From Erysipelotrichaceae bacterium (lineage in GTDB: Bacteria > Bacillota_I > Bacilli_A > Erysipelotrichales > Erysipelotrichaceae): 32,000 nucleotides of DNA. How positions within the stretch are numbered: the first letter of the stretch is position 1; the number at the start of each line of letters is the position of its first letter. Below the pieces are notes generated by a model. That model worked only from the letters and a program-made list of their open reading frames with translations. It was not told the DNA's origin and made no database searches. The position numbers and the translations under genes were made by a program. Below are positions 1 through 32,000 of this stretch, one piece after another. The stretch covers positions 270,001 through 302,000 of the forward strand of contig OY781039.1 in the NCBI GenBank assembly GCA_963676105.1. The letters run 5' to 3'.

Positions 1-421
1 CATTTTCATTCACGATAGGAATGACTTTTTCTTTGATTAAGGCTTCAAAACTATTTTGAACATTCTTGATTAAAATGGGTTTATCAAACACGCCTGAGGT
101 TAAAAGAATTTGTCCGACGACAAAACCATACTCACCAAAAAATTTTGCATATAAATGCATTAGTTCAGATTGACCAACAGCAGCTGCGGCTTGTCGTGCT
201 TCTACAGTGCTTGGACGTTTTGTCCATTTCATTTTAGCGGCACCAACACCAATCGCACCTGAGGTGACTAGAATAATTTCTTTTCCATCATTCATTAAAT
301 CGGATAAAACAAGGGATAATTTGTCCATGCGTTCAAAATGTGCACGACCATTGGGATGTGTCACGGTGGTTGTGCCTACTTTAACCACAATACGTTTTGC
401 ATTTTTAAGTGTTTTACGCAT
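1..421 (-). CDS. proB: Glutamate 5-kinase, N-terminal ~140 codons; the rest of the gene lies beyond the left window edge
   Basis: Not in the ORF track because it is open at the edge. My reverse-strand translation from the ATG (complement of 419..421) reads MRKTLKNAKRIVVKVGTTTVTHPNGRAHFERMDKLSLVLSDLMNDGKEIILVTSGAIGVGAAKMKWTKRPSTVEARQAAAAVGQ. This matches the amino-acid-kinase N-terminus typical of ProB. AGGAGA SD (complement of 429..434) sits 7 nt upstream. Confidence 0.8.
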   Translation of the reverse strand, partial: MRKTLKNAKRIVVKVGTTTVTHPNGRAHFERMDKLSLVLSDLMNDGKEIILVTSGAIGVGAAKMKWTKRPSTVEARQAAAAVGQSELMHLYAKFFGEYGFVVGQILLTSGVFDKPILIKNVQNSFEALIKEKVIPIVNEN

Positions 422-456
422 GAGAAAATCTCCTTTATATTAGTGTTTATTATAAC

Positions 457-1128
457 TTAAATACATTTCTCTACAAATGATTTAAATAAAGCTTTTGTAC
501 TTTCTTGAGAAGTCATACGCTCTGGATGCCATTGAACGGCTAGAATTTGATCACCTTCGACGGCCTCGATAATGCCATCTTCACTTTGGGCAATGACATT
601 TAATGTAGGCGCACATTTATCAATCGCTTGATGGTGATAGGAATTTACTTCGATGTTTGAACCAAATATTTCGTGTAGTAGTGTGCCTTTTTCGATATTT
701 ATCATATGTCCCTTTAGACGATTAGTATCTGAAGATAGTGAATGATTTGGGATGTCTTGTTTTAATGATCCACCTAATGCAACATTTATGATTTGAATTC
801 CGCGACATATTCCAAATATGGGGATGGCATATCTTTGAGCGATTTCTATCGCATCAATATCCATTTGATCAACTTCATATGGTTCAGTAGTCGAATCTGT
901 GTTTTCTTGATTATAAAAATAAGGGTCTACGTCTAAACCACCTGGTATCACTAGCCCATCACAATTTTTAAGTTCATCTTCTAATTCCTCGATAGCTTGT
1001 GGGTAGATTAAAATGACGCGTGCTCCTGCTTCTTTAATTGCAGTGATATAATCCTGATTAATAAAAAACTGATCATGGATATGTCCAGTGCTTTTAGCCC
1101 TAGTTAGTAAGGCGAGGGTAGGTTTCAT
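457..1128 (-). CDS. Class-I glutamine amidotransferase / peptidase C26 (gamma-glutamyl hydrolase, PuuD-like)
   Basis: ORF 457..1155. Motifs GICRGIQ (nucleophile Cys), YHHQA and QWHPE are present. I prefer the interior ATG at 1128 (MKPTLALL...) because AGGAG (complement of 1136..1140) lies 7 nt upstream. Confidence 0.8.
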   Translation of the reverse strand: MKPTLALLTRAKSTGHIHDQFFINQDYITAIKEAGARVILIYPQAIEELEDELKNCDGLVIPGGLDVDPYFYNQENTDSTTEPYEVDQMDIDAIEIAQRYAIPIFGICRGIQIINVALGGSLKQDIPNHSLSSDTNRLKGHMINIEKGTLLHEIFGSNIEVNSYHHQAIDKCAPTLNVIAQSEDGIIEAVEGDQILAVQWHPERMTSQESTKALFKSFVEKCI

Positions 1129-1140
1129 AGCTTGACTCCT

Positions 1141-1158
1141 GTTGTGACTAATCACAAC
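1141..1158. promoter_or_regulatory. 18-bp palindrome GTTGTGA-ctaa-TCACAAC in the divergent intergenic region
   Basis: Perfect 7-bp arms with a 4-nt spacer. It sits directly upstream of the SD of the C26 gene and next to candidate -10 boxes on both strands (TATAAG = complement of 1158..1163; TATAAT 1180..1185). Confidence 0.4.
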
Positions 1159-1179
1159 TTATACACTTTATTTTACATG

Positions 1180-1185
1180 TATAAT
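1180..1185 (+). promoter_or_regulatory. -10 box TATAAT placed 6 nt before the ATG at 1192 (candidate leaderless promoter)
   Basis: Sequence is acATGTATAATtAACGCATGG. There is no SD between the box and the start codon. Confidence 0.4.
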
Positions 1186-1191
1186 TAACGC

Positions 1192-2028
1192 ATGGACAAA
1201 CAACATAAAACAATCTTTTTAGATATTGATGGAACATTAGTGGGTGATAAAGGCTCTGTTCCAGAGTCTGCAAAAGAAGCAATCTTAAAAATGAAGGAAA
1301 AAGGTCACAAAGTAATTCTATGCACAGGTCGCACTCTAGATGAAATATATCCACCAATAATGGAAATTGGTTTTGATGGGATTATCGCATGTGGTGGAAA
1401 TTACGTTATTGCGAATGATGAAATCTTATATGAAAGGTATTTTTCGCTTGAAGATTTAAAACATCTCTATGAATACTTCGATAAATATGGAATTAACTAT
1501 TATGCTGAAGCGATATCAGGTATCTATGCTTCAAAGGGCTGTGATCAACAACTTTATGATTTGGCAATGGAAGTTGCGAAAACTGCTGGGGATCATTTCA
1601 TGGAACATTTTAATGTTTTTAGAAATGTGATGAAACAAAATGAGAATTTATTAAGAGAAGATGTCACTAAAATTTCCTTCTTAGGATCAAATCATCACAT
1701 AGATGATCTGAAAGAAGAATATAAAGATAAATTTGAAATCTTTGATTTAGTGGTGCCTATGTTTGGTGAAAATAGTGGTGAAATATCAATTAAAGGAACA
1801 GATAAAACGGTTGGTATGGATATTATGATTCATCACTTTGATTTGATTGAAGAAAACTCAATTGCGATAGGTGATGGGAATAATGATATTACCATGCTTC
1901 AAAAAGCAAATATCGGCGTATGTATGGGAAATGGTACAGATAAACTTAAAGCAGTAGCTGATATGATTACTGATGATGTTAATCATGATGGTCTCGCAAA
2001 AGCACTTAAAAACTTAGAGTTATTCTAA
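1192..2028 (+). CDS. Cof-type HAD-IIB family hydrolase (sugar-phosphate phosphatase-like)
   Basis: 278-aa ORF. HAD motif I is FLDIDGTL and motif IV is GDGNNDITML. Length and cap region fit the Cof/YidA subfamily. Confidence 0.8.
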   Translation: MDKQHKTIFLDIDGTLVGDKGSVPESAKEAILKMKEKGHKVILCTGRTLDEIYPPIMEIGFDGIIACGGNYVIANDEILYERYFSLEDLKHLYEYFDKYGINYYAEAISGIYASKGCDQQLYDLAMEVAKTAGDHFMEHFNVFRNVMKQNENLLREDVTKISFLGSNHHIDDLKEEYKDKFEIFDLVVPMFGENSGEISIKGTDKTVGMDIMIHHFDLIEENSIAIGDGNNDITMLQKANIGVCMGNGTDKLKAVADMITDDVNHDGLAKALKNLELF

Positions 2029-2478
2029 GTTTTTTTTAATGATATTTATCGTTTCTATTTTTTCTCTTGAGGCTATAATGCAGGTGCTTTGATTACCCAA
2101 ATTGATTTCCTTAAAAATCACATTAGAAGGTAAATTGTGTGTTAAGTGTTGAGGTTTATCATCTAATTTAATCCATGCTTCTAGTGAACACCAAGTTATT
2201 AATGGATGATCAGGATTGAGGCTTAATCGATCTATTAAATGATTTGATATTTCACGAGGGAATTCACAGTCAATACCTATAGGAAAGGTTTCATACGCAA
2301 TTAATAAAAGATTTCTTGTATGACTGACACTGACAAATCCATTTTCAATGAGTGGCTTTCCAGTACTAGAATATGAAACTTGTCCCCACAAATTTTCTTT
2401 AGCTAAGTTTAAAAGGATTGGCTTGGATGATTTATGTTTGAAGTCATTTTCTTTATTTTCATACAAATATATCTGCAT
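2020..2478 (-). CDS. Short 4'-phosphopantetheinyl transferase superfamily protein (Sfp-like motifs)
   Basis: 152-aa ORF with ordered motifs GKP...VSVSHT, GIDCE and WCSLEAWIK. These resemble the Sfp-type pattern GKP/xSHS, GxD(x)E, W(S/T/C)xKEAxxK. It is shorter than typical Sfp enzymes. Its 3' end overlaps the convergent HAD gene by 9 nt. Confidence 0.5.
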   Translation of the reverse strand: MQIYLYENKENDFKHKSSKPILLNLAKENLWGQVSYSSTGKPLIENGFVSVSHTRNLLLIAYETFPIGIDCEFPREISNHLIDRLSLNPDHPLITWCSLEAWIKLDDKPQHLTHNLPSNVIFKEINLGNQSTCIIASREKIETINIIKKNLE

Positions 2479-2595
2479 ATATCAAAGTCTAGCACAGCTT
2501 AGGTTGAAAAATTGAAAAAGGAACAATTTTTCATGACAAATCTAATTTAAACAAGATACAATGAAACACAAGATATCATCGGTTGGAGGGAAATT

Positions 2596-3309
2596 ATGAT
2601 TGATACTATACTATTTGATTTAGATGGTACATTACTACAAATCAATAATAAAGAATTTGAGAAATATTATTTTGGTGCGATGGCAAAACAAGTTGAAGAT
2701 ATTTATACTTTAACTGAGATTGTAGATCTTATTTGGGCATGTACTAAAGAAATGGTTAAAGATACAAGTGACTTAACCAATGAAGAAAGTTTTTATCAAG
2801 CACTTAGAAAACGTGTGAGTGAAGAAAGACTAGCTGAACTACAACCACGTTTTGATGCTTTTTATGAAGGACCGTTTGATTTAGTTCGTAAGGCTGTCTT
2901 AGAGAATACACCACTTGTAGATGCGGTTAATGTATTAAAGGATAAAGGGTATCGTTTAATCGTTGCGACAAACCCAATGTTTCCAAAACTAGCGATTGAA
3001 AAACGAATTCAATGGACTAATATCAATCGCAATCACTTTGACTATGTAACAAGTTTTGAAAAGAATCATTTCTGTAAACCACAACCTGCTTACTACAGTG
3101 AAATATTAAAAGATATCAATGCGAAAGCTGAGAATTGTTTAATGGTCGGAAATGATAGTTTTGAAGATATGATTGCGAAAAAAGTCGGTTTACAAACTTA
3201 TTTAGTGACTAATCACATCATTGAACATGAACAAGCAATTGAAGCAGATTATAAAGGAGATATGCTAGACTTCTTGAAATTCGCAAAAAGTTTACCAAAT
3301 CTAAAATAA
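2596..3309 (+). CDS. HAD-IA family hydrolase
   Basis: 237-aa ORF with motif I LFDLDGTL. GGAGGG SD lies upstream. A terminator follows. Confidence 0.75.
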   Translation: MIDTILFDLDGTLLQINNKEFEKYYFGAMAKQVEDIYTLTEIVDLIWACTKEMVKDTSDLTNEESFYQALRKRVSEERLAELQPRFDAFYEGPFDLVRKAVLENTPLVDAVNVLKDKGYRLIVATNPMFPKLAIEKRIQWTNINRNHFDYVTSFEKNHFCKPQPAYYSEILKDINAKAENCLMVGNDSFEDMIAKKVGLQTYLVTNHIIEHEQAIEADYKGDMLDFLKFAKSLPNLK

Positions 3310-3332
3310 CGTGTGTAAAACACGTTTTTTTA
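3308..3332 (+). terminator. Rho-independent terminator
   Basis: Stem AACGTGT (3308..3314) pairs with ACACGTT (3320..3326), followed by a T-run. Confidence 0.75.
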
Positions 3333-3349
3333 TAAGGTATAATATAAAC

Positions 3350-4726
3350 ATGAAAAAACAGAAATGCTCTTTTTTATTGGGACTACTTGCAGCTCGTTTA
3401 TCAATGCTTGCGCTTAAAGTTTTAAAACGTAATGGCACGCACTTTCCTGGGCATATTGCACTTAAATATTGTCCAGAATTTTTATCACACTTAGCTCAAC
3501 CTAAAAAGCTTATTGCGATTACTGGAACTAATGGTAAAACAACGAGTTCAAATTTAATCCTAGATGTTTATCAACAAACGGGTTTAAGTATCGCCCATAA
3601 TTCACTTGGGTCAAATATCCAAGAAGGCATTATCACGACGTTATTAAAAGGTTCTTCTTTTTTTGGTTCTAAACCAATAGTAGATTTGGTTATTTTAGAA
3701 GTTGATGAACGAGTATCACCTAAAATATATCCTTATATCAAACCTGATTATTTATTAATTACAAATTTATTTAGAGATAGTTATCGACGTAATGGTCCAG
3801 TAGATTTTATTGCGGATATACTAGAAAAATCTATTCCTACAGAAACTAAACTTATCGTTAATGCAGATGATCCAATTAGTTCATATCTATGTCAAAATAA
3901 TGAGCGATTTGTCTTTAGTATGGATGCATTAAAGGATGAACTTGAAATCAAAGATAGTTTGATAAAAGATCTTGTATATTGTCCAGTCTGTGATCATAAA
4001 TTAACGTATTCTTTTAATCGTTATCACCATATCGGACATGTGTATTGTAGAGATTGTGGGTTTACAAATTTAGATTCGAATATTTCAATTGTTAAAGTGG
4101 AAGATGAAGTCCATGTAAAACTTGATGATCGTATTTATTTATTCCCTCGCATCGGAGAGAATGTGACGGATTATTATAATATGTTGTCTGCGATTGCGAC
4201 GTGTTTATATACAGGTTTAACGATTGAAGATATTCAAGCTTACTTTAAAAATCTTAAAGTTGTGAAAACACGATTTAATATTTCAGAAGAAAAAGGTAAA
4301 CGTATCATTACTATGATGTCAAAGGATCAAAATCCAGTTGCGGCATCACGTGTTTCTGATTATATTCGTCGTCAAAATGATCGGAAAACGGCTGTTATTT
4401 TAATTAATGAAGATTCATTTCATAAAACGACAAGTGAAAACACAGCTTGGTACTTCGATGCTGATTTTGAATATTTAAACCAAGAACATATAAGACAAAT
4501 TATTGTAGGAGGTTGGCGTACACTTGATGCGAAAGTCCGCTTTTTACTTGCAGGCGTGGATGAAAGTAAAATCTTACTTGCCAATGATGAATTAAGTACT
4601 TATAAATTTGTTGATTTTACACAAGTTGAAGATGTTTATATTTTGTATGGCACTAAAACTGAAGCAGAAGCACAAACAATAAAGAATAATTTATTGAAAC
4701 GAATTGAAAAGGAGCTTGGTCAATGA
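3350..4726 (+). CDS. murT: Mur-ligase-family subunit MurT of lipid II isoglutaminyl synthase
   Basis: P-loop GTNGKTT, Cys4 ribbon CPVC...CRDC, and a C-terminal WYFDADFE region. It is colinear with S. aureus MurT as I recall that sequence. Start set at ATG 3350 (MKKQK...); the GTG at 3311 in the track lies inside the terminator hairpin. An ATGA overlap links it to the next gene. Confidence 0.85.
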   Translation: MKKQKCSFLLGLLAARLSMLALKVLKRNGTHFPGHIALKYCPEFLSHLAQPKKLIAITGTNGKTTSSNLILDVYQQTGLSIAHNSLGSNIQEGIITTLLKGSSFFGSKPIVDLVILEVDERVSPKIYPYIKPDYLLITNLFRDSYRRNGPVDFIADILEKSIPTETKLIVNADDPISSYLCQNNERFVFSMDALKDELEIKDSLIKDLVYCPVCDHKLTYSFNRYHHIGHVYCRDCGFTNLDSNISIVKVEDEVHVKLDDRIYLFPRIGENVTDYYNMLSAIATCLYTGLTIEDIQAYFKNLKVVKTRFNISEEKGKRIITMMSKDQNPVAASRVSDYIRRQNDRKTAVILINEDSFHKTTSENTAWYFDADFEYLNQEHIRQIIVGGWRTLDAKVRFLLAGVDESKILLANDELSTYKFVDFTQVEDVYILYGTKTEAEAQTIKNNLLKRIEKELGQ

Positions 4727-5436
4727 AAATAGAAGTTCTATACGCAAAAGTTTCTAATCTTTATGGTGATCAAGGTAATGTTTTGTTGCTTAAAAAAACT
4801 TTAATTGGTGCGACATTTTATGAAACAGACTTAAATGAAACTCCAAAGTTTGTAACATCAAAAATTAACTTAATCATTATGGGTTCAATGAGTGAAAAAA
4901 TGCAAATCAAGGTGATTAATCGTTTAATGCCCTTTAAAAATCGAATCATTGAAATGATTGATGCAGGTGTTCATTTTGTGATTACTGGGAACGCATTAGA
5001 TATTTTTGGGGAAGGGATTCAAAAAGAAGATGGATCTTTTGTCGAAGGTTTAAATATTTTTCCATTCAAAACAAAAGAAGATTTAATGCATCGACATAAT
5101 TCATTTGTTTTAGGGAGATATAAGAATATGGAAATTGTTGGTTTTAAAACACAATTTGCACAATTGTTTCCTAGCAGCAAATGTCCTCATTTCTTAGATA
5201 TCGAACGTGGTACGGGTTATCATGTTGGCTCAAAGGTCGAAGGTATTCAACGAAATCGTTTTTATGGGACCAACTGCATTGGACCATTACTGGTCTTAAA
5301 TCCATTTTTTACGCTAACTTTATTAAAAGAACTGGGCATTAATAATCCTCGTTTACCCTTTGAAAAATCTTTGATTGCAGCTTATCACAAACGAGTATCA
5401 GAACTTAGAGATCCTAAAATAATTAATTATCCTTAA
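4723..5436 (+). CDS. gatD: GatD-like (CobB/CobQ-type amidotransferase) partner of MurT, apparently lacking the Cys/His catalytic residues
   Basis: 237-aa ORF translationally coupled to murT. It is colinear with S. aureus GatD (SNLYGDQGN, IVGF, GTxxxGPLL). The nucleophile motif reads VITGNALDIFG and the His motif reads GTNCIGPLL. Confidence 0.7.
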   Translation: MKIEVLYAKVSNLYGDQGNVLLLKKTLIGATFYETDLNETPKFVTSKINLIIMGSMSEKMQIKVINRLMPFKNRIIEMIDAGVHFVITGNALDIFGEGIQKEDGSFVEGLNIFPFKTKEDLMHRHNSFVLGRYKNMEIVGFKTQFAQLFPSSKCPHFLDIERGTGYHVGSKVEGIQRNRFYGTNCIGPLLVLNPFFTLTLLKELGINNPRLPFEKSLIAAYHKRVSELRDPKIINYP

Positions 5437-5498
5437 GAGCGGCATTTGCTGCTTTTGTTAAGCAAAGTTGTATAATATTTTATATAGAAGAGGATATT

Positions 5499-6716
5499 AT
5501 GTATAACACACAAGAAATAAAAGAAAATGTATATTGGGTTGGTGGAAATGATAGACGTCTACATCGATTTGAAAATATGTTCCCACTACAATTTGGGATT
5601 GCTTATAATTCATATGTAATAGTGGATGAGAAATGCGCACTGATTGATACCGTAGATTCATCGATATCACAATTGTTTATTGATAATGTTGAACATGTAT
5701 TAAATGGTCGTGACTTAGATTACTTAGTCGTTAATCATATGGAACCTGATCACTGTGGTAATGTTGAAACTATTTTACGTCGCTATCCAAACTGTAAGTT
5801 TGTGGGGAATCAAAAGACCTTTCAATTTTTCTCACAGTTTTATGATTTTGATGCATCTTATGCCTATTATGAAGTTAAAGATTTAGATGAAATATCTTTA
5901 GGAAAACATCAATTAAGATTTTACTTTTCACAAATGGTTCATTGGCCAGAAGTGATGATGACTTTAGAAACAAGTGATCATATTTTATTTTCGGCAGATG
6001 CTTATGGAACTTTCGGTGCACACTATGGTTCAATCTTTGCAGATGAAGTTGATTATCGTCGTAATCACGTGGATGAAGCTCGACGTTATTATGCCAATAT
6101 TATTGGACGATTTGGTTTACCGGTTCAAACAATTATGCGTAAATTATCCAATGATGTGATAAAGATGGTTGCTTCAGTTCATGGACCAATCTATCGTGAG
6201 AGCACTGAACTGGCATTAATATTAGATAAATATGAGAAATGGTCACACAATATTCCAGAAGTGCATTCGGTATTAATGATTTATGGAACAATGTACAACA
6301 ACACGGAACTTGTGGTTGATACACTTGCGACTAAGCTGTCTCAAAATGGTGTGAAAGATATGCGTATTTATGATGTGAGTGAGTTTGATGTATCTTATTT
6401 AATTGCAGATGTTTGGAAATACTCACATATTGTCATTGCGACACCAACATACAACACAGGTGTCTTCCATTTAATTCATAACTTCCTGCATGAACTTGTT
6501 ACCCTTAATTTGAGTAATCGTAAGTTTAGTTTTATAATTAATCAATCTTGGGGTGGGACAGCATTAAGAGATCTTCAAGAACTTGTTTCAAAAATGAAAA
6601 ATATTGAGATTGTTGGTGAACCTTTACAAATTATTTCGACAGTTAAAAACGATAATTTAGAAGCGATTGAAAATCTTGCGAAAGAAATTTCTGATAGTGT
6701 TAAATCAATGACATAA
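5499..6716 (+). CDS. Flavodiiron protein (FprA-type: metallo-beta-lactamase-like domain plus flavodoxin domain)
   Basis: 405-aa ORF with di-iron ligand motif HMEPDHCG and a C-terminal flavodoxin-like half (LMIYGTMYNNTE). An SD is present. Confidence 0.8.
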   Translation: MYNTQEIKENVYWVGGNDRRLHRFENMFPLQFGIAYNSYVIVDEKCALIDTVDSSISQLFIDNVEHVLNGRDLDYLVVNHMEPDHCGNVETILRRYPNCKFVGNQKTFQFFSQFYDFDASYAYYEVKDLDEISLGKHQLRFYFSQMVHWPEVMMTLETSDHILFSADAYGTFGAHYGSIFADEVDYRRNHVDEARRYYANIIGRFGLPVQTIMRKLSNDVIKMVASVHGPIYRESTELALILDKYEKWSHNIPEVHSVLMIYGTMYNNTELVVDTLATKLSQNGVKDMRIYDVSEFDVSYLIADVWKYSHIVIATPTYNTGVFHLIHNFLHELVTLNLSNRKFSFIINQSWGGTALRDLQELVSKMKNIEIVGEPLQIISTVKNDNLEAIENLAKEISDSVKSMT

Positions 6717-6717
6717 G

Positions 6718-6741
6718 TCCTAGATAAATCTAGGATTTTTT
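6718..6741 (+). terminator. Rho-independent terminator
   Basis: Stem TCCTAGA (6718..6724) pairs with TCTAGGA (6729..6735), followed by a T-run. Confidence 0.75.
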
Positions 6742-6789
6742 ATGATTATTTGGACTTAAGAAAAAGATAAAATGATGTATAATAAACGC

Positions 6790-7479
6790 ATGGTTTATGT
6801 TAAACGAAGAAGACGAGTTCGCTGGATTCCATTGTCGCTGTTTATCTTAGCGATTTTAGCGGTTGCCTTCTTTTTATTACGCCCCTATATTTTTGCGAAT
6901 CAAGAACCAGAAATTGAGGTGATTGAAGGGGAAGTTGTGGATGTTGGTCCAGACTTAAATGGAAACGGAATTTCTGATATTGATGATATCGTCATTGGTG
7001 CTCGCAAAGACGCATTGGCATTACCTGCTTATGTTAACTGGTATTATGCAGGGGGTTATCCACCAGAGGATGAAGGAACCTGTACTGATCTAGTTTGGCG
7101 TGCATTCATGGAAGCTGGAATTGTCTTAAAAGACTTAGTTGATGCTGATATTGCGGCTAATACTTCAGCTTATCCATATGCCAGTGAACCAGATCCAAAC
7201 ATTGATTTTAGAAGAGTTAGAAATTTATATTACTTTTTTCAAAGAAATGGATTAGAATTAACAACGGATGTTTATGAAACTGATCAGTGGCAAGCTGGAG
7301 ATATAGTAATCTTTGGTAATCTTGAACACATTGGAATCGTTTCAGATATTCGAAACGAAAATGACATTCCATATCTTATCCATAATAATGATCAACCAAT
7401 CCGTGAGGAAGATCGATTAGAGTATGGATCATATACACAAGGCATTACTGGACACTTTAGATGGATACCAGAGGAATAA
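6790..7479 (+). CDS. DUF1287-like membrane-anchored protein
   Basis: Basic N-terminus plus a TM segment (MVYVKRRRRVRWIPLSLFILAIL...). GTCTDLVWRAF and GDIVIFG..HIGIV resemble DUF1287 proteins as I remember them. Start moved from 6772 to ATG 6790 because TATAAT (6778..6783) lies inside the longer ORF, 6 nt before 6790. Confidence 0.55.
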   Translation: MVYVKRRRRVRWIPLSLFILAILAVAFFLLRPYIFANQEPEIEVIEGEVVDVGPDLNGNGISDIDDIVIGARKDALALPAYVNWYYAGGYPPEDEGTCTDLVWRAFMEAGIVLKDLVDADIAANTSAYPYASEPDPNIDFRRVRNLYYFFQRNGLELTTDVYETDQWQAGDIVIFGNLEHIGIVSDIRNENDIPYLIHNNDQPIREEDRLEYGSYTQGITGHFRWIPEE

Positions 7480-7488
7480 GGAGAACTC

Positions 7489-8637
7489 ATGTTAGATCGC
7501 GTTAACCCTATCGTAAAAGATATTAAATTAAGTGGCATTCGTCGCTTTAATCAAGCAGCTAAAAAAATTGAAAGCGCTGTTTCACTAACCGTTGGTGAAC
7601 CAGAATTTGATACTGTTCAACCAATTAAAGATGCGGCTTATGAAGCCCTTAAAAATAATCGTACACACTATCCAGTTGGTTTAGGTGTGCAAGAACTCAG
7701 AGAAGCTGTTGCTGAATTTGAAAGCAAAAATCCACAATCAACTTACTCAAGTGATGAAGTTATTGTCACGGTTGGGTCTACCGAAGCTTTATCTGCTGTC
7801 TTTTTCTCAATTTTAGAAGAAGGGGATGAAGTTATTATTCCTGAACCAATGTATTTGGTCTATCGTCCTTTAATTGAGCGTGTTGGCGCAAAAGTAGTTT
7901 CACTAGATACCACGCAAGATGATTTTCAAATTAATCGTGATAAATTAGCTGCATTAGTAAGTGATAAAACAAAAGCGATTTTAATTACATCTCCAAATAA
8001 TCCGACAGGTGTTATCTACAATAAAGAAAGTTTAGATATCGTTGTTGAATGTGCTTTAAAATATCGTACGTTTTTAATAAGTGATGATGTTTATAATCAA
8101 TTGGTTTATGTGGATCATTTACCTAGTTTAAGAGATTATCCTGAAGTCCGTGAACAACTCATTATTACGCAATCTTATTCAAAACCTTATGCGATGACAG
8201 GTTGGCGTATTGGCTATATTTTAGCGGATCAACCGATCGCAAAAGTCGTGGGATCTTTTCATCCATATATGGTCAGTGGTATTGCAACATTTATTCAAGA
8301 TGCAGCAATCACAGCTTTAAAACAAGACACCACTTGGATGCGTGATTTATATCATGCACGTCGTGATAAATCTTTAACTATTTTAGCTGAAAACAATATT
8401 AAAGTAGTTAAACCTGAAGGAGCGTTCTACTTCTTTGTTGACATCAAAGAATTCAACATGGGTTCAGAAGCCTTCTGTGAGAAAGCACTTTATGATTATA
8501 AAGTTGCGATGGTTCCAGGTGTTTACTTTGGTGAGAACTGTGATCACTTTATCCGTTTATCCTATGCGACAAGTGAAGACCAACTTTATGAAGGTTTAAA
8601 TCGCTTAGCTACTTTTGTTTCTGATTTAAGAAAATGA
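7489..8637 (+). CDS. PLP-dependent class-I aminotransferase (AspC/PatA-like)
   Basis: 382-aa ORF with LSGIRRF, SLTVGEPEF, NPTG and SYSKPYAMTGWRIGY (Schiff-base Lys). AAGGAGA SD is present. Confidence 0.85.
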   Translation: MLDRVNPIVKDIKLSGIRRFNQAAKKIESAVSLTVGEPEFDTVQPIKDAAYEALKNNRTHYPVGLGVQELREAVAEFESKNPQSTYSSDEVIVTVGSTEALSAVFFSILEEGDEVIIPEPMYLVYRPLIERVGAKVVSLDTTQDDFQINRDKLAALVSDKTKAILITSPNNPTGVIYNKESLDIVVECALKYRTFLISDDVYNQLVYVDHLPSLRDYPEVREQLIITQSYSKPYAMTGWRIGYILADQPIAKVVGSFHPYMVSGIATFIQDAAITALKQDTTWMRDLYHARRDKSLTILAENNIKVVKPEGAFYFFVDIKEFNMGSEAFCEKALYDYKVAMVPGVYFGENCDHFIRLSYATSEDQLYEGLNRLATFVSDLRK

Positions 8638-9122
8638 AAAACGTTTTAAAAACGATATTACTAACTTTACATACCCAAATAATCATTAACCTTTTTGTCT
8701 TTATCTTTATTCAGTTAGGCATTAAGGTTTTTGTCTTTAATGAACACAACTTAGTTAATTCAGTCCTTTTTGCGCTTAGTTTAATACCACCTTATTTTCT
8801 AATTTCATTATGTTTAGGTTTACTTAAACCAAAACTATTAAGTCTACCTTTTAAAGAATGGTCATTATTAATTCTTTTAATCGGGCTATACACATTGAGC
8901 TTTATCTTGAGTCAAAGTGATTTCAATCAATGGAGAATCTACTTTATTGGCCACATGCCAGTTGCCTATATGCTTCGATCATGGCTACCATCAGACTTTG
9001 ATTTTACTCAACAATTTCTAATAGGTTTAAGTGCCCTGACACCTGCTTTAGGTCTAAAGTTTGGTTATGAAATTAGTGCTTGGTTAAATAGGCGTTTTAA
9101 AAAATCACGCAGACTAGCGTGA
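8634..9122 (+). CDS. Small polytopic membrane protein, function unknown
   Basis: 162-aa hydrophobic ORF with an ATGA overlap to the aminotransferase gene. I recognise no motif. Confidence 0.5.
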   Translation: MKNVLKTILLTLHTQIIINLFVFIFIQLGIKVFVFNEHNLVNSVLFALSLIPPYFLISLCLGLLKPKLLSLPFKEWSLLILLIGLYTLSFILSQSDFNQWRIYFIGHMPVAYMLRSWLPSDFDFTQQFLIGLSALTPALGLKFGYEISAWLNRRFKKSRRLA

Positions 9123-9126
9123 TTTT
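9101..9126. terminator. Bidirectional hairpin terminator shared by convergent genes
   Basis: 10-bp stem AAAATCACGC (9101..9110) pairs with GCGTGATTTT (9117..9126). An A-run lies upstream and a T-run downstream. It overlaps both stop codons. Confidence 0.7.
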
Positions 9127-9761
9127 TATGTTCTTGAACCAAATAATGTTGAACCAATACGAATCATTGTTGATCCTTCTTGAATGGCGATTTTATAATC
9201 TTGACTCATACCCATCGATAATTCAGTTAAACTTGGATAATCTTTTTGATGTTTGATTAATAGACGTTTAGCGTTTTTAAAGATTTGTTGAGTTTCCTCT
9301 AAATCCACTGAACTAGGTCCCATAACCATGAGACCTTTTAGATTAAGAACAGATGAATCATTAACTTCTTTTAATAACAGATCTAAATCGTCTAATGAAC
9401 AGCCTGACTTTTGTTCTTCATTTGTTAAGTTAACTTGTATGAGAATATTTATTTGTTTATCTTGTTTTATGCATTCCTTATTGAGTTCTTGAATTAATCT
9501 GAGTGAATCAACAGAGTGAATCCAAGATGCATATCTAACAACATCCTTGACTTTATTACGTTGAAGATGACCAATAAAATGCCATGTAACATCTGTGATA
9601 ACTTGTGCTTTTTCTTTGAGTTCTTGTGCTTTGTTTTCGCCAAAGTCAGTGTAACCAGCTTGAATAGCTTCATGTATTGCTTCAATCGGTTTTGTTTTTG
9701 AAACAGCTACAATTTTACGTAGACTTGGATAATCTTGTATGAGTGTTTGATAGCTTATCAT
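9126..9761 (-). CDS. yggS: YggS/YlmE-family PLP homeostasis protein
   Basis: VAVSKTKP (PLP Lys) and HFIGHLQRNKVK are present. The track start at 9776 is a GTG without an SD. ATG 9761 is preceded by TGTATCAT plus 6 nt. Confidence 0.8.
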   Translation of the reverse strand: MISYQTLIQDYPSLRKIVAVSKTKPIEAIHEAIQAGYTDFGENKAQELKEKAQVITDVTWHFIGHLQRNKVKDVVRYASWIHSVDSLRLIQELNKECIKQDKQINILIQVNLTNEEQKSGCSLDDLDLLLKEVNDSSVLNLKGLMVMGPSSVDLEETQQIFKNAKRLLIKHQKDYPSLTELSMGMSQDYKIAIQEGSTMIRIGSTLFGSRT

Positions 9762-9798
9762 AGGTCTATGATACACTAAAATAAAGGGTTACTTATTT

Positions 9799-11472
9799 AT
9801 GTTAAAAAATAAAATTCATTCCGTTGTTTATCAAGTTTGGCCACGATCATTTAAAGACTCTAATCATGATGGAATCGGGGATATTCAAGGGATCATCTCA
9901 AAATTAGATTATCTAAAAGATTTAGGGGTAGATATAGTATGGATTTCTCCATTGTATGCGTCACCTAATCATGACTATGGCTATGATATTAGTGATTATT
10001 ATTCCATCAATCCTGAATTTGGGAGTATGGATGATTTTGATGAACTTATAAAAGAATGTCAAAAAAGGCATATTGAAATTATGATGGATTTAGTCGCAAA
10101 TCATACATCAGATCAACATGAATGGTATCAAGAAGCGATTAATAATCCTAATAGTGATAAAAGAGATTATTACTTTTTTAGAGAAGGAAAAGAGGGGCGT
10201 GAACCGAATAATTGGATTTCATTATTTGGTGGTAGTGCTTGGTCAAAAGAAAAAAATAATATCTATTCATTAAACCTATTTACACCTAATCAAAAAGATT
10301 TAAATTGGGAAAATGAAAATGTTCGGAAAGGGATCTATGACATTATAAATTTTTGGCAAAAAAAAGGCGTTACAGGTTTTCGCATGGATGTCATCAATAT
10401 GATAGCCAAGAAAGAAGGTTTACCGTCTTTTCATCCTGAGAAAAAGGGATATCAATTTGCGAAAGATTATATTGTGTCGCTTGATAAAACACATGACTAT
10501 CTAAATGAAATGTATGATAAAGCTCTAAGTCATAATGAAAATTTATATGTTGGTGAAGGGGTGATGATTAATCCTGATTCAGCATCAAAATATTGTGGAT
10601 CACAAAGTAAAGAATTAGACCTTATGTTTCACTTTGATTTGGCATTAATTGGTTGTGGTCCTTTAGGAAAATATGACTTTAGAAAACTTTATCGATGGCG
10701 TATTAAAGAATTTAAAGAAATTTATTTTAGATGGCAAAAAGCTTCTGTAGAAAAAGATTTTTATATCGGAAATTTCTTATCTAATCATGATCAACCTCGA
10801 TCTGTATCGCGTTATGGAAATGATCAGAAATATCATGAGGCGAGTGCGAAATGTTTACTCACTTTAAACTTCGTCTCTCGTGGAACAGCATTTATTTATC
10901 AAGGTGAAGAAATAGGGATGACAAATTGTCATTTTGAAGAAGATGACTGGCGCGATTTTGAAGCCATAAATGATTATAAAGTGCTTCAAGAGATGATGCA
11001 TCTACCTGCATTTTTAGCGAAAAAAGTTATACAAAAAATGACACGTGATCATGCCCGTACACCCATGCAGTGGAATGATGAAACCTATGCTGGATTTAGT
11101 GATCGTTTACCTTGGATAAAAGTAAACCCTAATAAAGATAAAATTAATGTTGAAGCACAGTTAAAAGATGAGCAATCTATCCATGCCTATACAAAGAAAT
11201 TAATAAGTTTATACAAGAAAAATAGGTTATTTGCCTTTGGTGAAGTTGGTGAAGTTTTACATGATCATAAACAAATGCTTGGTATTAAGAGATTTGATGA
11301 AAAAGAAACATTTATTATTTTAATTAATATGTCAGATAAATATGCAAACTTTAAAACAGAAGAAAACTGGCGTGAGATGGATCTTGTCTTATCAAACTTA
11401 AAAAATTCATCTTTATTAGACGAAAAAATGGTTTTTGCGCCTTATGAAGTTCGAATTTATAAGAGTATATGA
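9799..11472 (+). CDS. GH13 alpha-glucosidase (oligo-1,6-glucosidase / trehalose-6-P hydrolase type)
   Basis: 557-aa ORF with YQVWPRSF..GIGD, DLVANH, GFRMDVINM and NHDQPR. No signal peptide. Confidence 0.9.
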   Translation: MLKNKIHSVVYQVWPRSFKDSNHDGIGDIQGIISKLDYLKDLGVDIVWISPLYASPNHDYGYDISDYYSINPEFGSMDDFDELIKECQKRHIEIMMDLVANHTSDQHEWYQEAINNPNSDKRDYYFFREGKEGREPNNWISLFGGSAWSKEKNNIYSLNLFTPNQKDLNWENENVRKGIYDIINFWQKKGVTGFRMDVINMIAKKEGLPSFHPEKKGYQFAKDYIVSLDKTHDYLNEMYDKALSHNENLYVGEGVMINPDSASKYCGSQSKELDLMFHFDLALIGCGPLGKYDFRKLYRWRIKEFKEIYFRWQKASVEKDFYIGNFLSNHDQPRSVSRYGNDQKYHEASAKCLLTLNFVSRGTAFIYQGEEIGMTNCHFEEDDWRDFEAINDYKVLQEMMHLPAFLAKKVIQKMTRDHARTPMQWNDETYAGFSDRLPWIKVNPNKDKINVEAQLKDEQSIHAYTKKLISLYKKNRLFAFGEVGEVLHDHKQMLGIKRFDEKETFIILINMSDKYANFKTEENWREMDLVLSNLKNSSLLDEKMVFAPYEVRIYKSI

Positions 11473-11522
11473 GTAGATATTTAATTTGATTTTTAAGAAA
11501 ATAGAAATAAGGAGAATTTTAT

Positions 11523-11984
11523 ATGTTAGAAATTAATCAATTAGCACCAGATTTTACACTACCTAATCAAAATGGAGAACTTAGAACGTTAAGTGACTAT
11601 AAAGGAAAATGGGTCGTCCTCTATTTTTATCCAAAGGATAATACTCCAGGTTGTACCACTCAAGCCTGTTCATATCGAGATAATATGAATGAATTTGAGA
11701 AAAAGGGCATTAAAGTCTTTGGATTATCAAAAGATACAGCACAAAGTAAAAAGAAATTTGAAGTCAAATATGAACTCAATTTTGAATTATTGGCGGACGA
11801 AGATCATCATGTTTTAGAAGCTTATGATGTTTGGAAAGAAAAGAACATGTATGGCAAAAAAGTATGGGGAATAAAACGTACAACATTTGTCGTAAACCCA
11901 GAAGGACAAATTAGCGCAATCTTTGAAAAAGTAAAACCAGATGAAGATGTTGCGCAAGTCTTGGCTGCCATTGAAAATGCCTAG
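11523..11984 (+). CDS. bcp: Thioredoxin-dependent peroxiredoxin Bcp
   Basis: 153-aa ORF with YFYPKDNTPGCTTQAC (peroxidatic and resolving Cys). AAGGAGA SD is present. Confidence 0.9.
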   Translation: MLEINQLAPDFTLPNQNGELRTLSDYKGKWVVLYFYPKDNTPGCTTQACSYRDNMNEFEKKGIKVFGLSKDTAQSKKKFEVKYELNFELLADEDHHVLEAYDVWKEKNMYGKKVWGIKRTTFVVNPEGQISAIFEKVKPDEDVAQVLAAIENA

Positions 11985-12012
11985 AAACGTTGAACTAAAT
12001 CAACGTTTTTTA
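11985..12012 (+). terminator. Rho-independent terminator
   Basis: 9-bp stem AAACGTTGA (11985..11993) pairs with TCAACGTTT (12000..12008), followed by a T-run. Confidence 0.8.
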
Positions 12013-12113
12013 CTTTTTACAATTGTCTATTAACTTGATATTATGTAGACGCTTAGAATGAAGGAATTGTTTGTGAAAAAACTTATGAAATATAGATTAA
12101 AGAAGAGCAATGT

Positions 12114-12980
12114 ATGAGAGCAATTGTACGTACTGAATCCATTAAAGTGATACAGGCACTTAAAGATTATGATCTTGATTTTGTGCTTGTTGAACCTTTT
12201 TTCTCCTACCATCATCCTCATACACAATCATTAGATCAATTTAGAGAGTTGATTGAAGCTGTCGGTGATAAAGATTGGTATTTGGAAATCAATGGGTATA
12301 TTGAAGATAGTCAATTATCTGCCCTTAAAGAAACATTAAAAGTCTTTGAACTATTTAAACCTAAAGGAGTTTCATTTGCAGACTTTGCGGTTTATGAGTA
12401 TTTAAATGAAATAGAGTTTAGTGGTGAAAAAATCTTTTCACCAGAAACGATTTTAACCAGTTCTGCTGATATAGGTTTTTATCTGAATTATGTTGATCGT
12501 TGTGTTCTCGCAAAAGAATTAACACTTGAAGAGATGTGTGAGATTAGTAAAAAATATCCTAATAAGGTAGATGTCTTTGCCTTGGGGTATGCCTTAATGT
12601 CTGTATCGAAAAGACCTCTGGTTCAAAACTATTTTGATGAATTAGGGCGAAGTGATGAAATATTAAATAGAACTGATTTATTGATGCAGGAAGAAAAACG
12701 ACCTGAATGGATGCCTATTCTAGAGGAACATTTAGCATGTTCTACCTATATGCCACACATTACCTATTCAAAAAAAGAGATGAAGAATTTTGCTGAAGCA
12801 AATGTTTCGCATCTTTATTGTGATTCCTTATTTATTGAAGATGAAATTTTTATTGAACTTGTTAAACACATGATGGGTTTTGATACAGATTCAGATTTTA
12901 ATGAAATAAGTCAAAGTATACCTTTAGGGGATGCTTATTATTATCGTAAAACTAATTTGCTTAAAGGAGCGAAATCATGA
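12114..12980 (+). CDS. Peptidase U32 family protein, short paralogue (B. subtilis YrrN/TrhP1-like)
   Basis: 288-aa ORF upstream of, and ATGA-coupled to, the long U32 gene. Size and order match the yrrN-yrrO pair. Confidence 0.65.
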   Translation: MRAIVRTESIKVIQALKDYDLDFVLVEPFFSYHHPHTQSLDQFRELIEAVGDKDWYLEINGYIEDSQLSALKETLKVFELFKPKGVSFADFAVYEYLNEIEFSGEKIFSPETILTSSADIGFYLNYVDRCVLAKELTLEEMCEISKKYPNKVDVFALGYALMSVSKRPLVQNYFDELGRSDEILNRTDLLMQEEKRPEWMPILEEHLACSTYMPHITYSKKEMKNFAEANVSHLYCDSLFIEDEIFIELVKHMMGFDTDSDFNEISQSIPLGDAYYYRKTNLLKGAKS

Positions 12981-14170
12981 TTGAACTCTTAGCTCCGGCG
13001 GGTGATTTAGCCCGTGCAAAAGTAGCATATGATTATGGGGCAGATGCGGTATTTATTGGCGGTAAACGTTTTTCATTACGCGCAAAAGCTTCTAATTTTG
13101 ATATTCCTCAAATAAAGGAAGCAGTAGATTATGCCCATGCCTTAAATAAAGTCCTATATGTCACGGTAAATATGTTACCTCATGAAGATGACTTAGAAGG
13201 TTTAGATGAATATCTACTAGCGTTAAATGAAGTAAAAGTAGATGCAATCATTGTGGCATCACTTGCGATTGTAAAGAGGGCGATGGATTTAAACGTAGAT
13301 TACGAATTACATTTGAGTACGCAGTTATCGATTACGAATTCAAAAGCGATGGAATTTTATAAGTCGGTAGGTGTAGATCGTGTTGTTTTAGCGCGTGAAC
13401 TTGATTTAGATATGGTTGAAAGTATTCAATCAAAACAAATTATTGATACTGAAATTTTTATTCATGGTGGAATGTGTACGAATTATTCAGGACGTTGTAC
13501 TTTAAGTAATCAAATGACTTTAAGAGATGCGAATCGTGGAGGTTGTGCACAATCATGCCGCTGGTACTATAACTTTAAAATGGGAGATGAAATGATTTCG
13601 GATGAAGATCATCCATTTACCATGGGATCTAAAGACTTATCCACTTTAAAGTGGATTGAGGACTTTGTTCGATTAAAAGTAAATTCTTTAAAAATTGAAG
13701 GACGTATGAAATCTTCACATTATTTAGCTGTTGTCGTAGGAAGTTATCGAAAACTCATTGATGCGATTGAATCAAACACATTAAGTGATGATTTAATGAA
13801 TCAACTTCAAAAGGATATGGAAAAAGCTGAAGGGCGTTTAACCTTTGATGGATTTTACTCACATTTACCAAATGCTCAAGATCATTTATATCTTTCTCAA
13901 AAAACCGCAGTGCTTCAACGTTTTGTTGGAGATATTCTAGATCAAAAAGATGGTTGGGTTTTTGTGCAAATTAAGAATGGTGTCATAAAAGGGGAGTTAT
14001 TAGAAGTTTTAGAACCTTATAAAGCCGTTCAAAGTTTTCATTTAGAAGGTTTAGAAAATGAAGATAGAGAAGCAATGGATTCAGCAAAGAGTCCGATGTC
14101 TAAAGTATGGATTAAAGTGCCATTTGCTGTAAGTGATAAAGCTTTTATCAGAAAGGATCAAGTATTATGA
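12977..14170 (+). CDS. Peptidase U32 family protein, long paralogue (YrrO/TrhP2-like RNA hydroxylation factor)
   Basis: 397-aa ORF with ELLAPAG, GADAVFIGG, the Cys cluster GMCTNYSGRCTLSN...RGGCAQSCRW, and KIEGRMKS. Confidence 0.85.
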   Translation: MIELLAPAGDLARAKVAYDYGADAVFIGGKRFSLRAKASNFDIPQIKEAVDYAHALNKVLYVTVNMLPHEDDLEGLDEYLLALNEVKVDAIIVASLAIVKRAMDLNVDYELHLSTQLSITNSKAMEFYKSVGVDRVVLARELDLDMVESIQSKQIIDTEIFIHGGMCTNYSGRCTLSNQMTLRDANRGGCAQSCRWYYNFKMGDEMISDEDHPFTMGSKDLSTLKWIEDFVRLKVNSLKIEGRMKSSHYLAVVVGSYRKLIDAIESNTLSDDLMNQLQKDMEKAEGRLTFDGFYSHLPNAQDHLYLSQKTAVLQRFVGDILDQKDGWVFVQIKNGVIKGELLEVLEPYKAVQSFHLEGLENEDREAMDSAKSPMSKVWIKVPFAVSDKAFIRKDQVL

Positions 14171-14880
14171 TTCAAATTGAAGGGGCATTATCTGTAAAAG
14201 CAGCTTTAGAATCAGGAAATCGACAGATTACTAAAGTTTTGATTTCGAGTGATAAGAAAAGTAAAGATGTTAATTACATCGTTCATCTTTGTCATAAGTT
14301 TAATGTTGATTTTGAAAAAATTGCGAAAGAAGATTTTGGAAAATACAAACCATCTAAAACATTTGGTGGCATTTTAGCTTTGACAACACAGCGTGAATAT
14401 CAAAGTGTTGAAGAGTTAAAAGATTTTGATTGGTGTGTTTTAATCGAAGGGATAGAAGATCCATTTAATTTAGGACAAATGATTCGTACGGCTTATGCCT
14501 CAGGCGCACAAGCAATTCTTTTAAATCATAGAGATTGGTCAAAGGTTGAATCAACCTTATTAAAAAGTAGTGCAGGAGCATTTGATCGAATCGATATTGT
14601 CATAATGGAAGATATCCATAAAGATTTAACGTATTTGAAAAAACAGGGATTTAAACTGATTTCAGCCTTAAGAAATAACGATAGTATTTCACATGAAAAA
14701 CTGGCTTATCCATCACAGTCAATTTTAGCAATTGGTGGTGAAATGCGAGGTTTATCTAAAACTGTCAAAGAGCTAACAGATATCTCAGTTGAGATCAAAT
14801 ATCCTAATTCAACAAAGGTTGCGTTAAATGCAGTGAGTGCTTGTGCAATCTTAACCTTTAAACATGTCAATTTAGTCTAG
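14167..14880 (+). CDS. SPOUT (TrmH/SpoU, RlmB-like) RNA 2'-O-methyltransferase
   Basis: 237-aa ORF with EGIEDPFNLGQMIRTA, LAIGGEMRGLS and ALNAVSACAI. ATGA overlap with the U32 gene. Confidence 0.8.
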   Translation: MIQIEGALSVKAALESGNRQITKVLISSDKKSKDVNYIVHLCHKFNVDFEKIAKEDFGKYKPSKTFGGILALTTQREYQSVEELKDFDWCVLIEGIEDPFNLGQMIRTAYASGAQAILLNHRDWSKVESTLLKSSAGAFDRIDIVIMEDIHKDLTYLKKQGFKLISALRNNDSISHEKLAYPSQSILAIGGEMRGLSKTVKELTDISVEIKYPNSTKVALNAVSACAILTFKHVNLV

Positions 14881-14897
14881 GAATAAGGACATGATTT

Positions 14898-14906
14898 TGT
14901 TATAAT
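14898..14906 (+). promoter_or_regulatory. Extended -10 promoter element TGtTATAAT for guaBA
   Basis: TG at 14898..14899 and TATAAT at 14901..14906, about 28 nt before ATG 14934. Confidence 0.5.
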
Positions 14907-14933
14907 CTAAAATAAAAAATGGAGGATGAACAC

Positions 14934-16064
14934 ATGAATGATATGAACGGTAAACTCTTAAAAGAAGGCTATACTTTTGATGATTTATTATTAGTGCCTA
15001 ACTTTTCTAGCGTTGTCCCAAAGGATGTATGTTTAAAGACTCAATTAAGTGAGAAACTACAACTTAAAATTCCAATTATATCCGCTGCCATGGATACAGT
15101 TACGGAAGATAAGATGGCGATCGCATTAGCTAAAGCAGGTGGTCTAGGATTTATCCATAAAAACTTAAGCGTTGAAGCACAAGCTGAAATGGTTAAAAAT
15201 GTAAAAGCACTAAAAGGGGATGATCAAGCGGCCGTTGATGCGAAGGGTTATTTACTTTGTGGTGCTGCTGTTAGTGTTAATGCTTATTCAATGGAACGTG
15301 TTAAAGGATTAGTCGAAGCGGGTGTTGATGTCATCACTGTTGATTCAGCTCATGGGCACTCTCTAGGTGTTATTAACACAATTAAAGAAATTCATAAAAG
15401 TTATCCAGAATTAGATATCGTAGGTGGAAACATTGTTACTGCAGAAGCAGCGAAAGCACTTGTTGAAGCTGGCGCAAGCATTATTAAAGTAGGTGTTGGT
15501 CCTGGTTCTATTTGTACAACTCGTGTTGTTTCAGGGGTTGGAGTTCCACAACTTACTGCTGTTAATGATGTCTATGAATATGCAAAAAACCACAATGTAG
15601 CAGTTATTGCCGATGGTGGTATTAAACTTTCTGGTGATATTGTAAAAGCGATTGCGGCTGGGGCAGATGCAGTTATGTTAGGCGGACTGCTTGCCGGTAC
15701 TGAAGAAACACCAGGTGATATTATTGAAGTATATGGTAAAAAAGTTAAGACCTATATGGGTATGGGATCTTTAACAGCGATGCAAAAAGGGAGTTCAGAT
15801 CGATATTTCCAAGGTGGCGAAAAAGATCTTAAAAAACTTGTACCAGAAGGTATTGAAGCAACCGTTGCCTATAAAGGACCAATGGCGGATGTTGTCTATC
15901 AAATGATGGGTGGCTTACGTTCAGGTATGGGTTATTGTGGTTGTGCGGATATTGCACATCTTAAAACTGATGCGAAGTTTGTTAAAATCACGAATGCTGG
16001 TTTAACAGAATCTCATCCGCATGATGTTCAAAATATCCAGGAGGCTCCAAACTACCGTGGCTGA
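14934..16064 (+). CDS. guaB: IMP dehydrogenase lacking the CBS/Bateman subdomain
   Basis: [28 protein letters not shown] (catalytic Cys), [15 protein letters not shown] and ESHPHDV..EAPNYR are present. GGAGGA at 14921..14926 favours ATG 14934 over 14919. At about 376 aa it is roughly 110 aa shorter than canonical GuaB. Confidence 0.9.
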
Positions 16065-17589
16065 TACAATTTTAGTTCTAGACTTCGGGTCTCAATATAA
16101 TCAACTCATTGCACGTCGAATTCGTGAAATGGGTGTGTTCTCAGAATTACTTCCAAATGATGTAGATCTTAAAAAAGTGATCACACCAGATGTTAAAGGG
16201 ATTGTTTTTTCAGGTGGTCCTAACTCAGTTTATGATGATGGGGCGCTATCTGTAGATCCTGCAATCTATGAATTAGGTTTACCTATTTTAGGAATCTGTT
16301 ATGGGATGCAACTGATGACCTATCAATTACCAGGAGGAAAAGTAGAACCTGGAAAACTTAGAGAATATGGTCCTGCTGATATTCATGTTTTAAATGAAAC
16401 GCATTTATCTCATACGATGCCTTTAACCCAAAAGGTTTGGATGAGTCATGGTGATCATGTCGCATCTATTGCGGATGGCTTTAAAATTGATGCGAAAAGC
16501 AGTCATGACGTGATTGCGGTTATTTCTGATGAATCACGTAAATTTTATGGTTTACAATTCCATCCTGAAGTCAGAAATAGTGAATATGGTAATCAATGGT
16601 TATCAAACTTTGTTTTTGATGTATGTAAAGCAGAAGCAAACTGGAAATTGGAAGATTTCATTGAACAACAAGTTCAAGAAATTAGAAATACAGTTGGGAC
16701 TGATGAAGTTTTATGTGCACTATCAGGGGGTGTTGATTCATCTGTTGTCGCTGCTTTATTACACAAAGCGATTGGTCCACAACTCACTTGTATGTTTGTT
16801 GATCATGGTTTACTACGTTTAAATGAGCGAGGTATGGTTCGTGATATGTTTGAAGGTCACTTCAAACTTAATTTAGTGGTTGTTGATGCTGAAGAGCGTT
16901 TCTTAGGAAAACTCGAAGGTGTTGATGATCCTGAAAAGAAACGTAAAATTATTGGGACAGAATTCATTCGTGTCTTTGAAGAAGAAAGTTCTAAACTAAC
17001 GACTGTTAAATGGTTAGCTCAAGGGACTTTATATACAGACGTTATTGAGTCTGGCACAAAAACAGCTCAAACCATTAAATCTCACCACAATGTGGGTGGT
17101 CTACCAAAAGATATTCAATTTAAACTCATTGAACCACTTAATAAACTATTTAAAGATGAAGTTAGAGCTCTAGGATTACTTTTAGGCTTAAGTGAAGAAA
17201 TGGTTTATCGTCAACCTTTCCCAGGTCCTGGACTAGCGATTCGTATTATTGGTGAAGTCACAAAAGATAAATGTGATTTAGTCCGTTATTCTGATGCGAT
17301 TTTTCAAGAAGAAATCGTTAATGCTGGTTTACAACGTGATATATGGCAATACTTTACCGTTCTTACAAATATCAGATCTGTAGGGGTCATGGGTGATCAA
17401 AGAACTTATGATTATGCCTTGGGTTTAAGAGCTGTTTCATCTATTGATGGTATGACAGCTGATTACGCTAAAATTCCTTATGAAGTTTTAGATAAAGTAT
17501 CTAAACGTATTGTTAATGAAGTACGTGGTATTAATCGAATTATTTACGATATTACACCTAAACCTCCTGCCACAATTGAGTGGGAATAA
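16057..17589 (+). CDS. guaA: GMP synthase (glutamine-hydrolysing)
   Basis: [17 protein letters not shown], the PP-loop SGGVDSSV and a C-terminal ...PPATIEWE. I prefer the GTG at 16057 (AGGAGG at 16039..16044) because GuaA normally starts a few residues before ILVLDFG. It overlaps the guaB stop. Confidence 0.85.
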
Positions 17590-17594
17590 ACTAA

Positions 17595-18995
17595 ATGAAT
17601 TTTGCTAAACAACAATTAAATCAAAAACATCTGTTTATCGGCTTAATTGTTTTTAGTGTAAGTTATCTTCTTTTGCCAAATAATCTATTTACTTATGAAG
17701 CTAAGTTAGCTATGTCTAGCTTAGCTTTAATGATTTATTGGTGGATAACACGGCCTATTCATATTGCGGTAACAGCTTTATTGCCAATTGCCTTGAACAG
17801 TGTTTTTTCTTTTGCTAGCATGTCGAATATCCTTGCTAATTATTTTTCTCAAATTGTTGTGTTACTTCTTGGAGCAAATATATTAACGCTAGCTTGGAAG
17901 AAAACAGGTTTAGATAAACGAATAGCCTTAAAATCATTAAACTTAATTGGAACAAATGTTAAATATCAATTGATTGTATGGTTTATGTTATCAATTTTAT
18001 TATCAAGCGTATTACCCAATGCGGTTGTGGTAGCAGCATTGTCACCTATAGCATATTCAATGATGACATATCTAGATGAATCTTCAAGTAATCAATCGAT
18101 TCTTCATATGATATTGTTGATGATTGTTTGGGGCGCTGGTTTAGGTGGATTTGGTACACCGTTAGGTGGCGCAATGAATTTAGTTGCGATTACCCATATT
18201 GAAAATTATATTGGTAGAGAATTTATGTTTATTGATTGGGTTCTAACAATGGTCCCTTATATCTTTCTTTTGTCTGTAGGTTTCGTTTTATATATTCTAT
18301 TTCAAAAATATGAACAATCTAAGATAGAAGGAAGTCATGATTACTTCATTCAATCCTATAAAGCATTAGGGAAAATGAGTAAAGCTGAAGTTGTTTCGCT
18401 CGTCTTATTTACAATTCCTGTGATTTTGTCCTTTATACGACCTTTATATGCAAATTTATTGCCTGATTTTAAACCATTTTTTGCCTTTATGGTTTTCGCA
18501 TTATTTGCTTTTGTGATTAGTGATGATGAAAAAAATCTGATAATGACATGGGAGTATGCACAAAAGAATATCAACTGGGGACTAATGATTTTGTTTTCAG
18601 GTGGTTTGGCGATTGGTAATATTTTAATTGAAACAGGTGCCATTGAAAGTTTATCTACAATTATTCAGTTATTGAATTTAAAAAATATTAGTTTGATTAT
18701 TATAGTCATTTTGATTTTAGCTATGTTTTTAGCGAATGCGTCTAGCAATACGGCAGCGGTAGCTATTTCTGTACCTTTAGTGATAGGAATTATGAATTCT
18801 TTTGATCTAAATACATTGGGCTTTGTTTATATAGCAGTAGCCGCAAGTAATTGTGCTTTTTTATTTCCAACCTCAATTCGAGCTATTTCGATAGGTTTTG
18901 GAATTACACCTGATTATCTCTTTAAAAAGGGGGTAATTGGTGTGTTTATTAGTTTTATCATTTTGTTTACTTATGCTTTGTTTGTGATTAGTTAA
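17595..18995 (+). CDS. DASS/SLC13-family anion:cation symporter
   Basis: 466-aa polytopic ORF with WWITRPIHIAVTALLP and an SNT hairpin motif (ANASSNTAAVAI). It starts 6 nt after guaA. Confidence 0.65.
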   Translation: MNFAKQQLNQKHLFIGLIVFSVSYLLLPNNLFTYEAKLAMSSLALMIYWWITRPIHIAVTALLPIALNSVFSFASMSNILANYFSQIVVLLLGANILTLAWKKTGLDKRIALKSLNLIGTNVKYQLIVWFMLSILLSSVLPNAVVVAALSPIAYSMMTYLDESSSNQSILHMILLMIVWGAGLGGFGTPLGGAMNLVAITHIENYIGREFMFIDWVLTMVPYIFLLSVGFVLYILFQKYEQSKIEGSHDYFIQSYKALGKMSKAEVVSLVLFTIPVILSFIRPLYANLLPDFKPFFAFMVFALFAFVISDDEKNLIMTWEYAQKNINWGLMILFSGGLAIGNILIETGAIESLSTIIQLLNLKNISLIIIVILILAMFLANASSNTAAVAISVPLVIGIMNSFDLNTLGFVYIAVAASNCAFLFPTSIRAISIGFGITPDYLFKKGVIGVFISFIILFTYALFVIS

Positions 18996-19045
18996 TAAAT
19001 TTGTGTGTTAATAGCGTTTACTTTGTGAAAAATAGATTTAAAATT

Positions 19046-19073
19046 ACGTATTCTATCATAAATACGTTTTTTT
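19046..19073 (+). terminator. Rho-independent terminator (AT-rich stem)
   Basis: Stem ACGTATT (19046..19052) pairs with AATACGT (19061..19067), followed by a T-run. Confidence 0.55.
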
Positions 19074-19094
19074 ATAACAAATGTCAAAATTGCT

Positions 19095-19151
19095 TTGACA
19101 GGATTTTCACAATATGTTTAAATTAATGTATTAATTGTTAAAAGATTAACA
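19095..19151 (+). promoter_or_regulatory. Candidate promoter plus two abutting palindromes upstream of the sulfur/selenium operon
   Basis: TTGACA (19095..19100), a 17-nt spacer, then TTAAAT (19118..19123) preceded by TGt. Palindromes are AATTAAT-gt-ATTAATT (19121..19136) and TGTTAA-aaga-TTAACA (19136..19151). Confidence 0.4.
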
Positions 19152-19186
19152 TATTTGAACAAGTTATATTATAAGGGGAGTTCAGA

Positions 19187-19909
19187 ATGAGTGAAACAAC
19201 AACAAGAAGATCATCAAGAGCAGGCGGTCGAGCTCGTAAGAAAAAAATGAATCAAATTCCTATCGCATTAGGGGTTTTTCTTTTGATTACAGTCATCGCT
19301 ATTTATCTCACATTAAGAAATGAAACATTAGGGCTATTTTGGTTAATAGGTATTGCTTTTGGCTTTATCCTCCAAAGAGCTCGTTTTTGCTTTACCGCTT
19401 CAATGCGTGATCCATATTTAACAGGATCAACGACTGTAACACGTGCTGTGTTAATTGCGTTTGCGGTTAGTTCAATTGGTATTACAGCGATTAAATACGG
19501 ATACCTAATGAATGGTTTAACTGTTCCAGGATCAAGTTATATTGTGCCTATCTCTATTGCGACAGGTGTTGGTGCGTTTATGTTTGGTGTGGGTATGGTT
19601 ATAGCCGGTGGATGTGCATCAGGAACACTAATGCGAATTGGTGAAGGGTTCTGGATGCAATTACTATCATTATTTTTCTTTGTAGTCGGCTCACTATGGG
19701 GCGCACATGATTTTGGATGGTGGTATAGAAACTTCATGGTAAGTGGTAAACGTGTCTTCTTACCTGATTACTTTACGAATTTATTTAATTCAACTGCTTT
19801 TGGTTGGTTTGTTGGATTGCTTACAAATTTATTAATTATCTTAGGATTATATATTGCAGCTCACAAATGGGAAAATCGCAAAAAAGATCCAGATATGGAA
19901 AGTCATTAA
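19187..19909 (+). CDS. YedE/YeeE-family (Sulf_transp) membrane protein corresponding to the C-terminal half of E. coli YedE
   Basis: 240-aa ORF with LQRARFCFTASMRD and AGGCASGTLMRIGEG, and a basic N-terminal tail. GGGGAG SD is present. Confidence 0.8.
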   Translation: MSETTTRRSSRAGGRARKKKMNQIPIALGVFLLITVIAIYLTLRNETLGLFWLIGIAFGFILQRARFCFTASMRDPYLTGSTTVTRAVLIAFAVSSIGITAIKYGYLMNGLTVPGSSYIVPISIATGVGAFMFGVGMVIAGGCASGTLMRIGEGFWMQLLSLFFFVVGSLWGAHDFGWWYRNFMVSGKRVFLPDYFTNLFNSTAFGWFVGLLTNLLIILGLYIAAHKWENRKKDPDMESH

Positions 19910-19947
19910 ACATTTTTAAATAAGATACATAATGGAGGAACTTAAAA

Positions 19948-20175
19948 ATGGCTAAAGAAGTAGTATTAGATTGTCTAGGTGAGGCTTGTCCTGTACCGCT
20001 CGTAAAAGCAGAAAAAGCATTAGAAAAATTAGCATCTGGGGATGTGCTTATTGTGCAAATTGACCACAGTTGTGCGATGAAAAATGTACCTGAATGGGCA
20101 CGTAAACAAGGTCATGAAGTTGAACTTGAGGAAGTTGATGATGGCGAATGGGAATGCATCATCGAAAAGAAATAA
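19948..20175 (+). CDS. TusA/YedF/YeeD-family sulfur-carrier protein, copy 1
   Basis: 75-aa ORF with the CPxP motif (GEACPVPLV). GGAGGA SD lies 8 nt upstream. Confidence 0.85.
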   Translation: MAKEVVLDCLGEACPVPLVKAEKALEKLASGDVLIVQIDHSCAMKNVPEWARKQGHEVELEEVDDGEWECIIEKK

Positions 20176-20199
20176 TTTAGTTATCGGAGGAAATATAAA

Positions 20200-20427
20200 A
20201 TGGCTAAAGAAGTAGTATTAGATTGTCTAGGTGAGGCTTGTCCTGTACCGCTCGTAAAAGCAGAAAAAGCATTAGAAAAATTGGCATCTGGCGATGTACT
20301 TATCGTTCAAATTGATCATAGCTGCGCAATGAAAAATGTGCCTGAATGGGCACGTAAACAAGGTCACGAAGTTGAACTTGAAGAAGTTGATGATGGCGAA
20401 TGGGAATGCATTATTGAAAAGAAATAA
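20200..20427 (+). CDS. TusA/YedF/YeeD-family sulfur-carrier protein, copy 2 (protein identical to copy 1)
   Basis: 75-aa ORF with the same amino-acid sequence as copy 1 and 15 synonymous nucleotide differences. GGAGGA SD lies 8 nt upstream. Confidence 0.85.
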   Translation: MAKEVVLDCLGEACPVPLVKAEKALEKLASGDVLIVQIDHSCAMKNVPEWARKQGHEVELEEVDDGEWECIIEKK

Positions 20428-20454
20428 ACGTATACATTAAGTGGAGGAAATTTT

Positions 20455-21003
20455 ATGAAGAAGTTTTTTGACAACATTAAAAAGAATGAATTCTACCTAA
20501 TGTGGTTTAAAAATGCTTGGCCATATGTGACAGGTGGTGTCTTATTAGCACTATTTCAAATCGTTACATTTGCGACAACTGGTAACCCTTGGGGTGTATC
20601 TGGTGTCTTCGCTAACTGGGGAGCATGGTTATTTGAAGCTGTTGGTGGATCTGTTGATGAATGGTATTACTTTTCATCTCCAGGTGCTCAAGCTACTTTA
20701 ACAAACGGATTTTTAGATGACGCAGGTACATGGCGAAACTTAGGTATTATCTTTGGTGCTTTGTTCTCAACGTTAATCGCATCTGGATTTAAATTCAAAA
20801 AAATCAAATCTGTTCGTCAAGTTGTTGCGGCAGTCTTAGGTGGTTTATTAATGGGTTATGGTGCACGTATTGCTTATGGATGTAACATTGGTGCGCTATT
20901 CTCAGGGATTGCATCTCTATCATTATCTGGTTGGGTATTTGCAATCTTTATGTTTGCAGGCGCAGTTGTTGGTAGCAAACTATTAGTTAAGTATTTTATG
21001 TAA
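20455..21003 (+). CDS. YedE/YeeE-family (Sulf_transp) membrane protein corresponding to the N-terminal half of E. coli YedE
   Basis: 182-aa ORF with TGNPWGVSGVFANWG and GYGARIAYGCNIGALFSG..SLSGW. GGAGGA SD is present. Confidence 0.8.
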   Translation: MKKFFDNIKKNEFYLMWFKNAWPYVTGGVLLALFQIVTFATTGNPWGVSGVFANWGAWLFEAVGGSVDEWYYFSSPGAQATLTNGFLDDAGTWRNLGIIFGALFSTLIASGFKFKKIKSVRQVVAAVLGGLLMGYGARIAYGCNIGALFSGIASLSLSGWVFAIFMFAGAVVGSKLLVKYFM

Positions 21004-21013
21004 AGGAAAAATT

Positions 21014-22231
21014 ATGGCTAGAGAAAAAAAAGTAGAACAATATGATGTAGTTGTAGTAGGTGGTGGGGCTTCAGGTCTTACAGCCGGTATCTATTGTGGA
21101 CGCGCTAAACTAAAAACTTTAATTGTTGAACAAGCATTAGTTGGTGGCATCGCAACAAATACAAACGAAATTGAAAATTATCCTGGTTTCCCAGATGGTA
21201 TTTCAGGAATAGATCTTATGAATCTATTTAAAGATCAAGCAAAGAAATTTGGTTGTGACTTTAAATTAACAAACATTAAAACAGTCGATTTCTCATCAGA
21301 TGTAAAAATTTTAGAAACATTTAGAAATCGTTATGAAGCAAAAGCCGTTATTATTGCGAACGGTTCAAAACCTAGAGTACTAGGGATTGAATCAGAAGAA
21401 CAATATATTGGCAAAGGGATTGCGTTCTGTGCAACATGTGATGCAGCAGCAAATACTGGCAAAACAGTCGTCGTTGTTGGATCAGGAGATGCTGCTATTG
21501 AGGAAGGTATATTCCTAACTAAATTTGCTGATAAAGTTATTGTTTCAGTTTTACATGATGAAGGCATTATGGATTGTAATGAAATTGCGAAAGCAGCAGC
21601 TTTGGCAAATCCTAAAATGGAATTTAAATGGAATACAGTTGTTAATGAATATGTCGGTGGCGAAGAGCTAGATGGTGTTGTTCTTAAAAACGTTAAAACT
21701 GGCGATTTAGAAAGAGTTGATTGTGCAACTTGCTTCTTATTTATAGGTTATGTTCCTAATACAGCAATTTACGAAGGTGTCATAGATATGACAAGTCGTG
21801 GTTATATTCTAACTGACGAAGTAATGCGCACAAGTGCTCCTGGTGTATTTGCAGCAGGTGATGTTCGTGATAAATTCTTACGTCAAGTTGCGACATGTGT
21901 AGGTGATGCAGCCACAGCTGGTGTTATGGCTGAAAAATACATTGCTGAAAGTGAAATCTTTGAAGAACAAATCATGGTCGGTAATGGTGTTGCTTATGTG
22001 TTTGAAGCAATTGATGCAGATCAAAGAAACTTTTTATCTACTATTGAAAGCTTAGAAGAAAGTCATTCAGGTGTTGCATTCCATAAAGTGGATACTTATA
22101 AATCAAAAGGTTTAGCTGTACGTTTAGGTGTTAGTGAAATGCCTGCCGCAGTCATTATTAAAGAAGGCAAAATTTCTGAAACAATTTTAAAAGATAAATT
22201 AACTAAAGAAGCAATCGAAGAAGCACTTTAG
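21014..22231 (+). CDS. Thioredoxin-reductase-like FAD flavoprotein (CATC) fused to a Cys-less thioredoxin-fold domain
   Basis: 405-aa ORF with VVVGGGASGLTAG, CATCD, GSGDAAIEE and GVFAAGDV. The C-terminal ~95 aa show a Trx-like pattern (VAYVFEA...KVD...LGVSEMPAAVIIKEGK) with no cysteine. Confidence 0.8.
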   Translation: MAREKKVEQYDVVVVGGGASGLTAGIYCGRAKLKTLIVEQALVGGIATNTNEIENYPGFPDGISGIDLMNLFKDQAKKFGCDFKLTNIKTVDFSSDVKILETFRNRYEAKAVIIANGSKPRVLGIESEEQYIGKGIAFCATCDAAANTGKTVVVVGSGDAAIEEGIFLTKFADKVIVSVLHDEGIMDCNEIAKAAALANPKMEFKWNTVVNEYVGGEELDGVVLKNVKTGDLERVDCATCFLFIGYVPNTAIYEGVIDMTSRGYILTDEVMRTSAPGVFAAGDVRDKFLRQVATCVGDAATAGVMAEKYIAESEIFEEQIMVGNGVAYVFEAIDADQRNFLSTIESLEESHSGVAFHKVDTYKSKGLAVRLGVSEMPAAVIIKEGKISETILKDKLTKEAIEEAL

Positions 22232-22245
22232 GGAGGAGTACATTT

Positions 22246-23139
22246 ATGAAAAAAAGATTACTCATTATTCTAAGCGCTTTAATATTGTCGTCATTATCAG
22301 CATGTGCAAATTATGATTTTGGTGAAACTGGTCAATATATTGTTACTGCTGATGAAGTTGAATCACTTGTTGCTGATGGGGCTATTGTTGTAGATGCTCG
22401 TTCTGCTGAAGATTATTTAGTGGATCATTTAGCTGGTGCAATTAATATTCCTATGGGAGCACTTGTAGTAAATGAACCATATGCGAATATGCTGCCTGAA
22501 GCAGATCAAATTGAAATGGTTATGGGTGCAGCAGGTGTTAGTGAAAATGACACATTGCTTATTTATGACAACTCAAACAATATGTTAGCGGCACGTGTTC
22601 AATGGACACTAAATATGTATTCAAACTTTAATGTCAAAGTGATTAGTGGTGGTTATCAAGCACTTATTAATGAAGGGCTTGAAATGAATACGACAAACAC
22701 CACTTTACCTGAAACTGTTTATACTGCAGGTGAATATCAAAAGACACTAATTACTTCATTAGCTTATATCAATTCAACATTGAATATTCCTGATGAAAAT
22801 ATTGTCATTATTGATACAAGAAGTGCTGAAGAATACAATGCTGGAACAATTCCAGGTGTATTGCATAAAGAATATGTATGGACGATGTATGCAAACGGTG
22901 TTTATAAAACGGTTGATGACTTACAAAGTACCTATTTAGATGAAGGCTTAATGCCTGATACAAGAATCATTCTATTCTGCAAAACATCGGTTAGAGCAGC
23001 TCAAGTTTATACAGCTCTTAAAGATGCAGGATACACTGATGTACGGATATATGATGGAGCATGGTTAGAATACTCTGAACTTGGAGAAGTCTGGGTTCCA
23101 TCTTCAAATATCACACCAACGAAGCAAGACGCTTCATAG
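22246..23139 (+). CDS. Tandem-rhodanese (thiosulfate/3-mercaptopyruvate sulfurtransferase-like) lipoprotein
   Basis: Signal peptide with lipobox LSAC. The N-domain is inactive (IYDNSNN) and the C-domain has the active loop FCKTSVRAAQ. GGGAGGAG SD is present. Confidence 0.8.
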   Translation: MKKRLLIILSALILSSLSACANYDFGETGQYIVTADEVESLVADGAIVVDARSAEDYLVDHLAGAINIPMGALVVNEPYANMLPEADQIEMVMGAAGVSENDTLLIYDNSNNMLAARVQWTLNMYSNFNVKVISGGYQALINEGLEMNTTNTTLPETVYTAGEYQKTLITSLAYINSTLNIPDENIVIIDTRSAEEYNAGTIPGVLHKEYVWTMYANGVYKTVDDLQSTYLDEGLMPDTRIILFCKTSVRAAQVYTALKDAGYTDVRIYDGAWLEYSELGEVWVPSSNITPTKQDAS

Positions 23140-23149
23140 AGAGGGAAAA

Positions 23150-24031
23150 ATGAAAAAATTATTAGGTTTACTCGTAGCTACAATGATGGTATTCTCACTT
23201 ACTGCATGTAGCTCAGACACAGCTGCAGATGATACAACAGCTGGTGATGAAGTTACAGTGAATGCAGTAGAAGCTGCTGCAACTGCTTACTTTGCAGAAT
23301 TTGATGGCAACAATATCGTTGCTTGGGCAGATGTATTTGCGATGATCGATGCAGGGGATGCTCCTTATATCTTAAGTATCCGTTCAGCGGATGATTATGC
23401 TGCAGGTCATATCGAAGGTGCAGTTAATGCTGCTTGGGGTGCTGACTTAGCATCTAAAGTTGCTATGTTACCAACAGATCAACCGGTTTATGTTTACTGT
23501 TACTCAGGACAAACTGCTGGTCAAACAGTTGCATTATTAAATATGATGGGTGTTGAAGCATATTCAATTAAATCTGGATTTGTTAATGGCGCGATGACTA
23601 CTGAAGGTTACGAAGCATATGTTTCAACTGATGCTGTTGAAATGAGTGATGCTGGAGCTTCATTTGATGCAGATGTATTAGCTTTTGTTCAAGATTACTT
23701 CAATGCTATTCCTGAAGGTGGAAGTAATATCGTTGCTGCGACTGATGCTCAACCATTAATCGAAGCTGGTGACAAAGTTGTTATGGATATCAGATCAGCT
23801 GATGATTATGCTGCTGGTCATATCGAAGGTGCTATTAATGTTCCTTACGGTGCAGGTATGCAAGAAAACTTTGCTCAATTTGAAGGACAATCAATCGTTG
23901 TTACTTGTTACTCAGGACAAACAGCTGGTCAAACAGTTGCTATCCTACGTGCGCTTGGTTACGATGCTGTATCACTTAAGAGTGGTATGGGTGGTTGGAC
24001 TGGATCTGAACTACCTGTTGTTACTGAATAA
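23150..24031 (+). CDS. Lipoprotein with two catalytically competent rhodanese domains
   Basis: Start set at MKKLLGLLVATMMVFSLTAC (lipobox LTAC, SD GAGAGGGA) rather than the track start 23081. CYSGQTAGQT occurs in both domains. Confidence 0.8.
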   Translation: MKKLLGLLVATMMVFSLTACSSDTAADDTTAGDEVTVNAVEAAATAYFAEFDGNNIVAWADVFAMIDAGDAPYILSIRSADDYAAGHIEGAVNAAWGADLASKVAMLPTDQPVYVYCYSGQTAGQTVALLNMMGVEAYSIKSGFVNGAMTTEGYEAYVSTDAVEMSDAGASFDADVLAFVQDYFNAIPEGGSNIVAATDAQPLIEAGDKVVMDIRSADDYAAGHIEGAINVPYGAGMQENFAQFEGQSIVVTCYSGQTAGQTVAILRALGYDAVSLKSGMGGWTGSELPVVTE

Positions 24032-24060
24032 AATACAAATTATTTTATAGGAACTACATT

Positions 24061-24095
24061 AAATCCACGGCTTGATACCGTGGATTTATTTTGTT
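24061..24095 (+). terminator. Rho-independent terminator
   Basis: 10-bp stem AAATCCACGG (24061..24070) pairs with CCGTGGATTT (24078..24087), followed by a T-rich tail. Confidence 0.85.
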
Positions 24096-24122
24096 TAGAA
24101 GAAAAAAATAAAATATTGTGAA

Positions 24123-24131
24123 TGTTATAAT
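24123..24131 (+). promoter_or_regulatory. Extended -10 element TGtTATAAT for the glycosylation operon
   Basis: TG at 24123..24124 and TATAAT at 24126..24131, 12 nt before ATG 24144. This implies a very short leader. Confidence 0.45.
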
Positions 24132-24143
24132 ATTTGAGAATTT

Positions 24144-25670
24144 ATGAGAGAAAAAATAAAGAACTATAAAACAATATTAATCTTACTTAGCTTATATTTT
24201 TTATTGAGTATAAGTTTCTTAGATACTTTTCCTTTTATGCACTCTGATGAATCTTGGTTGTCTGGTTTAACAAGAGTGATGATACATACAGGTTTAAATT
24301 CAACTGAGACTTTCTTTGATTTAGTTCCTCGTTTTCCACATGCAATAAAATCATTATTTCATTTGATGCAAATGTTGTTTATTACAATGTTTTCTTATGA
24401 TTTATTCTCAGTTCGACTATTGTCGCTTGTATTTGCGATTGCATTTTTATTTGTTTTTTATAAGCTTTTGACGGATGTATTAAACAATAAAGTGTATGCA
24501 GTTGTATCAACTTTTATAATTGCCTTTGATATTCAATTTATTTATGCATCACATTTTGCTCGACAAGAGATTATTATCGGTTTTGGAATGATTCTAAGTC
24601 TTTATTATCTACAACACTTTATTAATAATTGGTCAATCAAGAATGATCTAATTCTAGGCTTAACGATAGGTGTGTTTATTGGTGTGCATCCCAATGCTTT
24701 TTTAATTGCTGTTGTTATGGGGAGTTTGTATCTATATTATCTGTTTGTTGAACAAAAACTTAAATTTAAGAACTTACTATTATTAGTTTTAACGGTCTTA
24801 ATTTTAGCCTTAATTTTTGTAGGAATTAGTTATCACTTTGATTCTCAATTTATAAACCATTATTTAAATTATGGTGATGATTTGGGGGTAAAACTAAGTT
24901 TAATTGAGAAAATAAAAAATATTATTCCTTTTTATCAAAAACTCTATTTAGGAATATCGGCAACCTACTTTACGCCTTGGATTCAATTTCAATTACTCTT
25001 ATTTGCTTTTTCTATTATTATTTCAATCAATTATGCGTATAAAGATAAGAAAATATTGAAATTTACTTTACCAATCGTATTTTTAAATCTTGGCTATATT
25101 TTTATTGGACGTTATTCTCAACCATCAATCTTGTTTATGTTTATATTATCTTATGAACTTGTATTCTATTTAATTTCAAAATTGAAGAAATTCGTTTTGA
25201 TTTTATTATCGATTTTATGTTTATCAACTTTGGGTTCTTCAATATTACAAATAAGTCATAAAATGAATAATGAGTATTCAAACTATATCCAAGAAATACA
25301 AACAATTATTCCGAGTGATGCTAATGTATTGGCTAATTTAAATACTGAGTTTGCTTTTGATTACAATCATTTATTTGATGTTCGTAATTTGGATTATTTA
25401 AGTGTAAATAATCTAAGCTTTGAGGACTATATTTTAAAGAATAATATCGAATATATTGTTTATGCTGAAGAAATGGATTTTATTTATCAAAGCCGTCCAG
25501 TTTGGAATATTGTTTATGGGAATCTTTATCCTTATTATGAAGATATGCAAGAATTTATAAGTAATGATTGCGATTTTGTTTATGAATTTTCATCATCTTA
25601 TGCAATGCGAATAGTTGAGTATACTGACGATAAAGAATGGCTTGTTAAAATATATAGGGTAGTGAAATGA
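24144..25670 (+). CDS. Polytopic GT-C-fold glycosyltransferase (GT39/GT83, ArnT/PMT-like) with a C-terminal extracytoplasmic domain
   Basis: 508-aa ORF with many TM segments. There is an acidic motif HSDESW after TM1 and a ~130-aa soluble C-terminus. The assignment rests on architecture and operon context, not on a search. Confidence 0.5.
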   Translation: MREKIKNYKTILILLSLYFLLSISFLDTFPFMHSDESWLSGLTRVMIHTGLNSTETFFDLVPRFPHAIKSLFHLMQMLFITMFSYDLFSVRLLSLVFAIAFLFVFYKLLTDVLNNKVYAVVSTFIIAFDIQFIYASHFARQEIIIGFGMILSLYYLQHFINNWSIKNDLILGLTIGVFIGVHPNAFLIAVVMGSLYLYYLFVEQKLKFKNLLLLVLTVLILALIFVGISYHFDSQFINHYLNYGDDLGVKLSLIEKIKNIIPFYQKLYLGISATYFTPWIQFQLLLFAFSIIISINYAYKDKKILKFTLPIVFLNLGYIFIGRYSQPSILFMFILSYELVFYLISKLKKFVLILLSILCLSTLGSSILQISHKMNNEYSNYIQEIQTIIPSDANVLANLNTEFAFDYNHLFDVRNLDYLSVNNLSFEDYILKNNIEYIVYAEEMDFIYQSRPVWNIVYGNLYPYYEDMQEFISNDCDFVYEFSSSYAMRIVEYTDDKEWLVKIYRVVK

Positions 25671-26752
25671 TGATAAAGTTTAAAGAAAGTAATTATATCA
25701 AAGAAGATTTAAATATTCTGGAGAATGCTTTGCTGAATGATATGGACTATATCAGCACAGTAAAAGAGAAATTATCTACGGATTATGGGGAACATATCTT
25801 TTTATGCGCTAATGCATCGCTTGCTCTAGATATGCTTTTTTTAGCCTATGATTTTAAAAAAGGATCAGAAGTTATTATTCCTTCTTATACTTACCCTTCT
25901 GCTTTAAATACCATCTTACGCTTTGGTTGTGTACCTGTCTTATGTGATATCGATGAAACAACTTGTGTTATAGATGTTGAACATGCAAAAGCTTTGAAAA
26001 CTGATAAAACGGTTTGCATTATCCCCACTCATTATGGTGGAGTATCCTGTGATATGGATCAGTTAAAAGAAGAGTTTAGCGATATTAAAATTATTGAAGA
26101 TGCAGCTTTGTCTTTTGGCGCAAGCTATAAAGGAAAAGCTTTAGGTTCTTTAGCAGATGCATCCGTATTATCTTTTCACAGAACGAAGAACATCTCATGC
26201 GAAGAGGGTGGAGCGATTGTTTTGAATGATGTTTCAATCATAGACAAAGTACATTTAATTTTTGACAATGGTACAAATCGTGAGGCTTTTATAAAGCATG
26301 AAGTAAAATCGTATTCATGGCAAAAAATTGGATTTAACGCAAAAATGAATAATTTATCTGCAGCTTTACTCAGTACTCAATTAGATAAACTCGAAACAAT
26401 AACGCATAAACAAAGGTCTTTGTTTGATACGTATTATAAAGCATTAAAACCAATTGAGTCTAAAGGCTTTAAATGTCCAACTATTCCTGTTTATAATCAA
26501 AATAATTATCATATCTTTTATCTAGTATTTAAGAACGAAGAATTAAAAAATAAAGTACAAGATCATCTAAATGCACAAGGGATAGAAGCAGTCATTCATT
26601 ATGTTCCTCTTCATCAAAATCTAGATGTTCAATCTTTAGATTATCCAAATACTAATCATGTTGCGAATTGCTTATTACGACTACCTATGCATACAAAAAT
26701 GAGTAAAGAGGATTGTTTGTTTATCGTACAAGAAATTGAGTTGTGTTTATGA
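25667..26752 (+). CDS. DegT/DnrJ/EryC1-family sugar aminotransferase, WecE-like (dTDP-4-amino-4,6-dideoxyhexose type)
   Basis: SFHRTKNISCEEGGAIVLND (PLP Lys), DNGTNRE, NYHIFYL and IHYVPLH parallel E. coli WecE as I recall it. ATGA overlap with the upstream gene. Confidence 0.85.
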   Translation: MMIKFKESNYIKEDLNILENALLNDMDYISTVKEKLSTDYGEHIFLCANASLALDMLFLAYDFKKGSEVIIPSYTYPSALNTILRFGCVPVLCDIDETTCVIDVEHAKALKTDKTVCIIPTHYGGVSCDMDQLKEEFSDIKIIEDAALSFGASYKGKALGSLADASVLSFHRTKNISCEEGGAIVLNDVSIIDKVHLIFDNGTNREAFIKHEVKSYSWQKIGFNAKMNNLSAALLSTQLDKLETITHKQRSLFDTYYKALKPIESKGFKCPTIPVYNQNNYHIFYLVFKNEELKNKVQDHLNAQGIEAVIHYVPLHQNLDVQSLDYPNTNHVANCLLRLPMHTKMSKEDCLFIVQEIELCL

Positions 26753-27459
26753 TTCAAGAGACGATATCGGTTGTCGTTCCAGTGTACAATGCTTCCAAAA
26801 CACTAGAAAAAATCATTGATAAACTTGTTGATGTTCTAAGTAGGTTTAAGGATTATGAAATTATTTTAGTGGATGATTGTAGTATAGATAATAGTTTTCA
26901 ATGTTTAAAAAAATTGAAAAAACAATACTCAAAACTGAAAGTATTGAAACTTAAAGAGAATAGTGGCCAACAGTGCGCAATTTTGTGTGGTTTATCTTAT
27001 TCAACAAAAGATGTCATCTGTATTATTGATGATGATCTGGATCAAAATCCAAGCGATATTTTAAGACTTTATGAGAGCTTAAGTCAGGGATTTGATGTAG
27101 TGTATGGAATAACGGATTATAAAACTGTTAAAAGTTTTGGATCTATAATGAGAGATCTATTATTTAATACCATCACAAACATTCCTAAAGGAATAAAAGT
27201 TTCGGCGTTTCGAATCATGAAAAATGAGATTAAAGAAAAAATTATTCAAGCTGATACTTCTTTTGTTTATATTTCGATGGAAATCCTAAAATATACCCAA
27301 AATATTGGGAATATTAGAGTAGAAACAAATAAAGTAAGTGAAAGTAACTATACTTTCACTAAGCTTTTAAATTTATATAAAAATATTATATTTACTTATG
27401 CATTGCATTTAAATCGTAGTAGCGGTAAATCTTGTTATGAAGTGGAGAATATTATATGA
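26749..27459 (+). CDS. GT2 glycosyltransferase of the polyprenyl-phosphate (ArnC/DPM1/GtrB) type, without C-terminal TM helices
   Basis: VVVPVYNAS, VDDCSIDNS and DDDLDQNPSDI (compare DADLQ(N/H)PP). ATG 26749 gives an ATGA overlap with the upstream stop. The track start 26743 is a GTG. Confidence 0.75.
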   Translation: MIQETISVVVPVYNASKTLEKIIDKLVDVLSRFKDYEIILVDDCSIDNSFQCLKKLKKQYSKLKVLKLKENSGQQCAILCGLSYSTKDVICIIDDDLDQNPSDILRLYESLSQGFDVVYGITDYKTVKSFGSIMRDLLFNTITNIPKGIKVSAFRIMKNEIKEKIIQADTSFVYISMEILKYTQNIGNIRVETNKVSESNYTFTKLLNLYKNIIFTYALHLNRSSGKSCYEVENII

Positions 27460-28727
27460 AGATTATGGTTTTAGGCGGTGGAAACTGCCAAATAAATTTA
27501 ATAAAAAGATTAAAAGATAAAGGCGATGAAATTATCCTAATTGATTATCTGTCTAATTGTTTAGGTAAATCAGTCTGCAATAAACATTATCAAATATCAA
27601 CGTTTGATACGCCAAAAGTTTTAGAAATTGCAAAAACCGAAAAGATCGATGCTATTGTAACTTTAGGAACTGATCAACCGATTTATACGGCGGCTGTCGT
27701 CGCAAAAGAATGCGGTTTACCATTTTACTTAAATCCTGAAGAAGCTTTATCAGTGACCAATAAAAGAGTGATGAAAAAGATGTTTAAAGAGTATTCGATT
27801 CCATCAGCAAATTATGTCCTAATTTCAGAAAGTTTCAAGGACGAAGAAGTAAACAAATTAAAGTTTCCTTGTGTTTTAAAGCCAGTTGATTCACAAGGTC
27901 AAAGAGGAATATATAAACTCAATTCAATCGCTGAAATTCGAGCGGTTATTAAAGATACTTTGAGTTATTCACGTGAAGATAAAGTCTTACTTGAAGAATA
28001 CTATGATAGCGACGAAATAACTGTTAATGGTTGGATAACAAATGGTAAACTAACACTTTTATCAGTGGTGGATCGAGTAACACTACAGGAAAATCAACAT
28101 ATTGGAATTTGTATAGCCCATAATTTTCCATCTCAACATTTGAAGCGTTATTATCAAGATATTGAGAATTTAACTCAAAAAGTTATTCAGAGTTTTAATC
28201 TAACAAATGGACCTGTCTATTTTCAATATTTGATTGGGGAAAAGGGACTTCAAATTAATGAAATTGCGATGCGGATTGGTGGAGCTTATGAAGATATAAC
28301 CTTACCACTTATTACTGGGATAGATGTCTTGGATGTCTTAATTCAATCTATAAAAGGTAATAAAATAGATGCCTCAAAGTTTGATGCTTACCAGCTTAGT
28401 CAAAATCAAGTCTATCTTTCAACGCAAATGTTCTTTTTAAATAAAGGCTGTATCACAAACATTTTTTATGATCAAGATTCATTAAGTAAAGCACGCATCA
28501 GTCATTTAAATATTGCACGTCATATTGGTGATCAAATTAGGGACATCCAAAATGCGACAGCTAGAGCAGGTTACTTTTTAGTACAGGCGAACACAGTTTC
28601 TGAACTTAAGTTAAATATTCAAAGAGCTTATCAGAATGTAAAAATAATGGATGATAAAAAAAGTAATTTAATAAAAAATTACTTTGATTATCAAGATCGT
28701 TATAAATATGCTCCAACCGATTTATAA
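27456..28727 (+). CDS. ATP-grasp carboxylate-amine ligase
   Basis: 423-aa ORF with MVLGGG, VLKPVDSQGQRGI, LLEEYY and NEIAMRIGGA. ATGA overlap with the GT2 gene. Confidence 0.75.
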   Translation: MKIMVLGGGNCQINLIKRLKDKGDEIILIDYLSNCLGKSVCNKHYQISTFDTPKVLEIAKTEKIDAIVTLGTDQPIYTAAVVAKECGLPFYLNPEEALSVTNKRVMKKMFKEYSIPSANYVLISESFKDEEVNKLKFPCVLKPVDSQGQRGIYKLNSIAEIRAVIKDTLSYSREDKVLLEEYYDSDEITVNGWITNGKLTLLSVVDRVTLQENQHIGICIAHNFPSQHLKRYYQDIENLTQKVIQSFNLTNGPVYFQYLIGEKGLQINEIAMRIGGAYEDITLPLITGIDVLDVLIQSIKGNKIDASKFDAYQLSQNQVYLSTQMFFLNKGCITNIFYDQDSLSKARISHLNIARHIGDQIRDIQNATARAGYFLVQANTVSELKLNIQRAYQNVKIMDDKKSNLIKNYFDYQDRYKYAPTDL

Positions 28728-30335
28728 GCCTTCGTTGGTATCACGTTTTAGATAGCCGATATAGGCAAGGACAATTAAAACTACACTAAGACATAATGTT
28801 GTATAAAAGACAGTCATATTAAAAGATTCGACTGGAACACGACTAATCCAATTAAAGATAGCTGTTTGTTCAAGAATTTTAGGTAAATCTAAGATTTCTT
28901 TAAAGTAATACATAAAGAAAGAATAGGTTAAATAGACATAGACAGTATTACGTGCTTTGGGAAGATATGCAATAAAGAGACAAGACAGAGCTAAAAAGAA
29001 AAACATAGCTGGCATAAAATTAAAGCTTGCTTGCATAAAATCGTTTAATGTCATTACAGTCGTGCTATTCATCACAGTTAGCGCTGTTAAACCTAAACTT
29101 AAAGCACTTAATAGAATACTGATTAGAATTGCGAGTGTTGCTAAAGATAAATTAGTGCCAAAAAGCTTAAATCGACTTATTTTATGGGTTGAATAAAGCT
29201 GGCTAAGATGCATTCTTTCTTCTTGAAGATAGAGTTTATTCATGATGTTTATAGGAAGAATTGCTACAGTAACCATGATAAACATAACCATAACGGAGGT
29301 AAAAGATGCTTCTAGCGAACTACCACTATAAAGAAAGAATGATTTTAAAATATCATTACCTTCTAAAAAGGTTTGCATATTACCATAAATAGAACCAAAA
29401 GTTACACCTAAAATAATATAGGTGCTAAACCAGGTGATTATCGATCCTTTATTCAGCCGCCAAAAGATACCAATCACGCTCATCAGTGATTTTTTAGCGT
29501 TTGCACGTCCCTCATAGGCAAAAAGATATCCTGCGCCTAAATCACGTTTAAGTTCTAAAGTAGAAGCGACAAACCATAAAATAATACTTAACAAAACGAG
29601 ATATAGGATGGGTATAAGATCATTGTTTGAAAAGGGATAGGAAAGATAAGTCCATGCGATTGGATTGTAAGAAGTTAAAGCGTGATAAGATACATCACTG
29701 AGTGCACGACCTAGATAAAATAGGCCAATCAAAGCTAAACTCATCCCATTTGCGCCAGCCGCTGTTTCATTGATTTGAGCCATCACTAAAGCAATTAGAG
29801 CACCAAAAACGCCTGCTACCCCGATCGACAGAGATAAAAGAAAAGACCCCCATAAATCAATTGATTCGACTTTGAAACTTATCATCGCAAAAGTATTGAT
29901 TAGAACAAATAAAGTTTGAATGAAAATAGTTTCTAAAATGATCGCAAAAGAATTAGCTAATCTTCCTACTTTAGTGGAACGGATTAACTCGCTTAAACCA
30001 TTTGCTTCATCTTTTCTTGTATGTGATACCACATGTAAGATAGAAATAACCATCGCAATGATAGCCATGAACAACAACATTTCATGCGTAAACATGGCAC
30101 CAATGGTATATTCACTGGCTTGTACTGGTGTAGGACCAACTAAGGCAATCATGGCTGGATTCTGCATGATTTCAAATTCACCAATTAAGGCTTGACCTGC
30201 GCCTAATTTATCAAAGGCTGGGACAAAACCAGCGGTTAATAAAACTAAAGAGATGACCCAAAAAACAATTTTTTTCCAATCTCTTTTGAGATGAATAAGT
30301 AAGAGTAGTGGGAAACGGTAAACTTCTTTAAACAT
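28722..30335 (-). CDS. ABC transporter permease (large ABC-2-like, ~12 TM)
   Basis: 537-aa hydrophobic ORF starting 11 nt downstream of the ATPase gene. GGAGA SD is present. Confidence 0.75.
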   Translation of the reverse strand: MFKEVYRFPLLLLIHLKRDWKKIVFWVISLVLLTAGFVPAFDKLGAGQALIGEFEIMQNPAMIALVGPTPVQASEYTIGAMFTHEMLLFMAIIAMVISILHVVSHTRKDEANGLSELIRSTKVGRLANSFAIILETIFIQTLFVLINTFAMISFKVESIDLWGSFLLSLSIGVAGVFGALIALVMAQINETAAGANGMSLALIGLFYLGRALSDVSYHALTSYNPIAWTYLSYPFSNNDLIPILYLVLLSIILWFVASTLELKRDLGAGYLFAYEGRANAKKSLMSVIGIFWRLNKGSIITWFSTYIILGVTFGSIYGNMQTFLEGNDILKSFFLYSGSSLEASFTSVMVMFIMVTVAILPINIMNKLYLQEERMHLSQLYSTHKISRFKLFGTNLSLATLAILISILLSALSLGLTALTVMNSTTVMTLNDFMQASFNFMPAMFFFLALSCLFIAYLPKARNTVYVYLTYSFFMYYFKEILDLPKILEQTAIFNWISRVPVESFNMTVFYTTLCLSVVLIVLAYIGYLKRDTNEGL

Positions 30336-30346
30336 AGTATTCTCCT

Positions 30347-31225
30347 TTACTCTTCATAATGACGTCTAAATAAATCTTCTAAGGTAGGTGGTGTTAGTTC
30401 GAATTTTTTAACATCCAAACGTGAAACTTTTTTAAGGAGTTCTTTCATTTCGCTGTTGTCGATGTAGAAACTCGCTTTATCATCAGTGAGTGTAAAATCA
30501 TGAACACCTGCTAAACGTTCAATTCTCTCTAACTTATTCGCAATTAAAGTTACCGATGTACGGGTTAAGTGACGAAGTTCATCTAGGGTACCTGTTTCAA
30601 CAATTTTACCTTGGCGAATAATGACAACCCGATCAGCTAAACGTTCTACTTCACTTAAGATATGGGAAGATAATAGTATTGCTTTTCCTTGCGCTTTGAG
30701 TTTATCGACTTCTTCTTGAAAGATTGATTCCATCAGTGGATCAAGTCCAGAGGTGGGTTCATCAAAAATATAGAGATCAGCATCAACACTTAATGCAGAT
30801 ATCAATGCGACTTTTTGGCGGTTTCCTTTGGAATAGGTTTTTGCTTTTTTCTTAGGATCTAAATCAAAACGTTTGATAAGTTCATCTCTTTTTTCGCTAT
30901 TTCCATTGCCGTGGAGTTTCATAAAAATGTCAATGAGTTCACCCCCACTAAATCCTCCCCAGAAATTGACTTCGCCAGGTATATAAGAAATTTTTGTATG
31001 GATGTCTAGGCTATCTATCCAGGTATCTTTACCGAAGATAGTGGCATAACCAGCATCTTTTTTAAGAATTCCTAGTAAGATTCGGATTGTGGTAGATTTA
31101 CCTGCCCCATTAGGACCAATAAAACCTAAAACTTCACCTTCGTTCACAGTAAAACTAACATCATGTAAAGCCTTGAACTTACCAAAACTTTTTTGAAGAT
31201 GTTGAATATCTACAATTATTGACAT
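30347..31225 (-). CDS. ABC transporter ATP-binding protein
   Basis: Walker A GPNGAGKST, signature-like YSKGNRQK, Walker B LYIFDEPTSGLD and H-loop SSHIL. AGGAG SD is present. Confidence 0.9.
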   Translation of the reverse strand: MSIIVDIQHLQKSFGKFKALHDVSFTVNEGEVLGFIGPNGAGKSTTIRILLGILKKDAGYATIFGKDTWIDSLDIHTKISYIPGEVNFWGGFSGGELIDIFMKLHGNGNSEKRDELIKRFDLDPKKKAKTYSKGNRQKVALISALSVDADLYIFDEPTSGLDPLMESIFQEEVDKLKAQGKAILLSSHILSEVERLADRVVIIRQGKIVETGTLDELRHLTRTSVTLIANKLERIERLAGVHDFTLTDDKASFYIDNSEMKELLKKVSRLDVKKFELTPPTLEDLFRRHYEE

Positions 31226-31241
31226 AACGACTCCTTTGATT

Positions 31242-31288
31242 AATAGATTAATCTATTTAATGGTAAAACGCTCTATCTATGATGTCAA
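31242..31288 (-). promoter_or_regulatory. Promoter (TTGACA-17-TACCAT) with a 16-bp perfect palindrome over the predicted start site of the ABC operon
   Basis: On the minus strand, -35 is the complement of 31283..31288 and -10 is the complement of 31260..31265. The palindrome AATAGATTAATCTATT is at 31242..31257, between the -10 box and the SD. Confidence 0.5.
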
Positions 31289-31441
31289 TTTTAACGAGTA
31301 ACTTGAAACATTTATTTCAAATCATTCAAATCATTGTATTTCATTTTTGAATGTGAATTAAAACAATAATCATATTAAAAGGAATTTTAAGACATTTAAC
31401 GTATACTTGAAGCATATCTTTTAGATTTGAATGAGGTGCAT

Positions 31442-31903
31442 ATGGATCATCGTTACTTTGATTACTTATTAGAATTTAATGGAACACGGGATTATTATAA
31501 ATGCCATGATTTTTTAGAGGAGTGGTGGTATGAAATTAATCATCCTAAAGATCATATCTTAGTCGCTTTTATTCAGCTTGCTGTGGGCATGTTTCAATGG
31601 CGCAGAGGAAATATCAATGGCGCAAATAAAATGTTCGAAGGTGCATATTTTATTTTTGAAGCGCATAAAGATGAAATTATTGATTACGGTATTGATGAGG
31701 AAAAACTTTTTGAGATTATTACCCGAGTTCATAAATCAATGCTCTATCATGAAGACTTCTATGATGTCAATCTTCCGCTCATTGATAAAACTATGTTATC
31801 AAAACTTGAAACATTAGCTTCTGATAGGGATTTACGTCTCTATCAAGCTTCCAATTTAGACGATTATCATTTAGTTCATAAACACCTTAAACGGATTAGC
31901 TAG
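31442..31903 (+). CDS. DUF309-like protein
   Basis: YYKCHDFLEEWW resembles the DUF309 core (xxEAHEVLEExW). ATG 31442 follows GAGGTG. The track start 31427 is a TTG. Confidence 0.6.
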   Translation: MDHRYFDYLLEFNGTRDYYKCHDFLEEWWYEINHPKDHILVAFIQLAVGMFQWRRGNINGANKMFEGAYFIFEAHKDEIIDYGIDEEKLFEIITRVHKSMLYHEDFYDVNLPLIDKTMLSKLETLASDRDLRLYQASNLDDYHLVHKHLKRIS

Positions 31904-31926
31904 ACTAGTTTAAGGTGTTTTTTTCA
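31880..31926 (+). terminator. Rho-independent terminator overlapping the CDS end
   Basis: 13-bp stem AAACACCTTAAAC (31880..31892) pairs with GTTTAAGGTGTTT (31908..31920), followed by a T-run. Confidence 0.8.
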
Positions 31927-31964
31927 AGTATACTAAGAACATATTGTTTATAGGAGGTTTAAAA

Positions 31965-32000
31965 ATGTCACGCATACAACAAGAAGATCAAATCAAAGCT
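31965..32000 (+). CDS. 5' end of an unidentified gene (MSRIQQEDQIKA...), truncated by the window edge
   Basis: AGGAGG at 31952..31957 lies 7 nt before ATG 31965. Only 12 codons are visible. Confidence 0.4.
   Translation, partial: MSRIQQEDQIKA

Follow-up and report, generated by a model that had tools for sequence, protein, structure and literature searches.

The seven co-directional genes at positions 19,187-24,031 of the + strand of the window (the whole 32,000-nucleotide stretch analysed) constitute a genuine operon that is conserved across many anaerobic bacteria. It comprises a split YeeE-type channel, two tusA genes, a TrxR-like flavoprotein and two rhodanese lipoproteins, being an uncharacterised variant of the YeeE/YeeD kind of system. 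From comparison of the sequences, it is proposed with moderate confidence to take up thiosulfate and/or polysulfide (sulfane) sulfur and to reduce it to sulfide.

Layout and transcription signals of the operon

All seven ORFs of the initial annotation, here g1 to g7, were recovered together with their motifs (RFCF, GGCASG, GCNIG, CPVP, CATC, LSAC with CKTSVR, LTAC, and CYSGQTA twice), and both the gene identities, as assigned with Pfam, and the operon structure that it had put forward were upheld. Consecutive genes from g1 to g7 are separated by 38, 24, 27, 10, 14 and 10 nt and are preceded by the Shine-Dalgarno sequences already described, g5 having AAAGGA only. The unit is framed by a weak upstream and a strong downstream terminator. 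The former is a terminator-like hairpin followed by U7 that ends the upstream gene (19,046-19,073, + strand; RNA fold -6.9 kcal/mol, z -4.0), which, with only two G-C pairs, went unreported by the consensus scan, while the latter is an intrinsic terminator with an 11-bp stem and a T-run that closes the seven-gene unit (24,060-24,088, + strand; -15.6 kcal/mol, z -5.3). On the + strand between them a single terminator-like site is predicted, with a minimal 5-bp stem, at 23,353-23,365 inside g7.

A sigma-70-like promoter (TTGACA, 18-nt spacer, TAAATT; 10/12 consensus match) lies at 19,095-19,124 on the + strand, and the interval between it and the ribosome-binding site contains an operator-like palindrome, GTTAAAAGATTAAC (GTTAA-N4-TTAAC; 19,137-19,150, + strand), with no other match within the 32-kb window. 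Related loci, totalling 1.17 Mb, contain 14 matches to this palindrome, 13 of them in regions upstream of YeeN (the label used here for the g1-type channel half, YeeC being the g4-type half), and 12 of those 13 are at most about 45 nt from the YeeN start. By eye, a similar TTGACA element was also noticed upstream of YeeN in locus L005.

That the seven genes are unrelated units merely lying side by side is scarcely credible considering such short gaps, the minimal nature of the only internal terminator-like site, and a core gene order that is kept in 75 of 80 genomes from two phyla, even though in some relatives the rhodanese pair does form a separate transcription unit.

Components and their known counterparts

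The channel is encoded by g1 (19,187-19,909, + strand; 240 aa; Pfam Sulf_transp 104.8 bits) and g4 (20,455-21,003, + strand; 182 aa; 120.3 bits), which cover positions 1-156 and 164-310 of the Sulf_transp profile and, upon alignment with PDB 6leo, residues 7-129 (C22 and C91 included) and 214-319 (C293 included), respectively. Together they carry counterparts of the three essential cysteines of StYeeE, whose structure has been solved, their own cysteines being Cys68 (RFCF) and Cys143 (GGCASG) in g1, whose N-terminal tail is basic, and Cys142 (GCNIG) in g4. When Pfam, the TsuA models or the StYeeE structure serve as reference, g1 corresponds to the N-terminal half and g4 to the C-terminal one; the opposite naming, used initially, holds when the reference is the YedE/FdhT model.

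The YeeE(TsuA)-YeeD(TsuB) system of E. coli and Spirochaeta thermophila (6LEO, 8J4C; PMC11073785) has the same three-cysteine Sulf_transp channel and an adjacent CPxP carrier of the TusA family, in which, as in EcYeeD, another cysteine is conserved, and its coupling of uptake to capture on the carrier is that proposed here. On the contrary, the operon has its channel split in two genes, with tusA between the halves and amplified, misses all curated TsuA and TsuB cut-offs, and has a dedicated TrxR-like reductase as an additional component, joined in this lineage by exported rhodaneses. PmpA/PmpB are likewise two genes for the N- and C-halves of YeeE, with a proposed heterodimer (PMC11582611), but the Pmp proteins have about 130 aa and one cysteine each, whereas the halves of the operon, of 240 and 182 aa, hold three cysteines together, and the gene contexts differ.

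The view that characterised relatives are two-gene modules had to be abandoned, since multi-gene cases exist in the YTD cluster, the T. maritima cluster and the SoxT1A model. The YTD cluster of sulfur disproportionators (YedE-like, TusA, DsrE-like) also combines YeeE and TusA in several genes, within thiosulfate/S0 metabolism, and T. maritima yeeE/dsrE/tusA is accompanied by the NSR reductase, a cytoplasmic NAD(P)H flavoprotein that reduces imported sulfur (PMC9431562). Unlike both clusters, the operon encodes no DsrE-like protein and, in contrast to the CoADR/NSR enzyme of T. maritima, its reductase is part of the operon itself and belongs to the low-Mr TrxR family. In the SoxT1A model of Hyphomicrobium denitrificans, a YeeE-like importer is proposed to receive sulfane sulfur from a thiol protein outside the cytoplasm and to pass it on to cytoplasmic sulfur-transfer proteins (PMC11582611), but this system serves sulfur oxidation, with a full-length transporter, without a reductase, and with a periplasmic DsbA-like thioredoxin as the outside partner instead of rhodaneses.

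The carriers g2 (19,948-20,175) and g3 (20,200-20,427), both on the + strand, are TusA/YeeD-like proteins of 75 aa (Pfam TusA, 88.1 bits each) that are identical to each other, although their genes differ at 15 nucleotides, all of them at third codon positions and synonymous. Their cysteines are Cys9, Cys14 (CPVP) and Cys42 (DHSC), and TusA homologues keep Cys14 and Cys42 in 89 of 89 cases and Cys9 in 98%. In 10 further lineages tusA is likewise present in comparable tandem copies whose differences are all or mostly synonymous, and TusA is the component most identical to the window protein across relatives (68-94%). The carrier would be consumed once per sulfur atom, and this would explain the repeated tandem amplification of tusA with protein identity kept.

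Selenium acquisition has to be weighed against sulfur uptake at this point, considering that the best NCBIfam match of both channel halves is the YedE/FdhT model (100.5 and 101 bits), above the TsuA models (70 and 57 bits), an observation that counts against the sulfur reading. In that case exported rhodaneses would form perselenides, the split channel and TusA would import selenium, and the TrxR-like protein would yield selenide for SelD. The selenium-associated YedE-YedF (FdhT-FdhU) pair shares the TusA-like partner, archaeal YedE is also split in two genes (PMC5322559, PMC11097638), and the split YedE of M. maripaludis, with a TusA system, is induced by selenium depletion (PMC11097638). Furthermore, 11 of the 11 LysR proteins tested from relatives best match the LysR model of selenium metabolism (156-203 bits, about 50-80 bits over the next family), and one related rhodanese weakly matches the selenite/tellurite ExtH model. 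Nonetheless, all these scores fall below curated cut-offs (350 bits for YedE/FdhT), the halves are in reverse order relative to YedE, the TIGR04112 YedE selenium-transporter model gives 21.8 bits only, and the YedF equivalog cut-offs are not reached; indeed, none of the proteins of the operon attains the curated cut-off of the TsuA, TsuB, YedE, YedF or TrxR equivalog models. No selenium gene is found near the operon, no SelD-like gene in 1.28 Mb of related loci, and no in-frame TGA in the nine YeeN genes inspected. Taurine- and sulfonate-type transporters in the surrounding island, as well as a tusA dosage amplification hard to square with a trace element, further make the selenium role rather improbable.

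The reductase g5 (21,014-22,231, + strand; 405 aa; Pfam Pyr_redox_2 148.5 bits) is a low-Mr TrxR-like flavoprotein with a CATC redox pair that scores 289 bits against PDB 2q7v, and its TrxR fold is confirmed by this match and by the AlphaFold model (pLDDT 86.6; Foldseek match to TrxR with E 2.9e-38). The atypical character ascribed to it earlier is well founded: it misses the TrxR cut-off (TIGR01292, 311.5 bits versus 343.45), HDEGxMDCNE, invariant in 118 homologues as is CATC, takes the place of the NADPH-phosphate motif HRRD, and a degenerate Trx fold is fused to its C-terminus. This domain gives a weak Pfam Thioredoxin match at residues 342-403 (21.5 bits, cut-off 23.5) and is modelled at residues 325-404 as beta-alpha-beta-alpha-beta-beta-alpha. 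Since the arginines contacting the phosphate of NADPH give way to Asp-Glu, a preference for NADH is predicted, this being probably the nucleotide used. NTRC-type TrxR-Trx fusions (e.g., PDB 7p9d) also join a low-Mr TrxR to a C-terminal thioredoxin-fold domain, but in none of the sampled g5 homologues is a CxxC found at the active-site position of that domain, and the NADPH motif is lost too. CoADR-rhodanese persulfide reductases (E. faecalis CoAPR, Shewanella Npsr; PMC9405070) are similarly flavoprotein disulfide reductases with a carrier domain covalently or genetically attached, converting persulfides into thiols and H2S. In contrast to the one-cysteine CoADR, g5 is a two-cysteine CATC homologue of low-Mr TrxR whose presumed partner is free-standing TusA, and the domain fused to it has a Trx fold devoid of cysteines in place of a rhodanese.

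The last two genes encode lipoproteins. The product of g6 (22,246-23,139, + strand; 297 aa) is a TST/MST-type tandem rhodanese with two Pfam Rhodanese domains, lipobox LSAC and the active loop CKTSVRA in the second domain, and its homologues keep both lipobox and loop. The product of g7 (23,150-24,031, + strand; 293 aa counted from the ATG after the Shine-Dalgarno sequence, the longest ORF starting at a TTG at 23,081) has lipobox LTAC and two Pfam Rhodanese domains of GlpE/PspE-like type, with a CYSGQTA loop in each; its homologues have either a lipobox or a signal peptide, with two or four domains of this kind. With these export signals and the six-residue loops of sulfurtransferase type retained in homologues, both rhodaneses look exported, as had been suggested. 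E. coli PspE and YnjE and Wolinella Sud are exported rhodaneses linked to sulfur supply, resembling g6 and g7 in having sulfurtransferase domains outside the cytoplasm, but they are periplasmic soluble proteins of Gram-negative bacteria, without a linked YeeE channel or reductase.

Conservation of the core and the surrounding island

Synteny was evaluated in 80 species-representative genomes of Clostridia and Spirochaetes found through the reductase. YeeC is present and adjoins the reductase in 80/80, YeeN is present in 75/80, and the order YeeN - TusA(1-3) - YeeC - reductase occurs in 75/80, that is, in all loci with enough upstream sequence; in the remaining five, the contig is short or truncated and the sequence begins at YeeC or close to it. 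The association of the core genes is thus far beyond chance, and the expectation of conserved synteny is confirmed for channel, TusA and reductase. On the contrary, rhodaneses belong to the system in this window but are not a constant component, being found in 29/80 loci and missing from 51/80. In three separate groups, namely Christensenellales-type, Syntrophomonadaceae-labelled, and two Spirochaete-labelled MAGs, they follow the reductase directly and on the same strand, which favours the sulfur reading.

Similarly, the reported lack of a regulator in cis is true for the window but not for the system, since a divergent LysR gene occurs in 68/80 relatives and an extra TusA in 65/80. Directly upstream of the operon lies a DASS-family anion symporter gene (17,595-18,995, + strand; Pfam CitMHS and Na_sulph_symp; NCBIfam DASS 153.9 bits, cut-off 198.6), which is upstream in 12 loci. 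In Christensenellales-type relatives this gene is followed by an extra tusA and a LysR gene, both absent in the window; as judged from such comparisons, the absence of LysR is a lineage-specific loss.

The operon forms part of a conserved island of 15-19 genes that also holds SsuA-like and TauA-like (sulfonate- and taurine-type) ABC transporters and an aminosugar pathway travelling with it. The latter consists of a DegT-type sugar aminotransferase (25,667-26,752), a GT2 of ArnC/PgfS type (26,743-27,459) and an ATP-grasp ligase (27,456-28,727), all on the + strand with overlapping start and stop codons and found in about 33, 35 and 50 of the 80 loci, respectively. Ahead of them, a membrane glycosyltransferase of GT-C type (PMT_2/ArnT-like; 24,144-25,670, + strand) shows weak Pfam PMT_2 and PMT matches, its homologues carrying the source names ArnT or GT39 family. 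Such a gene lies at most 3.6 kb from the rhodaneses in 20/29 loci, mostly at less than 300 nt and in varying orientation, while in five of the remaining nine the rhodanese block is within about 240 nt of the contig end; it stands beside rhodaneses in loci L085-L088 too. Because they are absent from most loci and usually stand beside the glycosyltransferase, the rhodaneses may not feed the channel.

Proposed sulfur pathway

In the proposed pathway, the two rhodanese lipoproteins would bind or pre-process the substrate on the outer face of the membrane, and a heterodimeric YeeE-type channel, for which g1 and g4 provide fold and cysteines, would pass it inward. Sulfur would be captured at the cytoplasmic mouth by the CPxP cysteine of TusA, by analogy with YeeD/YeeE. 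The CATC dithiol of g5 and pyridine nucleotide would then regenerate TusA, which could involve reduction of a persulfide, a thiosulfonate or the Cys14-Cys42 disulfide, and release sulfide, besides sulfite if thiosulfate is the substrate. YeeD itself turns thiosulfate into sulfide only with added reductant, its acceptor inside the cell being described as unknown (PMC11073785); the g5-type reductase, itself uncharacterised, could be the partner that work on sulfur uptake by YeeE/YeeD is missing. In StYeeE, thiosulfate crosses intact through hydrogen bonds and without a covalent relay (PMC11073785), which counts against the sulfur reading, as does the fact that neither sulfite reductase nor cysteine synthase is encoded nearby.

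Conserved cysteines form an unbroken series between the flavoprotein and the outer face, and the exported rhodaneses have no obvious extracytoplasmic reductant. Both observations would also suit a DsbD-like relay that conveys electrons outward from NAD(P)H through reductase, TusA and channel cysteines and keeps the rhodaneses, or a surface thiol, reduced. Nonetheless, the three cysteines of the solved YeeE form no redox pairs (PMC11073785) and the core is devoid of rhodaneses in most loci, making such a relay very unlikely.

Returning to sulfur uptake, the sulfide would most likely be destined for assimilation under sulfur limitation. In relatives, the island around the locus is under LysR control and includes ABC transporters of sulfonate and taurine type. 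The same machinery might instead import thiosulfate or polysulfide for reduction to H2S, by which fermenting anaerobes would re-oxidise NADH without respiration. Such a dissimilatory electron sink we regard as unlikely. Genera carrying the system include Fusibacter and Dethiosulfatibacter, known as thiosulfate or sulfur reducers, and both the predicted NADH preference and tusA amplification would suit a high flux. In T. maritima, thiosulfate induces yeeE/dsrE/tusA 42.6-fold, together with a thiosulfate/polysulfide reductase that is a flavoprotein of the cytoplasm using NAD(P)H (PMC9431562), a precedent for this role that equally favours the main reading of uptake and reduction. On the contrary, the LysR regulator of the island and its importers of sulfonate and taurine type are features usually seen in nutrient scavenging, and no sulfite-reducing enzyme is linked. 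Other organisms with the system include taxa for which, to our knowledge, there is no description as sulfur reducers.

A parallel module with the order <CoADR-RHD <Sulf_transp <Rhd <Rhd occurs in loci L086-L088, with a full-length Sulf_transp and lipoprotein rhodaneses; characterised members of the CoADR-rhodanese fusion family are persulfide reductases producing H2S (PMC9405070). This module, and the resemblance in component classes to the CstR-controlled operon of E. faecalis for a rhodanese and a CoA-persulfide reductase (PMC9405070), could point to cst-like handling of reactive sulfur, TusA and reductase clearing cytoplasmic persulfides and the channel exporting or equilibrating sulfur species. 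This is improbable considering that (i) the rhodaneses here are exported lipoproteins and not cytoplasmic, (ii) the regulator of the relatives is LysR, with no CstR/CsoR or SqrR type, persulfide dioxygenase or SQR seen among recurrent neighbours, and (iii) characterised YeeE proteins are importers (PMC11073785). For the preferred reading of sulfur uptake and reduction, the parallel module gives independent support to a design made of outside rhodanese, channel, cytoplasmic carrier and flavoprotein.

Operon layout and conserved gene order

The seven open reading frames of the initial annotation were recovered at exactly the positions proposed, all on the + strand: g1 (19187-19909), g2 (19948-20175), g3 (20200-20427), g4 (20455-21003), g5 (21014-22231), g6 (22246-23139) and g7 (23150-24031), separated by gaps of 38, 24, 27, 10, 14 and 10 nt. 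As had been claimed, good Shine-Dalgarno sequences are found in six of them, that of the reductase gene g5 being weak (AAAGGA). The start of g1 lies 191 nt past the end of a DASS transporter gene, and the space between them holds a weak hairpin followed by seven U (19046-19073, + strand, -6.9 kcal/mol) and a sigma-70-like promoter (TTGACA-18-TAAATT, 19095-19124, + strand), with a strong terminator (24060-24088, + strand, -15.6 kcal/mol) ending the seven-gene unit. An Rfam scan at the gathering threshold returned no riboswitch or other RNA family in the whole window, and an S-box or T-box leader is ruled out, the leader of roughly 60 nt being too short.

Conservation of the neighbourhood was explored in 80 loci obtained by a pattern scan of species-representative genomes for the reductase, so that linkage is shown from the reductase side only; open reading frames in these loci are our own calls, with imprecise starts. 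The g4-type channel half (YeeC) is encoded directly upstream of the reductase in 80/80 loci, and the core order YeeN-TusA(1-3)-YeeC-reductase, YeeN being the g1-type half, is displayed by 75 of them, whereas in the other five, on contigs that are short or truncated, the view opens at YeeC or close to it. A divergent LysR gene is present in 68/80 loci, an extra tusA gene next to it (TusA2) in 65/80, a GT-C (PMT-like) gene in 35/80 and rhodanese genes in 29/80. The latter lie 3' of the reductase and on the same strand in Christensenellales-type loci, in Syntrophomonadaceae-labelled MAGs and in two Spirochaete-labelled MAGs, while they form a separate unit in the remaining rhodanese-bearing loci. 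The reductase family (about 405 aa, 58-81% identity to the window protein) is carried by Christensenellales, Oscillospiraceae, Lachnospiraceae, Anaerovoracaceae, Peptostreptococcales-type genera (Fusibacter, Acidaminobacter, Wukongibacter, Sinanaerobacter), Syntrophomonadaceae and Spirochaetes.

The statement that no regulator is encoded in cis also holds, the window containing neither a LysR gene nor TusA2. In the closest relatives the gap between the DASS gene and g1 holds about 1.1 kb more, with both genes, and comparison of window 18996-19186 with positions 5119-6429 of one related locus (L005) indicates that about 1.1 kb, comprising the second tusA, the divergent LysR gene and a LysR-type box (CTTATACTGCATAAG, which fits the T-N11-A pattern), was lost in the window lineage, the promoter being kept; the lost items are present in most relatives, and the CTTATACTGCATAAG box is not found in the window. 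Between promoter and ribosome-binding site, at 19137-19150, the window retains its sole copy of a different palindrome, GTTAAAAGATTAAC (GTTAA-N4-TTAAC). In 1.17 Mb of related loci, 13 of 14 copies of this palindrome fall in YeeN-upstream regions, 12 of these copies, from close relatives, being no more than about 45 nt away from where YeeN starts, and it looks like a candidate operator.

Split channel and tandem TusA carriers

Both g1 and g4 match the Sulf_transp profile (PF04143; 104.8 and 120.3 bits, respectively, cut-off 27), g1 covering profile positions 1-156 and g4 positions 164-310, and are the two halves of one Sulf_transp (YeeE/YedE-family) protein. On the YeeE of Spirochaeta thermophila (StYeeE, PDB 6leo), g1 aligns with residues 7-129, taking in QRxRxCF (C22), the site at which the RFCF motif of g1 is placed, and GGCASG (C91), while g4 aligns with residues 214-319, taking in GGCNIG (C293). 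Gene order therefore follows the order of YeeE, and the split channel has an equivalent of each of C22, C91 and C293, the three cysteines to which a functional role in StYeeE has been ascribed (PMC11073785). The earlier description of g1 as C-half-like is appropriate relative to the YedE/FdhT model, on which g1 corresponds to 183-383 and g4 to 2-159, but not relative to StYeeE.

YeeE/TsuA is a single polypeptide of about 330-350 aa, whereas here the channel is split into proteins of 240 and 182 aa. YedE/FdhT (NF033796) is the best-scoring model for both halves (100.5 and 101 bits, cut-off 350), every curated cut-off still being far off: g1 and g4 score 70.4 and 57.1 bits on the TsuA equivalog NF052577 (cut-off 400) and 60.4 and 29.8 bits on NF041049 (cut-off 645). 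Selenocysteine in the channel was suspected because several YeeN reading frames appeared truncated; it is rejected, the upstream in-frame sequence being free of TGA at the cysteine positions and the YeeN proteins simply lacking a canonical start. Residues 1-25 of g1 (window 19187-19260) form a strongly basic tail, which reads RRSSRAGGRARKKK in the window protein and RxPRKPKKSQIP in its relatives. Given the marked acidity of TusA, the tail might serve as a putative TusA dock.

The carriers g2 and g3 are TusA/YeeD-type proteins of 75 aa each with identical sequences, which match PF01206 (TusA) at 88.1 bits (cut-off 28.6) and exhibit the fold with its CPxP cysteine. Their genes differ at 15 positions, every one of them third-codon and synonymous, and are identical over the first 83 nt. 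Across 89 aligned TusA homologues, Cys14 (of CPxP; CPVP) and Cys42 (DHSC) occur in all and Cys9 in 98%. Scores on the TsuB/YeeD or YedF equivalogs miss their cut-offs (TsuB NF041048, 52 bits versus 147.5; TIGR03527, 46.8 versus 110; NF008242, 44.3 versus 79), and no protein of the operon reaches a curated equivalog threshold.

Among all components, TusA shows the highest identity to the window protein (68-94%). Tandem tusA genes, in two or three copies, appear in ten other lineages with only or mostly synonymous differences, and the paralogues within a genome are identical or near-identical in protein (tandem loci L022, L023, L029, L030, L037, L041, L055, L061 and L072). The recurrence of tandem copies in many lineages with mostly synonymous change therefore indicates repeated amplification together with purifying selection on both copies, and repeated amplification is what would be expected if a carrier used stoichiometrically were selected for its dosage.

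The TrxR-like reductase as candidate partner of the carrier

The g5 product is a low-Mr thioredoxin-reductase (TrxR) homologue with FAD and NAD(P)H Rossmann domains, scoring 289 bits against the enzyme of D. radiodurans (PDB 2q7v), with Foldseek values versus TrxR of E 2.9e-38 and TM 0.81 on target, and an AlphaFold model of pLDDT 86.6. The CATC redox pair is invariant in 118 reductase homologues, and the score on the TrxR equivalog TIGR01292 (311.5 bits) misses its cut-off of 343.45. Since the NADPH 2'-phosphate motif HRRxxxR (HRRD) is replaced in the same 118 homologues by an invariant H-D/E-E-G-x-M-D-C-N-E, the electron donor would be NADH by preference, or some different one. The motif in g5 (HDEGxMDCNE, residues 181-190, window 21554-21583) also contains an invariant cysteine, Cys188.

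Residues 325-404 of g5 adopt, in the AlphaFold model, a beta-alpha-beta-alpha-beta-beta-alpha thioredoxin fold at pLDDT about 89-95; PF00085 reaches 21.5 bits on g5 against a cut-off of 23.5, and for many homologues the precomputed Pfam annotation includes it. This domain shows no CxxC at the canonical position in any sampled homologue, because the place of WCGPC reads N-A-x-x-x-x-Q-R in the sampled family members, and g5 has no cysteine at all beyond residue 320. A C-terminal thioredoxin fold is thus common to g5 and NTRC-like TrxR-Trx fusions, but the redox-active CxxC is missing in g5, whose Cys-less domain might, speculatively, act as a docking or regulatory module. The idea that g5 is the housekeeping TrxR is rejected in view of its invariant linkage to the channel, the altered NADPH motif and the extra domain.

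A search for the degenerate thioredoxin domain in 1.84 billion cluster representatives produced 41 matches, mostly fragments, a count that is no useful census because clustering at 50% identity probably merged the whole reductase family. The matches include a protein of 1864 aa (P0246) with nine repeats of a similar domain, another of 1094 aa (P0271), and several of 85-92 aa, which may be either fragments or the domain occurring on its own. About 7 kb upstream, at window 11523-11984, there is a stand-alone gene for an AhpC/TSA peroxiredoxin, with no link to the reductase seen.

Folds, cysteines, predicted export signals of the rhodaneses, operon structure and gene linkage across genomes are established by this analysis, and all functional statements are deduced from these sequences, their predicted structures and the gene context. 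If the system works as YeeE/YeeD does (PMC11073785), substrate would pass from the channel to the CPxP cysteine of TusA on the cytoplasmic side. The adducts borne by YeeD are thiosulfonate, perthiosulfonate and persulfide, and sulfide leaves it only when reductant is supplied, the cellular acceptor being unknown according to the authors (PMC11073785). We infer that g5 is the partner of this YeeD-like carrier, its CATC dithiol reducing either the TusA adduct or a Cys14-Cys42 disulfide made as sulfide leaves. The idea of a covalent relay along the channel finds no support.

What makes the system interesting is the specific answer that it suggests for YeeE/YeeD uptake, for which both the sulfur acceptor of YeeD and the replacement for the chemical reductant used in vitro were left open (PMC11073785); a reductase constantly encoded beside channel and carrier is a concrete candidate for the missing partner of YeeD. 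The carrier organisms being strict anaerobes of guts, digesters and sediments, the system would provide a route from thiosulfate or polysulfide to sulfide that bears on sulfur nutrition and H2S production in these habitats.

Predicted exported rhodaneses, the wider island and the element handled

Two PF00581 (Rhodanese) domains were detected in each of g6 and g7. The former, a tandem rhodanese of TST/MST-like type, has the lipobox LSAC and the loop CKTSVRA; in g7 the lipobox is LTAC and the loop CYSGQTA is found in both of its GlpE/PspE-like domains. The catalytic cysteine sits in a six-residue loop, and both loop sequences are conserved in homologues. Pattern matching finds in both N-termini a basic start, a hydrophobic stretch and the lipobox, and lipobox-like or signal-peptide N-termini recur among the rhodanese homologues, g6 and g7 being accordingly predicted exported lipoproteins. 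Domain number varies within the g7 family, since g7 (293 aa) has two rhodanese domains, its closest relatives four (526-562 aa) and more distant ones two again. The exported rhodaneses could take sulfane sulfur off thiosulfate or polysulfide and offer it to the channel, a comparable outside-donor model having been proposed for SoxT1A (PMC11582611).

The seven-gene unit is sound as an operon, but a larger island around it had been overlooked. In the window, a GT-C (PMT_2/ArnT-like) glycosyltransferase gene (24144-25670) is followed 3' by three genes with overlapping start and stop codons, for a sugar aminotransferase of DegT type, a GT2 resembling ArnC/PgfS and an L-amino-acid-ligase-type ATP-grasp ligase, the whole set spanning 24144-28727. 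The GT-C gene lies at most 3.6 kb from the rhodaneses in 20/29 loci, mostly within less than 300 nt and in varying orientation. In five of the other nine the rhodanese block is within about 240 nt of a contig end, and L029, L046, L069 and, less clearly, L060 show rhodaneses without a GT-C gene in view. DegT, GT2 and ATP-grasp genes recur in the vicinity of the core, in about 33-50 loci out of 80, often alongside an SsuA-like ABC transporter and RmlB.

Complete views of the island (about 15-19 genes) are provided by Wukongibacter sp. M2B1 (L085), Sporosalibacterium faouarense (L087) and Clostridium sp. DL1XJH146 (L088), with the order Rhd, Rhd; GT-C; ABC transporter (ATPase, permease, substrate-binding protein); ATP-grasp, GT2, DegT, RmlA, RmlB; TusA2; LysR; YeeN-TusA-YeeC-reductase. 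RmlA is missing from L088, and one homologue is a GT-C-DegT fusion. The glycosyltransferase/aminosugar set travels with the sulfur genes over several orders and may glycosylate the rhodanese lipoproteins or make a surface glycoconjugate; its tight tie to exported rhodaneses could reveal a new role of surface glycosylation in sulfur or selenium handling.

A parallel module, divergent from the GT-C gene, is found in L086 (1316-6980), L087 (2758-8256) and L088 (4187-9642), where genes for rhodanese lipoproteins (one or two) run in the same direction as those for full-length Sulf_transp proteins (again one or two, 422-436 aa) and for a 565-aa CoA-disulfide-reductase/rhodanese fusion; a TauA-like ABC transporter adjoins it in L087 and L088. 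The characterised members of the CoADR-rhodanese family, CoAPR and Npsr, convert persulfides into thiol and H2S (PMC9405070). A three-part design of exported rhodanese, YeeE-type channel and cytoplasmic flavoprotein with a sulfur-carrier module is thus found twice, with unrelated flavoproteins, and constitutes our strongest contextual argument for g5 as the reductase for carrier-bound sulfur.

The components themselves, namely YeeE channel, TusA carrier, TrxR scaffold and rhodaneses, are known already, so they define no new category. The set combines a split channel with tusA between its halves, an obligatorily linked TrxR-like reductase with a degenerate Trx domain, exported rhodaneses and an association with a GT-C/aminosugar pathway; no description of it was found in the literature searched on YeeE/YedE, TusA, thioredoxin reductase, rhodanese and lipoprotein. 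Taken jointly, and only tentatively, since as a whole this is a possibility rather than a probability, the operon would form the centre of a chalcogen capture island that is widespread among anaerobic Bacillota and Spirochaetes and shared horizontally. Its TrxR-like enzyme, specific for TusA and dependent on NADH, would be the physiological reductant so far missing from group translocation of the YeeE/YeeD type, tusA dosage would set flux, and the rhodanese lipoproteins would be partners or substrates of a dedicated GT-C/N-acyl-aminosugar pathway building a surface glycoconjugate for the capture of external sulfane sulfur or selenium.

Concerning the element handled, sulfur is quite probable. 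Taurine- and sulfonate-type importers in the island, amplified tusA, the parallel module with its persulfide-reductase-type flavoprotein and the T. maritima precedent (PMC9431562) all point to it, as does the mere 21.8 bits (cut-off 200) scored on the YedE selenium-transporter model TIGR04112. A SelD-like gene was likewise not found in 1.28 Mb of loci, an approximate E. coli SelD query returning none within about 8-10 kb in 88 loci and the window; the one weak match, from L033, belongs to the AIR-synthase family and falls short of the cut-offs for HypE, ThiL and SelD. Within this sulfur reading, assimilation is preferred to a role as an electron sink.

Selenium is an unlikely substrate, to which two observations nevertheless point. 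In archaea, YedE is also split, and its induction follows on depletion of selenium (PMC5322559, PMC11097638); the top family matches of both the channel and the LysR regulator, though sub-threshold, are selenium-linked ones. The LysR proteins (11 tested) score 156-203 bits on the selenium-metabolism LysR model NF040786, below its cut-off of 250, and this model is the top match of all 11, about 50-80 bits above the next family.

Follow-up and report, generated by a model that had tools for sequence, protein, structure and literature searches.

Two adjacent tusA/yeeD-like genes, found within a 32,000-nucleotide stretch of DNA from an Erysipelotrichaceae bacterium (the whole of which we call the window), encode one and the same protein and have exactly 15 nucleotide differences, every one of them a synonymous change in the third codon position. 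We consider it probable that the pair is a genuine and old tandem duplication whose proteins have been kept identical by purifying selection together with intermittent gene conversion, higher dosage being the presumable benefit of a second copy. A split importer gene encloses the pair, one half on either side, in the following cluster.

17595-18995, plus strand: Na/sulfate-symporter-like gene, in the same plus-strand cluster as the genes below
19187-19909, plus strand: N-terminal half of a split YeeE/TsuA-type sulfur (thiosulfate) importer (PF04143 Sulf_transp, positions 1-156 of 310, E=8e-30)
19918-19947, plus strand: copy-1 leader, with AAATAA at 19918-19923 followed by 24 nt that include the SD GGAGGA at 19934-19939
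19945-20030, plus strand: 86-nt identical tract, positions -3 to +83, the same as 20197-20282 and a putative gene-conversion tract
19948-20175, plus strand: tusA/yeeD-like copy 1, 228 nt, 75 codons and stop, CPVP motif with Cys14
20031-20088 (copy 1) and 20283-20340 (copy 2), plus strand: diverged central patch, codons 28-47, with 11 of 20 codons silently different
20176-20199, plus strand: 24-nt spacer between the tusA copies, with the SD GGAGGA at 20186-20191, homologous to the copy-1 leader (15/24)
20200-20427, plus strand: tusA/yeeD-like copy 2, 228 nt, protein identical to that of copy 1
20455-21003, plus strand: C-terminal half of the split YeeE/TsuA-type importer (PF04143, positions 164-310, E=1.6e-34)
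21014-22231, plus strand: thioredoxin-reductase-like (TrxR-like) flavoprotein with a weak C-terminal thioredoxin-like tail (PF07992, E=3.6e-43)
22246-23139, plus strand: double-rhodanese protein with a lipoprotein-type signal peptide (…LSSLSAC; PF00581 in two stretches)
23150-24031, plus strand: second double-rhodanese protein with a lipoprotein-type signal peptide (…FSLTAC; PF00581 in two stretches)
24060-24088, plus strand: terminator-like hairpin closing the operon, an 11-bp stem followed by a T run

The common 75-residue product of the two copies matches PF01206 (TusA) with E=3.5e-25 and 88.1 bits against a gathering cutoff of 28.6, and carries the CPxP motif as GEAC14PVP, which aligns with the C17 motif GEVCPIP of Spirochaeta thermophila YeeD (StYeeD). 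Its PDB matches are S. thermophila YeeD in the YeeE-YeeD fusion structures 8K1R/8J4C (E=1e-11) and TM0983 (E=7e-14). Codon-by-codon comparison placed the silent differences (13 transitions and 2 transversions) in codons 28, 31, 33, 35, 36, 39-43, 47, 56, 61, 71 and 72; nt 1-83 are identical in both copies, the differences being confined to nt 84-216, and GGAGGA stands 8 nt 5′ of the ATG in each. On recount, the coordinates, the 15 silent third-position sites, the identity of nt 1-83, the 24-nt spacer and the two SDs were all as given in the initial annotation. Its assertion that 15 silent changes out of 15 are incompatible with neutral drift also stands: with S=45.7 and N=179.3 sites, a formal estimate gave dN=0 and dS=0.43 (NG86; dS=0.59 by ML), and the chance that unconstrained changes would all be silent is ~0.203^15 = 4e-11, so that neutrality is rejected for the copy pair. 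The codon-usage gap between the copies is negligible (summed log relative codon frequency of -21.2 vs -18.8), and their GC3 (0.25 and 0.23, vs 0.22 for the window genes) matches that of the genome and gives no sign of a foreign origin.

The same annotation regarded an all-silent pattern as extraordinary, an impression that dissolves when the TusA family is considered. TusA protein matches are 81-95% identical across Clostridia and Spirochaetes, and the orthologues of two different organisms (loci L001 and L002) encode identical TusA proteins from genes separated by 27 silent nucleotide differences; other close-relative tusA pairs show 10-38 silent vs 0-13 replacement nucleotide differences, and orthologue omega is 0.010-0.057 (NG86), so that dN far below dS in the copy pair is matched by a similarly low omega among orthologues. 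If the region-specific silent:replacement ratios of orthologues are applied to the 11 silent changes in codons 28-47 and the 4 in codons 48-75, ~1.1 replacements are expected for 15 silent changes, and the probability of observing none is ~0.3. Within the protein, the diverged patch corresponds to part of the conserved core GDVLIVQIDHSCAMKNV, a core that every close relative keeps unchanged save for an occasional I38L or I38V. Judged by these comparisons, 15 silent changes out of 15 are not exceptional for the TusA family, because a family dN/dS of 0.01-0.06 predicts about one replacement. The strong purifying selection that had been proposed for both copies is thus supported by the omega values, but it is the normal state of the TusA family and nothing specific to this pair.

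We regard the mosaic arrangement of the differences along the gene as the informative feature. In permutations that spread 15 differences over codons in proportion to synonymous sites, with silent sites assumed to be exchangeable, a first difference at codon 28 or later had P=0.00025 (0.0003 when rounded), an identical run of at least 27 codons anywhere had P=0.008-0.009, and at least 11 differences within 20 codons had P=0.0017. Over codons 1-27 the copies show no difference across 18.3 synonymous sites, while the window differs from relatives there at 8-11 silent and 3-4 replacement codons; since relatives differ at that many silent codons, silent sites in this region are free to vary. Of the 20 codons from 28 to 47, 11 are different between the copies, a number within the range of 8-13 that separates the window from other lineages. 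Two lineage-specific residues inside the identical tract, A2 and V19, are common to both copies, and the best protein matches all belong to an S2/I19/A75 group.

These observations make it unlikely, in our judgement, that an old duplication was shaped by purifying selection alone, without conversion, and that its 5′ identity reflects chance or silent-site constraint. The family does accumulate many silent changes without a replacement, as L001 and L002 illustrate, and 6 of the 11 complete tandem pairs considered below lack significant clustering of differences; such an account nevertheless has to accommodate a 27-codon identical run and a 5′ placement that are both improbable by permutation, silent sites in codons 1-27 that are unconstrained, lineage-specific residues common to both copies, and an abrupt drop of identity at the 5′ border, from 100% in the first 83 coding nucleotides to 15/24 in the adjoining leader/spacer. 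The mosaic fits an old tandem duplication that would have been partly homogenised by gene conversion, probably in patches over parts of the 3′ third as well. A 5′ conversion tract superimposed on an old duplication, one of the explanations put forward in the initial annotation, is the best-supported reading on account of the 5′ position and the length of the run (P=0.009 for the longest identical run when the permutation is used as a gene-conversion test), with additional support from the region-wise divergence, the divergence of the leader and the concerted evolution in other lineages described below.

The sequences around the copies point to the extent of the duplicated unit. Aligned without gaps, the 30 nt upstream of each copy agree at 21 of 30 positions, AAATAA at -30 to -25 and the SD among them, compared with a mean of 9.6 and a maximum of 20 matches in 378 unrelated upstream pairs of the window, and the downstream flanks of the two copies are unrelated (7/30 match). 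The flanks had been described as different sequences, which holds downstream but not upstream. A match above the control maximum suggests that the duplicated unit comprised leader plus gene, 252 nt, and this unit seems to be bounded by AAATAA at both ends, with the copy-1 leader as its probable left end. No promoter-like or terminator-like site was found on the plus strand in the spacer or in either tusA copy. Minus-strand terminator-like matches within the copies, at 20086-20101 and 20338-20353, correspond to a palindrome in the coding sequence for V-P-E-W-A, GT(A/G)CCTGAATGGGCAC. Owing to the silent difference at nt 141 its stem is perfect only in copy 2, a feature that is probably meaningless.

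Marginally less likely than purifying selection alone is a recent duplication after which one copy received the patch of codons 28-47 by homologous recombination from a related organism. The copy-2 patch is indeed somewhat closer to L001, L035 and L038 (10-11 nt differences) than to copy 1 (11); the copy-1 patch lies at a greater distance from these three loci (13-15), and four of its states are found in none of the relatives. However, among 71 tusA sequences no donor for either central patch was closer than 10-11 differences in 60 nt, both copies have the GC3 of the genome, four further differences lie outside codons 28-47, and the leader/spacer has already diverged at 9 of 24 positions, which argues against a recent duplication.

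The closest relatives, 12 loci with 8 distinct TusA sequences of 87-95% amino-acid identity, all have a single tusA between the YeeE halves; among them is L058, the locus of the best non-self match to the TrxR-like protein. No same-genus relative stood among the matches listed (identity reaches 95% at most for TusA and 80% for the TrxR-like protein), and exact-sequence look-up returned no identical copy of the window TusA or TrxR-like protein. Among the matches listed for more distant genomes (65-83% identity), 1 of 27 loci, L004, has a tandem, the copies of which are separated by 12 silent differences, one stop-codon change and one V/I replacement. In metagenome contigs, a scan with a junction pattern (in which D, any base except C, was set between two adjacent variable gaps) yielded 19 loci ordered YeeE-N, tusA, tusA, YeeE-C, TrxR-like, and with L004 the tandem architecture thus recurs in 20 other assemblies, with diverse spacers of 11-90 nt. 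Tandem loci are scattered among single-copy loci in a YeeE-C tree, the sample for which was ascertained for tandems and gives no frequencies. Eleven tandem pairs are complete, and in 5 of them the two proteins are identical, with 2-15 silent differences.

L042 pair: identical proteins, 2 silent differences
L050 pair: identical proteins, 5 silent differences, with an identical tract of ~195 nt
L039 pair: identical proteins, 6 silent differences
L056 pair: identical proteins, 9 silent differences
Window pair: identical proteins, 15 silent differences
L004 and L055 pairs: one residue differs
L048 pair: three residues differ
L040, L041 and L049 pairs: four or more residues differ, and copy lengths are also unequal at one end

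Eight tandem pairs taken together have 63 silent and 5 replacement codon differences, the ratio being as in orthologues. At L054 (2884-3095) the first tusA copy is frameshifted near codon 50 and the second is intact, which may represent a tandem that is losing one copy or a sequencing error. The gene order is permuted in L020, L023 and L029 (TusA, YeeE C-half, YeeE N-half, TrxR-like, the usual order being N-half, TusA, C-half).

In all clades that contain several tandem loci, a copy is closest to its partner in the same genome, with 0-10 silent and 0-1 replacement codons between the two and 5-23 silent and 0-11 replacement codons between genomes. The clearest case is provided by L039 and L042, whose duplication predates their split, because the spacers (52/67) and the flanks (71/80 and 79/80) are orthologous; 6 informative sites nevertheless group the copies by genome and 1 by position, a split that we take as direct evidence of concerted evolution. 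Four other quartets gave 6:0, 10:0, 9:0 and 22:0 in favour of genome over position, although the by-genome grouping in these clades could partly stem from independent recent duplications, since the tandem loci came from a search aimed at tandems and a shared spacer is demonstrable only for L039/L042. Differences between copies are significantly clustered in 5 of the 11 tandem pairs (long-run tests: window P=0.009, L040 P=0.006, L050 P<0.0002, L004 P=0.026, L049 P=0.048). Because of the by-genome grouping and the clustered differences across tandem loci, gene conversion is, as far as such patterns can be read, a general property of the tusA tandem. For the window pair itself the case is built on the mosaic (P=0.009) and the region-wise divergence, the by-genome test being one that needs a close relative with the tandem, of which we found none. 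The comparison with relatives that the initial annotation had proposed thus gave a twofold answer: the 12 closest loci are single-copy, and in tandem-bearing genomes the paralogues group by genome.

The tandem loci also speak to the suggestion that silent divergence was selected in order to block RecA-mediated collapse of a dosage duplicate, an explanation from the initial annotation that we now consider very improbable. Eleven differences in 58 nt of the mid-gene region do split the repeat into shorter identical blocks, but a perfect repeat of 86 nt remains, identical tracts are longer elsewhere (~195 nt in L050) and L042 has only 2 differences; moreover, the patch is no more diverged than in between-species comparisons, and codon choice is unremarkable in both copies. 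That the tandem is an assembly artefact in which two strain alleles were joined is hardly credible, even if the window is probably metagenome-derived, given that the spacer derives from the leader by divergence (15/24) and does not repeat the true flank, that each copy has its own SD, and that 20 other assemblies, all independent, show this architecture too, their spacers measuring 11-90 nt.

The preferred reading, an old tandem duplication maintained by purifying selection and gene conversion, can be set out as a sequence of steps. A tandem duplication of leader plus YeeD/TsuB-like tusA (252 nt) would have arisen between the split-YeeE halves and been followed by long divergence, in the course of which leader/spacer and central coding patch came near to silent-site saturation; it is from this near-saturation that the duplication is judged to be old, an age estimate that is drawn from one 60-nt patch and a 24-nt leader. 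Purifying selection (omega ~0.01-0.06) would have held the protein, the diverged patch encoding a near-invariant core, and gene conversion would have wiped out differences over nt -3 to +83, where most of the amino-acid variation of the TusA family lies.

The setting of the copies is that of a sulfur importer. The N-half (240 aa) aligns with residues 7-129 of S. thermophila YeeE (StYeeE), RFCF and GGCASG containing the first and second conserved cysteines, and the C-half (182 aa) aligns with StYeeE 214-319, YGCNIG containing the third; all three conserved cysteines, equivalent to StYeeE C22, C91 and C293, are therefore present across the split halves. A tusA gene adjoins YeeE-type genes in the window and in all 57 related loci fetched, and, wherever a related locus reaches far enough, the YeeE C-half has the TrxR-like gene as its direct downstream neighbour, these loci spanning Bacillota, Spirochaetota and one Planctomycetota MAG. 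The C-terminal extension of the TrxR-like protein (~90 aa) has a PF00085 match with E=2.4e-4, below the gathering score. The signal peptides of the two double-rhodaneses are MKKRLLIILSALILSSLSAC (22246-23139) and MKKLLGLLVATMMVFSLTAC (23150-24031), and because both are of the lipoprotein type, the two proteins are probably located outside the cytoplasm, upstream of the importer and not downstream of TusA. The real start of the second rhodanese is probably the ATG at 23150, which lies inside an ORF listed from a TTG at 23081. Among open-access and bioRxiv papers we found none that treats TusA, YeeE, rhodanese and thioredoxin reductase together.

Between the Na/sulfate-symporter-like gene and the YeeE N-half there are only 191 nt (18996-19186), with a promoter-like site at 19095-19124. 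At or just upstream of the equivalent place, close relatives have a divergent LysR regulator (12/12 loci) and a second, distant TusA of 71-77 aa and ~37% identity (11/12 loci; the exception, L035, has an unannotated 48-aa ORF in its place), so the genome of the window either lost both or never had either. A role of the tandem as compensation for the missing second TusA and LysR was considered and rejected, as L004, L042, L049, L050 and L051 carry the second TusA together with the tandem.

Elsewhere in the window no Rfam RNA family was detected, and four ORFs of 162-537 aa (4723-5436, 8634-9122, 24144-25670 and 28722-30335) have no Pfam match at E<=1e-5. One of them, the 508-aa ORF at 24144-25670, immediately follows the sulfur operon and is succeeded by a cluster of DegT aminotransferase, glycosyltransferase and ATP-grasp genes. 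The GMP synthase ORF, read from the ATG at 16021, shares 44 nt (16021-16064) with the end of the IMP dehydrogenase gene; its true start probably lies further downstream, because the exact 522-aa sequence had no match in the protein collection.

What two copies might be good for is constrained by their identity. Because the products are identical, they cannot specialise, not even as one copy per YeeE half, and the second gene can affect only the amount or the timing of the protein. The initial annotation had envisaged that each copy docks one YeeE half; apart from the identity of the proteins, the YeeE-YeeD complex is 1:1 with a single cytoplasmic exit (PMC11073785), which speaks against this idea. 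YeeD is essential for YeeE-mediated thiosulfate uptake, binds 1:1 at the cytoplasmic exit, takes thiosulfate on its CPxP cysteine, and has been proposed to dissociate and decompose the substrate (PMC11073785). The carrier would load thiosulfate or sulfane sulfur at the channel exit, leave, and have to pass its load on, presumably to the TrxR-like protein or other acceptors, before rebinding, and an excess of carrier could raise flux. The likely benefit, as we infer it, is a doubled dosage and a higher ratio of carrier to channel, with both copies presumed to be expressed and thiosulfate presumed to be the substrate. Dosage or balance has also been proposed as the reason for concertedly evolving prokaryotic duplicates (PMC6053082). 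Persistence of the tandem to near saturation, and across the L039/L042 speciation, suggests selection for two copies, because an 86-nt perfect repeat can collapse by recombination to one functional gene. As a counterpoint to a dosage benefit, the close relatives (12 loci, 8 distinct TusA) do well with a single copy.

We put forward more tentatively, as a possibility that we would not yet favour, that doubled YeeD/TusA in split-YeeE operons is a recurrent, selectively kept and concertedly evolving dosage module of Bacillota and Spirochaetota. If so, the carrier and not the channel would limit flux, and more than one YeeD would serve each importer in vivo despite the 1:1 complex in crystals. The tusA tandem reveals no new kind of system. 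It offers a small and clean case, evolved repeatedly, of concerted evolution in a bacterial tandem duplicate, together with a testable hint that the YeeE/YeeD importer may require more of its soluble carrier than of its channel, and it illustrates that identical proteins with silent-only differences need no special selection when a family dN/dS of ~0.03 is combined with gene conversion.

Families such as histone H4 and ubiquitin, in which identical proteins are encoded by genes with diverged silent sites under strong purifying selection (the birth-and-death model of Nei and co-workers), resemble the window pair in that synonymously diverged copies yield identical proteins, but differ from it in being eukaryotic multi-copy families. 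Also comparable are tufA/tufB-type paralogues, constrained duplicates that are likewise kept near-identical by conversion and purifying selection (Wang & Chen 2018, PMC6053082); tuf copies, however, are dispersed and conversion usually keeps their silent sites alike, whereas the window copies are adjacent, 228 nt long, patchily converted and at a dS of ~0.43. That survey covers 26 prokaryotic genes in concerted evolution, and its main text names neither TusA nor YeeD. As to the importer, PmpA and PmpB, half-size proteins of the YeeE family (PMC11582611), are likewise separate N-half-like and C-half-like proteins, for which a heterodimer has been proposed, but each is only ~130 aa long and has four helices and a single cysteine; the window halves are longer, and between them they span nearly all of PF04143 (1-156 and 164-310). 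A further close counterpart is YeeE/YeeD (TsuA/TsuB) of E. coli and S. thermophila (6LEO, 8J4C, 8K1R; PMC11073785), in which, as in the window, a CPxP carrier adjoins a Sulf_transp protein with three cysteines. In contrast to that system, YeeE of the window is split into two genes, the carrier gene stands between the halves and is doubled, and the operon, whose substrate and activity are here predicted from sequence, adds a TrxR-like flavoprotein and two lipoprotein-type rhodaneses.

Follow-up and report, generated by a model that had tools for sequence, protein, structure and literature searches.

Several described systems place sugars on the cell surface by way of a polyprenyl phosphate carrier. 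In CsbB-YfhO, GtrA/B/V, GacI-GacL, PgfS-PgfM and PpgS-Rv3779, a GT2 enzyme makes a polyprenyl-phosphate monosaccharide, and a GT-C enzyme moves the sugar to a surface acceptor. In the Arn system (PmrHFIJKLM), which puts 4-amino-arabinose on lipid A, there is a sugar aminotransferase, the N-acylated 4-amino sugar is loaded onto undecaprenyl phosphate by a GT2, and a GT-C enzyme then acts outside the membrane. The acceptors of the CsbB-YfhO, GtrABV, GacI-GacL and Arn systems are glycopolymers or lipids. The locus described here shares this logic. On balance, we favor the view that its four genes form a polyprenyl-phosphate sugar-decoration pathway of the Arn/Gtr/CsbB-YfhO kind with an ATP-dependent acylation, and that this pathway decorates an extracytoplasmic partner of a sulfur module.

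The locus lies in a window of 32 kb (the whole stretch of DNA that was analyzed) from an Erysipelotrichaceae bacterium. The ORF listing gave four co-directional ORFs on the + strand at 24144-28727, and the sulfur module (19187-24031) is located directly upstream. The features are as follows:

19187-19909, + strand, N-terminal half of YeeE/YedE (Sulf_transp), by Pfam
19948-20427, + strand, two identical tandem TusA/YeeD-like genes (19948-20175 and 20200-20427) with the CPxP motif
20455-21003, + strand, C-terminal half of YeeE/YedE (Sulf_transp), by Pfam
21014-22231, + strand, thioredoxin-reductase (TrxR)-like flavoprotein with a C-terminal thioredoxin-fold domain
22246-23139, + strand, rhodanese lipoprotein R1, two-domain TST/MST-like fold, lipobox LSAC
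23150-24031, + strand, rhodanese lipoprotein R2, two GlpE/PspE-like domains, lipobox LTAC
24060-24088, + strand, terminator-like hairpin with a T-run (11-bp stem, 5 GC pairs, TTTTGTTT tail)
24123-24131, + strand, extended -10-like motif TGnTATAAT (TGTTATAAT), just past the hairpin and 12 nt 5′ of the ATG
24144-25670, + strand, GT-C fold membrane glycosyltransferase, 508 aa, by profile, homologue and structure-model comparison
25667-26752, + strand, WecE-like DegT-family PLP sugar aminotransferase, 361 aa, by profile and PDB comparison
26749-27459, + strand, ArnC/GtrB/DPM1-type GT2, 236 aa from the ATG at 26749
27456-28727, + strand, ATP-grasp carboxylate-amine ligase of the L-amino-acid-ligase or PurD-PurT-like type, 423 aa

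The three start/stop ATGA overlaps that the earlier note had described (25667-25670, 26749-26752 and 27456-27459) were seen in the sequence. The GT2 has an alternative in-frame GTG start at 26743, giving 238 aa, and the middle overlap holds only when its start is taken as the ATG at 26749. The earlier note also placed an extended -10 box before the cassette. The motif is present, but it is no commoner in the window than chance (4 occurrences vs 3.6 expected), so that its position alone argues for a promoter. A -10 element so close to the ATG would imply that the mRNA has a very short leader or none. The terminator-like hairpin closes the upstream rhodanese operon.

The protein families assigned earlier were all upheld by profile searches, that of the GT-C protein through its structure model. 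The GT-C protein spans the membrane with about 11-13 TM helices and ends in an extracytoplasmic alpha/beta domain. The invariant motif FPFMHSDESW (D35, E36) lies in its first outer loop, and H33-S34-D35-E36-x-W38, directly after TM1, is invariant across 25 GT-C homologues. The acidic catalytic motif of the GT-C superfamily in the first extracytoplasmic loop is thus present in the window protein. Its Pfam scores are under the gathering cutoffs (PMT_2, the ArnT or GT83 family, 22.5 vs 26.1; PMT, the GT39 family, 19.7 vs 22.7), and the ORF has zero NCBIfam matches. Precomputed PMT_2/PMT matches exist for most homologues, which NCBI names 'ArnT family' or 'GT39'. The earlier note had given a failure to match GT-C families as grounds for refuting its reading, and this did not come about. 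In a Foldseek search against PDB, the AlphaFold (AF2) model (pLDDT 90) had only GT-C enzymes as its top 38 matches, including STT3/PglB/AglB, ALG12, ArnT 5F15 (TMq 0.57), ALG9, DPY19, Emb and PMT. Co-occurrence with an ArnC-like GT2 suggests that the donor of this enzyme would be a polyprenyl-phosphate-linked sugar.

The aminotransferase matches DegT_DnrJ_EryC1 (PF01041) at 2.5e-72 (244.5 bits vs a cutoff of 19.8). It is WecE-like, as proposed before: the nearest PDB entries are WecE 6BLG and 4PIW, and the PLP-binding lysine motif SFHxTKN is kept (SFHRTKN in the window protein vs SFHETKN in 4PIW/6BLG). With NCBIfam models it scored 306.7 bits for WecE, under the equivalog cutoff of 375, and 162 for ArnB, under the cutoff of 631. 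With the WecE score under its cutoff, the sugar product may have either configuration at C4. The substrate is probably dTDP-4-keto-6-deoxyglucose. Neither rmlA nor rmlB was found in the 32 kb window, nor was a flippase, a LysR gene or an SsuABC-like transporter, and the earlier statement that the locus has no 4,6-dehydratase, nucleotidyltransferase or flippase holds for this window. Among the long loci of relatives (at least 19 kb, n = 49), RmlB was present in 19 and RmlA in 8, with the RmlB of relatives above its NCBIfam cutoff (424 vs 365). In a subset of relatives with clear gene order, an RmlB or RmlA-like gene lies directly upstream of the aminotransferase gene, which supports the predicted dTDP-4-amino-4,6-dideoxyhexose.

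The GT2 matches Glycos_transf_2 at 5.5e-28 and carries DDDLDQNPSDI. Its DDDLDQNP aligns with DADLQNPP, and both a GT-A domain and a DxD motif are present. The best PDB matches are ArnC 9HWJ (6e-20), GtrB 5EKP (1.6e-16) and DPMS 5MLZ (4e-14), in agreement with the DPM1/ArnC type given in the earlier note. The missing C-terminal TM hairpin was also borne out: there is no hydrophobic 19-mer in the whole protein, which ends about 22 aa past the position of ArnC residue 225, where ArnC enters its hairpin. The score for the ArnC equivalog is 88 bits (cutoff, 529), and PgfS is the second-best NCBIfam match. By analogy with these relatives, the GT2 would transfer its sugar to polyprenyl phosphate. Since the window proteins are under the curated cutoff of every equivalog model, the substrate assignments rest on analogy.

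The ligase matches ATP-grasp_4 at 1.9e-14 (54 bits vs a cutoff of 27). Its LAL_C2 score is 27.8 against a cutoff of 29.4, which homologues pass (e.g., P0270 at 53.9). The top folds for its AF2 model (pLDDT 92) are 4DIM and then the L-amino-acid ligases 3VOT, 3WNZ and 4WD3. The closest solved relatives (L-amino-acid ligases, PurD and PurT) join a carboxylate to an amine, and the window enzyme would likewise amidate the sugar amine. The earlier note regarded this enzyme as one with no counterpart in Arn. This is arguable, because N-acylation after transamination is the job of the formyltransferase domain of ArnA (ArnA-NTD) and of WecD; here the step would run on ATP, with a free acid as the acyl source.

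Of the 150 best ATP-grasp cluster representatives at 50% identity, 21 are GT2(N)-ATP-grasp(C) fusion proteins; BLAST confirmed 21/21 of these and Pfam 8/21, plus P0118 by precomputed Pfam domains. In three loci with fused genes (L165, L167 and L168), one or two small EamA genes of the ArnE/F type overlap the start of the fusion. No such genes were found in the window or in close loci. In these distant relatives, they would fit the flippase slot that is otherwise absent, as ArnE/F-type genes do in Arn.

A GT2 without a TM segment and equivalog scores far under the cutoffs would also agree with a pathway of soluble products. In that case, the aminotransferase, the ATP-grasp enzyme and the GT2 would yield no lipid-linked sugar but a small molecule of the cytoplasm, such as a low-molecular-weight thiol or a metabolite that carries a sugar or an aminoacyl group, and the GT-C enzyme would use a different donor. 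We regard this as very unlikely. The alignment of the GT2 with ArnC spans ArnC residues 8-225 and takes in the stretch before the hairpin. In addition, TM-less polyprenyl-phosphate GT2s such as PpgS and human DPM1 exist, and a weak PpgS match was found here. Furthermore, the GT2, ATP-grasp and GT-C genes persistently co-occur, and relatives carry the EamA flippase-type genes.

The synteny of the cassette elsewhere, a check suggested in the earlier note, was examined in 80 GTDB species loci (species-level genomes). The order aminotransferase-GT2-ATP-grasp is kept in about 70 of the 80, with the GT-C gene nearby; thus, the arrangement is not due to chance. The ATP-grasp and GT2 genes are adjacent in 71 loci, 69 have the aminotransferase gene right before the GT2 gene, as in the window, and the GT-C gene is present in 68. 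Cultivable carriers of the cassette include Halanaerobium congolense, Clostridium homopropionicum and Geosporobacter ferrireducens.

The cassette is not the free-standing envelope operon that it was first taken for. Together with the genes for YeeE, TusA, a TrxR-like reductase and rhodanese lipoproteins, it makes up a conserved supercluster. The cassette almost always lies beside these sulfur genes, an arrangement seen in many anaerobic bacteria. In the window, the YeeE halves score 105 and 120 bits against PF04143 (cutoff, 27), and these Sulf_transp halves together with a TusA-like protein identify a module of the YeeE/YeeD thiosulfate-uptake type, whose substrate could be either sulfur or selenium. 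R1 has the active-site loop CKTSVRA and a P/S/T-rich C-terminal tail ending in an invariant D-x-S, and R2 has a CYSGQTA loop in each of its domains. Their lipoboxes place R1 and R2 on the same membrane side as the GT-C active site. Among the 49 long loci, 48 have a rhodanese gene, 43 a LysR gene and 38-39 the YeeE halves. In 52 loci, an ABC importer of the SsuA family comes next after the ATP-grasp gene. A reverse search of metagenomes used R1 as the seed: of 13 loci that extended about 10 kb to each side, 12 had GT-C and ATP-grasp genes. We found no published description of this pathway or of its link to sulfur genes. The Arn-like lipid-carrier reading of the earlier note is partly supported, in its families, in the synteny and, through the RmlA and RmlB genes of relatives, in its predicted sugar, and it missed the sulfur context.

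The sulfur adjacency could also come from shared regulation or genomic-island inheritance. The cassette would then be a generic envelope decoration, placing an N-acyl or aminoacyl amino sugar on a teichoic acid, lipoglycan or glycolipid, where it could, for instance, alter the charge of the surface in the manner of Ara4N or D-alanylation. We think that this is unlikely, although it has points in its favor. The known systems with this logic act on glycopolymers or lipids, and the cassette has a lower GC content than the sulfur module (0.29 vs 0.37). In addition, the terminator divides the two gene sets in the window, so that they may be transcribed separately, and a few R1 loci (L110, L119, L124, L155 and L159) lack the cassette within 10 kb. 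On the other side, the linkage was seen in both search directions, and supercluster membership is kept across several phyla while the gene order is extensively shuffled between lineages (Bacillota, Anaerolineales and Calditrichales). The fused GT2-ATP-grasp gene sits in the same supercluster in L163, L166 and L169. Furthermore, of the 68 loci with a GT-C gene, 52 have it right next to a rhodanese gene, and in many loci a LysR gene and an SsuA-type ABC importer lie within the gene string of the cassette.

In two of these loci, L166 and L169, the supercluster is complete and the GT2-ATP-grasp gene is fused, with no aminotransferase within 10 kb. Either the amino sugar is made elsewhere in these cases, or the ATP-grasp enzyme needs no sugar amine. 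It might esterify a sugar hydroxyl, amidate a sugar carboxylate, or ligate a small molecule brought in by the SsuA-type importer often encoded after it, with the aminotransferase as accessory tailoring. ATP-grasp enzymes can indeed form esters and amidate glucuronate in the Campylobacter capsule. Nevertheless, we consider such a role improbable, given the position of the aminotransferase directly before the GT2, the carboxylate-amine chemistry of the closest solved ligases, and the fact that ArnC accepts an N-acylated 4-amino sugar.

Returning to the polyprenyl-phosphate pathway, from the gene identities, folds, synteny, fusions and co-occurrence we infer the chemical steps, the kind of acyl group, the acceptor and the physiological role as follows. 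RmlA and RmlB, presumably encoded elsewhere in this genome and in-cluster in relatives, would supply dTDP-4-keto-6-deoxyglucose, which the aminotransferase would convert to dTDP-4-amino-4,6-dideoxyhexose. The ATP-grasp enzyme would turn a free carboxylic acid (an amino acid is the likeliest) into an acyl phosphate and then amidate the 4-amine, as PurD joins glycine to a sugar amine. The GT2, in complex with this enzyme or, in other lineages, fused to it, would load the sugar onto polyprenyl phosphate. The lipid-linked sugar would be flipped, and the GT-C enzyme would move it to an extracytoplasmic acceptor. The lock between the cassette and the YeeE/TusA/TrxR-like/rhodanese genes, with the GT-C gene usually right beside rhodaneses, leads us to place the acceptor or functional partner in this module for sulfur (or selenium) transfer. 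As the likeliest single acceptor we would name the rhodanese lipoproteins themselves, for instance the tail of R1 with its D-x-S end, as judged from adjacency and the conserved tail.

A more speculative version, which we hold to be quite improbable, is that the 4-amino sugar receives cysteine, or a different acid bearing a thiol or sulfur, from the ATP-grasp enzyme. The product would be a mycothiol- or bacillithiol-like Cys-aminosugar, a sugar-borne extracytoplasmic thiol cofactor. The GT-C enzyme would attach it covalently outside the cell to a membrane lipid or, for instance, to the D-x-S end of the flexible tail of R1, as a swinging arm. If this were true, the cofactor would pick up sulfane sulfur (or selenium) at the surface rhodaneses and pass it on to YeeE/TusA import, and a glycan would serve as a prosthetic group in extracytoplasmic sulfur trafficking.

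Compared with Arn, whose ArnC is nearest to the GT2 among solved structures, the cassette with its decoration pathway differs in several ways. The aminotransferase is WecE-like and not ArnB, the GT2 has no TM hairpin, and the acyl donor would be a free acid, joined by an ATP-grasp ligase, in place of formyl-THF. There is also the linkage to sulfur genes. No ArnA (UDP-GlcA decarboxylase and formyltransferase) or ArnD (deformylase) was found in a Pfam scan of the cassette and the window ORFs at 16021-31903, and no such family recurs in related loci. In addition, many cassette hosts are monoderm, which rules out lipid A as the general acceptor. The CsbB-YfhO, Gtr, Gac, Pgf and PpgS systems, unlike the cassette, use ordinary UDP-sugars with no dedicated aminotransferase or ATP-grasp tailoring, and we know of none linked to rhodanese or YeeE genes. 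In the WecE/WecD (ECA Fuc4NAc) and VioA/VioB pathways, RmlA and RmlB also feed a WecE-like transamination followed by N-acylation. However, acetyl-CoA is their acyl donor, with a GNAT or LbH transferase as the enzyme, and their sugar enters a Wzx/Wzy repeat unit instead of the polyprenyl-phosphate-monosaccharide/GT-C route. The L-amino-acid ligases (YwfE/BacD, RizA and BL00235) and PurD/PurT share with the cassette ligase the fold, the LAL_C2 domain and the acyl-phosphate carboxylate-amine chemistry. Nevertheless, their identity to it is 13-18%, the closest structure (4DIM) is itself uncharacterized, and the recurrent GT2 fusion is a feature of the cassette enzyme and not of these families. 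To our knowledge, no described YeeE/YeeD (TsuA/TsuB) thiosulfate-uptake or cst-like rhodanese/CoA-persulfide-reductase cluster comes with a glycosylation cassette or with extracytoplasmic rhodanese lipoproteins ending in D-x-S. At the same time, the neighboring module resembles these clusters in its split YeeE, its TusA-like protein, its rhodaneses and, in some loci, a CoADR-rhodanese.

The four genes of the cassette were recovered from the ORF listing as follows:

24144-25670, + strand, GT-C enzyme
25667-26752, + strand, aminotransferase
26743 or 26749 to 27459, + strand, GT2 glycosyltransferase
27456-28727, + strand, ATP-grasp ligase

The earlier note had described a four-gene cassette joined by three ATGA start/stop overlaps, and the ORFs and junction sequences (25667-25670, 26749-26752, and 27456-27459) bear this out. 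A terminator-like hairpin at 24060-24088 ends the operon upstream of the cassette. Meanwhile, TGTTATAAT is found at 24123-24131, 12 nt 5' of the GT-C ATG. The TGnTATAAT pattern occurs at chance frequency in the window (4 copies, 3.6 expected), and thus the case for a promoter rests solely on its placement. A generic sigma-70 scan of the window was also at background (37 found, 32.5 expected). If TGTTATAAT is used as the promoter, the mRNA would be nearly leaderless. In addition, TGTTATAAT is the only promoter-like motif in the stretch before the GT-C start codon (24123-24146), no clear Shine-Dalgarno sequence is present there, and translation of the cassette operon may start on an mRNA with little or no leader. 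Rfam gave no match anywhere in the window.

The GC content of the cassette (24144-28727) is 29.1%, compared with 37.2% for the sulfur module upstream (19187-24031) and 33.2% for the whole window. A biased composition of membrane-protein and AT-rich genes may account for this low value, or the cassette may have been acquired separately. At 28722-28727, the ATP-grasp gene shares its last 6 bp with the 3' end of a gene running towards it. That gene encodes a 537-aa membrane protein, which has no match in Pfam and pairs with a DrrA-like ABC ATPase (30347-31225). This pair lies outside the conserved supercluster formed by the cassette and the sulfur module.

The GT-C protein (508 aa) matched the Pfam PMT_2/PMT families under the gathering score, and its homologues are annotated as ArnT-family or GT39 proteins. 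Its AlphaFold model (pLDDT 90, pTM 0.90) retrieved GT-C enzymes in all of the top 38 PDB matches (STT3/PglB/AglB, ALG12, ArnT, ALG9, DPY19, Emb, and PMT). In addition, there is an invariant HSDE-x-W motif in the first outer loop, the usual site of the catalytic acid in GT-C enzymes. The aminotransferase (361 aa) belongs to the DegT family (2.5e-72); it scored best against WecE models (307 bits, ArnB 162), its best structures were WecE 6BLG and 4PIW, and the SFHxTKN lysine motif is kept. The nearest structures of the GT2 protein were ArnC (9HWJ, 6e-20), GtrB (5EKP), and DPMS (5MLZ). The alignment with ArnC covers residues 8-225 of the latter and places DDDLDQNP opposite DADLQNPP; GT2 has no hydrophobic segment and ends where the TM hairpin of ArnC would start. 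The ATP-grasp protein (423 aa) matched ATP-grasp_4 and, slightly below its cutoff (27.8 vs 29.4), LAL_C2 in Pfam. The uncharacterised structure 4DIM was nearest to its model (pLDDT 92), then the L-amino-acid ligases BL00235, YwfE/BacD, and RizA, with PurT, PurK, and PurD close behind. All NCBIfam scores of the cassette proteins fell below the equivalog cutoffs, and thus their substrates are assigned by analogy.

One genome per GTDB species was scanned for relatives of the ATP-grasp protein. They turned up in at least 193 species-level genomes, most of which belong to anaerobic Clostridia and Halanaerobiales and a smaller number to Anaerolineales and Calditrichales, and the closest species representatives were Christensenellaceae MAGs (59-65% identity). 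Candidate cultured carriers of the cassette are Halanaerobium congolense, H. saccharolyticum, Clostridium homopropionicum DSM 5847, Geosporobacter ferrireducens IRF9, Maledivibacter halophilus, and Sporosalibacterium faouarense. In the best 80 of the 193 loci, GT2 sits next to the ATP-grasp gene in 71 and next to the aminotransferase gene in 69, and 68 contain a GT-C gene; the synteny of the four genes is thus conserved elsewhere. In Christensenellales-like and Anaerolineales genomes, GT-C is found upstream and on the same strand; in other genomes, it is on the opposite strand, some 2.5 kb downstream. One locus, L014, has a paralogue of the ATP-grasp gene but no cassette, and its surroundings are uninformative. 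An apparent fusion of GT-C and aminotransferase (protein representative P0182) was rejected as a frameshift artefact, with junk in place of the conserved GT-C C-terminus.

Clustering of the neighbouring ORFs and NCBIfam scans revealed further genes in the relatives. In a subset of loci, the aminotransferase gene is directly preceded by RmlB (424 bits, cutoff 365) and an RmlA-like gene, which supports dTDP-4-keto-6-deoxyglucose as the predicted substrate. In addition, an SsuA-family ABC importer (binding lipoprotein, permease, and ATPase) lies 3' of the ATP-grasp gene in 52 loci. The window itself contains no RmlA, RmlB, or SsuA-family importer genes.

The sulfur module upstream of the cassette consists of the following genes:

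19187-19909 and 20455-21003, split YeeE/YedE transporter
19948-20175 and 20200-20427, two TusA/YeeD-like ORFs of 75 aa each, identical and repeated in tandem with a 252-bp period, located between the YeeE halves
21014-22231, thioredoxin-reductase-like flavoprotein with a thioredoxin-fold tail
22246-23139, rhodanese lipoprotein R1, with lipobox
23150-24031, rhodanese lipoprotein R2, with lipobox

TusA is likewise present in two or three copies in several related loci. Immediately 5' of the YeeE genes, there is a transporter of the CitMHS / Na:sulfate-symporter family (17595-18995), which may be another sulfur-anion transporter of this region. In the window, the terminator-like hairpin separates the module from the cassette. 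Of the 49 long loci (19 kb or more), 48 contain rhodanese genes, 43 contain a LysR regulator, and 38-39 contain the YeeE halves. A rhodanese gene is the immediate neighbour of GT-C in 52 of 68 loci. Gene order and orientation of the supercluster vary by lineage, and its membership is kept across Clostridia, Halanaerobiales, Anaerolineales, and Calditrichales. As a reverse test, a metagenome scan was seeded with R1; 12 of the 13 loci with about 10 kb on either side contained both GT-C and ATP-grasp genes. Five R1 metagenome loci had no cassette nearby. Furthermore, about one-fifth of the long loci (L020, 19435-21132, and 11 other loci) contain a flavoprotein of the persulfide-reductase type, which resembles CoA-disulfide reductase and ends in a rhodanese domain.

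R1 and R2 showed weak matches to NCBIfam NF045521, "rhoda_near_glyco" (rhodanese homology domain protein). This name suggests that its curators saw rhodaneses adjacent to glycosyltransferases in another family, and we found no publication on that neighbourhood. Likewise, we found no paper on the association between the cassette and the sulfur module, and literature searches on ATP-grasp with viosamine, Qui4N, DegT/ArnT/undecaprenyl, YeeE/rhodanese, and Halanaerobium rhodaneses returned nothing about the cassette. The selenoprotein ABC system SAO is not the same system: matches between the ABC genes of the relatives and the SaoA/P/X models all fall below cutoff, and the paper on SAO speaks of neither rhodanese nor glycosyltransferase nor ATP-grasp. 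No matching cluster appears in the 2015 YedE/YedF paper. The module could handle either sulfur or selenium, as the LysR of the relatives is nearest to the "selenium-metabolism LysR" model, below its cutoff (200 vs 250).

Both rhodaneses sit on the outer side of the membrane, beside the GT-C active site. At its C-terminus (23095-23139), R1 has a variable linker rich in P/S/T and closes with an invariant D-x-S-COOH. This ending was found in 79 of 79 complete R1 orthologues from the metagenome loci and in 52 of 52 R1-type ORFs from the GTDB loci, and in no other protein family of the loci. This tail may be a modification or recognition site. Given the genomic linkage, the acceptor or partner of the cassette is most likely within the sulfur module. 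Our tentative first choice of acceptor is the rhodaneses, an assignment that is possible rather than probable. A sugar-borne thiol or prosthetic arm for extracellular sulfur trafficking seems quite improbable.

A profile search of 1.84 billion cluster representatives returned 2205 relatives of the ATP-grasp protein (E <= 1e-30). Among the best 150 of them, 21 are fusions of an N-terminal GT2 and a C-terminal ATP-grasp domain (645-985 aa); all 21 were confirmed by BLAST with the GT2 of the window, and 8 of them by Pfam as well. The recurrence of this fusion argues that both enzymes act on the same or consecutive substrates. Lineages with the fused gene have the same supercluster in L163, L166, and L169. 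In L166 and L169, which carry the whole supercluster, no aminotransferase was found within 10 kb, so the sugar amine is not demonstrably universal. In the L166 protein P0309, a linker of about 360 aa (10601-11686) with GGNHEGGRTAP-like repeats joins the two domains; a hidden aminotransferase in this 362-aa middle was rejected, as it is a low-complexity linker with no Pfam or PDB match. P0304 has a tandem pair of ATP-grasp domains, and the profile matched two stretches each in P0308 and P0347, which hints at two successive ligations in some systems. P0255 is an apparent fusion of an N-terminal ATP-grasp domain with a C-terminal SsuA-type binding protein; its topology is unusual, and it may have arisen through an error in gene calling.

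In L165, L167, and L168, one or two genes for small EamA-family (ArnE/ArnF type) membrane proteins overlap the start of the fused gene, which fits flipping of a lipid-linked sugar. L165 holds the most distant such fusion examined; an undecaprenyl-diphosphatase (BacA) gene (1515-2309) lies about 6 kb upstream of its EamA and fusion genes, and its 12.8-kb contig has no GT-C or sulfur genes.

The earlier note had proposed an Arn-like glycosylation operon. Synteny and protein families support this reading in part, and it is now extended by a strong genomic link to extracytoplasmic sulfur transfer, of which we found no earlier description. An Arn-like lipid-carrier pathway is the best-supported reading, and we infer all of its chemistry. 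The WecE-like enzyme would transaminate a dTDP-4-keto-6-deoxyhexose, and the ATP-grasp enzyme would N-acylate the resulting 4-amine; the acyl group would come from a free carboxylate, which is probably an amino acid. GT2, working with the ATP-grasp enzyme, would then load the sugar on polyprenyl phosphate. The lipid-linked sugar would be flipped across the membrane, and GT-C would pass it to an extracytoplasmic acceptor.

If this is true, the cassette represents a widespread, unstudied family of lipid-carrier glycosylation systems. For glycobiology, it would be a new ATP-driven route to tailored lipid-linked sugars. For sulfur microbiology, it would be a candidate for the missing extracytoplasmic partner or acceptor of the rhodaneses in thiosulfate-reducing anaerobes such as Halanaerobium, which sours and corrodes shale wells.

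Two features are without precedent. One is the physical coupling of an ATP-grasp ligase with a polyprenyl-phosphate glycosyltransferase, in many cases as a fusion; the other is the obligate-looking genomic partnership of the cassette with surface rhodaneses and thiosulfate uptake. The proposed acylation by the ATP-grasp enzyme would be the counterpart of the ArnA formyltransferase or WecD, and PurD, which couples glycine with a sugar amine, is a chemical parallel to it. Furthermore, the substrate of ArnC, the nearest solved relative of GT2, is likewise an N-acylated 4-amino sugar.
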